A stretch of 64,000 bases of DNA from Micromonosporaceae bacterium (GTDB lineage: Bacteria; Actinomycetota; Actinomycetes; Mycobacteriales; Micromonosporaceae), in NCBI GenBank assembly GCA_007130245.1, contig SLSW01000268.1:85-64084 (forward strand), in the 5' to 3' direction. The notes under the pieces were generated by a model. It did not search any database and was not told the DNA's origin. It saw only the letters and a list, made by a program, of their open reading frames with translations. The position numbers were made by a program, and so were the translations under genes. This document shows positions 1 through 64,000 of this stretch, one piece after another; positions within the stretch are counted from its first letter, which is position 1, and each line of letters starts with the position of its first letter.

Positions 1-1008
1 AACTCCTACGGCTGCCACGAGAACTACCTGGTCTCCCGGCACGGCGAGTTCGGGCGGCTGGCCGACGTGCTGATCCCGTTTCTGGTCACCCGCCAGCTCA
101 TCGCCGGCGGCGGCAAGGTGCTGCAGACCCCGCGCGGGGCGGTCTACTGCCTGTCGCAGCGCGCCGAGCACATCTGGGAGGGCGTGTCGTCGGCGACCAC
201 CCGCTCGCGCCCGATCATCAACACCCGCGACGAGCCGCACGCCGACGCCGAACGCTACCGTCGGCTGCACGTGATCGTCGGCGACTCGAACATGAACGAG
301 GTCACCACCCTGCTGAAGGTGGGCGCCGCCGACATCGTGCTGCGCATGATCGAGTCCGGGGTGGTGATGCGGGACCTGACCCTGGAGAACCCGATCCGCG
401 CCATCCGCGAGGTCTCCCACGACGTCACCGGCCGGCGCAAGGTGCGCCTGGCCAACGGCAAGGAAGCCAGCGCGCTGGAGATCCAGCAGGAATACTTCGC
501 CAAGGCCTCCGACTTCGTGGAGCGCCGTGGTGGCGGGCAGGTCGACAAGCGGGTCATCGACCTGTGGGGCCGGGTGCTGGAGGCGGTCGAGACCGGTGAG
601 CTCGACCCGGTCGCCCGGGAGATCGACTGGGTGACCAAGCTGCGCATGCTCGAGTCGTACCAGCGCCGCCACGATCTGCCGCTGGCGCACCCGCGCATCG
701 CCCAGCTGGACCTGGCCTACCACGACGTGCGGCGCCGGCGCGGGCTGTTCGGGCTGCTGGAACACCGTGGTGAGGTGGACCGGGTCGTCAGCGACCTGGA
801 GATCTTCGAGGCCAAGGAGACCCCGCCGCAGACCACCCGGGCGCGACTGCGTGGCGAGTTCATCCGCCACGCCCAGCAGAAACGGCGCGACTTCACCGTC
901 GACTGGGTGCACCTGAAGCTCAACGACCAGGCGCAGCGCACCGTGCTGTGCAAGGACCCGTTCCGCTCGCACGACGAGCGGGTCGAGCGCCTCATCGCCA
1001 GCATGTAG
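1..1008 (+). CDS. pafA: Pup--protein ligase PafA, 5' truncated by window edge
   Basis: Frame 1 is open from base 1. The translation ([11 protein letters not shown]...[11 protein letters not shown]...[13 protein letters not shown]) matches the PafA C-terminal region. pafB and pafC lie downstream. Confidence 0.9.
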
Positions 1009-1022
1009 GCGACCATAGTGGC

Positions 1023-1205
1023 ATGATCGCCCCCGAACCCGACCGCCGCACCTGGCTGCAACGTCGCCGCGACAAGGTGGTCGAAGAGATCGAACGCAAC
1101 CGGCGTGGCGACCACAAGGTTCCCACCTGGGTGCTCACCGTGATCCTGCTCGCGATCGTCGGTGGCTGGGCCGCCGTGGTGACCCTCGCCGGAGCCCCCG
1201 GCTGA
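1023..1205 (+). CDS. small hypothetical membrane protein
   Basis: 60-aa ORF from ATG 1023 with one hydrophobic helix (WVLTVILLAIVGGWAAVVTLAG). No family recognised. Confidence 0.4.
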   Translation: MIAPEPDRRTWLQRRRDKVVEEIERNRRGDHKVPTWVLTVILLAIVGGWAAVVTLAGAPG

Positions 1206-1299
1206 AGAGGGCGCCCCTGTGCCGGCTCGAGCCGGATGCGGGGCGCCCTACTCGAGGTCGGCACCCAAGCGGGGCGCCCTCCTCAATCGGGAGGAGCGC

Positions 1300-2400
1300 T
1301 CAGGGTGCCAGCAGGCACGCCGCATAGCGCCCAGCGGCCGCGGCGGCCAGGAAGTACGCGTGGTCGGAGTCGAGATCGCGACCCATCGTGGACAGCCGCG
1401 CCGGGCTGGCGCGCAGCGCTTCGTCGAGCCCGGCGACGTCCACGGTGACAATGCGGTGCCGCGACGGCAGCGCGTCGAGCGCGGCCATGACTTCGCGGTG
1501 CAGTTCCGGGTCGAGACCGCCGGGCACCACCAGGTCGGCGCCGGCCAGCGCGACCTGCCCGTAGGCGGTCAGGCTGTGGTGCGACACCCCCCGGTGCCGG
1601 GGCCGCGGATCGGCCCCGGAGATGCGCAACGCCCCCACCGGCTGTCCGCCCAACACCGCGGCGGCGTTGACCGCCTCGCCGACAGCCACCCCGGAGAAAC
1701 CGAACCGGGTGCCGGTGCCCAGGTTGCCCGGCCCCTGCGCCACCACCGTCACGTCCGCGCCCAGCACGTGACGCGCGGCCAGCAGGCCGGAGTGCAGGCT
1801 GGCGGCCTCGAGGTCACCGCCGAACGCCTGACCCGCGGTGACCATCCCGGCCAGCCGGGCGCCCAGCGCGTCGACGGTACGCGAGAACCACGCCGGCAGC
1901 GCGCCGCCGTCGGTCATCACGTACGCCACCGCCGCGTCGGCGGCCTGCGCGTGCACCCCGGCCACCACCGCCGGCAGAGCCGAGTGCAGGTCCGCGGTGA
2001 CCACCGGCATCCCGGCCAGGTCCTCAGCGTCGGCCAACGCCGCATAGTGGGGCGACGACTGCTCGTCGACGCCGGCCACCATGGTCTGCAACGGCGTGTA
2101 GCGGGCCTTGACCAGATGCCCGTCACCGTCACCAGCGGCCTTATCCGGCGGCAACCGGTCCGGAATCGCCACCACAAACGCGTACCCGCCGGTGCCCAGG
2201 CCCAGTGCCAGCGCGTTGACATTGAGCAGTACCCGGTCGCCGACGGCCGGTTCGCCCACCAGCGTCGGGTACGCCAGCGCCGGCACCTGCGCCACCTTGT
2301 CACCCTCGCGCGGTTCCAGCCTGACCGTCACCTCCTGCGCGCCGCGCCACGAGCGCCCGCGGGCCGCCACCGTGCCGGCGCGCCATCTGATTCCCGTCAC
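1300..2400 (-). CDS. DUF3866 family protein
   Basis: ORF 1300..2436. The likely start is GTG at 2400 (VTGIRWRAGTV...). Its length and position between pafA and pafBC are typical of DUF3866; the family call is from memory. Confidence 0.7.
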   Translation of the reverse strand: MTGIRWRAGTVAARGRSWRGAQEVTVRLEPREGDKVAQVPALAYPTLVGEPAVGDRVLLNVNALALGLGTGGYAFVVAIPDRLPPDKAAGDGDGHLVKARYTPLQTMVAGVDEQSSPHYAALADAEDLAGMPVVTADLHSALPAVVAGVHAQAADAAVAYVMTDGGALPAWFSRTVDALGARLAGMVTAGQAFGGDLEAASLHSGLLAARHVLGADVTVVAQGPGNLGTGTRFGFSGVAVGEAVNAAAVLGGQPVGALRISGADPRPRHRGVSHHSLTAYGQVALAGADLVVPGGLDPELHREVMAALDALPSRHRIVTVDVAGLDEALRASPARLSTMGRDLDSDHAYFLAAAAAGRYAACLLAP

Positions 2401-2453
2401 AGCATTGACGCTAGCGGCGCGGCACGACGGACACACGTACGGGTGGTGCTACC

Positions 2454-3437
2454 GTGAGGGGAGTGTCCCGTGCGCGCACCGAACGCCTGGTCAATCTGGT
2501 GATCTGCCTGCTGGCGACGCGGCGTTTCCTGACCGCCGCGCAGATCGCCGCGACCGTGCCCGGCTACGGGCACAACCCGGACGACCCGCGCGAGCACGAG
2601 GCGTTCCAGCGAAAGTTCGAGCGCGACAAGGCCGAACTGCGGGCGCTGGGGGTGCCGTTGGAGACCGGCACCGACAGCGTGTTCGACACCGAGCCCGGCT
2701 ACCGCATCGCCCGGCGCGAGTACGCGTTGCCGGACATCCCGATGGAGCCCGACGAGGCGGCGGTGGTCGGCATCGCGGCGCGGCTGTGGCAGCACGCCGG
2801 GTTGGCCGCGGCCGCCTCCTCCGGGCTGACCAAGCTGCGCGCCGCCGGAGTGGACCTGGACCCGCACGCCACCCTGGCGGTCGAACCAGTGGTCACCGTC
2901 GACGCCGCGTTCGGCCCGCTGGTGGCCGCCGCGCGGGCGCGGCAGGAGGTCAGCTTCGACTACCGGGTTCCCGAGCGTGACGAGGCGACGCGGCGGCGGC
3001 TGCACCCGTGGGGAGTGGTGTGCTGGCGGGGGCGGTGGTATGTGGTCGGCCATGACCTGGATCGCGACGCCGCCCGCTGCTTCCGCCTGTCACGCATCGT
3101 CGGCGCGGTGAGCACCCGCGGACCCGAGGGCGCGTTCACGCCACCAGCGGACGTCGACCTCATCAGCCACGTGGCGCGGTGGTGGGGTCCGGACGAGCCG
3201 CACGGGCGCGCCACGGTGCTGGTGCGACCGGGCCGTGCCGACGGGCTGCGGCGGCGCGCCGAAAGGCTGGAGTCCGGTGCGCACGGGGACGTGGCGGTGC
3301 TGCCGTACCACTGCCCGGATTCGCTGGCCTCCTGGCTGGTCAGCTTCGGCACCGACGTGCGGGTGCTGGAGCCGCCGGAGGTGCGCGACGCGGTGATCAG
3401 CCGGCTCAAGGAGATCACCACCCTGGAGGGGCCGTGA
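2454..3437 (+). CDS. pafB: proteasome accessory factor PafB (HTH + WYL regulator)
   Basis: The N-terminus (RTERLVNLVICLLATRRFLTAAQIA) is a winged HTH and the protein has a WYL-type C-terminus. It has a 4-nt overlap with pafC. Confidence 0.85.
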   Translation: MRGVSRARTERLVNLVICLLATRRFLTAAQIAATVPGYGHNPDDPREHEAFQRKFERDKAELRALGVPLETGTDSVFDTEPGYRIARREYALPDIPMEPDEAAVVGIAARLWQHAGLAAAASSGLTKLRAAGVDLDPHATLAVEPVVTVDAAFGPLVAAARARQEVSFDYRVPERDEATRRRLHPWGVVCWRGRWYVVGHDLDRDAARCFRLSRIVGAVSTRGPEGAFTPPADVDLISHVARWWGPDEPHGRATVLVRPGRADGLRRRAERLESGAHGDVAVLPYHCPDSLASWLVSFGTDVRVLEPPEVRDAVISRLKEITTLEGP

Positions 3438-4456
3438 GCGGGCGTACCACGGGCTCCGGCTCGACCGGCTGGCTGGCGCGACTGCTGAACCTGGTGCCGT
3501 ACCTGCAGGCACGTCCCGGCATCCGCATCGCCGAGGCCGCCGCCGACCTCGGCGTGTCCGAGCAGCAGCTGCGGGACGACCTGGAGCTGCTGTGGGTGTG
3601 CGGGCTGCCCGGCTACGGGCCCGGTGACCTGATCGACATGGCCTTCGACGGTGACCGGGTCACCATCACCTACGACGCCGGCATGGACCGCCCGCTGCGG
3701 TTGACACCGGACGAGGCGGTGGCGCTGGTGGTGGCGTTGCGGCTGCTGGCGGCCACCCCGGGGGTCGCCGACCGGGAGCCGATCGAGCGCGCCTGCGCCA
3801 AGATCGAACAGGCGGCGGGCGGGGCCGCGCCGGTGGCGGTGCGGCTGGCCGGTGACCCCGGCCGTCTCGACGAGGTCCGGCAGGCGGTGGCGCAGCACCG
3901 GGCGCTGGAGCTGACGTACTACTCGGCCACCCGCGACCGCACCAGCGTGCGGGTGGTCGACCCGATGCGGGTGATGATGGTCGGCGGGCACGGCTACCTG
4001 GAGGCGTGGTGCCGCAGCGCGCAGCAGGTGCGGCGGTTCCGGGCCGATCGAATCGACGCGATGCGGGTGCTGGCGCAGGCCGCGGCTGCGCCGCCACACG
4101 CGCGCCCGACCCCGATCGAGGGTGGGGTGTTCCAGCCGGGCGCGGAGCTGCCGCTGGTCACGCTGCGGGTGGGACGGCGGGCACGCTGGATCGCCGAGTA
4201 CTACCCGTGCGAGCAGGTCCAGGAGTCGGCAGACGGCTGGCTGGTGTCGCTGCGGGTGACCGATCTGGCCTGGGCGCGGCGGCTGGTGCTGGGCCTGGGG
4301 CCGGAGGTGACGGTGGTGGCGCCGGAGGCGCTGGCCGCCGACGTGCACGCCCACGCCGCAGCCGCCCTGCAGGCGTATGCCTCACCGGACGGGTTGGCCG
4401 TCTCGCCGGAGCGGGTGGCCGCCTCGCCGGAGGCGGCGCCGACCACACCCGGGTAG
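3434..4456 (+). CDS. pafC: proteasome accessory factor PafC (HTH + WYL regulator)
   Basis: GTG start at 3434 overlaps the pafB stop. The sequence LARLLNLVPYLQARPGIRIAEAAADLGVSEQQLRDDLELLWVCGLPGYGPGDLID is typical of PafC. Confidence 0.85.
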   Translation: MSGRTTGSGSTGWLARLLNLVPYLQARPGIRIAEAAADLGVSEQQLRDDLELLWVCGLPGYGPGDLIDMAFDGDRVTITYDAGMDRPLRLTPDEAVALVVALRLLAATPGVADREPIERACAKIEQAAGGAAPVAVRLAGDPGRLDEVRQAVAQHRALELTYYSATRDRTSVRVVDPMRVMMVGGHGYLEAWCRSAQQVRRFRADRIDAMRVLAQAAAAPPHARPTPIEGGVFQPGAELPLVTLRVGRRARWIAEYYPCEQVQESADGWLVSLRVTDLAWARRLVLGLGPEVTVVAPEALAADVHAHAAAALQAYASPDGLAVSPERVAASPEAAPTTPG

Positions 4457-4466
4457 GGTCGGGGCC

Positions 4467-4718
4467 GTGGTGTGGTGGATCGTGGCCGGTGTGACGCTCG
4501 GGGCGCTGCTGGTGCTGCTGGCAGCCGCGGCGGCCACCGGAAGCCGGCTCATGGAGCTGCAGCGGGTGGCCGACCTGGCCGCCCGCCAGGCCGACGCCGA
4601 GCAACGGCGGCTGCAGGCACGGGCGGTGCGGGTGCAGGCGGCAGTGGCGGATCTGCAGCGGCGCACCACCGAGACACAGCGGCTGTTGGCCCGGTTCAGG
4701 CAACCGGACGTACGATAG
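4467..4718 (+). CDS. hypothetical membrane-anchored coiled-coil protein
   Basis: GTG 4467 in the frame of ORF 4377..4718. It has an N-terminal TM helix (VVWWIVAGVTLGALLVLLAAAAA) followed by a charged helical tail. Confidence 0.4.
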   Translation: MVWWIVAGVTLGALLVLLAAAAATGSRLMELQRVADLAARQADAEQRRLQARAVRVQAAVADLQRRTTETQRLLARFRQPDVR

Positions 4719-4751
4719 GCGCGTCATCGGCCACAGACCGGGAGTGAAGGT

Positions 4752-5036
4752 ATGAACTTCGGCAACATCATGCGGCCGGGCGTGCTGATCGTCCTGATCG
4801 TGGTGCTGATCCTGCTGTTCGGCGCCAAGCGGCTGCCGGACGCGGCCCGGTCCCTGGGGCGCTCGCTGCGCATCATCAAGGCCGAGACCCGCGGGCTGGC
4901 CGACGAGGACAAGACCGACGATCTCGACGAAAAGGGCGACGCCCAGGCCGGTCACGAGCCGCTGACGCGTGAATCCGACGGGGAGGCTGCCACCGGCGAG
5001 GTGATCGACCCGCCGCGTCGGGTCCGAGACAGCTGA
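4752..5036 (+). CDS. tatA: twin-arginine translocase subunit TatA
   Basis: [43 protein letters not shown] is a canonical TatA/E N-terminus. Confidence 0.9.
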
Positions 5037-5084
5037 CCGGCCGGCGATGCGTACCGGCGCCTGCGCCGCGCGAGGGCGGCACGG

Positions 5085-6044
5085 ATGAGGTCGCGGCTGC
5101 CCTGGCGGCGCGGGCCGAGCCGGTTCCAGCGCGCCTCCGACGGCTCGATGACCCTGATCGAGCACTTCCTGGAGCTGCGCAGCCGGCTGTTCAAGGCGAG
5201 CCTGGCGGTGGTGGCCGGCCTGGTCGTGGGGCTGATCGTGATGCGCGAGGTGCGCCGGTTCCTGTCCCGCCCGTACTGCCGCACGCTGGAGGAGATGGGG
5301 CAGCTCGGCCCGGGCGAGCAGTGCGGCTTCACGCAGCTCGGACCGACGGATGTGTTCCTGCTCGATCTGAAGATCGCGCTCGGGGTGGGGCTGCTGCTGG
5401 CCGCCCCGGTGTGGCTGTACCAGCTGTGGGCGTTCATCGCGCCGGGCCTGCACCGGCGCGAACGACGGTGGGCGTACGTGTTCGCCGCGATCGCGGCGCC
5501 GCTGTTCGCCGGCGGTGCGGTGCTGACATTCTTCGTGCTGGAGCGCGCGCTGGGTTTCCTGCTGTCGATAGCCGGCGATGAGATCGTCACCCAGTTGGAG
5601 ATCACCCGGTACGTGTCGTTCGTGGTGACGCTGATGCTCACCGCCGGGTTCGCCTTCCAGTTCCCGCTGGTGGTGCTGATGCTCAACTTCACCGGCATCG
5701 CCAGCGCCCGCAGGCTGCTCGGCTGGTGGCGGGCGACGGTGTTCGTCATGTTCCTGCTCGCCGCGATGATCACCCCGACTCCGGAGCCGTTCACGATGAT
5801 CGTGATCGGGCTGGCGTTGTCGTCGCTGTACTTCACCGCGGTGGGGGTGGCGTTCCTGAACGACCGGCGGCGGGCGAGGAAGGCTGGCCTGTACGGCGAC
5901 CTGGCCGATGACGAGATCTCGCCGCTGGACGAGCACCCCCAGCCGGTGGAACGCTCCGAGCCGGTGGCGGCCGCCGGGGCGCAGACCCCGCCGACGGCCT
6001 CGCCGCAGACGCCTCCACCACGCCACTTCGACGACACCACCTGA
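5085..6044 (+). CDS. tatC: twin-arginine translocase subunit TatC
   Basis: It has the MTLIEHFLELRSRL motif, is polytopic, and lies directly downstream of tatA. Confidence 0.9.
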   Translation: MRSRLPWRRGPSRFQRASDGSMTLIEHFLELRSRLFKASLAVVAGLVVGLIVMREVRRFLSRPYCRTLEEMGQLGPGEQCGFTQLGPTDVFLLDLKIALGVGLLLAAPVWLYQLWAFIAPGLHRRERRWAYVFAAIAAPLFAGGAVLTFFVLERALGFLLSIAGDEIVTQLEITRYVSFVVTLMLTAGFAFQFPLVVLMLNFTGIASARRLLGWWRATVFVMFLLAAMITPTPEPFTMIVIGLALSSLYFTAVGVAFLNDRRRARKAGLYGDLADDEISPLDEHPQPVERSEPVAAAGAQTPPTASPQTPPPRHFDDTT

Positions 6045-6056
6045 CCCCCCTTCTCC

Positions 6057-6120
6057 CGTTGATCTAGGGATTGTTCACGTAGTTCGATCTTCGACCACGT
6101 GAAAAATCCCTAGATCAACG
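6057..6120. repeat. 64-bp near-perfect palindrome (REP-like element or bidirectional terminator)
   Basis: CGTTGATCTAGGGATT (6057-6072) is the exact reverse complement of AATCCCTAGATCAACG (6105-6120). The inner arms GTTCACGT and ACGTGAAA match 7 of 8, and the loop is 16 nt. Confidence 0.8.
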
Positions 6121-6151
6121 GTGAGGTGGGGATGTGCGGTAGGGTGCCGTC

Positions 6152-7060
6152 GTGAGTGTGTCCGGACCGGTCGCGGTGCTGACCAATCCCTCCGCGGGCG
6201 GGCGGCGCCAGCGACAGCTGGTGCCGGAGATCACCGCGCGGCTGGCGTCGCGTGACGCCGAGCTGATGCTGGTGACCGCCCGGACCGCTGCCGAGGCCGA
6301 GCAGGCGTGCCTGCAGGCGCTGGACCGCGGCGCGGGCGCCCTGATCGCCATCGGCGGCGACGGCACATTCCACACCGCCATCCAGGCCGTGGCCGGCACG
6401 AAGACACCGTTCGCGGTGGTGCCGGCCGGCAGCGGCAACGACTTCGCGGCCGCGCTGGGGATCCCGGCCGATCCACTGGCCGCGGCCGGGCAGGTCGCCG
6501 AGGCGCTGCGCACCGGCACCACCCGGGCGCTGGATCTGGCGCGGGTGACCGGCGCCGACGGCACGCAGCGGTGGTACGGCGCGGTGTTCGCCGCAGGTTT
6601 CGACGCGATCGTCAACGAACGGGCCAACCGGATGCGCTGGCCGCGGGGCGACCGCCGCTACGATCTCGCCATCCTGCTGGAACTGCTGACGTTGCGCCCA
6701 CGCCACTACCGCATCCGCCTCGACGGCGGGGAGCCGATGAGTCTGGAGGCGGTGCTGGTGGCGGTGGGCAACTCGCCCAGCTACGGCGGTGGGATCCGGA
6801 TCTGCCCGACCGCCGACCCCGCCGACGGGATGCTGGACGTGGTGATCGGGCACCGGATGGGTCGGATCACTCTGGCGAGTCTGTGGCCGCGCGCCTACCG
6901 CGGCACCCACCTGAACCACCCGCGGGTCGACAGCCACCGCGCCCGCACGATCGAACTGGACGCCGACGGCGTGGTCGGATACGCCGACGGGGAGCGGTGC
7001 ATGCCGCTCCCCGTCACCATCACCTGCGAGCCCGGCGCTCTGCGGGTGCTTACTCCTTGA
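6152..7060 (+). CDS. diacylglycerol kinase family lipid kinase
   Basis: It has the IAIGGDGTFH and VPAGSGNDFA motifs of the DAGK catalytic domain. Confidence 0.85.
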   Translation: MSVSGPVAVLTNPSAGGRRQRQLVPEITARLASRDAELMLVTARTAAEAEQACLQALDRGAGALIAIGGDGTFHTAIQAVAGTKTPFAVVPAGSGNDFAAALGIPADPLAAAGQVAEALRTGTTRALDLARVTGADGTQRWYGAVFAAGFDAIVNERANRMRWPRGDRRYDLAILLELLTLRPRHYRIRLDGGEPMSLEAVLVAVGNSPSYGGGIRICPTADPADGMLDVVIGHRMGRITLASLWPRAYRGTHLNHPRVDSHRARTIELDADGVVGYADGERCMPLPVTITCEPGALRVLTP

Positions 7061-7529
7061 CCTCGCCGGACTTCGCCTCGATCACCCGGGACGAGCCGCT
7101 GGCGCCCTTGACCTCAATCTTGCGCGGCGGCTCCACCGGCTTGGTCACGTTCTTGACCCGCACCCTCAGCAGGCCCTTGTCCGCCTCGGCCTCGATCTGG
7201 TCCGCGGTCACGCCCTCGGGCAGCTGGAAGGAGCGGCGGAACGAGCCGTAGCGCACCTCGCGCACCAGCACCTTGCCGCGGCTGTCCTCGGTGCGGTCGT
7301 GCCGCTCGCCGCTGATGGTCAACCTGCCCTCGGCGACCTCGATGTCGACGTCGTCCACATCCACTCCGGGCAGCTCCAGCGAGATCACGACGTCGGCGCC
7401 GTCGGTGGCCATCTCGACCGGCGGCACGTACTGGTAGCTGGCCGAGCCAAAGGTCCGGCGCACCAGGTCGTCGAACTCCTCATCCATACGCGACAGCGCG
7501 GTGAACGGGTCCCAACGCATGATCGGCAT
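7050..7529 (-). CDS. Hsp20/alpha-crystallin small heat shock protein
   Basis: The likely start is MPIMRWDPF at 7529. The alpha-crystallin core reads DVVISLELPGVDVDDVDIEV...RSFQLPEGV...GLLRVRV. Confidence 0.9.
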   Translation of the reverse strand: MPIMRWDPFTALSRMDEEFDDLVRRTFGSASYQYVPPVEMATDGADVVISLELPGVDVDDVDIEVAEGRLTISGERHDRTEDSRGKVLVREVRYGSFRRSFQLPEGVTADQIEAEADKGLLRVRVKNVTKPVEPPRKIEVKGASGSSRVIEAKSGEVKE

Positions 7530-7573
7530 CACACGACCTCCTTCTCCTCGACACGTGTTGCCGACGAGCGGGG

Positions 7574-7600
7574 TTAGCACTCATGGGGTAGGAGTGCTAA
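7574..7600. promoter_or_regulatory. CIRCE operator (HrcA binding site)
   Basis: TTAGCACTC-N9-GAGTGCTAA is an exact match to the CIRCE consensus. It lies 45-71 nt upstream of the hsp20 start codon. Confidence 0.85.
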
Positions 7601-7714
7601 GTCCCGACACCATGATATACACCCGCGGCGGCGTGATTATTCCCACCCGGGTCCCCTGGCGCGGCAGTAGCTGTGGAGTGCGTCACATGCCGCACGAACA
7701 TCTAGCCTGGAGGT

Positions 7715-10429
7715 ATGACCAGTCCCGCCGAGCGGTACGCGGCAGCCCGCCGGCGGGCGGCCCATCCGCGACTGAGCGAGTTCGCCGCCGGCCTCGACTT
7801 CGTCCTCGACCATTTCCAGCGCACCGCGTGCGAAGCCGTCGAACAGGGCAGCGGGGTGCTGGTGTGCGCGCCCACCGGTGCCGGCAAGACCGTGGTGGGG
7901 GAGTTCGCCGTACACCTGACGCTAACCGAGCCCACCGTGCGCAAATGCTTCTACACGACGCCGATCAAGGCGCTGTCGAACCAGAAGTACCAGGACCTGG
8001 TGCGCCGGCACGGGCGCGAGCGGGTGGGGCTGCTCACCGGCGACAACTCCATCAACGGCGACGCGCCGGTGGTGGTGATGACCACCGAGGTGCTGCGCAA
8101 CATGCTCTACGCCGGCTCGCCGACACTGTCCGGGCTGGCATACGTGGTCATGGACGAGGTGCACTACCTGGCCGACCGGTTCCGCGGCGCCGCTTGGGAA
8201 GAGGTGATCATCCATCTTCCTCCCAGCGTCGCGGTGATCTCGCTGTCGGCGACCGTGTCCAACGCCGAGGAGTTCGCCGAGTGGCTGATCACGGTACGCG
8301 GGCACACCGAGGTCATCGTCAGTGAGGAGCGGCCGGTGCCGCTATGGCAGCACATGCTGGTCGGGCGCCGGATGTTCGACCTGTTCCACGACGTCGACGC
8401 CGCACGCACCCATGAGGTAAACCCGGAGCTGCTGCGTCACACCCGCGAGCTGACCCGCCGCAACGGCTTCGAGCGCGGACGCGGCCGGCCGAGGCGGATA
8501 CCGGGGCCGTACCGCTCCGATGTGATCGAACGGCTGGACCGCAACGGACTACTGCCGGCGATCGTGTTCATCTTCAGCCGCGCCGGCTGCGACGCCGCGG
8601 TGCGGCAGTGCCTGCAGGCCGGCCTTCGCCTGACCACGGCCGCCGAGCGGGAGAAGATCCGCGAGCTGGTCGCCGCCCGCGTGGCAGACATCGCCGACGA
8701 GGACCTGCACGCGTTGGGCTACTGGGAGTGGCTGGAGGGACTGGAGCGGGGTCTGGCCGCCCACCATGCCGGCGCCCTGCCGGCGTTCAAGGAGATGGTC
8801 GAGGAGCTGTTCGTGCGCGGGCTGGTCAAGGCCGTGTTCGCCACCGAGACCCTGGCACTGGGCATCAACATGCCGGCACGCACGGTGGTGATGGAACGGC
8901 TGGTCAAGTTCAACGGTGAGGCGCATGTCGACCTCACGCCGGGAGAGTACACCCAGCTGACCGGCCGCGCCGGGCGGCGCGGCATCGACGTGGAGGGCCA
9001 CGCGGTGGTGGTGTGGACCCCGGAAGTCGACCCGCGCCACGTCGCCGGACTAGCCTCCACCCGCACATATCCGCTCAACTCCAGCTTTCAGCCCTCGTAC
9101 AACATGGCGGTCAACCTGGTGGCCACCCGCGGCATCGATGAGGGCCGTACGCTGCTGGAGTCGTCATTCGCACAGTTCCAGGCCGACCGCTCGGTGGTGG
9201 GCATAGCCCGGCAGGTGCAGCGCAACACCGAGGCCATCGCCTCCCACGCCGCCAAGGCCGTGTGCGACCTGGGTGACTTCGAGGAATACTTCGCGCTGCG
9301 TCGCGAGGTCAGCGAACGGGAGAAGGCCAAGGCGCGCCAGACCGCCGCCGACCGGCGCGCCGAGGCGCGCGCCTCGCTGGAGAAGCTGCGACCCGGCGAC
9401 GTGATCCGGGTGCCCGCTGGACGACGCGCCGGCCTGGCGGTGGTGCTCGACCCGGACGCCGGACGGCTCGGCGACCCCAAGCCGCTGGTGCTCACCGAGC
9501 AGCGGTGGGCCGGGCGGGTCCCCGCCAGCGACTTCGTCACCCCGGTGGAGTCGCTGGCCAGGGTGAAGGTGCCGCGCCACTTCAACCACCGCTCACCGCA
9601 GGCGCGCCGGGACCTGGCGGCCAGCCTGCGGGCGGTGGACGTGCCCCCGGCCGGCCGCCGGCGCCAGCGACGCGGCGCCGACCGGGACGAGGAGCTGATC
9701 CGGCTGCGCGCGCAGGTGCGCCGGCACCCCTGCCACGGCTGCGACCAGCGCGAGGAGCACGCCCGGTGGGCCGAACGCCGCGCCCGGCTCGAGCGCGACA
9801 CCGAAGCGCTGCAGGCCAGGGCGGCCCGGCGCACCCACTCGCTGGCGCGCACCTTCGACCGGGTCTGCGCGCTGCTGACCGACCGCGGCTACCTCACACC
9901 CGACGGCCAGATCACCGATGCTGGGCGCATGCTGTCACGCGTGTGGAGCGAGGCCGACCTGCTGGTGGCCGAGTGCCTGCGACGCGGCGTCTGGCAGAAG
10001 CTCACGCCGGAACAACTGGCGGCCGCGGTCTCGGTGGTGCTCTACGACTCCCGCCGCGAAAGCGGGCAGGCACCGCCGCTGCCGACCGGCTCGGTGTCCG
10101 ACGCGGTGCACGCCACCATCACGCTGTGGGCCGACATCGAGGCCGATGAGCGGGCCCGCGGCCTGGCGCTGACCCGCGAACCCGACGCCGGCTTCGTGTG
10201 GCCGCTGTACCGCTGGGCCCGCGGCGGGCCGCTGGCGCGGGTGCTGGCCGCCGCTGACAGCGACAGCGACCTGCCCGCCGGCGATTTCGTACGCTGGGCC
10301 CGGCAGGTGGTCGACCTGCTCGGGCAGATCGCCGACGCCGACGGGGCGCCCGAAGCGGTGCGCGAAGGCGCCCGGGAGGCGATGGCCCGGATCAACCGGG
10401 GCATTCTCGCCTATCCGGTCCTGGCCTGA
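7715..10429 (+). CDS. helY: Ski2-like DEAD/DEAH-box RNA helicase HelY
   Basis: 904 aa with motif I APTGAGKT, DEVH, SATVSN and HHAG. It has the long C-terminal DSHCT-like region typical of HelY. Confidence 0.9.
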   Translation: MTSPAERYAAARRRAAHPRLSEFAAGLDFVLDHFQRTACEAVEQGSGVLVCAPTGAGKTVVGEFAVHLTLTEPTVRKCFYTTPIKALSNQKYQDLVRRHGRERVGLLTGDNSINGDAPVVVMTTEVLRNMLYAGSPTLSGLAYVVMDEVHYLADRFRGAAWEEVIIHLPPSVAVISLSATVSNAEEFAEWLITVRGHTEVIVSEERPVPLWQHMLVGRRMFDLFHDVDAARTHEVNPELLRHTRELTRRNGFERGRGRPRRIPGPYRSDVIERLDRNGLLPAIVFIFSRAGCDAAVRQCLQAGLRLTTAAEREKIRELVAARVADIADEDLHALGYWEWLEGLERGLAAHHAGALPAFKEMVEELFVRGLVKAVFATETLALGINMPARTVVMERLVKFNGEAHVDLTPGEYTQLTGRAGRRGIDVEGHAVVVWTPEVDPRHVAGLASTRTYPLNSSFQPSYNMAVNLVATRGIDEGRTLLESSFAQFQADRSVVGIARQVQRNTEAIASHAAKAVCDLGDFEEYFALRREVSEREKAKARQTAADRRAEARASLEKLRPGDVIRVPAGRRAGLAVVLDPDAGRLGDPKPLVLTEQRWAGRVPASDFVTPVESLARVKVPRHFNHRSPQARRDLAASLRAVDVPPAGRRRQRRGADRDEELIRLRAQVRRHPCHGCDQREEHARWAERRARLERDTEALQARAARRTHSLARTFDRVCALLTDRGYLTPDGQITDAGRMLSRVWSEADLLVAECLRRGVWQKLTPEQLAAAVSVVLYDSRRESGQAPPLPTGSVSDAVHATITLWADIEADERARGLALTREPDAGFVWPLYRWARGGPLARVLAAADSDSDLPAGDFVRWARQVVDLLGQIADADGAPEAVREGAREAMARINRGILAYPVLA

Positions 10430-10552
10430 GCGTAGCCGTACCCGTGGCGTACGACCCACCGGACCCACGGGTCACCGGGGGCTCAACGTGCGCTGGCGCA
10501 CCGATTATGCTCAACATCCGGCGCACGTCACCGCCCGGCAGGGAGCAGCATC

Positions 10553-11509
10553 ATGCCTGAAGTCGCGACCATCGACCACTTCACGTACGGGCCGATCACC
10601 CCGATCCTGGCCTACGCCTTGTCGGTGCTCGGCGCCCTGCTGGGACTGACCAGCACCAAGCGGGCCCGCACCACCACCAGCCCCGGCCGCCGGGCGTGGT
10701 TCCTGCTGCTGGCCGCCTGGGCCATCGGCGGCACCGGCATCTGGGTCATGCACTTCATGGCCATGCTCGGCTTCGGCGTCGAGGGTTCGGAGATCCGCTA
10801 CGACGTCCCGATGACCGCCCTCAGCGCCGTGATCGCCATCGTGGTGGTCGGGATCGGCCTGTTCACCGCCGGGTACGGGCGGCCGAACCCGCTAAAGATC
10901 ATCCTCGGTGGCATCTTCGCGGGCCTGGGTGTGGCGTCGATGCACTACACCGGGATGTTCGCCATGAACATCGACGGGACCGTGCACTACGACGAGACGC
11001 TGGTGGCCGCATCCGTGGCCATCTCGGTGGTCGCCGCCACGGTGGCGTTGTGGTTCACCGTCACCCTGCAACGCACCGCGTCCCTGATCGCCGCCGCCCT
11101 GGTCATGGGCGTGGCGGTGTGCGGCATGCACTACACCGGCATGTTCGCCATGGAGGTCCATCTGCATCCCGGCGACGGGGCGCTGGAAGGCGCCACCGCG
11201 TTCGCGCTGATCCTGCCGATCACGTTGCTGGTCATCTTCGTGGTGATCGGGCTGATCTACGCCCTGCTGGCGGCGCCGTCTGACGAGGACCATGCCGGTG
11301 CGGATTTCATCAACGCGCGCATGGCCGGTAAGGGGCCCGACAGCTCCCGGCTGCCGGCGGGCCAGGCCGGTCCCCAGCCGGGCCAGCCTGGTCAGCAGCC
11401 GCAGCCAGGGCAGCTGGGCCGTCCGGGCGCACCACCCGGGTCGCCGGATCCCAACGGCCAGGGCACGGTGCCGCGTACCTCGGTGGCCCGCAGCTTCCGA
11501 CGCCGCTAG
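10553..11509 (+). CDS. MHYT domain membrane protein
   Basis: It has three MH(F/Y)(M/T)(A/G)M repeats (MHFMAM, MHYTGMFAM twice) in TM helices and a Pro/Gln/Gly-rich tail. Confidence 0.85.
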   Translation: MPEVATIDHFTYGPITPILAYALSVLGALLGLTSTKRARTTTSPGRRAWFLLLAAWAIGGTGIWVMHFMAMLGFGVEGSEIRYDVPMTALSAVIAIVVVGIGLFTAGYGRPNPLKIILGGIFAGLGVASMHYTGMFAMNIDGTVHYDETLVAASVAISVVAATVALWFTVTLQRTASLIAAALVMGVAVCGMHYTGMFAMEVHLHPGDGALEGATAFALILPITLLVIFVVIGLIYALLAAPSDEDHAGADFINARMAGKGPDSSRLPAGQAGPQPGQPGQQPQPGQLGRPGAPPGSPDPNGQGTVPRTSVARSFRRR

Positions 11510-12441
11510 CCGGCGGCCCCCTCGGCGGCGCGCGCCTGCGACATGGCATCGACCAGCCGCTGACACGGGCCGGCCAGGTTCCACTTCCGCGCCAACGCGA
11601 GGACCCGGTCCGCATCGCCCGGCACGTCCGGAAGGCGTGGGTCGAAGGCGCCCAGCGGGACGTCCCGCACCACCCGCACCACCCGGGGCGCGAGCGCCAG
11701 GTAGTCGCGCGCGGCCACCAGCTTCGCCCGCAGCCCGGGGGCGAATCCCGCCTGCGGGTCGTCGAGCGCCGCCAGCAACGCCGCCAGGCTGCCGTAGCGG
11801 TCGATCAGCCGCGCCGCGGTCTTGTCACCGACCCCGTTCACACCGGGCAGCCCGTCGCTGGGGTCGCCGCGCAGCACCGCGAAGTCGACGTAGGCCGACG
11901 CCGGCACACCGAACCGGGCGCGCACCGCCGCCTCATCGGAGACCTCCAGGTTGGCCACCCCGCGCGCGCAGTACAGCAACCGCACCGGGGCGCCGTCGTC
12001 GACGAGCTGGAACAGGTCCCGGTCGCCGGAGACCACCTCCACCGGGCCCGGCTGCGCGGTGGCCAGCGTGCCCAGCACATCGTCGGCCTCATAGCCGGGC
12101 GCTCCGAGCGCCGGGATGCCGACCGCGGCGAGCAGGTCGAGGATGATCGGCACCTGCGGCACCAGTTCGTCGGGCACCTCCTCGTCGCCGTCGGCGGCCA
12201 CCCGATGGGTCTTGTACGACGGCAGCAGCTCCACCCGCCACGCCGGGCGCCAGTCGGTGTCCAGCGCGCAGACCATCCGGTCCGGCGCGCGGGTGCGGAT
12301 CAGGGTGGCGAGCATGTCGACGAAGCCGCGTACGGCGTTGACGGGGGAGCCGTCGTCGGCGGTGGCCGCCGAGGTGGGGATGCCGTGGAAGGCGCGGAAG
12401 TACAGGTTCGGTGTGTCCACCGCCAGCAGTGCTCGGGCCAT
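11506..12441 (-). CDS. 5'-3' exonuclease (Pol I N-terminal domain-like, FEN family)
   Basis: LLAVDTPNLYFRAFHG, GYEADDVLGT and the H3TH region GVNGVGDKTAARLI. Confidence 0.85.
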   Translation of the reverse strand: MARALLAVDTPNLYFRAFHGIPTSAATADDGSPVNAVRGFVDMLATLIRTRAPDRMVCALDTDWRPAWRVELLPSYKTHRVAADGDEEVPDELVPQVPIILDLLAAVGIPALGAPGYEADDVLGTLATAQPGPVEVVSGDRDLFQLVDDGAPVRLLYCARGVANLEVSDEAAVRARFGVPASAYVDFAVLRGDPSDGLPGVNGVGDKTAARLIDRYGSLAALLAALDDPQAGFAPGLRAKLVAARDYLALAPRVVRVVRDVPLGAFDPRLPDVPGDADRVLALARKWNLAGPCQRLVDAMSQARAAEGAAG

Positions 12442-12491
12442 GGCGACAGCCTGTCACACCGGCACCCCCAAACGAGCGTTAAGCTTGGGGG

Positions 12492-13655
12492 ATGGTCACC
12501 GGTACCCCGATCCGCCTGTTGCCCACCGACGAGGCGCGCCAGCTTCTGGAGCTCACCGAACAACTGGCGGACAAGGAGCTCGCCCCACGGGCCGACGACT
12601 ACGAGCAGCGGGCCCAGTTCCCGCGCGAGGTGCTGCGCACCCTCGGCCAGGCCGGGCTGCTGGGCCTGCCGTACCCGTCAACCTACGGTGGGGGAGAGCA
12701 GCCGTACGAGGTCTACCTGCAGGTGCTGGAGGTTCTCGCCTCCCGGTGGCTCACGGTGGCCGAGGCGGTCAGCGTGCACACGCTGGCGTGTTACCCGCTG
12801 GCCGCGTACGGCACCGAGGCCCAGCGTGAGACCTGGCTTCCGGACATGCTCGGCGGCGAGCTGCTTGGTGCGTACTGCCTGTCCGAACCCGCCGGCGGCT
12901 CCGACCCGGCGGCGATGACCACTCGCGCCACCCGCGACGGCGACATGTACGTGGTCAACGGCACCAAAGCCTGGACCACCCACGCGGGGGTGGCCGACTT
13001 CTACAACATCTTCTGCCGCACCGGCGGCGAGGGCCACCGTGGCATCTCCTGCCTGCTCGCCGACGCCACCACCGCCGGCGTCACCCCACAGGCACGGGAG
13101 AGGACCATGGGCCTGCACGCCTCGCCGGTGGCGCAGATCGCCTTCGACGACGCCCGGGTGCCCGCTGACCGGTTGCTCGGCGGCGAAGGGCAGGGGTTCC
13201 GCATCGCCATGCAGGCGCTGGACGCCGGTCGACTCGGCATCGCCGCGTGTGCGGTCGGGCTGGCGCAGGCCGCGCTGGACTACGCGGTCGACTACACCCG
13301 CGAGCGCACCCAGTTCGGCCGCCCGGTCATCGAGTTCCAGGGGCTCGGGTTCCTGCTCGCCGACGCCGCCACCCAGATCGCCGCGGCGCGGTCGCTGACC
13401 CTGCAGGCGGCGCGGCTGCGCGACGCCGGCCACCCGTTCTCGGTCGAGGCGGCCAAGGCAAAGCTGTTCGCTACCGACATGGCGATGAAGGTGACCACCG
13501 ACGCGGTGCAGGCCCTGGGAGGCTACGGATATGTGGCCGATCACCCGGTGGAGCGGTGGATGCGGGAGGCCAAGGTGCTGCAGATCGTCGAGGGCACCAA
13601 CCAGATCCAGCGCATGGTCATCGCCAGGGACCTGAGCCGACCACGACGTGGATGA
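12492..13655 (+). CDS. acyl-CoA dehydrogenase
   Basis: CLSEPAGGSD, and QIVEGTNQIQRMVIARDL at the C-terminus. Confidence 0.9.
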   Translation: MVTGTPIRLLPTDEARQLLELTEQLADKELAPRADDYEQRAQFPREVLRTLGQAGLLGLPYPSTYGGGEQPYEVYLQVLEVLASRWLTVAEAVSVHTLACYPLAAYGTEAQRETWLPDMLGGELLGAYCLSEPAGGSDPAAMTTRATRDGDMYVVNGTKAWTTHAGVADFYNIFCRTGGEGHRGISCLLADATTAGVTPQARERTMGLHASPVAQIAFDDARVPADRLLGGEGQGFRIAMQALDAGRLGIAACAVGLAQAALDYAVDYTRERTQFGRPVIEFQGLGFLLADAATQIAAARSLTLQAARLRDAGHPFSVEAAKAKLFATDMAMKVTTDAVQALGGYGYVADHPVERWMREAKVLQIVEGTNQIQRMVIARDLSRPRRG

Positions 13656-13740
13656 GGCACAGGCGGTGCCGCGGACCGGCGGCGACTCACCCGGGTGAGG
13701 AACGGCGCGACGGTGGTTCGACAGCGGTAGGTTATCGGTT

Positions 13741-14205
13741 GTGGAGGATACCGACCGTGCCATCGTCGCCGCCCTGGCCGAAGACGGGCGGCTGTCGTAC
13801 ACCGACCTGGCCGACAAAGTCGGCCTGTCAGTGTCCGCCGTGCACCAGCGGGTGCGCCGGCTGGAGCAGCGGGGCGTCATCACCGGATACGCGGCACAGG
13901 TGTCGCACGAGGCGGTGGGGCTGGCGCTGACCGCGTTCGTGGCGATCCGCCCGTTCGACCCCTCCCAACCCGACGACTCACCCGAGCGGCTGGCGCACCT
14001 GCGGGAGGTGCAGGCGTGCTACTCGGTGGCGGGGGAGGACTCGTACCTGCTGCTGGTGCGGGTGGCCGGCCCGACGGACCTGGAGCGGCTGCTGCAGCAG
14101 ATCCGGTCGGCGGCCAACGTCACCACCCGTACGACCGTGGTGCTGTCCATCCCGTACGAACAACGGCCGCCCAAGGTGATCGAGACCCCTGGCGGGGGCT
14201 CCTAG
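13741..14205 (+). CDS. Lrp/AsnC family transcriptional regulator
   Basis: DRAIVAALAEDGRLSYTDLADKVGLSVSAVHQRVRRLEQRGVI HTH plus a RAM-like C-terminus. Confidence 0.85.
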   Translation: MEDTDRAIVAALAEDGRLSYTDLADKVGLSVSAVHQRVRRLEQRGVITGYAAQVSHEAVGLALTAFVAIRPFDPSQPDDSPERLAHLREVQACYSVAGEDSYLLLVRVAGPTDLERLLQQIRSAANVTTRTTVVLSIPYEQRPPKVIETPGGGS

Positions 14206-14223
14206 CCGGGGTCCGGCGCAGGC

Positions 14224-14838
14224 TCATGGGGCCTTCGCCATGGCTGACGGGTCGCGCCGGTACAGGTCCACCACGTACTCCACCAGCGTGATCAGCACCT
14301 TCTTGACCGACTCGCGCACCCGGGCGTCGCACATGACCAGCGGTGTCTCCGGGGCGATCGACAACGCCTCCCGGATCTCGTTCTCGTCGTAGCGCGGCGC
14401 GCCGTCGAAGCAGTTGACCGCCACCAGGTAGGGCACGTTGCGGCTTTCGAAGAAGTCGATGGGGGAGAAGCTGTCGGTGACCCGGCGGGTGTCGACCATC
14501 ACCACCGCGCCGATCGAGCCGCGGTTCAGCTCGTCCCACATGAACCAGAACCGCGTCTGCCCAGGAGTGCCGAACAGGTAGAGGATCAGGTCGGACGACA
14601 TCGTTATCCGACCGAAGTCCATGGCCACGGTGGTGGTGCCCTTGCCCGGCACACCGGAGGTGTCGTCGACCTGGTCGCTGGCCGCGGTCATCACGGCTTC
14701 GGTAGTCAGCGGCGTGATCTCCGAGACCGAACCGACCAGGGTCGTCTTACCGACCCCGAAGCCGCCGGCGACCAGTATCTTCGCCGACTTGATCGCAGCG
14801 GGCCGGGCCATACCCGTGTCAGAGCTTGCGGAGTCCAC
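14224..14838 (-). CDS. cvnD: conservon GTPase (Ras-like ATP/GTP-binding protein, CvnD type)
   Basis: It has the P-loop KILVAGGFGVGKTT and the G3 motif LFGTPGQ. It is the last gene of a four-gene conservon. Confidence 0.85.
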   Translation of the reverse strand: MDSASSDTGMARPAAIKSAKILVAGGFGVGKTTLVGSVSEITPLTTEAVMTAASDQVDDTSGVPGKGTTTVAMDFGRITMSSDLILYLFGTPGQTRFWFMWDELNRGSIGAVVMVDTRRVTDSFSPIDFFESRNVPYLVAVNCFDGAPRYDENEIREALSIAPETPLVMCDARVRESVKKVLITLVEYVVDLYRRDPSAMAKAP

Positions 14839-15181
14839 TCAGCACCCTCTCCAGCAGTTCCATGCGCTCTTCGTAGCCATCGTGAACGGTTGTTTCATGC
14901 AACGTCAGCAGGCCTTCGATGGCCATGTCGGCCACCAGCACCCGGGCGACCCCGAGAGCCACCCGCAGGTGCGAGGCGATCTCGGCCAGCGACAGCGGCT
15001 GCTCGCACAGGTTGGCGATGCGTTGCTTGTCCCGCCCCGCGAACGCCGCCTCCTGCCGGCCGCGCTCGGTGGTGACCAGCACGGCCTCCATCGCGATGTC
15101 GCGCACCGGCTCGGTGCGCCCCCGGGTGACAGCATAGGGCCGGATCAGGTTGCCCCGCGGATCCTGCCTGGGACCGTCCAC
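14819..15181 (-). CDS. cvnC: DUF742 protein (CvnC type)
   Basis: LIRPYAVTRGRTEP...LSLAEIASHL is typical of DUF742. It overlaps cvnD. Confidence 0.8.
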   Translation of the reverse strand: MDGPRQDPRGNLIRPYAVTRGRTEPVRDIAMEAVLVTTERGRQEAAFAGRDKQRIANLCEQPLSLAEIASHLRVALGVARVLVADMAIEGLLTLHETTVHDGYEERMELLERVLSGLRKL

Positions 15182-15214
15182 CGTCTACCCCTCGCCGCCT
15201 GCGATCCAGAACCG

Positions 15215-15628
15215 TCACTGCTGCTGAGCCAGGGCCGAGCGGGGCACGGGCGACAACGCGTTACCCACACGCTCCACCAGCAGCGCCATTTCGTAGCCCA
15301 CCTGCCCGACATCGGCGTTGCGGGCTGCCAGCGCGGCCAGCGCCGAGCCGTCGCTGATGGACATGAGGAACAGGAAGCCTCCGTCCATCTCCACCACATT
15401 CTGCAGGACACCGCCGGCTTCCAGCAGCCCGGCCGCGCCCTGGGTCAGGCTGACCAGCCCGGAGGTGATCGCCGCGAGCTGATCGCCCCGGTCCCGCGGC
15501 AGGTCCCGTGACGACGCCAGCAGCAGACCGTCGGCGGAGACCGCGATCGCGTGCGCGACGCCCGGTGTCTCCTCGGCAAAATTGGCCAGCAGCCAGTTCA
15601 TGTCCTGCTGGCGGGATGGTGTGGTCAT
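15215..15628 (-). CDS. cvnB: roadblock/LC7 domain protein (CvnB type)
   Basis: [29 protein letters not shown]... is a roadblock/LC7 signature. Confidence 0.85.
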
Positions 15629-15659
15629 GGATGGACCGTCTCCTCACTGATCATGCACA

Positions 15660-18404
15660 TCACTGTCCGCCGTGCTCCCGTCCGCGCTGGACGCCCCGGT
15701 GGTATGCCGACAGCAGCCCCCGGACCTCCTCGGGCGAGCGTCGCTGGGTGCCGACGCCACCGCTGGGGGCGTCGACGCCACCGGGCACCAGCTGCGCCTG
15801 CGGCACCCGCTTGGGAAGCCCGGAGCTGGTCGACCCCGCGACCGGCGGTTCCGCAGCCTTCGCCGCAGCGCTCCAGCCATCGTCGGCCGCCGTCTGCCAC
15901 TCGTCGGCCCGGGTGTCGCCGGATGCGCGTGCGGCACGACCGTACGCCGGCGCGGCGGACGCTGCACCAGTGGAACCCGCGCCCGATGCCTCCGCCGCAC
16001 CCGCACCACCAGCACCGCTGGCGGCGGCCTGCTGGGGGGTGGCACCGAGATCCAGCTCACCGTGGCTGCGGAACCAGACCGCTTCCATCTCCCGGAAGAT
16101 CGGGAGCTCGGCGGTGGCATCGGAGGCGTTCGCGGCCGCCGCCGGCGGCGCCGGCGGATTGCGGGGATGGCGGGTCAGCAACGCCTCCGGCGGCCGCCCG
16201 GCCACCGGGCCGTCCGCAGCTGCTGCCGCGCCGGCCGTGGGCGCCGCGCTGGCGGACATCGCCTCCGTAGCGGTGGTGGCCGCACCGGCGGAGGTAGCCG
16301 TGCTGGCCTGGGTGGCCTGACTCGACGGTGCCGCGGCGCGGCGTCGCGCCGAGTGACTGACCACCTCGGCCGAACGTCGCGGGAGCTGACCCAGGTGGCG
16401 CGCCGGCAGCGGCGGAGGCTGGTGGGTCTGTTCACTGGCGAGCGGTGCACGGGGCGCCGGAATCTCCGGGATGCGCGACCGGTGCTGGGGCAGGATCAGG
16501 ATGTTCGGTGGCAGCGCAACGTACACGACCGTGCCCGTGCGCATGTCGGAGCGCAGTTCCACCCGGATCCGGTGTCGGGCGGCCAGCCGCGCGACCACCG
16601 CCAGACCCATGCGCCGGAAGGTGTTGAACTCGACCGCGGGCGGGTTGGCCAGCCAGGTGTTGATCTGGTTCAACTGGTCCTGTGGCATACCGACACCGTG
16701 GTCCTCCACCTGAATGATCACCTGATCGCCGAGTCGGCGGGCCTCCACGACCACCGGTGCACTCGGTGGCGAGAACCGGGTGGCGTTGTCGAACAGCTCC
16801 GCCACCAGGCGGACCACGTCGTTGACTGCCATTGCTTTGACGGACACATCGGCGTCGACGGTGCCGAACTCGATCCGGTCGTAGTGCTCGACCTCCGACT
16901 GCGACGCGCGAAGCACGTCGGGCACCGGCGCATCCTCGCTGCGAACCGGGCCACTGTCGGCACCGGCGAGCACCAGCAGGTTCTCGTCATTGCGGCGCAT
17001 CCGCGTGGCGAGGTGGTCCAGCGCGAACAGTCGCGACAGTCGCTTGGGGTCCTGCTCGTTGCGCTCGATGTCGTCGAGTTCGTTGATCATGCGGTCAACC
17101 AGCGTCTGGCTACGCCGGGCCAGGTTGAGGAACATCGCCGACACGCTGGTCCGCAGTGCCGCCTGTTCAGCGGCGACCCGGACGGCGGCCTGGTGGACCA
17201 CGTTGAACGCCTGGGCCACCTGGCCGATCTCGTCGCGGCTCTTTAGCCGGATCGGGTCGTGCACCTGGCTGGCGGCCTGCGCCGGGGTGAGTTCACCCAG
17301 GTTCTGGGGGTCGCTGAACCGCGCCACCGTCTCGGGCAGGTCCCGGTTGGCCACGCCGAGCGCGTCCTCCCGTAGCTGGCCGAGCGATCTGGTCAGCATT
17401 CGCGCCAGCAGCAGCGCCACAACGATGGCGAACACGAGCACGGCCAGCACGGCGCCGGCCTCGACCAGCACCTGCTGCCGCACGGCGTCCCGTAGCTCGG
17501 TGGCGAGCGCGACCTGATCGGAGTGCAGTTGCTCTTCGGCATGCCGGACCAGATTGACAACCGAGCCCAGCGCCTGGGACGCGGCCGCAGCGCTCACCTC
17601 GGGTTGCGGTCCGCTTGAGCGGATGACCTGCGCCGCGACCCGCTCTGCGAGCACGACGGCGTCACCTGTCAGGGTGGAGTTGACCACCGCGACCTGCTCT
17701 GGAGTGGCTGCGAGCGAAAAGCCGAGCAGCGCCTCCTGCACACCGGTCTGGGTGGCGAGGAACGCGGTGAGCTGTTCATCATCGGGCGCGCCCCCGACCA
17801 GGGCGGCGTAGGCGGTGGCCTGCCCGTTGGCCATGTGGCTCTTCGACTTGGACAGGGCCGCCACGGCCCGGATCGACTCCGCGAGTGCGGGATCGTCGGT
17901 GACCTGGCCGACAGCCTCCTGGTAGTCGATGACGTCCGAGATGATCACGCCGTACCGGAGGGTGACCGCGGAGGCGCTGATGCCGGTTTCGCCCAGGACC
18001 TCCTGGCGGGTCGCGGACACGGCGTCCAGTTGCTGGTCGACCCGGACCAGGCGGTCGCGGATCAGGTCGGGGACCTCGTCGAGCGGCGCGCGCGCCGTCC
18101 GGTACGCGTCAATGGTGCGATCGGTCACCGAAGCCTGCGCGTTGAACCTGCTCGTGTCCTCCTCATCGCCGACGATCAGGGCGGTGGCGAGCATCCGCTC
18201 CCGGTGCAACTCGTGTGCCACGCCCGAGGCGGCCGCCGACACCTCGGCCAGCGACCTCACCAGCTCGGCGGCGCCCGCGCGCTGGCCGCTGTCGACGAGG
18301 CGCAACCCGGCCAGCGCGACGACCGCGACCAGCGGGATAACCAGCAGGAGGCTCAGTTTGGAGCGAATCCGGGCGTCCCGTAGCGACCTGAACAGCCCGC
18401 GCAT
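15660..18404 (-). CDS. cvnA: conservon sensor histidine kinase with nitrate/nitrite-sensing (NIT) and HAMP domains (CvnA type)
   Basis: The likely start is ATG 18404 (MRGLFRSLRDARIRSKLSLLLVIPL). It has an HATPase region (DNATRFSP...VEDHGVGM) and an Ala/Pro-rich tail of about 300 aa. Confidence 0.85.
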   Translation of the reverse strand: MRGLFRSLRDARIRSKLSLLLVIPLVAVVALAGLRLVDSGQRAGAAELVRSLAEVSAAASGVAHELHRERMLATALIVGDEEDTSRFNAQASVTDRTIDAYRTARAPLDEVPDLIRDRLVRVDQQLDAVSATRQEVLGETGISASAVTLRYGVIISDVIDYQEAVGQVTDDPALAESIRAVAALSKSKSHMANGQATAYAALVGGAPDDEQLTAFLATQTGVQEALLGFSLAATPEQVAVVNSTLTGDAVVLAERVAAQVIRSSGPQPEVSAAAASQALGSVVNLVRHAEEQLHSDQVALATELRDAVRQQVLVEAGAVLAVLVFAIVVALLLARMLTRSLGQLREDALGVANRDLPETVARFSDPQNLGELTPAQAASQVHDPIRLKSRDEIGQVAQAFNVVHQAAVRVAAEQAALRTSVSAMFLNLARRSQTLVDRMINELDDIERNEQDPKRLSRLFALDHLATRMRRNDENLLVLAGADSGPVRSEDAPVPDVLRASQSEVEHYDRIEFGTVDADVSVKAMAVNDVVRLVAELFDNATRFSPPSAPVVVEARRLGDQVIIQVEDHGVGMPQDQLNQINTWLANPPAVEFNTFRRMGLAVVARLAARHRIRVELRSDMRTGTVVYVALPPNILILPQHRSRIPEIPAPRAPLASEQTHQPPPLPARHLGQLPRRSAEVVSHSARRRAAAPSSQATQASTATSAGAATTATEAMSASAAPTAGAAAAADGPVAGRPPEALLTRHPRNPPAPPAAAANASDATAELPIFREMEAVWFRSHGELDLGATPQQAAASGAGGAGAAEASGAGSTGAASAAPAYGRAARASGDTRADEWQTAADDGWSAAAKAAEPPVAGSTSSGLPKRVPQAQLVPGGVDAPSGGVGTQRRSPEEVRGLLSAYHRGVQRGREHGGQ

Positions 18405-18883
18405 CTGCACCTTGCCACGGTCCTCTTCGGGGGACCTGCCACTCAATGCGAGCCTCCGTCTTGCCATCGCGTTCAGACCGGACGGGACCGTGGCGAACGC
18501 TGATCGCCGTTGCGGTCCGTGGGGGATTCCATCACAGCCCTGTTGACCAGGAAAGCGCACGCGGCTGCCATGGGTGGGCACGGCGTAGCTGTCCGCGGAC
18601 GCGAGACAGCGGCGTCCACTCTGATCCCGCGCTCTGAGCAGGACGAATGCCAATATCGACGGGCATGCCGCTATCTACTATGGATCTTTTGTGACGGAGT
18701 GTAGCGAACAGTCGCGCCACAAAGTGGCGCAGATCACAGTTCATAGGCGCAGTCGGCAGCGAAGGTTCGCCCATTAACAACCTATTTGAACCGCCATCTG
18801 ATCTAGACCGCTGCGTCGGGCTTTGGCAAGGTGGGTCCGGTTCACCCGCGGGGACCCGTGGCGGTGTCAGTCTGGAGGGCAGG

Positions 18884-20116
18884 TTGGGAACGAGACGAAA
18901 GCTCCGCTCCACAGCGGTCGTTCTGAGCGGCCTCATGGTGGTGGTGGCCGGTTGCAGTGTGATCGACGCGAGCGACGAGCGCAGCGATGAAGTGGTCGTG
19001 GTCGCTGCTGACCTGGAACTGACCGGTGATGGTTCTGCGCTCGGGGCGATTTACCGCAACGCGCTCGAACTACGGGTCGACCAGGTCAACGAACGGGGGT
19101 TGCTCGGCGACCGGGTGCTCGAGCTCGACATCCGCGACAACCGGACCGATCCCACCACATCGCTGTCGAATCTGAGCGAGTTCGCCCAGGACAGCTCCGT
19201 TGCCGCGGTCATCACCGGCGGGTGTGCCGCATGCCTGTTCGCCGGCATCGAAACGATCACCGACGGTGGGGTTCCGACGATCGCGCTCGCGGGGCCGGAC
19301 AGTGTGGCGTCACCGGCCGCCGACCGCAGGTACATCTTCAAGCTCGGCCCGAACCCCCGGGACTCTGCGAGTGCACTGGTGGCCGAGCTCGGCCGGGCCG
19401 ACGCGCGCAGCGTGGCCCTGCTGGCCAGCGACGACACCTACGGCAGCGACGGTCGCCAGGAGATGTCTGCCGCCGCGAGCGCGGCCGGGATCGAGATCGA
19501 GCTGGAAACGGTCGTGCCTAACGAGGAGGAGCCGATCCGTTCGGCGGCCGAGGAGATCGCGGCGTTTCGGACCACGCCGGAATCGCCGGCACCACCGATT
19601 GGTAACCCGGATGACGCGCCACCGCTGGACGCCGTGGTCATCTGGGCGTATTCGCCGCTGGCCAACGAGGCTGCGGTCGCCCTGCGGGAGGCGGGATACG
19701 ATGGCCCGCTGTTTCTGGACTTCGCTGCCGCGGACGACCTCTTCCTGACCGGTGTCACCGCCAGCGCGCTGGCCGACGCGACCCTGATCTTCACCGAGAC
19801 GTTCGTCATCGACCAGATGATCGCCACCTCACCGGCGACCGCCGCGCGCAAGACCTGGTTCAACGATTACAGCGCGCGGTACGGCACCTACCACGCCTTC
19901 GCTTCCTTCGCTGCGGACGCGATCGACCTGGTCGTCCACGCGGTCAACCGGGTGGACTCCACGGAACGGGCACTGCTGCGCGACGTCATCGAACGTACGC
20001 AGATGGACGGGCTCTCCGGCCCGATCCGCCTGACGCCCGACAACCATTCCGGTCTGTCCTCGCTGGCACTGGCGACCCTCGTGGTGCGCGGCGACCGGTG
20101 GCGACCGGCGGGTTGA
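18884..20116 (+). CDS. ABC substrate-binding lipoprotein, branched-chain amino acid (type I PBP) family, orphan
   Basis: It has a signal peptide plus a lipobox (VVVAGCS) and a Leu/Ile/Val-binding-protein-like fold pattern. No adjacent permease is present. Confidence 0.7.
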   Translation: MGTRRKLRSTAVVLSGLMVVVAGCSVIDASDERSDEVVVVAADLELTGDGSALGAIYRNALELRVDQVNERGLLGDRVLELDIRDNRTDPTTSLSNLSEFAQDSSVAAVITGGCAACLFAGIETITDGGVPTIALAGPDSVASPAADRRYIFKLGPNPRDSASALVAELGRADARSVALLASDDTYGSDGRQEMSAAASAAGIEIELETVVPNEEEPIRSAAEEIAAFRTTPESPAPPIGNPDDAPPLDAVVIWAYSPLANEAAVALREAGYDGPLFLDFAAADDLFLTGVTASALADATLIFTETFVIDQMIATSPATAARKTWFNDYSARYGTYHAFASFAADAIDLVVHAVNRVDSTERALLRDVIERTQMDGLSGPIRLTPDNHSGLSSLALATLVVRGDRWRPAG

Positions 20117-20136
20117 CGCGCGGGCCGGGCGGCCGG

Positions 20137-21015
20137 CTACGACGTGGTCTCGCGCACCCAGGGCACCACGAGGCGTTCGATGGCGACAATCGCGTAGAAC
20201 AGGGCGATGCTGCCGACACTGAGGATGGTGATCGCCGCGAACGCCAACGCGGTGTTGCCGGAACCGCCGGCCTGCTGGATGACGTAGCCCAGACCGAACC
20301 GTCCACCGGCGAACTCGCCGATGACCGAGCCGATCACCGCCAGCGGCATCGCGACCTTGAGCCCCACGAAGATGTGCGGCAGGGCGTAGGGGAAGCGCAC
20401 CTTGACGAAGGTCTGCCACCGCGACGCCTCCAGCGAGCGGCTCAGCTCTACCAGCTCAACCGGTGTGGCCTTCAGTCCGGTGGCTGTGGATAGCACGATG
20501 GGAAAGAAGCACACCAGGACGACCATCGCGATCCGCGGCTGCACCGTGATCCCCAACCACACCACCAGCAGCGGCGCCAGCGCCACCTTCGGGACCGCGT
20601 TGAAGGCGACCAGCCACGGTGTCAACGTCTGGTCCATGATGCGCGAGTTCGCGATCGCCGTGCCGATGAGGAGGCCACCCGCGACGGTTATCCCGAAGCC
20701 CACCAGCGTCTGCACCAACGTGACCCAGGCTTCTTCGAGCAGGTAGGTGTGCAGCCGCACCAGTTCCGACAGCACATCCTGCGGCGGTGGCAGCAGCACC
20801 CGGGAGATGTCCAGGAATGCCGTCGCGGCCCACCAGATGCCGACCGCGACGACGAAGCCGAACAGCGGCAGCACCACTGGCGCCACCAACGACGCCACCC
20901 GCCGTGGGTCGAGGTCGGGCATCTCGCGACTGTGCCAGCGGCTGTGACGGGGCACAGATCCATCCTGGCCAGGACTGACGTCGGACCGCTCGGGGGTCTG
21001 TGTCGCCATGCCCAC
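20137..21015 (-). CDS. ABC transporter permease (NitT/TauT family)
   Basis: It is polytopic with an EAA-like loop (LSRSLEASRWQTFVKVRFPYALPHIFVGLK). Confidence 0.85.
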   Translation of the reverse strand: MGMATQTPERSDVSPGQDGSVPRHSRWHSREMPDLDPRRVASLVAPVVLPLFGFVVAVGIWWAATAFLDISRVLLPPPQDVLSELVRLHTYLLEEAWVTLVQTLVGFGITVAGGLLIGTAIANSRIMDQTLTPWLVAFNAVPKVALAPLLVVWLGITVQPRIAMVVLVCFFPIVLSTATGLKATPVELVELSRSLEASRWQTFVKVRFPYALPHIFVGLKVAMPLAVIGSVIGEFAGGRFGLGYVIQQAGGSGNTALAFAAITILSVGSIALFYAIVAIERLVVPWVRETTS

Positions 21016-21093
21016 CTCTCACGCTAGGACCAACCGGGGGGTGCGCCCGCTCCGCGGAACCGGAAGTGGACGCACCCCCGCGTGGTTATCGGT

Positions 21094-22137
21094 TCAGCCG
21101 TCGTGTCCCGGCACCAGCGGGAACGTGATCACGTCGTCCGGGACCATACCCGCCGGGATCGCCCCGGCGCCCTCCAGGATCGCGATGCTCTGCGCGACCC
21201 GGTTCTCATCGATGGTGCCCAGGGGCGCCAGTGGGTCTGGCGGCTCGACGTAGGGCCCCATCAGGACCACCTCCTGCGCGGCGACCGAGCCGTCCATGGC
21301 CGGCTCGTGCATCTCCAGGATCCGGCCCGCTTCCTCCGGGTCGGCGATGCTGTCCTCGAGACCACGCATCAGCGCCCGCACGAACCGCTCCACCAGCTCC
21401 GGCTCCTCCTCGGCGATGCGGTTGGAGGTGACCAGGGAAATGCCGTACAGGTCGCGCAGCACGTCGCTGAAGGGCAGGACAACCGCCTCCCGTCCGCCGG
21501 CCGCGGCCTCGATGGTGGGCTTACCGAGCAGGAACTGTCCGATGGCGTCGACGTTGCCCTCGCCGAGCATCACCGGCAGCTGCGGGGGCGGAATCGTGTT
21601 GTCGACATCCACCAGCTCGGCGTCGATGCCCGCAAGGTCGGCGTACGCGGGGAACAGCAGCGGACCGAAGGACCCCGGCGCGTCGCCGATGGTCTTTCCC
21701 TCCAGATCACGCGGAGTGCGGATGCCGCTCTCCTCGAGCGCGATGATCGAGAAGACGGTCTGCTGCAGGATGGCGGCGACGACCGTGAAGTCGAGCGGGA
21801 CCTGCTCGTTACCGTATGCGAGCAGGACGCCGGTGAAGTCCGCGAGGGCGAACTCCACGTCACCGTCGACCGCCTGGGTGATGTTCGGGATGGTGCCGCC
21901 ACCCGGCTGGATGTCGACCTCGATGCCTTCTTCCTCGAAATATCCCTTCTCGAGAGCCACATAGGCGTAGGCCTCTCGACCGAAGGTGCCGAATCCAGTT
22001 AGATAGGTGACCTGCACCGGTCCGAACTCTTCCTCCCCGGTGCCGGCTGCTTCTCCGTTCTCGCTTGCACAGCCACTCACCACCAATAATGCGGCCAACG
22101 CCACAGTGGTGGTTACTTGTCGGAGACGTCTTGCCAT
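21094..22137 (-). CDS. ABC substrate-binding lipoprotein (NMT1/THI5-like, NitT/TauT family)
   Basis: The likely start is ATG 22137 (MARRLRQVTTTVALAALLVVSGCAS, with a lipobox). It lies upstream of the permease. Confidence 0.8.
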   Translation of the reverse strand: MARRLRQVTTTVALAALLVVSGCASENGEAAGTGEEEFGPVQVTYLTGFGTFGREAYAYVALEKGYFEEEGIEVDIQPGGGTIPNITQAVDGDVEFALADFTGVLLAYGNEQVPLDFTVVAAILQQTVFSIIALEESGIRTPRDLEGKTIGDAPGSFGPLLFPAYADLAGIDAELVDVDNTIPPPQLPVMLGEGNVDAIGQFLLGKPTIEAAAGGREAVVLPFSDVLRDLYGISLVTSNRIAEEEPELVERFVRALMRGLEDSIADPEEAGRILEMHEPAMDGSVAAQEVVLMGPYVEPPDPLAPLGTIDENRVAQSIAILEGAGAIPAGMVPDDVITFPLVPGHDG

Positions 22138-22380
22138 GAGGGGTAACCTTTCATCGGACAGTGGGGCATTTCGCGCCTCGACCAACGCGGAACGTGTTGG
22201 CCACGCCACAGCCTACGAGAACCGCTAGGGAGCGCGCGAGGGGCGTCTGATGTGGTAATCGTCGCTATGTCGATACGCTGGGCGCCGGCCTCCGGACGTG
22301 GCGAACTGCACCGTCCGTGTTCGGGGTATGGTGTCGACGGCCCCGGCACGGCACGGCACGCCACGGCACGCGCCACAGTG

Positions 22381-23187
22381 ATGGAGAAATGTCGAATGAT
22401 CCAAATGACCAGTGTGTCGCAGGTCTTCGATGGACGAGGTGGCAGCGTCGAAGCGCTCCGCGACATAAACCTGCAGGTGGCGGCGGGCGAGTTCGTCGCG
22501 ATCGTCGGCAGGTCCGGTTGCGGTAAGTCCACACTCCTTCGCCAGGTCGCCGGCCTGCTCCGTCCCAGCAACGGCGAGGTGACCGTTGACGGCACCGCCG
22601 TGGGTAAACCCCGCCGGGATGTGGCCATGGTGTTCCAGCGCCCGGCACTGCTGCCATGGCGCTCGGTGCTCGACAACGTGCTGCTGCCGGTGGAACTACT
22701 CGGCAAGCGTAAGTCCGCCTACCGCGCACGAGCGCTGGAGCTGCTGGAGCTGGTGGGCCTGGAAGGTTTCCAACGCCGCGCGCCACATGAATTGTCCGGT
22801 GGCATGCAGCAGCGGGTGGCGCTGTGCCGGTCGCTGTTGACCGAGCCGCGAGTGATGCTGATGGACGAGCCGTTCTCCGCCCTCGACGCGCTCACCCGCG
22901 AGGAGCTGTCGGTGCAACTCCAACGCATCCACATGGAGCACTCCGCGACGATCATGTTCGTCACACACTCCATCGACGAGGCCGTGCTGCTCGCCGACCG
23001 GGTGGTGGTTCTGACACCCCGGCCCGGCCGGATCCAGAAGATCCTGGATGTCGGAATACCGCGGCCGCGTACGCTCGGGCGCACTGCCCACTTCGAGGAC
23101 GTCGCCAGGATCAGCGCGGAGCTGCACGAGCTGCTGTTCACCGAGCACGCGGATCTTGAGACATCGACCCCCGCCAGGAAAGGCTGA
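22381..23187 (+). CDS. ABC transporter ATP-binding protein (NitT/TauT family)
   Basis: Walker A GRSGCGKST, signature LSGGMQQR and Walker B VMLMDEP. The start is uncertain (22381 or 22396). Confidence 0.85.
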   Translation: MEKCRMIQMTSVSQVFDGRGGSVEALRDINLQVAAGEFVAIVGRSGCGKSTLLRQVAGLLRPSNGEVTVDGTAVGKPRRDVAMVFQRPALLPWRSVLDNVLLPVELLGKRKSAYRARALELLELVGLEGFQRRAPHELSGGMQQRVALCRSLLTEPRVMLMDEPFSALDALTREELSVQLQRIHMEHSATIMFVTHSIDEAVLLADRVVVLTPRPGRIQKILDVGIPRPRTLGRTAHFEDVARISAELHELLFTEHADLETSTPARKG

Positions 23188-23190
23188 TAG

Positions 23191-24138
23191 ATGCAGGTCT
23201 GTATATTCACCGAGCCGCATCGGGGAGCAACCTTCGCCGATCAACTGCGGTTCGCCCGCCACGTCGAGGAACGGGGCTTCGACGGCTTCTTCCGCGCCGA
23301 CCATTACCAGGCGATGGGTGACGACGACGGTTATCCAGGTCCTACGGACGCCTGGGTCACTCTGGGTGCGATCGCGCAGGCGACCTCGCGGATCCGGCTC
23401 GGGACCCTCGTGTCCTCCGCCACTTTCCGCCTCCCCGGCCCGATGGCGATCATCGCTGCCCAGGTGGACGACATGAGCGGGGGCCGGGTCGAGCTCGGGC
23501 TCGGCGCTGGCTGGTACGAGCGGGAGCACACCTCGTACGGCATCCCGTTTCCCCCGCTACGTGAACGGTTCGACCTGCTCACCGAACAGATCGAGATCAT
23601 TTCCGGGCTGTGGACGACGCCGGTCGGCGAGAGGTTCAGCTACCACGGCAAGCACTACCAGCTCACCAACGCGCCGGCGCTACCCAAGCCGGTGCACCCG
23701 ACCGGTCCACCGTTCATCATCGGCGGCCGTGGCACCCGCCGGACACCGGAGCTGGCGGCCCGGTACGCGACCGAGTTCAACGCCGCGTTCCAGAGCGTCG
23801 AGGAAGCTCAGCAGACATTCCAGCGGGTGCGCGAGGCAGCCGAGCGGGTAGGGCGTGCCGCCACCGGGCGTGCCCCGTTGTCCCTGTCGATAGGTGCGGT
23901 CGTGGCGTGCGGCCGCTCGGACGCCGAGGCCCGGCGCCGCGCCGAGGTCCTCTACGAGACGAACAGCGCACTGCCCAGCGAGGACCCGGTGATCGGCTCG
24001 CCCGGACAACTGGTGGAACGCAGCGGACAGTTCGCCGCTATCGGTGCCGATCGCACCTACCTGCGCCTTACCGACCTGAGCGACCTCGACCACCTGGACC
24101 TGATCGCCGACGAGGTCCTTCCGCAGCTGGACCGCTGA
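23191..24138 (+). CDS. LLM class F420-dependent oxidoreductase
   Basis: Luciferase-like monooxygenase pattern (FDGFFRADHY...LGLGAGW...), with a 3-nt gap after the ABC ATPase. Confidence 0.8.
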   Translation: MQVCIFTEPHRGATFADQLRFARHVEERGFDGFFRADHYQAMGDDDGYPGPTDAWVTLGAIAQATSRIRLGTLVSSATFRLPGPMAIIAAQVDDMSGGRVELGLGAGWYEREHTSYGIPFPPLRERFDLLTEQIEIISGLWTTPVGERFSYHGKHYQLTNAPALPKPVHPTGPPFIIGGRGTRRTPELAARYATEFNAAFQSVEEAQQTFQRVREAAERVGRAATGRAPLSLSIGAVVACGRSDAEARRRAEVLYETNSALPSEDPVIGSPGQLVERSGQFAAIGADRTYLRLTDLSDLDHLDLIADEVLPQLDR

Positions 24139-25052
24139 TGCCCACGCGCGACCGGGTCGCGCTCACCGCGCTGCTTGCCTGCGCCGCCGTGGCTGGCGGC
24201 AACGGCGTCGGCATCCGGTTCAGCAATCAGGAGCTGGCGCCGCTGTGGGGAGCTTCGATCCGATTCGGGGCTGCCGCGTGCGTGCTGTTCCTGTTCGTCC
24301 TGGCGCTCCGGCTAGAGCTCCCACGCGGTCGAGCGCTCAAGGGTGCCCTGCTGTTCGGCATCTTGAATTTCACGTTCGGCTTCGGCGTGTTCTACGTGGC
24401 GCTGCTGGAGATACAGGCCGGTCTCGGGCACATCCTGCTGGCTCTCGTACCGTTGATAACCCTGCTGCTGGCGGTCGCCTGGGGGCAGGAGCGGCTCAGC
24501 CCCACCGCGGTGCTGGCTGTGATCATGGCGGTCGCCGGTGTCGCGGTGATGTCACAGGCGCCGCTGCGGGAGGTGCCGGCCTGGGCACTGCTGGCGGGGC
24601 TGGTCAGCGCGATCTCCATCGCGCAGGCTGCGGTCGTGGTCCGCCGTTTCCCCCGCGTGCATCCGGTGACCATGAACGCTATCGGCATGGCGGCGGCCAC
24701 CGTCGCCCTTCTCTCCGCTTCCATGCTGGTCGGCGAGAGCTGGACCGTTCCCACCGACGTGTCGACGGTGGTGGCGGTGGTCTACCTGATTCTGGCCGGC
24801 TCGGTGCTGGTCCACCTGCTGTACCTGGTCGTGCTGCGTCGGTGGCACGCCTCCAGATCGGCCTATGTGTTCGTGCTGTCGCCGTTTGTGGCGGTGGCGC
24901 TGTCCGCGTGGCTGGACGACGAACCGGTCGGCGTCGGGTTGGTCCTCGGCGGTCTACTGGTGCTCGCCGCTGTCTACCTGGGGGCGTTGAAGCCGGCGGA
25001 GCGCCACGCGCGCAAACAGCCCGTCACTTCCGAGCGACCATCGCCCCGTTAG
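24138..25052 (+). CDS. DMT (EamA) family transporter
   Basis: ATG 24138 overlaps the LLM stop. It has ten hydrophobic segments in two EamA-like halves. Confidence 0.8.
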   Translation: MPTRDRVALTALLACAAVAGGNGVGIRFSNQELAPLWGASIRFGAAACVLFLFVLALRLELPRGRALKGALLFGILNFTFGFGVFYVALLEIQAGLGHILLALVPLITLLLAVAWGQERLSPTAVLAVIMAVAGVAVMSQAPLREVPAWALLAGLVSAISIAQAAVVVRRFPRVHPVTMNAIGMAAATVALLSASMLVGESWTVPTDVSTVVAVVYLILAGSVLVHLLYLVVLRRWHASRSAYVFVLSPFVAVALSAWLDDEPVGVGLVLGGLLVLAAVYLGALKPAERHARKQPVTSERPSPR

Positions 25053-26037
25053 CGCCGGGAGCATCGAAGCTCACGCGGTGAACATCGGTGAAGCCCGCGT
25101 CGCGCAGCCACTGAGCGTACTCCACCTCCGAGTAGTTACGGCCGCCTTCGGTCTCGACCACCATGTTCAGACCCATCAGCGCCGCCGCGGGTGGACCGGT
25201 GCGTTCCGAGTTCAGGATCAGCTCGGAGACGATCACCACGCCACCCGGCGGCAGGGCGGCATGGCACTTCGCCAGCAGGGACCGATTGGTCGCTACGTCC
25301 CAGTCGTGCAGGATCATGCTCAACAGGATCACGTCGTGTCCACCCGGCAGCACCGGGTCGGTGAGAAAGTCTCCGGGTGTGACCGTGACCCGACCGGAGA
25401 GGTTCGCCCGCTCGACATTGCGTCGTGCGGCATCACACACGTGCGCCAGGTCGAACAATGTCGCCTGCAGATGCGGATACTTCTCGCACAGCACAATGTC
25501 GTACGCACCGGACCCCCCGCCGACATCAAGCAGGCTCTTGTGGACGCTGAAGTCGTAGGCGTCGGCAATGACCCTGGCGGTGAACATGGAGGTCGAGTGC
25601 ATGGCGTCCCAGAACAGCCGGACCAGCTCGGGGTCCTCGTCGTCGAACAGCGAGCTCTGCTCGTCCGGATCCCAGGTCAGTGGGCGGTCCGTCCGCAGCG
25701 CTTCCCCGATGCGGTGCCAGGCCGGATACGTGCGCTTATCGCAGTAGCGGACAAGGCCGCCGAAGTAGTCCGGGCGCCCGGAAACGAGAAACTGTTCCGC
25801 CAGCGCGGTGTTGCGGTAACCCCCGTCGTATCGTTCCAGCAGGCCGAGCGACGCACAGGACGCGAGTAGCATGTCCGCGGGCCGTTCGGCGATACCGAAC
25901 TCCTCACACACCTCCGTGACCGTTACCGACCGCCCGCCGGCCAGCGCCGTGAACAGGTCCAGCTCGACTGCGACCGCGAGGGTCTTAAAGCTCCAGAAGC
26001 CGGACACGAGTTGCATCAAGGAGTTGGGTGTGTGCAT
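25024..26037 (-). CDS. class I SAM-dependent O-methyltransferase with dimerisation domain (COMT-like)
   Basis: The likely start is ATG 26037 (MHTPNSLMQLVSGFW). SAM motif LLDVGGGSGAY. It lies 100 nt downstream of kamA on the same strand. Confidence 0.85.
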   Translation of the reverse strand: MHTPNSLMQLVSGFWSFKTLAVAVELDLFTALAGGRSVTVTEVCEEFGIAERPADMLLASCASLGLLERYDGGYRNTALAEQFLVSGRPDYFGGLVRYCDKRTYPAWHRIGEALRTDRPLTWDPDEQSSLFDDEDPELVRLFWDAMHSTSMFTARVIADAYDFSVHKSLLDVGGGSGAYDIVLCEKYPHLQATLFDLAHVCDAARRNVERANLSGRVTVTPGDFLTDPVLPGGHDVILLSMILHDWDVATNRSLLAKCHAALPPGGVVIVSELILNSERTGPPAAALMGLNMVVETEGGRNYSEVEYAQWLRDAGFTDVHRVSFDAPGANGAMVARK

Positions 26038-26137
26038 GGGCTGATTCTCCCGGGTGTCCGGGGCGGTCAGCAAGTGGCGCCACGTGCCAGGACCGCGCGC
26101 CCGCACTGCCGCGCACGGGCGTGGCCGGCGTTGGCCG

Positions 26138-27487
26138 CTACCGGGTGGCGGAGACCGCCTGTTTGGACCACCAGCGGCGGCCGGACTCGGGCAGGGTGTC
26201 GATCGGATCGTAATACGGGTAGCGGCGGCTCAACGCGTCGGCCTCGTCGGCCTCGATGGAGGTGCGGTAGTTCTTCGTCCAGTACGAGATGCCGTGCTCG
26301 CGGTCGTACTCGGTGACCATGTGCACCCACCGCTTGCCCACGAACGGCACGTCGCACACGATGCGCGGTGTCGCGTACCCCGGCAGCCAGCCCATGATGT
26401 CGTGCTGCAGCTGCTGAGCCTGCCACACCGGCAGCCGCCAGTGCTCGGCATTGGGGATCATGTCGCACATGTAGAAGTAGTAGGGCAGGATGGCCGCCTC
26501 GCCCTGCAGGCCGAAGCACAGTTCCAGCAGGTCGTCGGCGGTGTCGTTGACCCCGCGCATGAGCACACCCTGGTTGCGCACGTCGCGCACCCCGACCTCC
26601 AGCGCGGTGCGGGCGGCCTCGGCCACCAGCGGCGTGAGCGAGTTGGTGTGGTTGACGTGGGTGTGGATGGCCAGGTTCACCCCGCGCCGGTGCGCGGTGC
26701 GTGCCACCCGTTCGAGTCCTTCCACCACGGCCGGCTGCAGCCAGTGCTGCGGCAGGCCGGCCAGCGCCTTGGTGGCCAACCGTATGTCGCGCACCGAGTC
26801 GATGTCCAGCAGCCGCATCACGTACGACTCGAGGTTTTTCCACGGGATGTTGGCCACGTCGCCGCCGGAGACCACCACATCCCGTACGCCGGGGTGCTTT
26901 TTCAGATAGTCGATGTGCGCGTCGTAGCGCTCCACCGGCTTGAGGGTGAGCTTGAGCTTGTCCACCGCCGGGGTGGAGTTGCCGACCAGGTCCATGCGGG
27001 TGCAGTGCCCGCAGTACTGCGGGCAGGTCGACAACAGCTCGGCCAGCACCTTGGTGGGGTAGCGGTGGGTCAGACCCTCGGTGGCCCACATGTCGTGCTC
27101 GTGCAGCGAGTCCCGGGTGGCGTGCGGGTGGCTGGGCCAGTCGCTGCGCCGATCGGAAGCCACCGGGATCATGTAGTGCCGCAACGGATCGGCGTAGAAC
27201 GACTCGGTGTCCGGCACCGCGTGCGGCACCATCGTGTTGAGCATCTGCGGCGGCACCAGCATGGACATCGTGGCCGTCGCCTGCTGGTCGGCCTGCAGAT
27301 CCTCGTAGAACCGCTCGTCGACCAGGTCGCCGAGCAGTGCCCGCAGCTGCTTGATGCTCTTGACGCAGTTGGCGCGCTGCCACTGCGCCGAGCGCCACTG
27401 CTCGGTAGTGACCTCGCGCCAGCCGGGGAAGCGCCGCCAGTCCGGCTCGACCAGTTCCCGCCGCCGGTACTCGAACGGTTGCGTCAC
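26138..27487 (-). CDS. kamA: lysine 2,3-aminomutase (radical SAM, KamA family)
   Basis: It has the CPQYCGHCTR radical-SAM cluster motif, is 449 aa and has a KamA-like N-terminus (WRSAQWQRANCVKS). Confidence 0.9.
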   Translation of the reverse strand: MTQPFEYRRRELVEPDWRRFPGWREVTTEQWRSAQWQRANCVKSIKQLRALLGDLVDERFYEDLQADQQATATMSMLVPPQMLNTMVPHAVPDTESFYADPLRHYMIPVASDRRSDWPSHPHATRDSLHEHDMWATEGLTHRYPTKVLAELLSTCPQYCGHCTRMDLVGNSTPAVDKLKLTLKPVERYDAHIDYLKKHPGVRDVVVSGGDVANIPWKNLESYVMRLLDIDSVRDIRLATKALAGLPQHWLQPAVVEGLERVARTAHRRGVNLAIHTHVNHTNSLTPLVAEAARTALEVGVRDVRNQGVLMRGVNDTADDLLELCFGLQGEAAILPYYFYMCDMIPNAEHWRLPVWQAQQLQHDIMGWLPGYATPRIVCDVPFVGKRWVHMVTEYDREHGISYWTKNYRTSIEADEADALSRRYPYYDPIDTLPESGRRWWSKQAVSATR

Positions 27488-27590
27488 GCCCCGACCTCCT
27501 GCCGCTTCCCGGCCCCACCTCGCGGAGCCGAACTATCTCCGTTCTGTAAGCTACTAGCACGAAGATATTACAGGCAAGGAGGCCAGGTAC

Positions 27591-28631
27591 GTGGATTCGT
27601 CCGTAGGGCTGCACCGGGTGCGCGAACCGCTCGGGGTGCTGCCGCAGGCCGCCTGGCGCCTGGACACCTGTGCGGACATCGGGCCGGACGAGGTCCGCGT
27701 GGCCGTGGAGCGCCTCAACCTGGACGCGGCCAGCTTCCGCCAGCTGCGCGACACGCACGACGACGACCCGCACGCCATCCGGGCCGAGGTGCGCAAGATA
27801 ATCGCCAACCGCGGCAAGATGCACAATCCGGTTACCGGTTCCGGTGGGATGCTGATCGGCACCGTGGACGAAGTCGGGCCCGACTCTCCGCTCGGCCTGC
27901 GCCGCGGCGACCGGGTCGCCACCCTGGTCTCGCTGACCCTGACCCCGCTGGCGGTCACCGACGAACTGGCCGACTGGGACGGTCGCAGCGAGCAGGTGCC
28001 CTGCCGCGGGCACGCCATCCTGTTCGCCCGCTCCGCGGTGGCGGTGCTGCCCGACGACCTCGCACCCGCCGTCGCCCTGGCGGTGTTCGACGTGTGCGGC
28101 GCACCCGCACTGACCGCCCGCGTCGTGGCACCGTACGCCCAGCGGCAGGCACCGGCCGTAGCCGTGCTCGGCGGCGCCGGCAAGAGCGGGGCGCTGTCGC
28201 TGGCCGCCGCCCGCCACGCCGGCGCGGTGAACACCGTCGGCGTGGTGCCCACCCCCGCCGAGCGGGACCGGCTGTCGGCCGCGGGGCTCGCCGACCACGT
28301 GGTCATGGCCGACGCCCGCGACCCGGTGGCGCTGTCCAAGGCCGTCACCGGCGCGCTCGGGCGGCCCGCCGACATCGTCGTGGTCTGCGTGGACGTGCCC
28401 GGCTGCGAGCACGGGGCGGTGCTGGCCACCGCCGACGGCGGCACGGTCATCTTCTTCTCCATGGCGACCGCGTTCTCCGCCGCGGCCCTCGGCGCCGAAG
28501 GCCTGGCCGCCGACGTCACCATGCTGATCGGCAACGGCTACGTCCCCGGCCACGCCGCCTACGCGCTGGACCTGGTGCGCGAACATCCGCCGCTCCGGCG
28601 TCTCATCGAGTTGCGCACCCAGGCACACTGA
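27591..28631 (+). CDS. kdd: L-erythro-3,5-diaminohexanoate dehydrogenase
   Basis: HRVREPLGVLPQAAWRLD and RGKMHNPVTGSGGMLIGTV match the Kdd signature regions. Confidence 0.85.
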   Translation: MDSSVGLHRVREPLGVLPQAAWRLDTCADIGPDEVRVAVERLNLDAASFRQLRDTHDDDPHAIRAEVRKIIANRGKMHNPVTGSGGMLIGTVDEVGPDSPLGLRRGDRVATLVSLTLTPLAVTDELADWDGRSEQVPCRGHAILFARSAVAVLPDDLAPAVALAVFDVCGAPALTARVVAPYAQRQAPAVAVLGGAGKSGALSLAAARHAGAVNTVGVVPTPAERDRLSAAGLADHVVMADARDPVALSKAVTGALGRPADIVVVCVDVPGCEHGAVLATADGGTVIFFSMATAFSAAALGAEGLAADVTMLIGNGYVPGHAAYALDLVREHPPLRRLIELRTQAH

Positions 28632-28636
28632 CAGCT

Positions 28637-30217
28637 ATGACTTCCGACCCCACCACGCTCTACCGCGGCGGGCGCGTGCACAGCCCGACCGATCCGCACG
28701 CCACCGCGCTGCTGGTCTCGGGCGGCACCGTCGCCTGGGTCGGCCCGGAAGGCGACGCCCCGGCCGCCGACCGGGTCGTCGACCTCGACAGCGCCCTGCT
28801 CACCCCCGCTTTCGTCGACGCCCACATGCACGTCACCGACACCGGCCTGACCGCCACCGGGCTGGACCTGTCCACGACCCGGTCAGCCACCGACGTGCTG
28901 GAGGCGGTGGCCGGCGCCGCGCAGCGCCTGCCGACCGACGCGGTGCTGCTCGGCCACGGCTGGGACGAGTCGACCTGGCCGGACCCCGACCGCAACCCGC
29001 CGGACGCGGCCGCGCTGGAGCGGGCCGCCGGCGGGCGCCGGGTCTACCTGTCCCAGGCCAGCATCCACTCCGCACTCTGTTCGCCCGCGCTGCTGGCCAC
29101 CGTGGCACCGGACACCCCCGGCTACGACCCGTCCGGGTGGGTGCGACGGGAGGCCCACCGCGCCGCCCGCGAGGTGGCCTTCGCCTCCATCAGCACCAGC
29201 CAGCGCGCCCAGGTGCAGCGCACCGCTCTGCGCCACGCCGCCTCGCTCGGCATCGCCGCGGTCCACGAGTGCGGTGGTCCCGGCACCTCCTCCGAGGACG
29301 ACTTCACCGCAGTACTGGCGCTGTCCGGCGACGCACTGCCCGAGGTGTACGGCTACTGGGGCGAGCCGATGGGCGCGGAGCGGGCGAGGCAACTTGGCGC
29401 GCTCGGCGCCGGCGGCGACCTGTACGCCGACGGGGCGCTGGGATCGCAGACCGCGCACCTGCGCGAGACGTACGCCGACCGGGCCGACCACCGCGGCTAC
29501 GGCTACCTGACCAGCGAACAGGTGCGCGACCACCTGCTGGACTGCCACGACCACGGTGTCCAGGGCGGGTTCCACGCTATCGGCGACGCGGCGCTGGCCG
29601 CGGTGCTCGACGGGTTCGCGGCCGCGGCGGCCAAGCTGGGCCCGGAGCGGCTGCGCGCGGCACGCCACCGCATCGAGCACGCCGAGCTGATCGACCGGAA
29701 CATGATCGCCCGGGTGGTGGAGTACGGCGTGATCGCCAGCATGCAGCCGGCGTTCGACCGGCTGTGGGGCGGCGAGTCGCAGATGTACGCCGCGCGGCTG
29801 GGCCGGCAGCGGGCGCTGGAGGCCAACCCGTTCGGCGCCATGCACGCCGTCGGTGCGGCGCTGGCGTTCGGCTCGGACAGTCCGGTCACCCCGCTGGACC
29901 CGTGGGGCAGCGTGCGGGCGGCGGCCTGCCACCACAACCCCGCTTACCGGATGGGCGTACGGTCGGCGTTCGCCGCCCACACCCGCGGCGGCTGGCGCGC
30001 GGTCGGGCAGGACACCCATGGTGTGCTGACCCCCGGGGCGCCCGCCACCTTCGCGGTCTGGCACACCCCGGCCGGCCTCGACGGCACCCTGCCGGTGCTG
30101 ATGGCCGCCGACCCGGCCGAGCACGGCCCGCAGGACCCGACGCCGCTGCCGACCTGCCGGCGCACCGTGCTACGCGGCCGGACCATCTACGACCAGCAGC
30201 AGGAGCCCGACCGGTGA
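28637..30217 (+). CDS. amidohydrolase family protein (Amidohydro_3, YtcJ-like)
   Basis: ATG 28637 in the frame of ORF 26054..30217. It has the metal ligands FVDAHMHV, and later HAIGD and SDSP. Confidence 0.8.
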   Translation: MTSDPTTLYRGGRVHSPTDPHATALLVSGGTVAWVGPEGDAPAADRVVDLDSALLTPAFVDAHMHVTDTGLTATGLDLSTTRSATDVLEAVAGAAQRLPTDAVLLGHGWDESTWPDPDRNPPDAAALERAAGGRRVYLSQASIHSALCSPALLATVAPDTPGYDPSGWVRREAHRAAREVAFASISTSQRAQVQRTALRHAASLGIAAVHECGGPGTSSEDDFTAVLALSGDALPEVYGYWGEPMGAERARQLGALGAGGDLYADGALGSQTAHLRETYADRADHRGYGYLTSEQVRDHLLDCHDHGVQGGFHAIGDAALAAVLDGFAAAAAKLGPERLRAARHRIEHAELIDRNMIARVVEYGVIASMQPAFDRLWGGESQMYAARLGRQRALEANPFGAMHAVGAALAFGSDSPVTPLDPWGSVRAAACHHNPAYRMGVRSAFAAHTRGGWRAVGQDTHGVLTPGAPATFAVWHTPAGLDGTLPVLMAADPAEHGPQDPTPLPTCRRTVLRGRTIYDQQQEPDR

Positions 30218-31830
30218 GCACACCACCCGCCCGTACCCACCGCAAGCTCGACCTGGACCCGGCGCTGGTGGCCCGCGCCCGGGCGCTGGCGCGCCAGGCC
30301 GCCGCGCCGGTGGTGGAGCTGGCCCACACCCACACCACCGTGTCGGTGGAACGGGCGCTGCTGCGGCTGCTCGGCGTCACCGGCGCCGACCCGGACGGCA
30401 TCCCGTGGGTCAACCACCTGGTCGACGCGGTGCGCGAGGACACCGGCCTGGCCAACGGGGTGGCCACCCCGGTGTTCCACGCGCTGGCCGGCGAATCCGG
30501 CGACCCGCCGCCTGGGGCAGCCGCCGACGACGTGGCCGCCGAGCTGACGCTGCTGGCGCAGAAGGCCGCCGCCGGCTCGGTGCGCTTCACCCAGCCGACC
30601 GGGTCCGCGGCCACCGCCGCCCGCGACGCCGCCCGGGAAGCGACCGCCGCCGGCATCGCCCGCCTCGACGCCCGCCGGGCCGAGCGCGACCAGCTGGTCG
30701 CCCGCCACGGCGACCCGCCGCGGCGCCCCTGGTCGTACCTGATCGTGGCCACCGGCGACATCTACGAGGACATCGCCCAGGCGCAGGCGGCCGCCGCCGG
30801 CGGCGCCGACATCATCGCCGTGATCCGCTCCACCGGACAGTCGCTGCTGGACTACGTGCCCGAGGGCGCCACCCGGGAAGGGTTCGCCGGCACCTACGCC
30901 ACCGGCGAGAACTTCCGGCTCATGCGTGCCGCGCTGGACGAGTCGTCGGCGAAGCTCGGCCGCTACGTCCGGCTGACCAACTACGCCTCCGGGTTGTGCA
31001 TGCCCGAGATCGCCACCCTGGCCGGGCTGCAGCGCCTCGACATGATGCTCAACGACTCCATGTACGGCATCCTGTTCCGCGACATCAACCCGATCCGCAC
31101 CTTCATCGACCAGCGTTTTTCCCGGCAGGTCCACGCCCGCGCCGGCATCATCATCAACACCGGCGAGGACAACTACCTGACTACCGCCGACGCGGTCGAC
31201 GAGGCGCACACGGTGACCGTCTCGCAGGTGCTCAACGAGTACTTCGCCCACGAGGCCGGGCTGCCGGACACGCAGCTGGCGCTCGGGCACGCCTTCGAGA
31301 TCAACCCTGACCTGCCCGAGTCGTTCCGCCTGGAGCTGGCGCACGCGCTGCTGGCGCGCGAACTGTTCCCGGATGCGCTGCTGAAGTGGATGCCGCCGAC
31401 CAAGCACATGACCGGCGACGTGTTCCGCGGCAACCTGCTCGACGGGTTCTTCAACCTGGTGGGCGCCCTGACCGACCAGGACATCCTGCTGGTGGGCATG
31501 ATGACCGAGGCGGTGGTCACCCCGTGGCTGTCCGACCGCGACATCGCACTGCAGAACGTGCGCTACGTGCTCGGCGCCGCCGGCGGGCTGCACGCCGACT
31601 TCGTGCCCGAGCCCGGCGGGTTCATCCAGCAGCGCGCCAACCGGGTGCTCGCCGAGGCCGTCGACCTGCTGGAACGGATCGTGGCAGGCGGCCTGCTGGA
31701 GGCCATCGGCGACGGCACGTTCGGGATCATGAAACGCCCCGCCGACCGCGGCAAGGGCCTCGACGGCGTGATCCGCCACGCCGAGGACTACTACCATCCC
31801 GCGATCGATATTCTGGAAGGTAGAGACTGA
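30214..31830 (+). CDS. kamD: lysine 5,6-aminomutase alpha subunit
   Basis: GTG 30214 overlaps the amidohydrolase stop. About 538 aa of TIM-barrel subunit pattern (NYASGLCMPEIA...INTGEDNYLTTADA). Confidence 0.85.
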   Translation: MSTPPARTHRKLDLDPALVARARALARQAAAPVVELAHTHTTVSVERALLRLLGVTGADPDGIPWVNHLVDAVREDTGLANGVATPVFHALAGESGDPPPGAAADDVAAELTLLAQKAAAGSVRFTQPTGSAATAARDAAREATAAGIARLDARRAERDQLVARHGDPPRRPWSYLIVATGDIYEDIAQAQAAAAGGADIIAVIRSTGQSLLDYVPEGATREGFAGTYATGENFRLMRAALDESSAKLGRYVRLTNYASGLCMPEIATLAGLQRLDMMLNDSMYGILFRDINPIRTFIDQRFSRQVHARAGIIINTGEDNYLTTADAVDEAHTVTVSQVLNEYFAHEAGLPDTQLALGHAFEINPDLPESFRLELAHALLARELFPDALLKWMPPTKHMTGDVFRGNLLDGFFNLVGALTDQDILLVGMMTEAVVTPWLSDRDIALQNVRYVLGAAGGLHADFVPEPGGFIQQRANRVLAEAVDLLERIVAGGLLEAIGDGTFGIMKRPADRGKGLDGVIRHAEDYYHPAIDILEGRD

Positions 31831-31882
31831 TTTCTGCAGCTAGCTTGCACAGAACGCCCTGAAACTGTCAGGAGGCGGGGCC

Positions 31883-33289
31883 GTGTTACGAAGTTTTCGG
31901 GTCAGCAACCACAAGTCCTTCCGGGACGAGGCGGAGCTGTTGCTCATTCCGGCCTACGACAAGTCACGCGACGTCGTACCTGTGGCCGGGATCCTGGGTG
32001 CAAATGCCTCGGGAAAGTCGAACCTGCTCGACGCCCTGCGCTGGTTGCAGAAAGCGGTACGCGAGTCGTATGCGCACTGGGAGCCGGGCGCTGGTGTGCC
32101 CCGCACGCCGTTTCGTCTGGACCCGGACTACTCCAGCCAGCCGTCGCTGTACTGCGTCGAGATCGTGGTCGACGGATCGCGCTACACCTACGGGCTGGAA
32201 GTCGACGACCAGCGCGTGCTGACCGAGTGGCTCTACACCTACCCGCACAACCGCAGGCGGGTCATCTTCGAGCGCGAAGACGGAACGGTTCGCCTGGGCT
32301 CCACCGTCCCCGAATATCGGGCCCGGACCGAGCAACTGGCTCGCCAGACCCGCGACAACGCCCTGTTCCTGTCCGTCGCAGCGCACAACGAGCTTACTGA
32401 GGCGCAACCGCTATACAACTGGTTTCGTCAGAACCTACGATTCGCCGATGGCACGACGATCGCCGAAGACGAGCTAGTCGCGCGATTGACTGACGCCGAT
32501 AAGCGCGGATCGATCTTGTCGCTCGTCAGGATAGCTGATCTTGGGATAACTAACATAACCATCGAAAGCCGCGATTCTGAGCTGGCTGCTATTGAGAAAC
32601 ACATTACCGATCAGTCGATGCTCATCGCGCGGCTGTTGGCTGAGATGAAAGGCCTGCAGGCAGACGGGACTCTCTCCGATACCGACAGCGAGGACACGGA
32701 AGAGAATCATGCGTTGGCCAGAAGGCTTGTACATGCAAAGCTAGACCGGGCTCGCGAGGCGTTGGCGAGTCGGCATATGCTTGAGGGCAGCAAAGAACAA
32801 ATCCGGTCGGTGCCAAGACTGCGTTTCCACCACGGCGCGAATACCGTTCCGTTGACGCTTACGGAGCAGTCATCTGGCACTCGCAGCTGGCTTGGTCTAC
32901 TATCGGCGGCGCTCGGTGCCCTCGCGTCCGGGGGGATGCTGATAGTGGATGAATTGAACGCCAGTCTCCACCCGCACCTCTCAGCACGGTTGATGACACT
33001 GTTTCGGGATCCGGAGACCAATCCCAGCGGTGCACAGCTGCTCTTCACTACCCATGACGCGACCCTGCTCGACGAGGACACCCTTGGGCGGGACGAGATC
33101 TGGTTCATCGAGAAGGATCCCGACAGTGGGGCTACCAACCTGTTCCCGTTAACCGACTTCCACCCGCGCAAGAATGAGAATCGAGTAGGTCGGTACTTGG
33201 CTGGCGCCTACGGAGCGATCCCCCTTGTCTCCGACTACGACCTGCAACAGGCATTTCACGATGGCGGGGAAGCCGATGCCGCGGCGTGA
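31883..33289 (+). CDS. ABC-type AAA_15/AAA_21 family ATPase (AbiLi / OLD-ATPase-like)
   Basis: Walker A GANASGKS (31997-32020), signature-like EQSSGT, Walker B MLIVDELNASLHP and H-loop FTTHD. The C-terminal DEIWFIEKD...RYLAGAYGAIP is also present. An SD aggagg precedes the GTG start, and codon usage is atypical. Confidence 0.85.
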   Translation: MLRSFRVSNHKSFRDEAELLLIPAYDKSRDVVPVAGILGANASGKSNLLDALRWLQKAVRESYAHWEPGAGVPRTPFRLDPDYSSQPSLYCVEIVVDGSRYTYGLEVDDQRVLTEWLYTYPHNRRRVIFEREDGTVRLGSTVPEYRARTEQLARQTRDNALFLSVAAHNELTEAQPLYNWFRQNLRFADGTTIAEDELVARLTDADKRGSILSLVRIADLGITNITIESRDSELAAIEKHITDQSMLIARLLAEMKGLQADGTLSDTDSEDTEENHALARRLVHAKLDRAREALASRHMLEGSKEQIRSVPRLRFHHGANTVPLTLTEQSSGTRSWLGLLSAALGALASGGMLIVDELNASLHPHLSARLMTLFRDPETNPSGAQLLFTTHDATLLDEDTLGRDEIWFIEKDPDSGATNLFPLTDFHPRKNENRVGRYLAGAYGAIPLVSDYDLQQAFHDGGEADAAA

Positions 33290-33830
33290 CAACACCGCCC
33301 GCCGGAGGCAACCGTCACGAGACAAGCCGCGTACGATCCTTGTCTACTGCGGCGCGCTCCGCACCGAACCCGCCTACTTCAACGCCCTGCGGCGCGACAC
33401 GCGGAGAAGGAACGTAACCGTCAAGATCCGACAGGACGGAACCGCCCCACACGCGCTTGTCAAAGCAGCCGCGGCATACCGAGATCGCGGGCCTGCCGAC
33501 TTCGACGAGGTCTGGTGTGTGGTCGACACCGACGAGTTCGACGTCGCCGCGGCGGCGGACGTAGCCGCGAAGCATCGGGTCAACCTGGCGGTGTCGAACC
33601 CATGCTTCGAGCTGTGGCTGCTGCTACACCACACCGACTGCCGAGGAAGCTGCGACGGTTGCTCCGACGTGCAGCGTCGTCTACGCCACTTCGTACCGGA
33701 CTATGACAAGGCGAGGCTGGACTTCAATCGTTTTGCACCCGGAGTCAACCACGCCGTCATGAGAGCGAAGAAACTCGAACCGACCGGCACAACATACGGG
33801 AAAACCCCTCCAGCGGAGTCTGGCGGCTAG
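33261..33830 (+). CDS. RloB-like (Toprim-related) protein, C-terminus possibly frameshifted
   Basis: ILVYCGALRTEPAYF, VVDTDEFD (a DxD motif) and NPCFELWLLLH resemble RloB family motifs. It overlaps the ATPase gene by 29 nt from ATG 33261. Confidence 0.75.
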   Translation: MAGKPMPRRDNTARRRQPSRDKPRTILVYCGALRTEPAYFNALRRDTRRRNVTVKIRQDGTAPHALVKAAAAYRDRGPADFDEVWCVVDTDEFDVAAAADVAAKHRVNLAVSNPCFELWLLLHHTDCRGSCDGCSDVQRRLRHFVPDYDKARLDFNRFAPGVNHAVMRAKKLEPTGTTYGKTPPAESGG

Positions 33831-33852
33831 TGGAAACGGTCATGGAATTGCG

Positions 33853-34626
33853 ATGAGTGCCACCACCGAACAACCGACCATAATCCGGCCGTACGGGGAT
33901 ACCACCGGTGACGGCATGGTGCAGCTGTCGTTCACGCTGCCGGTGCCGCCCGGCCGGCAGGCCGAGGGCGCCGCGCAGCAGCTGGCGGCAAAGATGGGCA
34001 TCGACCCGGCGATGGTCGTGCACACCCGCGAGGTCGCCGAGGGCTACACCTTCTTCGTCGTCTACGGGCGGGTCAACCACCTGGTGGACCTGTCACAAGT
34101 GCAGGTGGCCGAACAGGACTTCCCGCTGCTCAGCCCCAAGGAGGTCAACGACGCGGTGCGCCAGCACCTGCGCCGGCCGCTGTCGGTGGTGGGCGCCTGC
34201 ATCGGCACCGACGCGCACACCGTGGGCATCGACGCGATCCTCAACATCAAGGGGGTGGCGGGGGAGAAGGGCCTGGAATACTACCGCGAGCTGGCCGTGA
34301 CCAACCTGGGTGCGCAGGTCAGCGTGCCGGAACTGGTCGAGCAGGCGCGCGCGCGGCAGGCCGACGCGGTGCTGGTGTCGCAGGTGGTCACCCAGCGCGA
34401 CGCGCACCTGCACAACGTGCGGGAGATGTCGGCCGCGTTCCGGGAGGCGTTCCCGGCCGGAGCGCGCCCGCTGCTGGTGGTGGGCGGGCCCCGCTTCGAC
34501 GAGACCATGGGCGACGAGCTGGGCGTCGACCGCATCTTCGGCCGCGGCACCACCCCGGCCGAGGTCGCCTCCTACCTCGTCCACGCCCTCATCAGGACCG
34601 ATCTTGGACGCCCGCCTGCCCGATAG
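33853..34626 (+). CDS. kamE: lysine 5,6-aminomutase beta subunit (B12-binding)
   Basis: IRPYGDTTGDGMVQLSFTLPV N-terminus and the DAHTVG cobalamin-binding DxHxxG motif. Confidence 0.9.
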   Translation: MSATTEQPTIIRPYGDTTGDGMVQLSFTLPVPPGRQAEGAAQQLAAKMGIDPAMVVHTREVAEGYTFFVVYGRVNHLVDLSQVQVAEQDFPLLSPKEVNDAVRQHLRRPLSVVGACIGTDAHTVGIDAILNIKGVAGEKGLEYYRELAVTNLGAQVSVPELVEQARARQADAVLVSQVVTQRDAHLHNVREMSAAFREAFPAGARPLLVVGGPRFDETMGDELGVDRIFGRGTTPAEVASYLVHALIRTDLGRPPAR

Positions 34627-34671
34627 GGGCGGCCAGCGTCCAAGATCCAAGCAAGTGGCGGCTTGACAGAC

Positions 34672-35073
34672 ATGGAGGTCCGCATGAGCGACGACGACCC
34701 GCGGCTGGGCACCACCGTGACCCACCGCCGCTACGTGCCCTACTCCCACGCCCACTACGCCGGCAATCTGGTCGACGGCGCCTACGCCATGTCGCTGTTC
34801 GGCGACGTCGCCACCGAGGTGTGCATCCGCACCGACGGCGACGAAGGGCTGCTCGCCGGCTATTCCGATGTGAAGTTCACCGCCCCGATCCGCGCCGGTG
34901 ACGTGCTGGAGATCACCGCCAGCGTCACCCGGGTGGGCCGGCGCAGCCGCACCCTGCAGCTGACCTGCTCGGTGGTGTGCCGCGGGCGCCCGGACCGCTC
35001 CGAGAGCGCCGCCGAGGTGCTCGATCCGCCGCTGGTGGTGGCCACCGCCACCGGCACCGTCGTGGTGCCCTGA
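34672..35073 (+). CDS. kal: 3-aminobutyryl-CoA ammonia-lyase (hotdog fold)
   Basis: About 130 aa with HAHYAGNLVDGAYAMSLFGDVATE and APIRAGDVLEI. Its position in the kam cluster fits. The start is uncertain (34663, 34672 or 34684). Confidence 0.7.
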   Translation: MEVRMSDDDPRLGTTVTHRRYVPYSHAHYAGNLVDGAYAMSLFGDVATEVCIRTDGDEGLLAGYSDVKFTAPIRAGDVLEITASVTRVGRRSRTLQLTCSVVCRGRPDRSESAAEVLDPPLVVATATGTVVVP

Positions 35074-35081
35074 CCGGCGCC

Positions 35082-36473
35082 GTGAGCTATGCGGTCTGCG
35101 CCGACATCGGCTCCACCTTCACCAAGGTCGCGCTGGTCGCGCTGCCGTCCGGCCGGCTGCTGGCCACCGGGGCGCATCCGACCACGGTCGACACCGATGT
35201 GTTGCACGGCCTCGACTCCGCCGCCGCACGGGCCGCCGCCCACGCCGGCGATGCCGCCGGCGTCGATCCGAAGGCGTCATGGTACGTGTGCTCCTCGGCC
35301 GGCGGCGGGTTGCGCCTGGCCGTGGTCGGCCACGAACAGTTGGTCACCGCGCAGGCCGGGCGCCGGGTAGCCCTCAGCGCCGGGGCGCGGGTCGTGCACG
35401 TGGCCGCCGGCAAACTGTCCGGCAAGGACGTCGCCTCGCTGGACGCCGCCCAGCCGGACATCGTACTGCTGGTCGGCGGCACCGACGGCGGCGAGGCCGA
35501 CACGCTGCTGCACAACGCCGGGATGCTGGCGCGTGCCGGGCGGCGCCGCCCGGTGGTGCTGGCCGGCAACGCCGACGCCCGCGAGCAGGCCACCGCCGTG
35601 CTCACGCGCACCGGCACACCGGTGCGCGCCACTGCCAACGTGCTACCGCGCATCGGCCAGCTACACCCCGCACCGGCCCGCGCCGCGATCCGCGAGGCGT
35701 TCCTGCGCCACGTCATCGGCGGCAAGCGGCTCTCGCGCGGCCCGCGGCTGGCCGGCCTGCTGCGCACGGCCACCCCGGACGCGGTGCTGGCGGCCGTCGA
35801 GCTGCTGGCCGACCACGACCACGGCGATCTGCTGGTCGCCGACGTCGGCGGCGCCACCACCGATGTCTACTCCGCGGTCACGCCCGACACCGACCTCGAC
35901 CGCGGCCGCGACGCCGACGCGGAGGTCGCCGGGGTGCTGGCGCGGGCGCGCACCGTGGAGGGTGACCTGGGGGTGCGGTGGAGCGCGCCCGGTGTCGTCG
36001 CCGCGGCTATCGACGAGAACCTCCTGGCCAGCGGCGAGGCCGAGGCGCTCACGGCCGCCGCCGGACAACGGGCGGCGGCACCCGGGCTGGTCGCCGCCGA
36101 GGCCGTCGCACGGGCCCACGACCACCGGCTGGCGGGGCTGGCCGCGGTGGTGGCCGTACGCCGCCACGCGCGCGGCGACACGCCGGGGCCGGTACGCCGC
36201 GGCGGACGCGACCTGCGCCGGGTGCGCACCGTGATCGGCTCCGGTGGGGTGCTGCGCCACGCCGAGCACCCGGAACAGCTGCTGGCCACGGTGGTCAGCG
36301 ACCACGCCGGCGGGTGGGCACCGCCGCAGCGGGCCTACACCGTGGTCGACACCCGCTACGTGCTGGCCGCAGCCGGCCTGCTGGCCGGCGACCACCCGCG
36401 GGCCGCGTTGCGGCTGCTGCGCGACGACCTGCCAGTCGGCGACCTGCCCGGTGGTGAGCCGGCCCACGGTTAG
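35082..36473 (+). CDS. glutamate mutase L (GlmL/MutL)-like protein, putative aminomutase reactivase
   Basis: GTG 35082. The ADIGSTFTKV and LLVGGTDGG motifs belong to the GlmL/ASKHA-like family that is found in kam clusters. Confidence 0.8.
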   Translation: MSYAVCADIGSTFTKVALVALPSGRLLATGAHPTTVDTDVLHGLDSAAARAAAHAGDAAGVDPKASWYVCSSAGGGLRLAVVGHEQLVTAQAGRRVALSAGARVVHVAAGKLSGKDVASLDAAQPDIVLLVGGTDGGEADTLLHNAGMLARAGRRRPVVLAGNADAREQATAVLTRTGTPVRATANVLPRIGQLHPAPARAAIREAFLRHVIGGKRLSRGPRLAGLLRTATPDAVLAAVELLADHDHGDLLVADVGGATTDVYSAVTPDTDLDRGRDADAEVAGVLARARTVEGDLGVRWSAPGVVAAAIDENLLASGEAEALTAAAGQRAAAPGLVAAEAVARAHDHRLAGLAAVVAVRRHARGDTPGPVRRGGRDLRRVRTVIGSGGVLRHAEHPEQLLATVVSDHAGGWAPPQRAYTVVDTRYVLAAAGLLAGDHPRAALRLLRDDLPVGDLPGGEPAHG

Positions 36474-36502
36474 CGCCCGGTCCGGTTGGGAACTGCCATA
36501 GG

Positions 36503-38359
36503 ATGACTGAGCATTTTCGGCCGGTGTCGGCGGTCGACGGCTACCTGCCGATCGGCGACCATGGCCTCATCGGTGATGTCCGCAGCGCCGCCCTGGTCGG
36601 TCGGGACGGCGCGGTTTCCTGGCTGTGCGCGCCCCGTTTCGACAGTTCCCCGGTGTTCTGCGCCCTGCTGGACCATGAGCGCGGTGGCGCGTTCCGGGTG
36701 GTCGCCCACGGGCTGCAGGAGTCCCGGCAGCACTACCACCCCGACACCGGGGTGCTGGTCACCGAGCTGCGCACCGGCACCGGGGTGCTGGAGCTGACCG
36801 ACGCGCTGACCCTCAACGAGGGGGTGGACCTGGCCGAACGCACCCGCGCCGGGCGTGGCGAGCTGCTGCGCCGGATGCGGGTCACCCACGGCGAGGTCGA
36901 TGTGGAACTCGCCGTGCAACCCCGCGGCGAGGTCAGCGTGCAGCGCAGCGACGACGGCTGGCGGCTGCACAGCGACGACTGGCCGGACGTAATTCTCCAC
37001 TTTGCCGTCTCGCCGCCGGCCGACGGGCTTAACAGCCGGATACGCCTGGCCGCCGGCCAGCGGGTGTACGCGCAGTTGAGCTGGGCCGACGACGCCCACC
37101 GCCGGCGGTGGCCGGATCCGGAGCGCCGGATGGCCTCCACCATCGTCGACTGGCAGCGGTGGGCGCGGTGCCTGACCTACGACGGCCCGCAGCAGGCGCT
37201 GGTGCGACGCTCGGCGGTGACGCTGAAGATGCTCGATCACGACGCCGGCGGCGCGATCGTGGCCGCGCCGACCTCGTCGCTGCCGGAGGCGATCGGCGGC
37301 GAACGCAACTGGGACTACCGCTTCTCGTGGGTGCGCGACGCGGCGTTCTCGGTCTACGCGATGCGGCGGGTGGGTCTGGCCAGCGAGGCGAACAACTTCC
37401 TGCACTGGGTGCTCGACGCGGTCGAGCGCAAGGGCGAGGCGCGGGTGCTCTACGACCTCGACGGCCACGCGCCGCCGGACGAGCGCGTCGACCCGCACCT
37501 GCGCGGCTACCGCCACTCTTCCCCGGTGCGCTGGGGCAACGGTGCCGCCGAGCAGACCCAGCACGACGTGTGGGGCGAGATCCTCGACTGCGCCCACCAG
37601 CGGGTCGCCGGCGGCGGCGCCATCGACCCGGCACTGTGGAGCTGGCTGCGTGAGCTCGTCGGTCGCGCCCAGCGCCGCTGGCACCAGCCCGATCACGGCA
37701 TCTGGGAGGTGCGCACCTCCGGGCGCCTGTTCACCTACTCGGTGGCCATGTGCCAGGTGGCGCTGGACCGCGCGGCCCGCATGGCCAGGCGTCTCGACCT
37801 GCCCGGCGACCCGGACACCTGGGCCGCCGACGCCGACCGCATCCGTGAGGCGCTGCTGCAGGAGGCCTGGGATTCGCAGCGGCAGACCCTGGTGGAACAC
37901 CTGGCACCGGACGAGGAGCAGCGCGCCGCGGCGGGACTGGACGCCTCGCTGCTGGCACTGCCGCTGCGGCGGATGATCTCCAGCACGCACCCGAAGATGA
38001 TCGCCACCACCGCCGCGGTCGCCGAGCGCCTCGACGCCGGCGACGGGTTGCTGTTCCGCTACCTTCCCGAGGAGTCTCCCGACGGGCTGTCCGGCGACGA
38101 GGGTGCCTTCCTGTTGTGCAGCTTCTGGTTGGTGGACAACCTGGCCAAGCAGGGTCGGGTGGACGAGGCCGGGCAGCTGTACGAGTCGCTGTGCGCCCGG
38201 GCCAACCCGCTGGGGCTGCTGCCGGAACAGATCGAACCGGCCACGGGAGCGTTCCTGGGCAACTTCCCGCAGGCGTTCAGCCACGTGGGCGTCATCAGCA
38301 GCGCATTGAACCTGCAGCGGGCCGCCCGCGAGAATCACACGGAGGTGACGCGCCGATGA
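36503..38359 (+). CDS. glycoside hydrolase family 15 (glucoamylase/trehalase-like)
   Basis: ERNWDYRFSWVRDAAF, WEVR and FLLCSFWLVDNL are typical of GH15. Confidence 0.85.
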   Translation: MTEHFRPVSAVDGYLPIGDHGLIGDVRSAALVGRDGAVSWLCAPRFDSSPVFCALLDHERGGAFRVVAHGLQESRQHYHPDTGVLVTELRTGTGVLELTDALTLNEGVDLAERTRAGRGELLRRMRVTHGEVDVELAVQPRGEVSVQRSDDGWRLHSDDWPDVILHFAVSPPADGLNSRIRLAAGQRVYAQLSWADDAHRRRWPDPERRMASTIVDWQRWARCLTYDGPQQALVRRSAVTLKMLDHDAGGAIVAAPTSSLPEAIGGERNWDYRFSWVRDAAFSVYAMRRVGLASEANNFLHWVLDAVERKGEARVLYDLDGHAPPDERVDPHLRGYRHSSPVRWGNGAAEQTQHDVWGEILDCAHQRVAGGGAIDPALWSWLRELVGRAQRRWHQPDHGIWEVRTSGRLFTYSVAMCQVALDRAARMARRLDLPGDPDTWAADADRIREALLQEAWDSQRQTLVEHLAPDEEQRAAAGLDASLLALPLRRMISSTHPKMIATTAAVAERLDAGDGLLFRYLPEESPDGLSGDEGAFLLCSFWLVDNLAKQGRVDEAGQLYESLCARANPLGLLPEQIEPATGAFLGNFPQAFSHVGVISSALNLQRAARENHTEVTRR

Positions 38360-39726
38360 TCAGTCGACTGCTCATTCTCGGCGGATCCGGTGACCTGACC
38401 GCCCGTTACCTGATGCCGGCGTTGGCAGAGCTGCAGGCGGGCGGGCAGCTGCCCGAGGGGCTGCGAGTCACAGGTGTCGGACGCGATGAGTGGGACGACG
38501 AGCGGTTCGGCGAGTTCGCCGCCGAGGCGTTGCGCCGCCACGCGCCGGCGCACGTGGGCGGCTCGCACGACGCGTTGCTGGCGGCGCTGTCCTGGCGCAC
38601 CGCCGATGTCACCGACGCCGACCGGCTCGGCCGGTTGGTCGGCGAGTCGGACGAGCCGGTGGTGGTGTACCTGGCGCTGCCGCCGGCGGTGTTCGCCCCG
38701 GTCGTGGACGCCCTGTGCCGCATCCGTCTACCGTCCGGGTCGGTGCTGGTGGTGGAGAAACCGTTCGGCACCGATCTGGACAGTGCCCGGGATCTCAATG
38801 AACGTCTCAGCGCGCTGCTGCCCGAGGAGGCGGTGTTCCGCCTGGACCACGTGCTGGCCAAGCAGACCGTGCAGAACATCCTCGGGCTGCGCTTCGCCAA
38901 CCGGGTGTTCGAGCCGATCTGGAGCCACGCGCACGTGTCCCAGGTGGACATCGTCTGGGACGAGACCCTGGCACTGGAGGGGCGCGCCGGCTACTACGAC
39001 CGCGCCGGGGCGTTGCGGGACATGGTGCAGAACCACCTGCTGCAGCTGCTGGCGCTGGTGGCGATGGAGCCGCCCACCGGCATGGGTCAGCGGGACCTGC
39101 GCGAACGCAAGGTGGACGTGCTGCGTGCCACCCGCGCGCTGACCAGCGACGAGACCGACCACCCGTCGGTGCGCGCCCGCTACACCGCCGGTGAGCTCGG
39201 CGGAGCGCAGGTTCCCGACTACACCTCTGAGGAGGGTGTTGATCCCCGGCGGGGCACCGAGACGTTCACCGAGGCCACCCTGGCGGTGGACAACTGGCGT
39301 TGGGCGGGCACCCTGTTCACGCTGCGCACCGGCAAGGCGTTGGCTGGCGACCGCACCGAGATCGTGCTGCGTTTCCACGAGGTGCCCCACCGGGTGTTCC
39401 CGGTCGATACCGCACCCGAGGCGAACACGCTGCGGCTGCGGCTGGGCCCCGACCAGATCCGGTTGCGGGTGAACTTGAATACCTCCGAGGATCTGTTCAC
39501 CCTGGAACCGGGCGAGTTGGCGCTGTCGCTGGCGCCGCCGCAGCTGTCGGCCTACGCCAGGCTGCTGCTCGACATCCTCCACCGGGACGCCACATTGTCC
39601 ATCCGCGGCGACGAGGCCGAAGAGTCGTGGCGGATCGTGCAGCCCATCCTCGACTCGTGGGCACGCGACGAAGTCCCGCTCGCCACCTATCCGGCCGGCT
39701 CGTCCGGCCCTGGTTCCTCGCCATAG
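38356..39726 (+). CDS. zwf: glucose-6-phosphate dehydrogenase paralog (divergent active-site motif)
   Basis: LILGGSGDLTARYLMPAL NADP motif. RLDHVLAKQ stands in place of the canonical RIDHYLGKE. It has an ATGA overlap with the GH15 gene. Confidence 0.8.
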   Translation: MISRLLILGGSGDLTARYLMPALAELQAGGQLPEGLRVTGVGRDEWDDERFGEFAAEALRRHAPAHVGGSHDALLAALSWRTADVTDADRLGRLVGESDEPVVVYLALPPAVFAPVVDALCRIRLPSGSVLVVEKPFGTDLDSARDLNERLSALLPEEAVFRLDHVLAKQTVQNILGLRFANRVFEPIWSHAHVSQVDIVWDETLALEGRAGYYDRAGALRDMVQNHLLQLLALVAMEPPTGMGQRDLRERKVDVLRATRALTSDETDHPSVRARYTAGELGGAQVPDYTSEEGVDPRRGTETFTEATLAVDNWRWAGTLFTLRTGKALAGDRTEIVLRFHEVPHRVFPVDTAPEANTLRLRLGPDQIRLRVNLNTSEDLFTLEPGELALSLAPPQLSAYARLLLDILHRDATLSIRGDEAEESWRIVQPILDSWARDEVPLATYPAGSSGPGSSP

Positions 39727-40038
39727 GAGCCGTCCCGGCGCGACACGCGGCAGCGACACGCCGAGGTCGCGAACTCAACACCTCGCCACGCCTTGACATC
39801 GGCCCGGGGGCTGCGCGTACCGTCGTGGGGTCAAGGCGACGGCTGGTGTCACGTGCTCCAGGGGGGCGGGCGCGGTCAGTAGAGAACGGTGCGACGCAGG
39901 TGACGCACTGAGGCGCTCCGGTACGAAGGCCGCGCCGGTCACCAGCCGTGCGGCAGAGGGGGGCGTGGTCACGCGGCCACGCCCCCGCTCTACCTACCTG
40001 CCCGCGCCCCGGCGGAGGCGGTCAGGCAGGCTAGAGGG

Positions 40039-41667
40039 GTGACCCGCCACGCCACCGCCCTGCGTACCCGCGAGGGACCCACCGCCGCGGCTGTGCCCCG
40101 CGCGCTTCACCCGGCCGCCGCGGTGCTGGCTGCGACCGCGGCCGGGGTGGCGATGCTGCTGGCTTTCCCCCCGTACGACCTGTGGTGGCTGGCCCCGGTG
40201 TCGGTGGCGCTGCTGGCTGGCGCGGTGCACCGGCGCCGGCTGGCCCCGGCCGCCGGGCTGGGCGCGTTGACCGGCCTGGTGTTCTTCACCCCGCTGCTGA
40301 GTTGGACGAACCTGGAGATCGGCAACGCACCGTGGCTGCTGCTGTCCACTGTGCAGGCGGCATACCTGGCCCTGTTGGGTGCGGCCCTGGCGTGGCTCAC
40401 CCCGGTGGCCGACCGGTGGCGCTGGAGCTGGCCGCTGCTGGTGGCCGTGGTGTGGGTCGGGCAGGAGGCGCTGCGCTCACGCACCCCGTTCGGTGGCTTT
40501 CCGTGGGGAAACCTCGCCTTCAGCCAGGGTGATGCGCCGACCCTGGCGCTGGCCGCGCTCGGCGGTGCGCCGCTGGTGACCTTCGCGGTGGCGCTGGCCG
40601 GCGGCCTGCTGGTGGCCGCAGCCTGGCGCCGGTGGGTCGCTTCGCCGCGGGCGCTGCTGCGGCCAGCGGGCCTGGGCGCGGCAGCGGCGCTGGTGGTGCT
40701 CGCCGGGCTGGCGGTGCCACCGGCGGCACCGGCCGGCGCGCAGGTGACCGTGGCGGTGGTGCAGGGCAACGTGCCGCGACTGGGCCTCGACTTCAACCAG
40801 CAGCGCCGCGCCGTGCTCGACAACCACGTCAACGCCACCATCGACCTGGCCGACGACGTCGCCGCCGGCCGCGAACCCGCGCCGGACCTGGTGATCTGGC
40901 CGGAGAACTCCAGCGACATCGACCCGGTCGCCAACGCCGACGCGGGCGAGCGCATCGACCGGGCTGCCGCCGCCATCGACGCCCCGATCCTGGTCGGAGG
41001 GATCGTGCGCGACCCGGACGGCACCCCCCGCAACGTCGGACTGGTGTGGGACCCGGGGCAGGGGCCGGGGGAGATATACGCCAAGCGGCACCCGGTGCCG
41101 TTCGCGGAGTACCTCCCGCTGGAGCCGGTGGTGCGTCCCATGGCGCGTGCGCTGGCCGGTGAGCCGGTCGACCGCATCGCCGGCTTCGCCGCCGGCGAGG
41201 AGCCCGGTGTGCTGCCGATGGGCCCGGCGACCGTCGGCAACGTGATCTGCTTCGAGGTCGCCTACGACGGCATCGTGCGTGACACCATCACCGGCGGTGC
41301 GCAGCTGCTGGCGGTGCAGACCAACAACGCCACCTTCAACGAGGCCGAGGCGCTGCAGCAGATGGCGATGGTGCGGCTGCGCGCAGTTGAGCACGGCCGG
41401 TGGTCACTGATGGCCTCCACGGTCGGGGTGTCCGGGTTCGTCGACACCAGCGGTGCGGTATATGACGCCACGGGCTTCTTCACCCGCGATGTCCCGGTGC
41501 GTACCCTGGCGTTGTCGCAGGAGCGCACCGTGGCGACCACCGTGGGGGTGTGGCCGGAGGCGCTGCTGGCGACCGGCGCCGGCGGCGGCCTGCTGCTGGC
41601 AGTGTGGCTGCGCCGCCGGGACGATGGCTCACGACGTACCGGTGACAACAACGGGGGAATGACATGA
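40039..41667 (+). CDS. lnt: apolipoprotein N-acyltransferase
   Basis: Polytopic N-terminus plus a CN-hydrolase domain (VVQGNVP...WPENS...NVICFEVAYD). The start is uncertain. Confidence 0.8.
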   Translation: MTRHATALRTREGPTAAAVPRALHPAAAVLAATAAGVAMLLAFPPYDLWWLAPVSVALLAGAVHRRRLAPAAGLGALTGLVFFTPLLSWTNLEIGNAPWLLLSTVQAAYLALLGAALAWLTPVADRWRWSWPLLVAVVWVGQEALRSRTPFGGFPWGNLAFSQGDAPTLALAALGGAPLVTFAVALAGGLLVAAAWRRWVASPRALLRPAGLGAAAALVVLAGLAVPPAAPAGAQVTVAVVQGNVPRLGLDFNQQRRAVLDNHVNATIDLADDVAAGREPAPDLVIWPENSSDIDPVANADAGERIDRAAAAIDAPILVGGIVRDPDGTPRNVGLVWDPGQGPGEIYAKRHPVPFAEYLPLEPVVRPMARALAGEPVDRIAGFAAGEEPGVLPMGPATVGNVICFEVAYDGIVRDTITGGAQLLAVQTNNATFNEAEALQQMAMVRLRAVEHGRWSLMASTVGVSGFVDTSGAVYDATGFFTRDVPVRTLALSQERTVATTVGVWPEALLATGAGGGLLLAVWLRRRDDGSRRTGDNNGGMT

Positions 41668-42446
41668 GCAGCGAGCAGTTACCCGCCGGCGCCGACCTGG
41701 GTCGGGTGCTGGTGGTCATCCCCACCTACAACGAAGCCGACAACATCCGCGAGATCACCGACCGGGTGCGCGCGGCGGTGCCCGCCGCCGAGATCCTCGT
41801 CGTCGACGACGCCAGCCCCGACGGCACCGGGGCGCTGGCCGACCAGCTGGCGGGTGACGACCACCAGATCCACGTGCGCCACCGCACCGGCAAGGAGGGC
41901 TTGGGCGCGGCCTACGTCGACGGGTTCACGTGGGCGCGCGAACACGGTTTCGACGTGGTGGTGGAGATGGACGCCGACGGCTCGCACGCGCCGGAGGAGC
42001 TGCCGCGGCTGCTGGAGGCGCTTCGTACGGCCGATGTGGTGCTCGGTTCCCGCTGGGTGCCCGGCGGTCGGGTGGTCAACTGGCCCTGGCAGCGTAAGGT
42101 GCTCTCGCGCGGCGGCAACCTGTACACCCGCCTGGCGCTGGCGATGCCGGTGCGCGACGCCACCGGCGGTTACCGCGCCTACCGCATGCCGGTGCTGGAC
42201 AAGATCGACATCGACTCGGTCGCCTCGCAGGGATACTGTTTTCAGGTCGACCTCGCGTGGCGCGCCCACCGGCACCGACTGCGGCTGGCCGAGGTGCCGA
42301 TCACGTTCACCGAGCGCCAGCGCGGCGACAGCAAAATGAGTCCGGCGATCGTACGGGAGGCGCTGTGGCGGGTGACCCTCTGGGGCGTGCAGTCCCGCCG
42401 GCAGGCGCTGCGCAGGGCGCTCGGCAAGGGTTCCCGCTGGCCGTAA
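41664..42446 (+). CDS. ppm1: polyprenol monophosphomannose synthase (GT2)
   Basis: VVIPTYNEADNI and VVDDASPDGT. It has an ATGA overlap with lnt, the same arrangement as in mycobacteria. Confidence 0.85.
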   Translation: MSSEQLPAGADLGRVLVVIPTYNEADNIREITDRVRAAVPAAEILVVDDASPDGTGALADQLAGDDHQIHVRHRTGKEGLGAAYVDGFTWAREHGFDVVVEMDADGSHAPEELPRLLEALRTADVVLGSRWVPGGRVVNWPWQRKVLSRGGNLYTRLALAMPVRDATGGYRAYRMPVLDKIDIDSVASQGYCFQVDLAWRAHRHRLRLAEVPITFTERQRGDSKMSPAIVREALWRVTLWGVQSRRQALRRALGKGSRWP

Positions 42447-42451
42447 GGCGG

Positions 42452-42943
42452 GTGCGGTGGGCGCCGCTGGCGGCCCTGGTGCTGTTCCTGGCCGAGGTGA
42501 CGGTGTTCATCGGCCTGGGGGAGGCGATCGGCTATCCGCTGGCGGTGCTGGTGGTGCTGGCGGTGAGCCTGCTCGGCCTGGTGCTGCTGCGCCGCGAGGG
42601 CCTGCGGGCGTGGCGCGGCTTCCGCGAGGCGGTCGACGCCGGGCGCCCGCCGGGGCCGCAGGTCACCGACGGCCTGGCCGGGCTGGGCGGAGCGGCGTTG
42701 CTGGCCGCCCCGGGGCTGCTGACCGGTGTGCTCGGCCTGGTGCTGCTGACCCCGCCGGTGCGCCACCTGGTGCGCGCACGGGTGCGCTCACGCGCCGAAC
42801 GGCAGATGTCCCCCGGCGAGACCGGTCAGATGTTCGGTCCGCGGCGGGTGTATGTCGAGCAGGACGACGACGGTCAGCCACCGGACGCCGAGGTTGTCGA
42901 GGGCGAGGTCGTCGATCCACCGCGCCGGCCCGACCGCGGGTGA
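42452..42943 (+). CDS. fxsA: FxsA family membrane protein
   Basis: GTG 42452. LFLAEVTVFIGLGEAIGYPLAVLVVL...LTGVLGLVLLTPPVR follows the FxsA pattern. Confidence 0.7.
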   Translation: MRWAPLAALVLFLAEVTVFIGLGEAIGYPLAVLVVLAVSLLGLVLLRREGLRAWRGFREAVDAGRPPGPQVTDGLAGLGGAALLAAPGLLTGVLGLVLLTPPVRHLVRARVRSRAERQMSPGETGQMFGPRRVYVEQDDDGQPPDAEVVEGEVVDPPRRPDRG

Positions 42944-42950
42944 GCGACGC

Positions 42951-43292
42951 TCAGGCGCGGCCGCGCTTGGCGCGCACCTCTTCCAGCCGCTCGTTGAGAA
43001 TCTCGTCGAGCTCGGCCACCGACCGGCGCTCGAGCAGCATGTCCCAGTGGGTGCGCGGCGGTTTGGCCTTCTTCTGCTCCGGCTCCATACCGTCGACCAG
43101 CTGCGCCACGCTGCCGTCGAACTTGCACTCCCAGGTCATCGGGACCTCGGCGTCGACCGCGAACGGCACCTCGAACTGGTGACCACGGGCGCACCGGTAC
43201 TCACGGGTCTGCCGGGGGGCAAGCTCGGTGTTGCGGTCAGACTCGTAACTGACGGCTCCCAGCCGACTGCCTCGGAGCATACGCTCGCCCAT
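42951..43292 (-). CDS. rbpA: RNA polymerase-binding protein RbpA
   Basis: RGSRLGAVSYESDRNTELAPRQ...YRCARGHQFEVPF...PRTHWDMLLERRS is highly characteristic of RbpA. Confidence 0.9.
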   Translation of the reverse strand: MGERMLRGSRLGAVSYESDRNTELAPRQTREYRCARGHQFEVPFAVDAEVPMTWECKFDGSVAQLVDGMEPEQKKAKPPRTHWDMLLERRSVAELDEILNERLEEVRAKRGRA

Positions 43293-43495
43293 GATCAGCA
43301 TCCTCCCGGAGTTGTGGCGCTTCGCCTTAACCTCGCCTTAGCCTCAACGGCGCGGGCCGGCCGTGCGATTCCCGACCCCTCGGACGTTGACCGTACGAGA
43401 GTAACCGGACCTGCTCGTCCAGGCGACCCGCCACAACCCTACCCGCACATTATGTCCGATACACACCATAGGTGCGGCGTGGTGCCCGCGGGCGC

Positions 43496-44119
43496 TCACC
43501 ACCGGGGCGGCTTGGGGTGCTCCTTGATGGGGCCGCGTTTGATCAACCGCACCTTCGAAAACTGCGGCGGCAGCTCCAGCACCTGCAGGTCGGGGCGCCA
43601 CCGGCGCAACTCGTCGATGACGCCATGGATCGGCGTGGAGACCATGGAGGCCGGGATGGACACGTCCGGGTGCTTCATGGCCTTCCGGTAGCGGTCGGCG
43701 ATGCGGCGCGGCAGCGACCTGGGACGGTCGAAGAACTTGTCGCGGTCGGCCAGCACCACATCGAGGACCCGCTCACTGCTGCGCCCGCGGCCGATCTCGC
43801 GTTTGCGCACCACATTGATCTCGTCCCAGCGCACCAGTCCGGTCGGTGCCAAGGTGGTGCGGTCGACAAGGCCGTCGCGGGTGAACACCACCGTCGGTCC
43901 GGGGCGCAGCGCCCGCGCCAGCACCACCAGCGCCATGGCGACGAACAGCACCACCAGCACCAGGCCCACGACCGACAGCCAGGTGATCCGCGACAGGCTC
44001 ATCAGGTATCCCACGCTGGCCAGCAGCATGCTGCCGGCGGCCATCACCACCAGCTTGATCCTCGGCGGATAGAAGCGGGTCTGTGGCTGACCGTCGCCAG
44101 GGGAGGGGATGGAGTCCAC
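43496..44119 (-). CDS. hypothetical membrane protein (two TM helices plus PH-like domain)
   Basis: 207-aa ORF with two adjacent hydrophobic helices followed by a soluble domain. No confident family. Confidence 0.5.
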   Translation of the reverse strand: MDSIPSPGDGQPQTRFYPPRIKLVVMAAGSMLLASVGYLMSLSRITWLSVVGLVLVVLFVAMALVVLARALRPGPTVVFTRDGLVDRTTLAPTGLVRWDEINVVRKREIGRGRSSERVLDVVLADRDKFFDRPRSLPRRIADRYRKAMKHPDVSIPASMVSTPIHGVIDELRRWRPDLQVLELPPQFSKVRLIKRGPIKEHPKPPRW

Positions 44120-44137
44120 GGCCGTAACGGTACCCGA

Positions 44138-45829
<1,692 letters not shown>

Positions 45830-46006
45830 GGTGGCTCCTCGCCGACTGTTTCCTCCTGTGACCGTACCGGTGCCGCGCCGGCAAAGGCCATGGCCGCATC
45901 CGGTACGGATCGGTGACCACTCGCCAACCTGCTGTCACATCGGTAACAATTGACCCCCGGTGCGGGCACCGGTGACGATCCCGGACAGCGAGCAGGGGCG
46001 GTTGGT

Positions 46007-46261
46007 ATGAGTCGCGACGATGCGCTGCCTGCCGACCGGCTGTCGCGACAGCCTGTCGACATGCTCGCCCAGCTGCAGCCGGACCAGCGGGCGCTGTTGG
46101 ATCACCTGGCCGCTGGCCGCACCATCGCGGCAGCGGCCGCGGCCGAGTTCATGTCACTGCGTACGGCCAACCGGCGCGTCGCGGCGGTCCGCACGCTGTT
46201 CGGCGTGACCAGCACCAGCGAGGCGGTGCGCGCCTACCTGCTGCTGCGCCGGTCGGGCTGA
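46007..46261 (+). CDS. small LuxR-type HTH protein
   Basis: ATG 46007. LLDHLAAGRTIAAAAAEFMSLRTANRRVAAVRTLFGV resembles a GerE/LuxR C-terminal HTH. Confidence 0.45.
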   Translation: MSRDDALPADRLSRQPVDMLAQLQPDQRALLDHLAAGRTIAAAAAAEFMSLRTANRRVAAVRTLFGVTSTSEAVRAYLLLRRSG

Positions 46262-46998
46262 TGGTCGGCCGCTGAGCGGTGACGGTGGCGGCGGCGGCTG
46301 CGCGCGCGGTCGCGTGGCCGGGTGGGGTCGACGTGGCGGGGGGTGCCCTGCTCGTCGCCGCGGATGCCGGCAAGGTGCGCGGTGATCGCATCGAGGATCC
46401 GATCGGTGGCGCGCTGGGCATGGCCGGTGACGCCGTCGCCCAGGTCGCTCAGGTCCACCGGAGCTCCGAAGTGCACCCGGATGCGCGGGCGGCGCCGCAG
46501 CGTGCCCGGCAGCGCTCGCAGCAACCCGCGCGGGGCGGAGTAGGGGACCACCTCGTGGGTGCCCCACTGCGCCACCGGCACCACCGGCGCGCCAGTGGCC
46601 AGCGCCAGCCGCGCCACACCGGTCTTGCCGCGTTCCGGCCACAACTCGGGGTCGAGGCCGATGCGGCCCTCCGGATAGACCAGCACCACCGATCCGGCCG
46701 CCAGCGCGGTCGCGGCCTCCGGCAGTGCCCGCATCACCTCCGCGGTGCCGCGGTGCACCGGGATGTGACCCCAGTGCCGCATCACCGGCCCCACCACCGG
46801 CGCGCGGAACAGCCCACCGGTGGCCAGATAACGGGGAGCCAGCCCGCGGGTGCGACAGGCGGCGGTGAGCACGATCGGGTCCGCCGGGCTGAGGTGGTTG
46901 GCCGCGAGGATCAGCGGGCCGCCATACAGCGTTTCGGGCACGTGACCACTGACCCGCAGCCGGGCCATCACCGCCACCACGGCGCGGGCGAGCGTCAT
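46234..46998 (-). CDS. 1-acyl-sn-glycerol-3-phosphate acyltransferase family protein
   Basis: HX4D motif (ANHLSPADP) and YPEGR motif. The start is uncertain (46998 or 47046). Confidence 0.8.
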   Translation of the reverse strand: MTLARAVVAVMARLRVSGHVPETLYGGPLILAANHLSPADPIVLTAACRTRGLAPRYLATGGLFRAPVVGPVMRHWGHIPVHRGTAEVMRALPEAATALAAGSVVLVYPEGRIGLDPELWPERGKTGVARLALATGAPVVPVAQWGTHEVVPYSAPRGLLRALPGTLRRRPRIRVHFGAPVDLSDLGDGVTGHAQRATDRILDAITAHLAGIRGDEQGTPRHVDPTRPRDRARSRRRHRHRSAADHQPDRRSSR

Positions 46999-47089
46999 CG
47001 CCACCCGCCACAGCCGGGGGGTGCGCCAACGCCGCTGCCCGTTCACCCCCTGATGGTGGCACCGCGCCGCGGTGGGAGCGCATCCGCGG

Positions 47090-47815
47090 TCAGCTGACGT
47101 CGCGCAGGTCGGCCAGGTGCGCCTCGACCTCGGCGAGCTGGGCGCGCACCTGCTCGGCGCGCTGTTCGGCTTCGGCGCGCTCGGCGGCCACGAGCTGCTC
47201 GACCGCCTCGTGCACACCCGGCACGTCTAGCATCGCCACCATCTTCAGCGCCTCGCCCGGCTTGATCAGGTACGGCTTGGCCAGCACCTTGCTGCCCTGA
47301 TGCGCGGCAACGGTCCACTCGCCGGAGGCGTACTCCAGGGTCACCGTCAGCCCGGCCGGGGCACGGTGTCGGGACGCCTTCCGGGCGGCCTTAGCTGGCC
47401 GGTCGGCCTTGCTCGGGTTATCGGCCTTGGGGGGCTTGTCGGCCTTGGGGGGCTTGTCAGCGTGGGCGGGCTTGTCAGCGTGGGTGGCGTCAGGGGTCGT
47501 GGTTGGTGGCACTGGGTTCTCCTCAGCGGGTCGGGGCGCGGGAGCCGACCGGGAGCGCCTGGCGGCGCCGTTGCGCGGCGGCAGTGTCAGGTCAGCGGGG
47601 GAGAACGGCAGCTCGTCATGGCCGAACCGGACGACCAACCACTCGTCCGAGACCTGCGGATCGGTCAGCTGCACCACCTGCCCGGTCTTCCCGACGATCT
47701 GCCCGGCCGACTCGGTGAACACCACCTTCGGGCGGCGACCGGACTCCAGCGACTCGCGAATGCGCTCCAGCTCCGCCGTGGACAGTCCACCGTTGGCGCT
47801 GCGGGTCACAGTCAT
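47090..47815 (-). CDS. hypothetical protein with internal hexapeptide (KADKPP-like) repeats
   Basis: 241-aa ORF with high GC3. It has two globular-looking ends joined by a repeat linker and ends in a C-terminal coiled coil. Confidence 0.6.
   Translation of the reverse strand: MTVTRSANGGLSTAELERIRESLESGRRPKVVFTESAGQIVGKTGQVVQLTDPQVSDEWLVVRFGHDELPFSPADLTLPPRNGAARRSRSAPAPRPAEENPVPPTTTPDATHADKPAHADKPPKADKPPKADNPSKADRPAKAARKASRHRAPAGLTVTLEYASGEWTVAAHQGSKVLAKPYLIKPGEALKMVAMLDVPGVHEAVEQLVAAERAEAEQRAEQVRAQLAEVEAHLADLRDVS
47387..47494. repeat. six tandem 18-bp units (coding repeat)
   Basis: The units start at 47387, 47405, 47423, 47441, 47459 and 47477. Units 3 and 4 (ggccttggggggcttgtc) are identical. 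Confidence 0.85.
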
Positions 47816-47913
47816 TCTCCTCCCTGGTACATACGTGTGAACCGCATTCTTACCAGGCGGCGCTGACAGAATCGACCGACACTCCGGTGTCGAACCTCGC
47901 CGGTTCCCGCCGG

Positions 47914-48573
47914 TCAGCCCTCCCGCGGCTGCGGAGGCGCCGTGGCGGGCGCGACCGCTTCGGTGCTGCCGGCCTCGGCGAACCGGGCCGGGTTGATGGC
48001 CCCGCCGGAGATGATGAAACTCATCGCCTCGTCGATGCTCATGTCGCTGGGGTGCACCTGCGCCACCGGCACCAGCTCCAGGAAACCGGAGGTGGGGTTG
48101 GGGGTGGTGGGCACGTACACCGCGGCGTACTCCTCACCGGTGACGGTGTCGGTGAGCACCCGCGTAACCAGGCCGACCGCCTTCATCCCCTGGTGCGGAA
48201 AGTCCACCAGCACCACCCGCTGCGCCTGCTCCGGAGAGGTCTGCACCACGTTGAGCAGCTTCTTGGTGCCGCCGTAGATGGTCTGCACCAGCGGGATGCG
48301 TGCCACGAGCCGGTCGAAAGCGCGCAGCAGGCGTTTGCCGAACACCCGGGTGCCGAACCAGCCCAGCAGGTAGATGAGCAGCAGCGTCAGCAGCGCCCCG
48401 ACGATGACCAGCAGCCAGTCCAGAGTGCCCGGCCAGCCGATGACCCGCAGCAGCGGCTCGCTGACCGAGGCGAGGGTGGTGAAGACGAACCGTACTACAA
48501 TCCAGGTCAGCCAGATCGGCAGGAACAGCAGGATGCCGGCGACCAGATAGCGGCGGATGCCCAGTTTGTGCAT
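47914..48573 (-). CDS. DUF502 domain membrane protein
   Basis: The likely start is ATG 48573 (MHKLGIRRYLVAGILLFLPIWLTWIVV). RIPLVQTIYGGTKKLL is typical of DUF502. Confidence 0.8.
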   Translation of the reverse strand: MHKLGIRRYLVAGILLFLPIWLTWIVVRFVFTTLASVSEPLLRVIGWPGTLDWLLVIVGALLTLLLIYLLGWFGTRVFGKRLLRAFDRLVARIPLVQTIYGGTKKLLNVVQTSPEQAQRVVLVDFPHQGMKAVGLVTRVLTDTVTGEEYAAVYVPTTPNPTSGFLELVPVAQVHPSDMSIDEAMSFIISGGAINPARFAEAGSTEAVAPATAPPQPREG

Positions 48574-48581
48574 GGGCAGCA

Positions 48582-49370
48582 GTGTACGTCTCCGCCGGTG
48601 GGAGGGAGGTGCAGGAACTGAGCGAGCCGCACGGCCGGCTGGCCGACCGCACCGCACTCGTGACCGGCGCCTCACGCGGGATCGGGGCCGCCACCGCCCG
48701 TTTCCTCGCCGGTCGGGGTGCCCGGGTGGCGGTCAACTACCGGGACACGGCCCGCCGCGCCGAGCAGGTGGTCGAAGACATCCACACCGCCGGGGGACAG
48801 GCCACCGCCGTACGCGCTGACCTCACCGACCCGGCGGCGCTCGAGTCGATGGCCAAGGCGGTGGCGTCGTGGTCGGGCGCGTTGCACCTGCTGGTGCTCA
48901 ACGCCTCGGGCGGGATGGAACGCGACGTCGACCCCGGGTACGCGCTGCGGCTCAACCGCGACGCCCAGGTGGCATGCGTACGGGCGATGCTGCCGCTGAT
49001 GCCGCACGGGTCGCGGATCGTGTTCGTCACCAGCCACCAGGCGCACTTCGTCGGCCAGCAGCCCACGCTGTCGGCCTACCAGCCGGTGGCGCGCAGCAAG
49101 CGCGCCGGTGAGGACGCGCTGCGAGCCATGATGGACGAGCTTGACGCGTGCGGCGTGAGCCTGGTGGTGGTCTCCGGCGACATGATCGAGGGCACGATCA
49201 CGGCCACCTTGATCGACCGGGCCGCTCCGGGGGCTGTCGAGTCCCGACGGGCGCAGGCCGGCGGGCTGCCCACCGTTGAGGAATTCGCCGCCGAGGTGGC
49301 CTGCGCCGCGGTCGCCGACGTCGCCACCGGCCACACCGTCTACGTTGGCGGTTCAGATTACCTGACCTGA
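48582..49370 (+). CDS. SDR family oxidoreductase
   Basis: It has the TGASRGIG cofactor motif. The start is uncertain (48582 or 48609). Confidence 0.85.
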   Translation: MYVSAGGREVQELSEPHGRLADRTALVTGASRGIGAATARFLAGRGARVAVNYRDTARRAEQVVEDIHTAGGQATAVRADLTDPAALESMAKAVASWSGALHLLVLNASGGMERDVDPGYALRLNRDAQVACVRAMLPLMPHGSRIVFVTSHQAHFVGQQPTLSAYQPVARSKRAGEDALRAMMDELDACGVSLVVVSGDMIEGTITATLIDRAAPGAVESRRAQAGGLPTVEEFAAEVACAAVADVATGHTVYVGGSDYLT

Positions 49371-49386
49371 CGTTAACGGAGGCACG

Positions 49387-49806
49387 ATGCCACGACCCCG
49401 CACGCGCATGGCGGGACCCGTGCTCGACAGCGCGGACCCGCTGGCGCTGGCCGACTTCTACGCGCGGCTGCTCGGTTGGCCGGTGGTCGAGCGGGAAGGC
49501 CCGCGTCCCGGACACCCGCCCACCGACGGCTGGGCGAAGATCCGATCCCGGGAGCAGGACCTCAAGATCGAATTTCAGTTCGAGGAGCACTACACGCCAC
49601 CGGTGTGGCCACCGGTCGACGGCGCGCCGCAGATGATGATCCACCTCGACATCGGCGTCGACGACCTGGACACCGCGGTGGCGTGGGCGCTGGAGGCGGG
49701 GGCCACCCTGGCCGACCACCAGCCGCAGCAGGGAGTGCGGGTGCTGCTCGACCCCGACGGGCACCCGTTCTGCCTGTTCCCCGACCCCGGCCTGACCCCG
49801 GCCTGA
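49387..49806 (+). CDS. VOC (glyoxalase/bleomycin resistance-like) family protein
   Basis: DPLALADFYARLLGW...MIHLDIGVDDLD...DPDGHPFCLF. Confidence 0.8.
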   Translation: MPRPRTRMAGPVLDSADPLALADFYARLLGWPVVEREGPRPGHPPTDGWAKIRSREQDLKIEFQFEEHYTPPVWPPVDGAPQMMIHLDIGVDDLDTAVAWALEAGATLADHQPQQGVRVLLDPDGHPFCLFPDPGLTPA

Positions 49807-49834
49807 CCCGACCCCGGCCTGACCCCGGCCTGAC
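49781..49834. repeat. perfect 27-bp tandem duplication spanning a stop codon
   Basis: ccgaccccggcctgaccccggcctgac occurs at 49781-49807 and again at 49808-49834. Each unit contains an 11-bp sub-repeat. Confidence 0.9.
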
Positions 49835-49921
49835 CTGACCCCGCCCGATCGCTCCGGCCCTTTCCGCTTGGGGGGCTGAATGGCGCCCGTTACGCCAGCT
49901 TTGCAGGGGTTTGTGGCCTCT

Positions 49922-50246
49922 ATGCGTAGCCATCCGGCCCCCCAAGCGGGCGGAGGCACCGACAACATCAGCATCGCCCTGATGACCAGCCCAGCCGGTT
50001 GGCAGGAACCGGGCCAGCGCCCGGAGTTCGAGGAGTACACGCTCGTGCTGCGCGGCACGCTGGCTGCGCGGCACCCTGGTGCTCGACCAGGAAGAGGGCC
50101 CGCTCGAGGTCACCGCCGGCCAGGCGGTGCGGGTCGCGCCCGGGGAGTGGGTGCGCTACGGCACCCCGTACGAGGGTGGAGCCGGGTACGTGTCGGTGTG
50201 CCTGCCCGCCTTCTCGCCCGAGGCGGCGCACCGCGACCAGGAGTGA
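49922..50246 (+). pseudogene. cupin domain gene disrupted by a 16-bp tandem duplication
   Basis: The N-terminal part (WQEPGQRPEFEEYTLVLRGTL) is in the frame of 49922. The C-terminal part (LVLDQEEGPLEVTAGQAVRVAPGEWVRYGTP...HRDQE*) is in another frame and ends at 50246. Confidence 0.65.
50048..50079. repeat. 16-bp tandem duplication (one mismatch)
   Basis: ctgcgcggcacgctgg (50048-50063) is followed directly by ctgcgcggcaccctgg (50064-50079). Confidence 0.9.
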
Positions 50247-50611
50247 CCACACCCCGACCAGCCAGCTCGAGCATCGACCTACTCAAGATTCAGTCGGCTT
50301 CGCGCCGTTGGCCGGGGTGCTGGTGGCCACGCTGACCGTCGGGCTCACCGCCGGGCTGGCCTCGCCGCTGCTGGCCTGTGCGTTCCAGGCCACCATCGAC
50401 GACGCGTACGTGGCCCGGGCCGGCTCGGTCACCTCCCTGTCCGACTCGGCGCTGATGCCGCTGTCGCTGGCCGGGTTCGGGGTGCTGGCCGGGGCCACCA
50501 GCGTGGCCACCGCCTGCGCGGTGTGCGGTGGCGCGTTCCTGCTGCAGATGGCCTACACGCTCTCGCGCCGGCAGGTCCGCCGGCTCGGTGCCGACGGGAC
50601 GGTGTGCACCG

Positions 50612-51349
50612 CTACGTCCGGCGGGTCATGATGCGGGCGGTCACCGCAAGCCCGGCCAGACCCCAGATCGCCAGCATCGCGAACGGCAGTGCCGGCACCC
50701 CGCCGGCGGGCACGTCGATGGTTTCGCGCATGGCCTGGGCCATGTACTGGAACGGCAGCCACTGGTGGGTCGCCGCCAGCCAGTCCGGCAGCCGTTCGGC
50801 CGGGTAGTTGACCGGCGCGAACACGAACGCGACGAAGATGACCAGGTTGGTCAGCACCGTGGTGACCTCGGGCTTGGCCAGGTAGGCGATGCCGTAGCCG
50901 ATCGAGATCGCGACCAGCGCCACCAGCAGCGCCGCCGGCACCACCAGCGGGCTGACGTCATAGGACAGGTCGAACCGCAGCGCCGCCACGACCAGCGCGC
51001 CGACCATGCCGGGCAGCGCCAGCACCGTCCACACCGAGGCGTCGGCGGCCAGCATCGCCAGCCGCGGCACCGGCATGGCCCGCTGGTAGTCGAACAACCC
51101 GCGCAGTTTCTGCTGCGACAGCGCCTGCGGCGCCAGCACCATCCCCGCCATGATCAGCGCCACCGTGGGTGCGCCGGTCGACAGGTAGAGCACCGTGACC
51201 CGGTCGTGTTCCGGGATCAGAATCGAGAAGCCGAGCACGATCCCGCCCGACATCATCAGCTGGGCGATCAGCAGCAACGGGAGGAAGGTGCGCATCCGCA
51301 GCAGGTTCCACCTCAGCAGCAGCAGGTAGCTACGCAGCCAGTGACGCAC
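50612..51349 (-). CDS. ABC-2 type transporter permease
   Basis: 245 aa with six hydrophobic segments. It overlaps the upstream ATPase gene. Confidence 0.8.
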   Translation of the reverse strand: MRHWLRSYLLLLRWNLLRMRTFLPLLLIAQLMMSGGIVLGFSILIPEHDRVTVLYLSTGAPTVALIMAGMVLAPQALSQQKLRGLFDYQRAMPVPRLAMLAADASVWTVLALPGMVGALVVAALRFDLSYDVSPLVVPAALLVALVAISIGYGIAYLAKPEVTTVLTNLVIFVAFVFAPVNYPAERLPDWLAATHQWLPFQYMAQAMRETIDVPAGGVPALPFAMLAIWGLAGLAVTARIMTRRT

Positions 51350-52304
51350 TTTCGACCTCCGATTCGATCGGGCCGCCGCGCTCGGTCGGGCCCACCAGTG
51401 TGATGTAGACGTCCTCCAAGCTCACCGGCGTGACCGAGAACTCGTCGACCAGTCCGGCCGTGCGGTGCCGCTGCACCCACGCCAGGGTGGGGGACGCCGT
51501 GGATGCCTCGATGGGAAAGCTGACCCGCCGGCCGGCCACCACCGCCGGCTCCACGCCCTCCGCCTCGCCGGCCAGGCGCGCCGCGGCGTGTGCGTCGGCC
51601 GCGACCAGCTCCATGCGCAGCCGGTCGGCGTGCTCGCCCCGCAACTCGGCCGGGCTGCCCTGGGCCACCACCGTGCCCTGGTCGAGGATCACCAGCCGCT
51701 GCACCGCCCGCTCGGCCTCGACCACGTTGTGGGTCACCAGCACCACCGCGCAGCCCGCCTCGCCCAGTGCCCGTACCTGCTGCCACAACAACCGGCGCCG
51801 CACCGGGTCGACGTCGTTGGTCGGCTCGTCGAACATGACCAGCCGGCCCGGTTCGGCCGCCGCCATGCAGAACGCGGTCAGCCGCCGCACCCCGCCGGAC
51901 AGCTTCTGGCCGACCGTGTCCGCCCACGGCTCCAGGTCCAGCGCCGCCAGCAGCTCGTCGGCGCGCGCGCGTGCCCGGCGCCGGCCCGCTCCCCGGATGC
52001 GGGCCATCAGCCGGATCGCCTGGCGCGGGGTGATGCCGTCCAGCGGGGCCTGCGCCTGCGGTTGCAGCGAACACATCCGTCGCGCCGTGTCCGGATCCGC
52101 CACCGGGTCGCAGCCGTCGATGCGGATGGCGCCCGAGGTCGGCCGCGACAGGCCGATCACCTGGTTGAGCAGCGTGGTCTTGCCGGCGCCGTTGTGCCCG
52201 AGCAGGCCGAACACCTCGCCGGCGGCCACGGACAGCGAAATGCCGTCGTTGGCGCGCACCCGGCCGCGGTAGACCTTGCACAGGTCGTCGATCGTGAGCA
52301 GCAT
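51330..52304 (-). CDS. ABC transporter ATP-binding protein
   Basis: ATG at 52304 (MLLTIDDLCKVY). Walker A GHNGAGKTT, signature LSGGVRR and Walker B LVMFDEP. Confidence 0.9.
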   Translation of the reverse strand: MLLTIDDLCKVYRGRVRANDGISLSVAAGEVFGLLGHNGAGKTTLLNQVIGLSRPTSGAIRIDGCDPVADPDTARRMCSLQPQAQAPLDGITPRQAIRLMARIRGAGRRRARARADELLAALDLEPWADTVGQKLSGGVRRLTAFCMAAAEPGRLVMFDEPTNDVDPVRRRLLWQQVRALGEAGCAVVLVTHNVVEAERAVQRLVILDQGTVVAQGSPAELRGEHADRLRMELVAADAHAAARLAGEAEGVEPAVVAGRRVSFPIEASTASPTLAWVQRHRTAGLVDEFSVTPVSLEDVYITLVGPTERGGPIESEVESASLAA

Positions 52305-52858
52305 CAGGACTCCTCGAGGTCGGGGTAGGGGGTGGCGGCCAGGAAGAACCGCACCCAGCGACCGCCGGGCGGGGGAGCGGGGGCGTCCGTGTCCAACCGG
52401 TCGATATATGGCCGCATGACCGCTTCGATCTGCTCCTGCGCGGTGGCCACCTCCTCGGGGGTCATCGGCAGGGTGCCGCCGATCCGGAAGGAGGCGTCGC
52501 GCCACGGACCGGTCTCGCCGGCGCGCCGGTCGATGAAGTCGAGGATCTTGCCGGCCTCCCGCTCCACCTCCACCTGTGCCAGCTGGTCGACGGCCGGGCC
52601 CGGCGCGCTGTCGAGCGTCTGGTTACGCGAGACGATCCGCCACGGCCGCTCGCGCTGGTCACCGGAGGACTCTCCCTCCTCGACAAATCCGTACCTGGCC
52701 AGCTGCCGCAGGTGATACGAGGCGCTGGCCTGGCTGACTCCCAGCATCTGCGCGCACCGGGCCGCGGTGGCGGGGCTGATGCCGCCGAGCAGCTCCAGCA
52801 GGTCCAGCCGGAGCGGGTGGGCCAGCGCCCGGATCGCCCGCGGGTCATTCACACGCAT
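52304..52858 (-). CDS. ArsR-like winged-helix transcriptional regulator
   Basis: RALAHPLRLDLLELL...VSQASASYHLRQLARYGFV. It has an ATGA overlap with the ABC ATPase gene. Confidence 0.8.
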   Translation of the reverse strand: MRVNDPRAIRALAHPLRLDLLELLGGISPATAARCAQMLGVSQASASYHLRQLARYGFVEEGESSGDQRERPWRIVSRNQTLDSAPGPAVDQLAQVEVEREAGKILDFIDRRAGETGPWRDASFRIGGTLPMTPEEVATAQEQIEAVMRPYIDRLDTDAPAPPPGGRWVRFFLAATPYPDLEES

Positions 52859-52959
52859 GCGCTCAGGTTAGGACTCGCCGATGTAGATGTCAAACAGTTC
52901 TTTGGTATTTCGAACGCCCGGTCTGCGTGGCGTTCTCCGGCATCTGAAATCATCCGGCG

Positions 52960-53481
52960 GTGCCCACATCGCTCACCCTGCTCGCAGACGTCCCACCTCG
53001 ACCCGAAGCCGGACCAGTGCCGCCCGGATACACCGCGCGCGAGTGCCGCCGAGACGACATTCACGCTCTTGGTCACCTGTATTTCGAGGCGTACGACCCG
53101 GGACAGGCGTGTGACAGCGTGGCCGAGGCGGTCGCCGACATCGAGGCATCCTTCGCCGGCCAGTACGGTCCGCTGTGGCCCGAAGCCTCGCCGCTGCTCG
53201 TCACTGACCAGCAGCAGCCCGCCGCGGCAATCATGGTGGTGGAGCGGGCGCCCTGGACCGACACACCCGACTGCCCGTTCATCATCGAACTGTTCACCGC
53301 CCGGGCACACCGCCGCCGCGGCCTCGGTCGCTGGTTGATCCGGGCGGCCATGGACGCGGTCGCCGCAGCCGGCCGTGACCAGCTCGCACTACGCGTTGCC
53401 AGCGACAACGACCCCGCACGCGGGCTCTACCGCAGCCTCGGCTTCCGGGAATGGACGCCGGAGCAGCCGCTCACCGGGTGA
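52960..53481 (+). CDS. GNAT family N-acetyltransferase
   Basis: It has the RRRGLGRWLIRAAMD acetyl-CoA motif (R/Q-x-x-G-x-G/A). Confidence 0.8.
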   Translation: MPTSLTLLADVPPRPEAGPVPPGYTARECRRDDIHALGHLYFEAYDPGQACDSVAEAVADIEASFAGQYGPLWPEASPLLVTDQQQPAAAIMVVERAPWTDTPDCPFIIELFTARAHRRRGLGRWLIRAAMDAVAAAGRDQLALRVASDNDPARGLYRSLGFREWTPEQPLTG

Positions 53482-54691
53482 GCAACGGCAGCCGCCGCAC
53501 GCCCCGCAGGAACAGGCTCGGGCTCCACTCCAGCTCCGACGGGTCGACCGCGAATGCCAGGTGGGCGAACCGACGCAGCAGCGCGTCGATGGCGATGCGG
53601 CCCTCCAGCCGCGCCAGCGGAGCACCCAGGCAGAAGTGGATGCCGTGACCGAAACCCAGGTGCCGGTTCGGGCTGCGGGCGAGGTCGAACGTGTCCGGCT
53701 CCGGGAACACCGCCGGGTCCCGGTTGGCGGCCAGCAGCACCGGCACCACGACGTCGCCCTGCGGAACGCGCACCCCGTCGAAGTCCACGTCGGCCATCGC
53801 GAACAGCATCGCCGAGTGTCCGACCGGGCCGTTGAAGCGCAGGATCTCCTCGACCGCCGAGTCGATCAGCTCCGGCTGGGCGCGCAGGCGTGCCAGCTGG
53901 TCCGGATGGCGCAGCAGCTCCAGCATGCCGTTGCCGATCAGGTTCACCGTCGTCTCGTGGCCGGCGACCAGCAGCAGGAACACGCTGGACAGCAGCTCAG
54001 TGTGGTCGAGCCGGTCGCCGTCCTCCTCGGCCTGGATGAGCTGCGACAGCAGGTCCTCGCCCGGCTGCGCCCGACGCTGCTCGATCCGCTCGTTGATGTA
54101 GCCGATGAACTCCATCGCGGAGCTGCGCACCCGGTCCTGGTCGGTGCTGCGCAGCAGGTCGTCGACCCAGCCCCGGAACTGGGCCCGGTCATCGATCGGA
54201 ATGCCCAGCAGCTCGGCGATGACCAGGATCGGCAGCGGCAGCGCCACCGCCTCGATCAGGTCGAACCCGCCGTCGCACTCGGCGGCGGCGTCGATGAGTC
54301 CGGCGGTGATCTCCTCGATGCGCGGTCGCATCGCCGCCACCGTCCGAGCGCCGAACGCGGGCGTCATCAGCCGCCGCAACCGGGTGTGGTCGGGCGGGTC
54401 CAGGTTGAGCACATTGCGCCGCAGCATCTGCAGGCCATCGTCCAGCCACTGGCGGTGCGTGGCGGCGAGCTCGTTCGGCAGGCGGTCGACCTCCCGGCCG
54501 ATGTCCGGATCGTGCAGCGCCCGCTGCACATCGGCATACCGGGTGAGGAACCAGAACGAACGACCGGTCTGCGGACCGACGAAGCGGTAGACCGGGGCCT
54601 GCTCGCGCATCCGGCGGAACAGCGGGTGCGGGTCCGGAAGATGCGCCGGGTCGGTCGGGTTGAACTGCTGCTCAGGCGTGATCGTGGTCAT
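53471..54691 (-). CDS. cytochrome P450
   Basis: ATG 54691 (MTTITPEQQFNP). AGHETT in the I-helix, an EILR motif, and the heme loop FGHGIHFCLGAPLAR. Confidence 0.9.
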   Translation of the reverse strand: MTTITPEQQFNPTDPAHLPDPHPLFRRMREQAPVYRFVGPQTGRSFWFLTRYADVQRALHDPDIGREVDRLPNELAATHRQWLDDGLQMLRRNVLNLDPPDHTRLRRLMTPAFGARTVAAMRPRIEEITAGLIDAAAECDGGFDLIEAVALPLPILVIAELLGIPIDDRAQFRGWVDDLLRSTDQDRVRSSAMEFIGYINERIEQRRAQPGEDLLSQLIQAEEDGDRLDHTELLSSVFLLLVAGHETTVNLIGNGMLELLRHPDQLARLRAQPELIDSAVEEILRFNGPVGHSAMLFAMADVDFDGVRVPQGDVVVPVLLAANRDPAVFPEPDTFDLARSPNRHLGFGHGIHFCLGAPLARLEGRIAIDALLRRFAHLAFAVDPSELEWSPSLFLRGVRRLPLLTR

Positions 54692-54785
54692 GGAGTTGCC
54701 CCTCTGGAAAGCACACTCGCGTGTGCCTGCACAGTTACCGTAACCGCCGCTGTCAAGCAGCCACCGGGCCGCGCACCGACCCGGC

Positions 54786-55415
54786 CTACCAGGCGTCAAC
54801 CAGGGCAGGCCGTTGCGGATCGTCGAGGCGTACCACCACGTCTGCGATGGCGGCCGGTGACACCTCGGCCTCGTAGCGGGCGTAGGCGGGCAGCGTCCAC
54901 TGCCGCGCCGGGGTGGTGAGCCGACGCAGCGCCGCATCCGACAACCACAGGTGCACCACCAGGTCGAACGGCAACCCACCACCGAGCAGCATAGGACCGC
55001 TGACCAGCACCACACCGCCGTCGGGCACGGTGACGTACGGCGCCCGAGTGGCCCGGTCGGCCAGCGGATCCCACAGGCTCGGCAACATCTGACCGTCGCC
55101 GTCCGGGCCGACCCGGTCGAGCACCTCCCGGCGCAGGCCCGACTCGTCCAGCCACCGCTCGTAGAACGCCTCCGGATTGGTACGGCCCTGCTCGAAGCGG
55201 ATCGAGGCCGGGCGCAGGAAGTCGATGCTGCGGACGTGCCGCGCCTCGCGTCCGCGCACCCGCAGCGGGTCGACCAGCTGTTGCGCGAATCCGTCCGGCT
55301 CGGTGGCCTCCGCGCCGTCGACAGCCACCCGCAGGCGGCGATCCGGCAGCCTGACGGCGATCCGGTCGGTCAGCTCGTCGACCAATCTGGACGGGGACAC
55401 CGCACGTACCTGCAT
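54786..55415 (-). CDS. uridine kinase-like protein with degenerate P-loop
   Basis: It has an overall nucleoside-kinase-like pattern. The Walker A position reads VDGAEATEPD, with no GK[ST]. The start is 55415 or 55433. Confidence 0.5.
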   Translation of the reverse strand: MQVRAVSPSRLVDELTDRIAVRLPDRRLRVAVDGAEATEPDGFAQQLVDPLRVRGREARHVRSIDFLRPASIRFEQGRTNPEAFYERWLDESGLRREVLDRVGPDGDGQMLPSLWDPLADRATRAPYVTVPDGGVVLVSGPMLLGGGLPFDLVVHLWLSDAALRRLTTPARQWTLPAYARYEAEVSPAAIADVVVRLDDPQRPALVDAW

Positions 55416-55447
55416 CAGCCCATCCTGCCCCATAGCAGGATAGTGGT

Positions 55448-55882
55448 GTGACACCGACAAACCAGTGGCGACCGACCCGCACCTTCCACAGCAGCGCCGG
55501 CGCCGTGCGCTGGGACGAGCTCGGCGACCCCGACGCCGACCCGGTGGTGCTGTGCCACGGCACCCCGTTCTCGTCCTATGTGTGACGCCACATCGCGCGG
55601 GCGCTGGCGACAAGACACCGGGCGCTGGTCTGGGACATGCCCGGCTACGGCGCCTCGGACAAGTACGACGGCCAGGACGTATCGCTGGGAACGCAGGGCA
55701 TGGTGTTCACCGAACTGCTGCAGCACTGGGGGCTCGCCACGCCACAGGTCGTCGCGCACGACTTCGGCGGGGCGGTGGCGCTGCGGGCGCTGCTGCGCGA
55801 GTTCGAGGGCACGCCCGCCGACCTGGTCGCGGCGCGCTCCAGGCTCACCACTGAGCACCTGGCGGCCTACGTGGGCGCCTGA
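55448..55882 (+). pseudogene. alpha/beta hydrolase with in-frame TGA and truncated C-terminus
   Basis: The GTG 55448 frame reads ...VVLCHGTPFSSYV*RHIARALA...WDMPGYGASDK...AHDFGG. TGA at 55583-55585 lies where this family, recalled from memory, usually has Trp. The total is about 145 aa against about 270 expected. Confidence 0.7.
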
Positions 55883-55982
55883 TCCGGGCACACCGGTGGC
55901 ACCGCCACGCCGGTAGACAGGCATCGACGGACCCATCACCCCCGCTGGCTGCGACTCGCCGGCACTGGACCGGGCGACCGGC

Positions 55983-56519
55983 TCAGCGTAGCGACATACC
56001 CTTCTCCTCGAGCGCTTCGGCAAGAATGCGCACTGCCTTCGGCCCGACCCCGTGCATCGCGAGCAGTTCGGCTCTGGTGCGGGTCGCGACCTGGTCGAGT
56101 GTGGTCAGCCCGGCGTTGGCCAACGCGCGGGTAGCGGCCTTGCCGATGCTGGCCGGCAGGTCGCTGCCCGGCCGTGTGGGCGACTCTATGATCGCAGCCA
56201 ACCTCGCGGCCAACTGGGCAGGCGCACGGTGCTTCCATGCGGACATCACCAGGGACCACAGGTGTTGGCCGTCGACGTCACGCAAGGGTGCCTGGAACCC
56301 GATCGCCGTGCCCGCACGGGTCAGCCGTTCCGCCGTTGGATAGGCCGCAACAGCCTCCTCCGCCTGCGCGTCAGGTAGCCGCAACCGCACCACACCGTCC
56401 TTGGTCAGCGAAGCGAACTCCTTGCCTCGTACGGAGTAGGTCACGGTCCCGTCACCAGCGTCTTCTTCGACCTCCTGAAAAGTCAGCGCCGTCTTGCGCA
56501 ACTGGGCCCGTGTCGTCAT
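55983..56519 (-). CDS. MmcQ/YjbR family DNA-binding protein with C-terminal helix-hairpin-helix
   Basis: The N-terminus is YjbR-like (LRKTALTFQEVEE...SVRGKEFASL). The C-terminus (LTTLDQVATRTRAELLAMHGVGPKAVRIL) is HhH-like. Confidence 0.65.
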   Translation of the reverse strand: MTTRAQLRKTALTFQEVEEDAGDGTVTYSVRGKEFASLTKDGVVRLRLPDAQAEEAVAAYPTAERLTRAGTAIGFQAPLRDVDGQHLWSLVMSAWKHRAPAQLAARLAAIIESPTRPGSDLPASIGKAATRALANAGLTTLDQVATRTRAELLAMHGVGPKAVRILAEALEEKGMSLR

Positions 56520-56615
56520 GCCACGATGTTAAGCAAGGCCACCGACAAGCCGGGCTCGCTCGTGCGGCAGTCTCGCCGGGGGTAGCGGGGAGACAGTGGG
56601 GTCGGCCAAGTGGGC

Positions 56616-57911
56616 TCACCGCCACGGCGGGTAGGCGGGCATCGACTCGACGTTCCAGTGGCCGGTGGCCTCCAACAGCCCCCGCATCGCCTGCGCCAGC
56701 GCCGGCAGGTCGTCGGCCGACTCCAGCTGCTCGACCAGCCACTGCCAGCGGTAGCGCAGCAGCTGCCGCATGGTGGGCACCGGCCGGCGCACCGGATGCA
56801 TCGCCCGGTCCGCTGAGCCCAGTGTGGGAAGCACCAGCGTGGTCATGTCGATCGTCCAGAGTGCGGCCGCCCGGCGCAGGCCCGGTCGCCAGACCTCGTC
56901 GTCGCACAGGGCGGGATACGGTGCGATGACTTCGCCCCGGAAGGCGGACTCGATCTCGTCGCGGATCTGCGGCGGCAGCCGGAACACGCACCAGCAGGTC
57001 GCAAACGGCATCACCGTGTACGCGGCGTCGAGGAACACGCTGTGGTAGCTGGCGCCCTCGAAGTCGAACACCTGCAGCCCGCGTCCGGTCAGCAGGTTGT
57101 TGTCCGGGCAGATGTCGCCCGGTGAGAACACCGGGTAGCGCCCGGCGTCGGCAACGGTCAGCACCTCCGACAGGTCGTCGTCCAGGCCGGCCGGGGCCTT
57201 CACCTGCGCGTCGGCCAGCATGTCCGCCAGGGCCGCGCACCGTTGTTCGTGCCATGCCCGATCCAGGAACGGCTGCGGCTGGCCGTACCGCTGCCGCAGG
57301 CTGTTGAACTCGGCCTGGCGCCCGACCGACGCCTCGTTGCCGCTCCGCGGCGCGAAGCAGAACAGGCCGGCCAATGAGATCGGCCGCACCAGCATGGCGG
57401 TGAAGCTGCTGAACGTGTCCGGGTCGAACCAGTCGGCGTGGCGTGGCATGCGCTGTCCCAGCGCCACGCCCATCTGCCGCTTGGTCAGCACCGTGCCGTC
57501 CAGCGCATCCCGCAGCGCTTCGGTGGCCTCCGCCACCACGTCCAGCGCGGTGCGGCCGGCATCGGCCGCGAGCCGCGCGACTCCGCCCAGCGACTCCCGC
57601 ATCTCCTCCTCGGTGTGGGGCGCCAGCGCCCCGGTGAACACCGGCAGGTCCTCGGTAGGGAAGACGTACGGCGAACTCCGCATGCACCACGCCTGCGGCA
57701 GGGTCTTGTCGACGGCCAGCGCCTGCTCAACGAAGCCGGACGGCAGGTCAGGCACCCGCAGCGCCAGCGACAGCGCTGCCGTGCCGGGGGGAGTGTTCTG
57801 CAGCCCGATCGCGGCCGCCCGCCGCCACTGGCCGGCCGGCAGCGGCTTGGTGAGGAAGTGCCTCGCCATCCGGTAGGCGACGATGTTCCGGCGGTCCAGA
57901 TGATCGGCCAT
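56616..57911 (-). CDS. fusion protein: AlkZ/DUF1006-like winged-helix N-terminus + aminoglycoside/ecdysteroid-type phosphotransferase C-terminus
   Basis: The N-terminus (RNIVAYRMARHFL...GLQNTPPGTAALSLALRV) is HTH_42-like. The C-terminus (SPGDICPDNNLL...VFDFEGAS) carries the APH catalytic and DFE motifs. Confidence 0.6.
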   Translation of the reverse strand: MADHLDRRNIVAYRMARHFLTKPLPAGQWRRAAAIGLQNTPPGTAALSLALRVPDLPSGFVEQALAVDKTLPQAWCMRSSPYVFPTEDLPVFTGALAPHTEEEMRESLGGVARLAADAGRTALDVVAEATEALRDALDGTVLTKRQMGVALGQRMPRHADWFDPDTFSSFTAMLVRPISLAGLFCFAPRSGNEASVGRQAEFNSLRQRYGQPQPFLDRAWHEQRCAALADMLADAQVKAPAGLDDDLSEVLTVADAGRYPVFSPGDICPDNNLLTGRGLQVFDFEGASYHSVFLDAAYTVMPFATCWCVFRLPPQIRDEIESAFRGEVIAPYPALCDDEVWRPGLRRAAALWTIDMTTLVLPTLGSADRAMHPVRRPVPTMRQLLRYRWQWLVEQLESADDLPALAQAMRGLLEATGHWNVESMPAYPPWR

Positions 57912-57914
57912 CGC

Positions 57915-58565
57915 TCAGTCCCGACCCATCCAGGTCGCCACGTCGACCTCGTTGCCCTCGGCGTCGACCAGCGTCCACCCCGCGGGGGCGTTCTGGTCGC
58001 TCACCAGCCGCCCGCCGGCCGCGATCGCCGCCGCGATCCGCGCCTCGGCCTGGTCGTGCGGCACCCAGACGTCGACGTGGATGCGGTTGCGCTGTGGACG
58101 CGGGGCGTCCATCTCCTGGAACCAGATCGACGGCCAGCGCATGTGGGGATCGAACAGGTCCTCGTCACCGAACTGCTGATAACCCAGGACGGCCCGCCAG
58201 AACGGCATCACGTCCGGGCCGACGAGCGCGTCGATGGTGAAGTCGACATCCTGCAGCGCGGCCGGATCGGCGGGCACGTCCAGTTCTCGCGCGGCTGCGG
58301 AGATCTGCCGCGCCAACTCGATGTCGTGTTCGGTGAACGGGGGAGAGCCGTACGTCATCAACCGGATCGTCACGCCCGTCTCCCGCAGGTCGATGTGAGG
58401 CTGGAGATCGGCCGCGGCGGCACGCTCGCCGATGGCGGTCACCAGCGTGATGCCGGTCGCGAACGATCCGGTGCGGAAGTGCGCGCACGCCCCGTGCGCC
58501 AGCACCCGCCAGTCATCCACGCCGTCAGCGTCGCGGAACTGCTGCGCTGTGATCCGTTCAGTCAT
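57915..58565 (-). CDS. fusion protein: pterin-4a-carbinolamine dehydratase-like + VOC/glyoxalase-like domain
   Basis: The N-terminus (DWRVLAHGACAHFRTGSFATG...) is PCD-like. The C-terminus (FWRAVLGY...RIHVDVWVPHDQAEARI...DAEGNE) is VOC-like. Confidence 0.6.
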   Translation of the reverse strand: MTERITAQQFRDADGVDDWRVLAHGACAHFRTGSFATGITLVTAIGERAAAADLQPHIDLRETGVTIRLMTYGSPPFTEHDIELARQISAAARELDVPADPAALQDVDFTIDALVGPDVMPFWRAVLGYQQFGDEDLFDPHMRWPSIWFQEMDAPRPQRNRIHVDVWVPHDQAEARIAAAIAAGGRLVSDQNAPAGWTLVDAEGNEVDVATWMGRD

Positions 58566-58621
58566 GGGCGCAGGTTACGCGCCACCCATGACAATCGCTC
58601 CGGTCGCAAGAGGGCGGCGGC

Positions 58622-59266
58622 TCAGCGGGTGCCCTCGAAGACGACCACATGATTGAGATCGCGACCCTCGCTGTCTTTGAAGACTGCGCGCATCCGGGCG
58701 AGGATGTGGATGAGCACGTCGTCATGCAGCATCAGGCGGCTGCCGATCCGGGTCGGCCGGCGACCGCCATACCAGGCGACGATCAGCCGCCCGCCCGGTC
58801 GCAGCACCCGGTGCAGCTCGCGGAAACCCGCGTCGATGTCGGACCACATGGGGATGTTGTTGACCGACACGACTACGTCGACCGACTCATCCGGCAGGCC
58901 GGTGTCCTCGGCCGTGCCCTCCCGGATGTCGACCCGGCCGGCGGCGACCGCCCTGCGCAGCCGGCGCCGAGCGGAGGCCCGCATCGCTGCCGACGGCTCC
59001 ACGCCGATGACCTCGCCACCGGCGTCGGCCATCATCGACATCAGCACACCCGGGCCGTGGCCGACCTCCAGCACCCGTTGCCCGGGTTGCAGCCACAGCA
59101 CGTCGAACACGTCCTGCTGCTCGGAGACATCCCGGGTCATGAGCCAGCCGATGAGCCGGCCACGGAACCCGCGCGGCAGCGCGAACCCGGTCAACGGCCG
59201 GTCGATCAGCCAGGAACCTTGCGCCTGCGTCTTTTCTTCGTGCTGGTCCTCGTGGTGGTCGCTCAT
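58622..59266 (-). CDS. class I SAM-dependent methyltransferase
   Basis: ATG 59266 (MSDHHEDQHEEK). It has the motif I sequence VLEVGHGPG. Confidence 0.85.
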   Translation of the reverse strand: MSDHHEDQHEEKTQAQGSWLIDRPLTGFALPRGFRGRLIGWLMTRDVSEQQDVFDVLWLQPGQRVLEVGHGPGVLMSMMADAGGEVIGVEPSAAMRASARRRLRRAVAAGRVDIREGTAEDTGLPDESVDVVVSVNNIPMWSDIDAGFRELHRVLRPGGRLIVAWYGGRRPTRIGSRLMLHDDVLIHILARMRAVFKDSEGRDLNHVVVFEGTR

Positions 59267-59381
59267 CGATCTCCCCGTGGTCGCCGGCGGCACATCGTAC
59301 CGCCCCGCACGGAGCCGCAAACGGTACGGGCCGTGCGGCAAAACCCGGTTGTCGCCCGCGATGGCACGGCCATAGCGTCAC

Positions 59382-59870
59382 ATGATGGACGATGCCGACT
59401 ACGACCGGAAGTACACCGAGGGGTTCGTGCTGCTCGCCTACCTGAGCAAGATGCGCGAAGCGGTGGTGCGCACGACCGAAGGGCTCTCTGACGAGCAGGT
59501 GCGCACACCCGGGGTGCCGTCGGGGACGAACCTGCTCGGGATCGTCCAGCACCTGACGGGTGTCGAGGAGCACTGGTTCGGCCGGGTGTTCCTCGGCGAG
59601 GCGCATCTGGTGGCGAACAAGTCCATGCAGGTGCCGGCGGGCGTCACCCGTGACCAGGTGGTGGCCGCGTACCGGCGGGCGTGCGAACGCAGCGACGAGA
59701 TCGCACAGGCGCACCCCGATCTGTCGACGAGGGCGGCGGTACCGAATCCGGGCGAGGAGCAACGGGACTCGCTGCGGGTCATCCTGGGACACATGATCGA
59801 GGAGACCGCCCGGCACGCCGGCCACGCCGACATCCTGCGCGAGCAGATCGACGGCGCCACCGGCCTGTGA
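59382..59870 (+). CDS. DinB/DUF664 family (mycothiol transferase-like) protein
   Basis: GIVQHLTGVEEHWF...HMIEETARHAGHADILRE follows the DinB-fold metal-binding pattern. Confidence 0.8.
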   Translation: MMDDADYDRKYTEGFVLLAYLSKMREAVVRTTEGLSDEQVRTPGVPSGTNLLGIVQHLTGVEEHWFGRVFLGEAHLVANKSMQVPAGVTRDQVVAAYRRACERSDEIAQAHPDLSTRAAVPNPGEEQRDSLRVILGHMIEETARHAGHADILREQIDGATGL

Positions 59871-59992
59871 GCCCGGCCCGGAGCTGTGACCGCCCGCGTA
59901 GTCGGCTTTGTCGTCGCAAGATCAACAAAGGGGAGGGGAGCGGTCAGTGTCCGGCAAAGGTTTCAGCTGAGCTGGAGTGCCGGGACGACGTG

Positions 59993-60409
59993 TCAGCCAC
60001 CCTGCCTTTCGTTATCAGCCGCCCGCCCGGCGTAGTCAACGGTCAGGTGGAGGAAATCGTCCACCCCGACCAGCCGCAGGGCCGGACGCACCATCGGGGG
60101 AACGTCCTTCCTGGTCCGGTCGTGAACGATCCGCGGATCGGTCAGCCGCAGCTGGCGCCCGCGCACCTGCAGCTCACAACCACCGGCGGCGGTCACGTTC
60201 CGGACCCAGTCCGAGTCTGCACCGTAGACCAGCGCGATTACGTAGTCGTCACCTCGGGCATAGGCGTTGACCGGCGTCCGGTAGGTCCGGCCGGACCGGC
60301 GACCTCGATGTCGCACGAGGGCGAGGCCAGGCGTACGGCCGGCGATCGGTCTGACGACGCGGTTGGTCGCCGCCCGGTTGAAACGCGCGACCCGCTTGGA
60401 CACCACCAT
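59993..60409 (-). CDS. deazaflavin (F420)-dependent nitroreductase family (DUF385)
   Basis: ATG 60409 (MVVSKRVARFNRAATNRVVRPIAGR...HRGRRSGRTYRTPV). Confidence 0.8.
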   Translation of the reverse strand: MVVSKRVARFNRAATNRVVRPIAGRTPGLALVRHRGRRSGRTYRTPVNAYARGDDYVIALVYGADSDWVRNVTAAGGCELQVRGRQLRLTDPRIVHDRTRKDVPPMVRPALRLVGVDDFLHLTVDYAGRAADNERQGG

Positions 60410-60528
60410 GCCTCCAGCATCGCAGCGAGAACCCCGGGTCGGGGCGATCGGGACCGAATGCCTCGCCCCCCCGCATACCCCGGCCAAACCCAGTTGCTCG
60501 ATAATCTATATTATGTAAAGTAACGCCT

Positions 60529-61407
60529 TCAGTGGACCAGCACCAGGCTGCCGGCTGTACGGAGCTGGCCGTGCTCAGCGGGTGTGAGACCAGTGATCGC
60601 TGCACACCCGGCCTGCGTGCACTCGCAGCACAGCGGCACGCGCATGGACGGCGGACCGGAGCGGCCGAGTTCTGCAAGGTGCGCCCGCACGTTGCGCACG
60701 TTCGCGTCGTTCTCCCGTTGGCGTAGCCGGCTGCGTTGCTTCCCGTCGGCAACCGGCAGCGTCAACAAGGCGTCGGCGAAGAAGTCCCGCACCCGTTCCG
60801 TCATGGCCGGTAGGTCGTGCCCGCCGTCAACCTCGAACACCGTCAGCCCGTGGGCGGCGGCGCTGGAGCGGATGCGCTCGTTGAGCAGCCGGTTGCGCTC
60901 GATCCGCAGTTCGATTGCCCGCGCAGCATCGCTGGTGAACTTGGCAGGATCGCCAATGCGGGATTCGAACACCTGTCGCTGGAGCTGTTCGGTAGCGACC
61001 AGCCACAACCCAAACTCTGGGCCGGCAAGATGCGGCATAATCAGGTGCGGAAACAATTGCGGCCCCTCCACCACCACCCCGATTCCGACGTCCATTTCAC
61101 GTAGGTCATCGAGGGCGAGCGGCAGCGTCAGCTCCGCGCGCTCGGCGAATTCTCGCGCCAACTCCCTCGGCTCAGTTTCGAGCCACCGTTGATTGATGTC
61201 CACACTGGCATCGTCTGCCAGTCCCGACGCCACCAGCCGCCGTTGGTGCTCGTAGGCGTAGCCATCTACCCGGTACCACGCCAGATCGAACTGCATGGCG
61301 ATGGCCCGGGAAATCGTGGTCTTCCCGGCGCCACTCCCCCCGCCTATCCACAGTGTATTTCTTATCGGCACACGCGCCATTCTAAAAGTAATTCGTTCCG
61401 GCGTCAA
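60529..61407 (-). CDS. P-loop NTPase/kinase-like protein with Cys-rich C-terminal extension
   Basis: It has an intact Walker A (GGGSGAGKTT) and a C-terminal VPLCCECTQAGC...LTPAEHGQLR motif. AT-rich DNA flanks it on both sides. Confidence 0.6.
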   Translation of the reverse strand: MTPERITFRMARVPIRNTLWIGGGSGAGKTTISRAIAMQFDLAWYRVDGYAYEHQRRLVASGLADDASVDINQRWLETEPRELAREFAERAELTLPLALDDLREMDVGIGVVVEGPQLFPHLIMPHLAGPEFGLWLVATEQLQRQVFESRIGDPAKFTSDAARAIELRIERNRLLNERIRSSAAAHGLTVFEVDGGHDLPAMTERVRDFFADALLTLPVADGKQRSRLRQRENDANVRNVRAHLAELGRSGPPSMRVPLCCECTQAGCAAITGLTPAEHGQLRTAGSLVLVH

Positions 61408-61677
61408 TTATGACATTGGGAGATCTACTGTGTTAGACTTTCAATTACTAGGGTAGCCCGGAATTGTCATGTAGGCGTCGCCACCGTGGCCAGCGCTGCC
61501 AACCGCGGTCAGGTCGACTGCCTTGACCGGTTCGAGCTGGTCGACATCGCCCGCCGCCGGGCCGGCCTCCTTGCCTACGTGACGCGCCTGAAGTGCTACC
61601 GGGGCCAGCGCGTCGGCCGGGACAGGTCCAGCGAGGGTGCACTAGTTATGCACGCAATTGGCCGCTACTATGTGCGC

Positions 61678-61908
61678 ATGGCTAGTACGCGCGTAACCGT
61701 GACGCTTGATCCGGCCGCCTTGGCGGCCGCCCGCCAGGCCGCCAAAGGTAGCGGCGAGTCGTTGTCCGAGTGGCTGTCCCGGGCGGCGTGGCGGCGCGCG
61801 ATCGAGGATGCCGCGGCGTTCAGCGCGGAGCAGGACCGTCGCCGGCCCGAGTGGCAGGCATGGGATGAGGCGCGGGCCGAGGTGGTCCTCGGCGGAGCCT
61901 CCGGGTGA
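61678..61908 (+). CDS. ribbon-helix-helix antitoxin (MazE/CopG-like)
   Basis: MASTRVTVTLDPAALAAARQAAKGSGESLSEWLSRA is an RHH pattern. It has a 4-nt overlap with the downstream toxin. Confidence 0.6.
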   Translation: MASTRVTVTLDPAALAAARQAAKGSGESLSEWLSRAAWRRAIEDAAAFSAEQDRRRPEWQAWDEARAEVVLGGASG

Positions 61909-62207
61909 ACCGCGGGCAGGTTTGGACGGCACGCCGTGCGGGCCATGAACGCCTCGTTGTGGTGGTCGGCCACGACGCGGTGACCGCTGCCCGCGATAGC
62001 GTGCTGGTCGTGCCGATCTCCGACGTACGGCAGCCTTCGTTGATCGAGCCGGAGATCAGGCTCGCCGACGGGTCGCCGGTCGGGGTGGCTACCACTCCCC
62101 GAGTTGGCGAGGTCGACAAGGCATACCTGCTACACCACAACGGTGAGCTCTCGCCTGAGTCGCGCGGCGAGCTGGATGTCGCACTGCGTGCGGTCCTGGA
62201 TCTGTGA
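61905..62207 (+). CDS. PemK/MazF-like toxin
   Basis: 100 aa with a GTG start. NRGQVW N-terminus, LVVPIS and a C-terminal ALRAVLDL fit the MazF fold pattern. Confidence 0.6.
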   Translation: MNRGQVWTARRAGHERLVVVVGHDAVTAARDSVLVVPISDVRQPSLIEPEIRLADGSPVGVATTPRVGEVDKAYLLHHNGELSPESRGELDVALRAVLDL

Positions 62208-62274
62208 GGTCCGGCCGTGTTGCGGCGCTCAACTAAGCTGGTGAGCGGGTTACGACAAGCGGAGGTCGGCAGGT

Positions 62275-62553
62275 ATGGAGTGGTTGGTCTACCTCATGCT
62301 GTTCGTGACGATCATCGCCCTCAGCGGGATACTCCTCGGCTACGTCGAAGGGCGCCGTAAGCACCAGTTGGAGGTGCAGCGGGAGGAACGGCTGCTGATC
62401 GAGGCGCGCACCAAGGAGATCGAGGCGAAGAATCGGCAGGCCGAAATCGAGTACCAATCCGCGCTGGCCGAGCTGGAACGCTTCGACCACCGCGACGGCG
62501 ACGCCAAACCGTTGCCCGGGGTCCCCGATCGACCCGGGACAGCCGCGGAGTAG
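62275..62553 (+). CDS. small membrane-anchored coiled-coil protein
   Basis: ATG preceded by ggagg. It has one TM helix (WLVYLMLFVTIIALSGILLGY) and a charged heptad-like tail. GC3 is high, so it is probably coding. Confidence 0.45.
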   Translation: MEWLVYLMLFVTIIALSGILLGYVEGRRKHQLEVQREERLLIEARTKEIEAKNRQAEIEYQSALAELERFDHRDGDAKPLPGVPDRPGTAAE

Positions 62554-62582
62554 TCACCGCCAACCAATTAGGCGGATTGCGG

Positions 62583-62897
62583 CTAGAGGTCGAGGCGGTC
62601 CCGCAGAGCGCGGTCGACCTGCTCGAGGGTGGCGCCGGTGACGATCCCGACCGGCGGACCGATGAAGCGACCCCGCCGGTAGTGGGCGACAGTGTCCACT
62701 CGGACCCACTGCCCCGGCAGCGGATCACGCTCGGCGAGGTGCACCGCGTACGGCCCCGCTGCCGGCGCCTCGGCGATGTCGCAGGCGTGCGGATGGTCGT
62801 CGTCGTCCTCGTTGGCGTAGTCGTTGGTCACCACCAGCACCGGGCGCACCCGGTCGGCCATCGGGACCATCACGTTCCACACCTCGCCGCGCTTCAC
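62583..62897 (-). CDS. PemK/MazF-like toxin (second copy, divergent)
   Basis: MKRGEVWNV...RPVLVVTND...ALRDRLDL. It shares the N- and C-terminal patterns of the toxin at 61905. Confidence 0.55.
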   Translation of the reverse strand: MKRGEVWNVMVPMADRVRPVLVVTNDYANEDDDDHPHACDIAEAPAAGPYAVHLAERDPLPGQWVRVDTVAHYRRGRFIGPPVGIVTGATLEQVDRALRDRLDL

Positions 62898-63115
62898 CGG
62901 CGTTGCTCCCGCTCCCGCTCCTCATGCTCGGCCAGCGACTCCGGCAGCGCCACCCCCTGGTCGGTGCGCCCTCGACCCCGGTGCCAGGCGCGCAGCCGCG
63001 CGTCGCGCAGCGCCCGGTTGACGTACTCCCCGACCGTCACCCCGGTCGCCTCCGCCAGCCGGCGGGCCTCCCGGTACTCCCGGTCGTCCAGGTTCAACGT
63101 CGTCTTCACGGCCAT
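62894..63115 (-). CDS. ribbon-helix-helix antitoxin
   Basis: ATG 63115 (MAVKTTLNLDDREYREARRLAEATGVTVGEYVNRAL). It has a 4-nt overlap with the toxin. Confidence 0.6.
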   Translation of the reverse strand: MAVKTTLNLDDREYREARRLAEATGVTVGEYVNRALRDARLRAWHRGRGRTDQGVALPESLAEHEEREREQRR

Positions 63116-63174
63116 ACGAACAACCATACCATCGTACGGCGTTCGAGACATCCGGCGACACCTGCGATGATCTC

Positions 63175-64000
63175 GTGGTGACCGAGGACATCCCGCCGCC
63201 GCAGCCGCTGCTCGACCTGACCGGCATCGACCAGTTGCGGGAGGCGTTGACCAGCGCCGGCTACACCTCGACCGGGATCGCTGCCCGGCTGGGTCCGGCC
63301 GCCACCGCCGCCCTGGCCAGGGGCGACCAGCGTGCCGCGCTGCGTGCGACGACCGGCGGCGATCCGCTGTCCACTCTGATCCGCCTGTTCCTCTGCGCGC
63401 AGAGCGAGCCCGTCGACGCTGTGGCGGAAGCACTGGCACCCCTCCCCCTGCCCGCCGCGCTCGCCGCCGGCCTGGTGGAGCAGCACGGCGACAATCTCGT
63501 ACGGCAGGGGGTCGACCTCGTGGCGTACGGCGACGGCTGGTGGGTGGTGGCCGACGTACCCGCCGCCGCCCGACCCGGCCGGCCACCACCGCGGCACTGT
63601 CCGGCCAGCAGTGGCAGCTACGGTACGGCGACCTGGCCGCCCCGGTCGCCGGCCGGCGGTTCGATCTCGTGGTCAGCAACCCGCCGTTCGTGATCGGACC
63701 CGGCGCCGCCACCCATACCTACCGCGACTCCGGCCGGGCCGGTGACGCTCTCGGCGCCGAACTGGCAGCGCTGGCGCCGCGGATGCTGACCGACGGCGGC
63801 ACCATGCAGTACCTGGCCAACTGGGCGCACGTGGCCGGGCAGGACTGGCGCGAGCGGGTCGCCGGCTGGTTCGCCGGCACCGGCTGCGACGTGTGGGCCA
63901 TCCAGCGGGAGGTCACCGACCCGTTGACCTACGTGCGCATGTGGCTCGGCGACACCGGCGAGATCGACCCGGGGCAGCAGGACGCCTGGCTGGACTGGTT
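63175..64000 (+). pseudogene. SAM-dependent methyltransferase (N5-glutamine MTase-like) with internal frameshifting deletion; 3' end beyond window
   Basis: The N-terminal part, in the frame of 63175, runs to ...VADVPAAARPGRP. From about 63582 a different frame reads ATTAALSGQQWQLRYGDLAAPVAGRRFDLVVSNPPFV... The SAM motif I segment expected between them is missing. Confidence 0.6.

What the first reader, a model, noticed from the sequence alone, without database searches (positions are those of the whole stretch)
31831..33856. ABC-ATPase + RloB/Toprim two-gene module wedged between the alpha and beta subunit genes of lysine 5,6-aminomutase
kamD ends at 31830 and kamE starts at 33853. These genes encode the two subunits of one enzyme and would be expected to be adjacent. 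Here about 2 kb separates them on the same strand. The first inserted gene encodes a 468-aa AAA_15/21-type ATPase with Walker A GANASGKS, SSGT, Walker B LIVDE, TTHD and a C-terminal RYLAGAYGAIP. The second, overlapping gene encodes a protein of about 190 aa that is RloB-like (TEPAYF, DTD, NPCFELWLLLH). An ATPase plus a Toprim-like partner is the architecture of split OLD-family nucleases and AbiL-type (AbiLi/AbiLii) abortive-infection modules. No integrase, transposase, tRNA or terminal repeats flank the pair. The gaps to the neighbouring genes are only 52 nt and 22 nt, inside an operon whose other junctions are 4-nt overlaps or short gaps. The pair therefore looks co-transcribed with a catabolic operon rather than sitting in a defence island. 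That context is unusual: it could reflect defence hitchhiking on a metabolic promoter, an addiction-like stabiliser, or a co-opted function.
Basis: partly seen in the sequence, partly recalled or inferred. Interest (0 to 1): 0.85.

Follow-up and report, generated by a model that had tools for sequence, protein, structure and literature searches.

The report
Defence pair embedded in lysine operon
A two-gene AbiL-type module (an ABC ATPase plus an RloB/Toprim-like protein, a kind known from phage defence) does sit between the two subunit genes of lysine 5,6-aminomutase, but it is not a one-off insertion: related pairs occupy exactly this junction in dozens of soil actinomycetes and have largely co-diverged with the operon.

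Summary
kamD (30214-31830) and kamE (33853-34626) are separated by an AbiLi-type ABC ATPase (31883-33289; PADLOC AbiLi 1e-89, Pfam AAA_21 9e-43) and an AbiLii/RloB protein (33276/33261-33830; Pfam RloB 1e-31).

The interpretation needs revising. The window's pair has no close relative (next best 62% identity). Yet its nearest homologues nearly all lie at the same kamD|kamE junction: 7 of 80 genomes retrieved with KamE, and about 49 metagenome or genome loci.

In pair-free ("empty") operons kamD and kamE overlap by 4 nt (ATGA). In most operons carrying the pair ("filled"), abiLii overlaps kamE in the same way. The pair is under purifying selection (dN/dS 0.1-0.3), and its tree shares 8 of 19 splits with the KamD+KamE tree (random maximum 3). 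It is therefore an old, frequently lost and mostly vertically inherited resident of the operon.

Low GC3 is a trait of this AbiL family in every context, so it does not show recent arrival. More basal relatives sit beside rimO downstream of ftsK. A conserved dyad box (TGC-N9-GCA) precedes abiLi in kam, ftsK-rimO and one plasmid context, which suggests the cassette has its own control element.

The most likely function is a PARIS-like ATPase-sensor/nuclease-effector abortive-infection module. That function is untested.

The parts
26138..27487 (-). kamA-like lysine 2,3-aminomutase (divergent neighbour of the operon)
   Evidence: Pfam Radical_SAM and NCBIfam KamA family, both below the curated cut-off; syntenic in nearly all related loci
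27591..28631 (+). kdd, L-erythro-3,5-diaminohexanoate dehydrogenase
   Evidence: NCBIfam Lys_ferment_KDD 257.9 bits, cut-off 200
28637..30217 (+). Amidohydro_3-type amidohydrolase of the operon
   Evidence: Start mapped; the homologue in L117 hits Pfam Amidohydro_3 at 3.6e-73; the same gene is called in L084 and L168
30214..31830 (+). kamD, lysine 5,6-aminomutase alpha subunit
   Evidence: Pfam Lys-AminoMut_A 5.4e-235; NCBIfam Lys_5_6_mutase 671 bits, cut-off 600
31835..31849 (+). Dyad box TGCAGCTAGCTTGCA (TGC-N9-GCA), 33 nt upstream of the abiLi start; candidate operator/promoter element belonging to the cassette
   Evidence: The same box lies 33-37 nt upstream of abiLi in most of the 41 distinct loci that carry it, both kam-linked and not (range 21-38 nt), and upstream of a Rhodococcus plasmid copy. 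Pairing statistics are moderate. RNA folding support is weak. No Rfam match
31883..33289 (+). abiLi-type ABC (AAA_21/SMC-like) ATPase, 468 aa, with a hypervariable middle segment (about residues 196-312)
   Evidence: PADLOC AbiLi 1.1e-89, Pfam AAA_21 9.3e-43; catalytic motifs on invariant columns; a family profile hits PtuA, the retron Ec83 ATPase and SMC in the PDB; variable middle segment
33276..33830 (+). abiLii / RloB-family (Toprim-like) protein, 184 aa (189 aa if started at 33261)
   Evidence: Pfam RloB 1.2e-31, PADLOC AbiLii 7.1e-24; Glu36 after the first predicted strand and D89-x-D91 at the end of the third (189-aa numbering) are conserved
33853..34626 (+). kamE, lysine 5,6-aminomutase beta (B12-binding) subunit
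   Evidence: Pfam OAM_dimer plus B12-binding; NCBIfam Lys_5_6_beta 348.8 bits, cut-off 280
34684..35073 (+). kal, 3-aminobutyryl-CoA ammonia lyase (hotdog fold)
   Evidence: NCBIfam Lys_ferment_KAL 192.3 bits, cut-off 160; gene call in L081
35082..36473 (+). GlmL/MutL-family mutase accessory protein
   Evidence: Pfam MutL 1.9e-135; NCBIfam glmL_fam 255.5 bits, cut-off 204

Best explanation
The 2-kb segment is an intact AbiL-type two-gene module: an ABC/SMC-like ATPase (AbiLi) and an RloB-family, Toprim-like protein (AbiLii). It belongs to a large actinobacterial clade whose fixed chromosomal home is the kamD|kamE junction of the lysine-degradation operon.

Shown here. Ancestrally kamD and kamE are translationally coupled by an ATGA overlap. 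A cassette entered exactly at that point long ago. It has since been inherited mostly vertically with the operon, kept under purifying selection, diversified quickly (above all in the middle of the ATPase), and often been lost or decayed.

Inferred from architecture. The operon transcript must run through the cassette to express kamE, so the pair is expressed at least whenever the operon is. A conserved dyad box that travels with the cassette probably adds a promoter or operator of its own.

Inferred by analogy. As in PARIS and other ATPase-plus-Toprim/OLD systems, the ATPase probably holds the nuclease-like partner inactive and acts as the infection sensor through its variable insert. A phage trigger would then release or activate AbiLii, which would cut nucleic acid and abort the infection.
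For: Identity: PADLOC AbiLi 1e-89 and AbiLii 7e-24; Pfam AAA_21 and RloB. All ATPase motifs, plus the Glu and DxD of AbiLii, sit on conserved columns.

Recurrence at the junction: 7 of 80 KamE-anchored genomes. P0002, P0007 and P0041 lie between Lys-AminoMut_A and OAM_dimer/B12 genes. About 49 AbiLi loci are kam-linked. Same-context nearest neighbours number 60 of 70, against a permuted mean of 36.7 and maximum of 52.

Exact junction: pair-free operons show the ATGA/GTGA overlap. Most filled operons show a 4-nt abiLii/kamE overlap and an abiLi/abiLii overlap of about 14 nt.

Vertical history: 8 of 19 NJ splits are shared with KamD+KamE (random mean 0.16, maximum 3), and Mantel r is 0.48 with p 0.001. 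AbiLi distance is never smaller than Kam distance in any distance bin.

Selection: dN/dS is 0.10-0.32 for both genes (one short abiLii comparison gives 0.49). The middle segment carries indels, higher dN/dS, and a mosaic replacement in L096/L098.

Defence-type relatives: the wider family (30-37% identity) is found on 170 plasmid records and 5 phage records. One example lies next to mobF and a Fic/VbhA toxin-antitoxin pair in Rhodococcus.

Literature: AbiL is grouped with PARIS as ABC ATPase plus TOPRIM. In PARIS the ATPase acts as sensor/antitoxin and the Toprim protein as toxic effector (PMC13064643).

Decay pattern: AbiLii is truncated or absent while AbiLi stays intact in about 10 loci. This fits an effector/toxin that is lost first.
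Against: No experiment shows anti-phage activity, toxicity or nuclease activity for any member of this clade. The mechanism of AbiL itself is unknown.

The Toprim fold of AbiLii was not confirmed structurally. The AF2 model reached only pLDDT 73.5, and Foldseek against the PDB gave no match at E <= 0.001.

Long-term fidelity to one site inside a metabolic operon is atypical for defence genes and could mean something other than defence.

GC3 stays 0.1-0.25 below the neighbours despite the apparent age. In some pairs dS of the cassette is 3-10 times that of the adjacent kam codons. Allele import therefore cannot be excluded.

The trees are NJ without bootstrap, and the deep nodes disagree.

The loci retrieved with AbiLi are biased toward having AbiLi intact, which weakens the decay-order argument.
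Confidence: 0.62

Rival explanations
1. Recent, one-off insertion of a mobile defence cassette that merely hitch-hikes on the kam promoter.
For: GC and GC3 of the pair are well below the flanks. The window's pair has no close relative; the next best is 62% for AbiLi and 70% for AbiLii. Relatives occur on plasmids.
Against: Homologous pairs sit at the identical junction in many genera. The pair's tree is congruent with the operon tree. AbiLi divergence is never below Kam divergence, so no recent transfer is visible. Low GC3 is family-wide in all contexts. There are no repeats, integrase or tRNA.
Confidence: 0.04
2. Functional integration with the enzyme or pathway. The pair has been co-opted or acts as a guard: for example it monitors KamDE, B12 or lysine status, or it ties an abortive response to lysine catabolism. 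That link would explain its fidelity to the junction between the two subunit genes.
For: The pair has stayed exactly between the two subunit genes, usually coupled to kamE by ATGA. It has co-diverged with the operon and is under purifying selection. There is a precedent from established knowledge: PrrC is wedged inside the EcoprrI hsd operon and is held latent by the flanking gene products.
Against: Most kam operons lack the pair (73 of 80). The pair often decays while the kam genes stay intact. Sister and basal lineages live in unrelated places: next to rimO, at the end of a CoxE/XdhC cluster, and on a plasmid. They carry the same upstream box, which argues for an autonomous module. No KamD or KamE feature distinguishes filled from pair-free operons.
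Confidence: 0.12
3. Selfish toxin-antitoxin-like addiction cassette whose persistence owes more to position than to benefit. Any imprecise deletion would destroy kamD or kamE or their coupling, so only rare precise losses are tolerated.
For: The architecture is TA-like, by analogy with PARIS acting as a type II TA. AbiLii decays while AbiLi is retained. The fit at a 4-nt coupling junction is tight. A second home lies directly beside the conserved gene rimO.
Against: Clean pair-free junctions are by far the commonest state, so loss is evidently easy, or else pair-free is the ancestral state in most lineages. dN/dS of 0.1-0.3 on both genes over long times, together with a hypervariable sensor-like segment, points to selection for function. 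This reading is not mutually exclusive with defence.
Confidence: 0.15
4. Site-specific mobile ('homing-like') cassette. The nuclease would target pair-free kamD|kamE junctions and the cassette would spread horizontally into them.
For: The distribution is sporadic at one precise site in a conserved gene pair, with degenerate copies, as in homing-endonuclease cycles. In some pairs dS of the cassette is far higher than dS of the flanks (L088/L091).
Against: No case shows the cassette more similar than its kam flanks. The trees are significantly congruent. There is no target-site duplication or conserved flank signature. Related clades occupy other sites.
Confidence: 0.04

Closest known systems
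AbiL (AbiLi/AbiLii) of Lactococcus lactis plasmid pND861, as modelled in PADLOC
   Same: Two adjacent, overlapping genes: an ABC/Rad50-like ATPase and a small RloB/Toprim-like protein. Both PADLOC profiles hit (1e-89 and 7e-24).
   Different: The lactococcal system is plasmid-borne and was shown to abort phage infection. This clade is chromosomal, fixed inside a catabolic operon in high-GC actinomycetes, and untested. The mechanism of AbiL is itself unknown (PMC13064643).
PARIS (AriA ATPase plus AriB Toprim nuclease)
   Same: An ABC ATPase plus a Toprim-type partner. It is the likely model for sensor/antitoxin and effector roles. The ATPase carries a variable insert.
   Different: The AriA hit is only the generic AAA_21 region (2e-41, same coordinates as the Pfam hit). 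AbiLii hits RloB/AbiLii, not AriB. It is therefore not a PARIS member.
RloA/RloB 'restriction-linked ORFs' in Campylobacter type I R-M loci, and PrrC inside the EcoprrI hsd operon (from established knowledge; RloAB is also named)
   Same: An ATPase plus an RloB pair, or an abortive-infection nuclease, wedged between genes of another conserved operon on the same strand.
   Different: There the host operon is itself a defence system and (for PrrC) physically regulates the embedded gene. Here the host operon is a B12-dependent lysine catabolic pathway with no known link to phage.
OLD-family nucleases and Gabija GajA (fused ATPase-Toprim)
   Same: The same two functional modules, and weak PADLOC GajA hits (about 1e-7).
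   Different: The domains lie on separate polypeptides. RloB is a distinct Pfam family. No GajB-like helicase partner is present.
Core-genome defence hotspots flanked by conserved genes (from established knowledge)
   Same: A defence-type locus that is present or absent between conserved chromosomal genes.
   Different: Hotspots hold many unrelated systems and turn over horizontally. Here one family alone occupies the site, inside an operon at a translational-coupling junction, and it co-diverges with the flanks.

Membership tests
AbiL (PADLOC definition) | A gene matching the AbiLi profile | tested here: met
   PDLC02335 AbiLi E 1.1e-89, 298.7 bits, residues 1-457
AbiL (PADLOC definition) | An adjacent gene matching the AbiLii profile | tested here: met
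   PDLC02337 AbiLii E 7.1e-24; Pfam RloB 110.8 bits, cut-off 31.5; overlaps gene 1 on the same strand
AbiL (functional definition) | Aborts phage infection | not testable with these tools
ATPase plus Toprim/OLD-type two-component systems | ABC-type ATPase with Walker A, signature, Walker B and H-loop motifs | tested here: met
   GANASGKS, SSGT, LIVDE and TTHD lie on invariant or near-invariant columns; Pfam AAA_21 147.8 bits; a family profile hits PtuA, the retron Ec83 ATPase and SMC heads in the PDB
ATPase plus Toprim/OLD-type two-component systems | Partner with a Toprim fold carrying a conserved Glu and DxD | tested here: inconclusive
   Glu36 follows predicted strand 1 and D89-x-D91 ends strand 3 of a beta-alpha-beta-alpha-beta-alpha-beta core, which is the Toprim pattern. 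But the model has pLDDT 73.5 and Foldseek against the PDB gave no hit at E <= 0.001. The Toprim assignment for AbiLii comes from the literature
PARIS | AriB-type (DUF4435) Toprim effector | tested here: not met
   Only AbiLii was hit in PADLOC, with no AriB. Pfam gives RloB only
Lysine 5,6-aminomutase operon | Alpha and beta subunit equivalogs, with KDD, KAL and GlmL-family genes | tested here: met
   NCBIfam scores exceed the curated cut-offs for the alpha subunit, beta subunit, KDD, KAL and glmL_fam
Integrative mobile element or insertion sequence | Integrase or transposase, a tRNA or att site, terminal or target-site repeats | tested here: not met
   No convincing flanking repeats. No tRNAs in the 64 kb. 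The neighbours are operon genes in every kam-linked locus. No junction duplication is visible
Defence island or variable hotspot | Several unrelated defence systems or variable cargo at the site | tested here: not met
   Among 80 KamE-anchored loci the junction is either pair-free (ATGA or a short spacer) or holds this AbiL family only

The most novel reading that the evidence does not exclude
The AbiL clade at kamD|kamE is not merely parked there but is physiologically wired to the operon. Its expression, and hence an abortive or toxin response, would be gated by lysine catabolism. Alternatively the ATPase would guard the KamDE/B12 enzyme complex, in the way PrrC is guarded by the restriction enzyme whose operon it sits in. 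This would be a defence or toxin module coupled to a metabolic enzyme, stable across a bacterial family.
Probability: 0.12. Interest if true: 0.85.

Novelty: new variant of a known kind. Interest (0 to 1): 0.6.

Why it matters
Defence systems are usually described as mobile cargo of variable islands. Here a whole clade of an AbiL/PARIS-like module has kept one address: the translational-coupling point between the two subunit genes of a B12 enzyme. It has stayed there across many genera, co-diverging with the operon while remaining dispensable. A sister group keeps a different fixed address, next to rimO.

If confirmed, this gives three things:
- A natural series of dozens of divergent alleles in an identical genomic frame, suited to mapping what the hypervariable ATPase insert recognises.
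- A case for studying how an operon tolerates 2 kb of foreign genes between obligate partner genes.
- A tractable entry point into the still unknown mechanism of AbiL/RloAB systems in actinomycetes.

It also shows that a GC3 deficit alone can wrongly suggest recent insertion.

Tried and rejected
1. Mobile-element signatures. The repeat search across 31000-34800 found only chance-level matches, and the tRNA scan found none.

2. Known RNA element. Rfam at E <= 1 over 25000-37000 gave no hit.

3. RNA hairpin reading of the conserved upstream box. My stem/loop model gave 79% paired cells, against 36-48% with slid partners, and a covariation score of 0.266 against 0.211 (2 of 500 shuffles). However, the three central pairs were fixed by how I anchored the alignment. 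RNAalifold kept only 5 pairs at -3.2 kcal/mol with no compensatory change. The window's own leader does not fold better than shuffles (z +0.77). I therefore treat the box as DNA-level dyad symmetry, not as an RNA structure.

4. Sigma-70-type promoter or terminator in the gaps. None was found between kamD and abiLi or between abiLii and kamE. The terminator-like hits are at the chance level.

5. Structural confirmation of Toprim. Sequence searches of the PDB were empty for both proteins. The AF2 model of AbiLii had moderate confidence, and the Foldseek matches were generic alpha/beta folds.

6. Homing or recent horizontal spread. No cassette is more similar than its flanks.

7. A KamD C-terminus or KamE N-terminus signature distinguishing filled from pair-free operons. 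None was seen.

8. Naming the source organism. The cluster look-up gave no names. Only KamE/KamD similarity (up to 84-87%) and synteny point to Micromonosporaceae-like actinomycetes.

9. Literature. No paper links kamD/kamE with RloB, AbiL or OLD.
Full report
OBSERVATION. The ORF list and the sequence confirm the layout. On the + strand the operon reads:
- kdd (27591-28631)
- an Amidohydro_3 gene (28637-30217)
- kamD (30214-31830)
- a 52-nt gap
- a 468-aa ORF (31883-33289)
- an overlapping ORF of about 185-190 aa ending at 33830
- a 22-nt gap
- kamE (33853-34626)
- kal (34684-35073)
- a GlmL/MutL-family accessory gene (35082-36473)

NCBIfam equivalogs for KDD, the alpha and beta subunits of lysine 5,6-aminomutase, and KAL all exceed their curated cut-offs. 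Pfam agrees. The first inserted protein matches PADLOC AbiLi (1.1e-89) and Pfam AAA_21 (9.3e-43). The second matches Pfam RloB (1.2e-31) and PADLOC AbiLii (7.1e-24). The second gene most likely starts at ATG 33276, because that Met is invariant in alignment A3 and gives the 14-nt overlap seen in relatives. The pair has lower GC (57-64% against 70-79%) and lower GC3 (0.72-0.76 against 0.93-0.95). The 64 kb holds no tRNA. No meaningful repeats flank the pair, and no terminator-like site lies in the gaps.

THE SAME PAIR AT THE SAME JUNCTION ELSEWHERE. A KamE-anchored scan of one genome per species returned 80 loci, mostly Micromonosporaceae, with KamE 75-84% identical. In 73 of them kamD and kamE are adjacent, usually with the kamD stop overlapping the kamE start (ATGA or GTGA). 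Seven carry AbiLi and AbiLii homologues between kamD and kamE: Allorhizocola, three Actinoplanes, Phytohabitans, Micromonospora sp. CA-263727 and a MAG. These are only 45-63% identical to the window's pair.

Searching from the other direction gave the same picture. The window's AbiLi has no close relative in 5.8 billion proteins; the next best is 62%. Yet the contigs encoding the best hits place them between Lys-AminoMut_A and OAM_dimer/B12 genes (P0002, P0007, P0041). A metagenome scan with an AbiLi alignment gave 80 more loci. Nearly every one with AbiLi at 47% identity or more and enough flank shows kamD upstream, kamE downstream, or both. In most filled loci the abiLii stop overlaps the kamE start by 4 nt, and abiLi and abiLii overlap by about 14 nt. 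The cassette therefore occupies the ancestral coupling point and recreates the coupling on the kamE side. The window's 22-nt gap is a minority state.

EVOLUTIONARY HISTORY. In an NJ tree of AbiLi the kam-linked loci form one large clade. L117, which looked like an exception, follows the operon's amidohydrolase gene. Genomic context is strongly structured by phylogeny: 60 of 70 sequences have a nearest neighbour in the same context, against a permuted mean of 36.7 and maximum of 52.

For 22 loci with good data, the AbiLi tree and the KamD+KamE tree share 8 of 19 splits (random mean 0.16, maximum 3), and Mantel r is 0.48 with p 0.001. AbiLi distance is never smaller than Kam distance in any distance bin, so no recent horizontal spread is visible. 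Both AbiL genes are under purifying selection, with dN/dS mostly 0.10-0.32, similar to the kam genes.

The pair's faster protein divergence comes with higher dS. In some pairs dS is 3-10 times that of the adjacent kam codons (Actinoplanes trio; L088/L091). In others it is equal (L049/L127, L139/L144, L129/L145, L151/L154). I cannot decide whether this reflects weaker synonymous constraint or occasional allele replacement.

The GC3 deficit recurs in 51 kam-linked loci (mean -0.11, range -0.33 to +0.11). It also appears in the non-kam loci. It is therefore a property of the family and does not date the arrival.

The middle of AbiLi (about residues 196-312) is barely alignable, rich in indels, and in some close pairs shows raised dN/dS. 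In L096/L098 it looks replaced outright, with dN 0.38 against 0.03 in the rest of the protein. That is the behaviour expected of a specificity or sensor region. AbiLii is truncated, frameshifted or missing in about 10 loci that still have an intact AbiLi. These include isolate genomes such as Phytohabitans kaempferiae and Plantactinospora.

OTHER HOMES OF THE FAMILY. More basal relatives (about 38-50% identity) lie directly upstream of rimO (UPF0004 plus Radical_SAM plus TRAM) and downstream of ftsK. This holds in about a dozen metagenome loci and in Kutzneria kofuensis. Others lie at the end of a CoxE/XdhC cluster in Jiangella or in miscellaneous places. The wider family (30-37% identity) is on 170 plasmid records and a few phage records. 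In a Rhodococcus plasmid it sits between mobF and a Fic/VbhA pair. The module is therefore autonomous and defence-like in its wider distribution. This argues against a dedicated role in lysine metabolism.

A CASSETTE-BORNE CONTROL ELEMENT. The kamD-abiLi spacer is not random. A box with dyad symmetry, TGC-N9-GCA, lies 33-37 nt before the abiLi start codon in most of the 41 distinct loci where I could anchor it. The consensus is TTCTTGCGGTTTACTTGCAAGAA, and the window's version is TGCAGCTAGCTTGCA at 31835-31849. The box occurs in kam-linked, ftsK-rimO and other contexts, and it precedes the Rhodococcus plasmid copy. Flanking positions covary to some degree. RNA-level support is weak, however, and Rfam has nothing. 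I read the box as a DNA operator or promoter element that belongs to the cassette. This is a hypothesis. It would mean the pair is not wholly dependent on the kam promoter. Even so, transcription must cross the pair for kamE to be expressed, because pair-free operons leave no room for a kamE promoter.

MECHANISM. Shown: an intact ABC ATPase and an intact RloB protein with a conserved Glu and DxD, both under purifying selection. Inferred by analogy: a 2026 review groups AbiL with PARIS as ABC ATPase plus TOPRIM. It states that in PARIS the ATPase is sensor and antitoxin while the Toprim protein is the toxic effector, and that it is unknown whether AbiL and RloAB work the same way (PMC13064643). 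I propose this model. AbiLi sequesters AbiLii and senses a phage product through its variable insert, and released AbiLii cleaves nucleic acid. The decay of AbiLii before AbiLi fits a toxic effector, but the AbiLi-based sampling biases that observation. I could not confirm the Toprim fold: the AF2 model had pLDDT 73.5, and Foldseek gave no significant PDB match. The predicted order of strands and helices, and the positions of Glu36 and D89-x-D91, do fit the Toprim pattern.

COMPARISON AND NOVELTY. By PADLOC's two-profile definition this is an AbiL system. It is not PARIS, because there is no AriB hit. It is not a fused OLD/Gabija nuclease either. The closest precedents for a module wedged inside another operon are RloAB and PrrC in type I restriction loci (established knowledge; RloAB is named). 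There, however, the host operon is itself a defence system. I found no paper linking kamD or kamE with RloB, AbiL or OLD. The module is a known kind. What is new is a clade with long-term site fidelity inside a catabolic operon, at the coupling junction of two subunit genes, together with a sister clade fixed beside rimO. I rate it a new variant of a known kind, with interest about 0.6.

VERDICT. The assignments and the unusual context are right, but the pair is an old, family-wide, polymorphic operon resident rather than a singular insertion. Low GC does not indicate recent arrival. The function is most likely PARIS-like abortive infection, and this is untested.

Noticed in passing
window 31835-31849; the same position in L035-L148 and L169 2938-2952: A conserved dyad box TGC-N9-GCA (consensus TGCGGTTTACTTGCA; TGCAGCTATGCTGCA in the ftsK-rimO clade) lies 33-37 nt upstream of abiLi in most of the 41 loci carrying it, across all genomic contexts. 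A Rhodococcus plasmid copy also has it. It is a candidate operator/promoter of AbiL cassettes. RNA-hairpin support is weak.
   Followed up: partly
L108, L111, L114-L116, L118, L120, L122, L124, L135, L146, L159, L166: A sister or basal group of the same AbiL family sits immediately upstream of rimO and downstream of ftsK, for example in Kutzneria kofuensis. This is a second fixed chromosomal address.
   Followed up: partly
window 32468-32818 (AbiLi residues about 196-312); L096 against L098: The middle segment of the ATPase is hypervariable with indels. In one otherwise close pair it is replaced outright (dN 0.38 against 0.03 in the flanking parts). This suggests a swappable specificity domain.
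   Followed up: partly
L039, L049, L093, L102, L107, L137-L141, L168: AbiLii is truncated, frameshifted or absent while AbiLi stays an intact ORF. The nuclease-like partner seems to decay first.
   Followed up: partly
all AbiL loci (kam, ftsK-rimO and other contexts): GC3 of the AbiL genes is 0.1-0.25 below that of neighbouring genes in every context, despite apparently long residence. In some pairs dS of the cassette far exceeds dS of the flanks. Neither is explained.
   Followed up: partly
L005, L020, L030, L036, L050, L059, L072 (about 6920-7000 in each): Several pair-free kam operons carry a 55-80 nt GC-rich spacer between the kamD stop and the conserved KamE N-terminus, instead of the ATGA overlap. 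Some spacers resemble one another. Their nature (KamE N-terminal extension or a small insert) was not examined.
   Followed up: no
L117 1988-5916; also L110 and L129: One subclade (L110, L117, L129, L145) has host-like GC3 (0.91-0.96) and a degenerate or missing dyad box. In L117 the pair directly follows the operon's amidohydrolase gene with no kamD in between, which suggests a rearranged operon.
   Followed up: no
window 36503-42446: Downstream synteny (a GH15/TREH_N-like gene, G6PD, Lnt, a glycosyltransferase) matches that of the related contigs L082 and L084. This places the operon in conserved core chromosome.
   Followed up: partly
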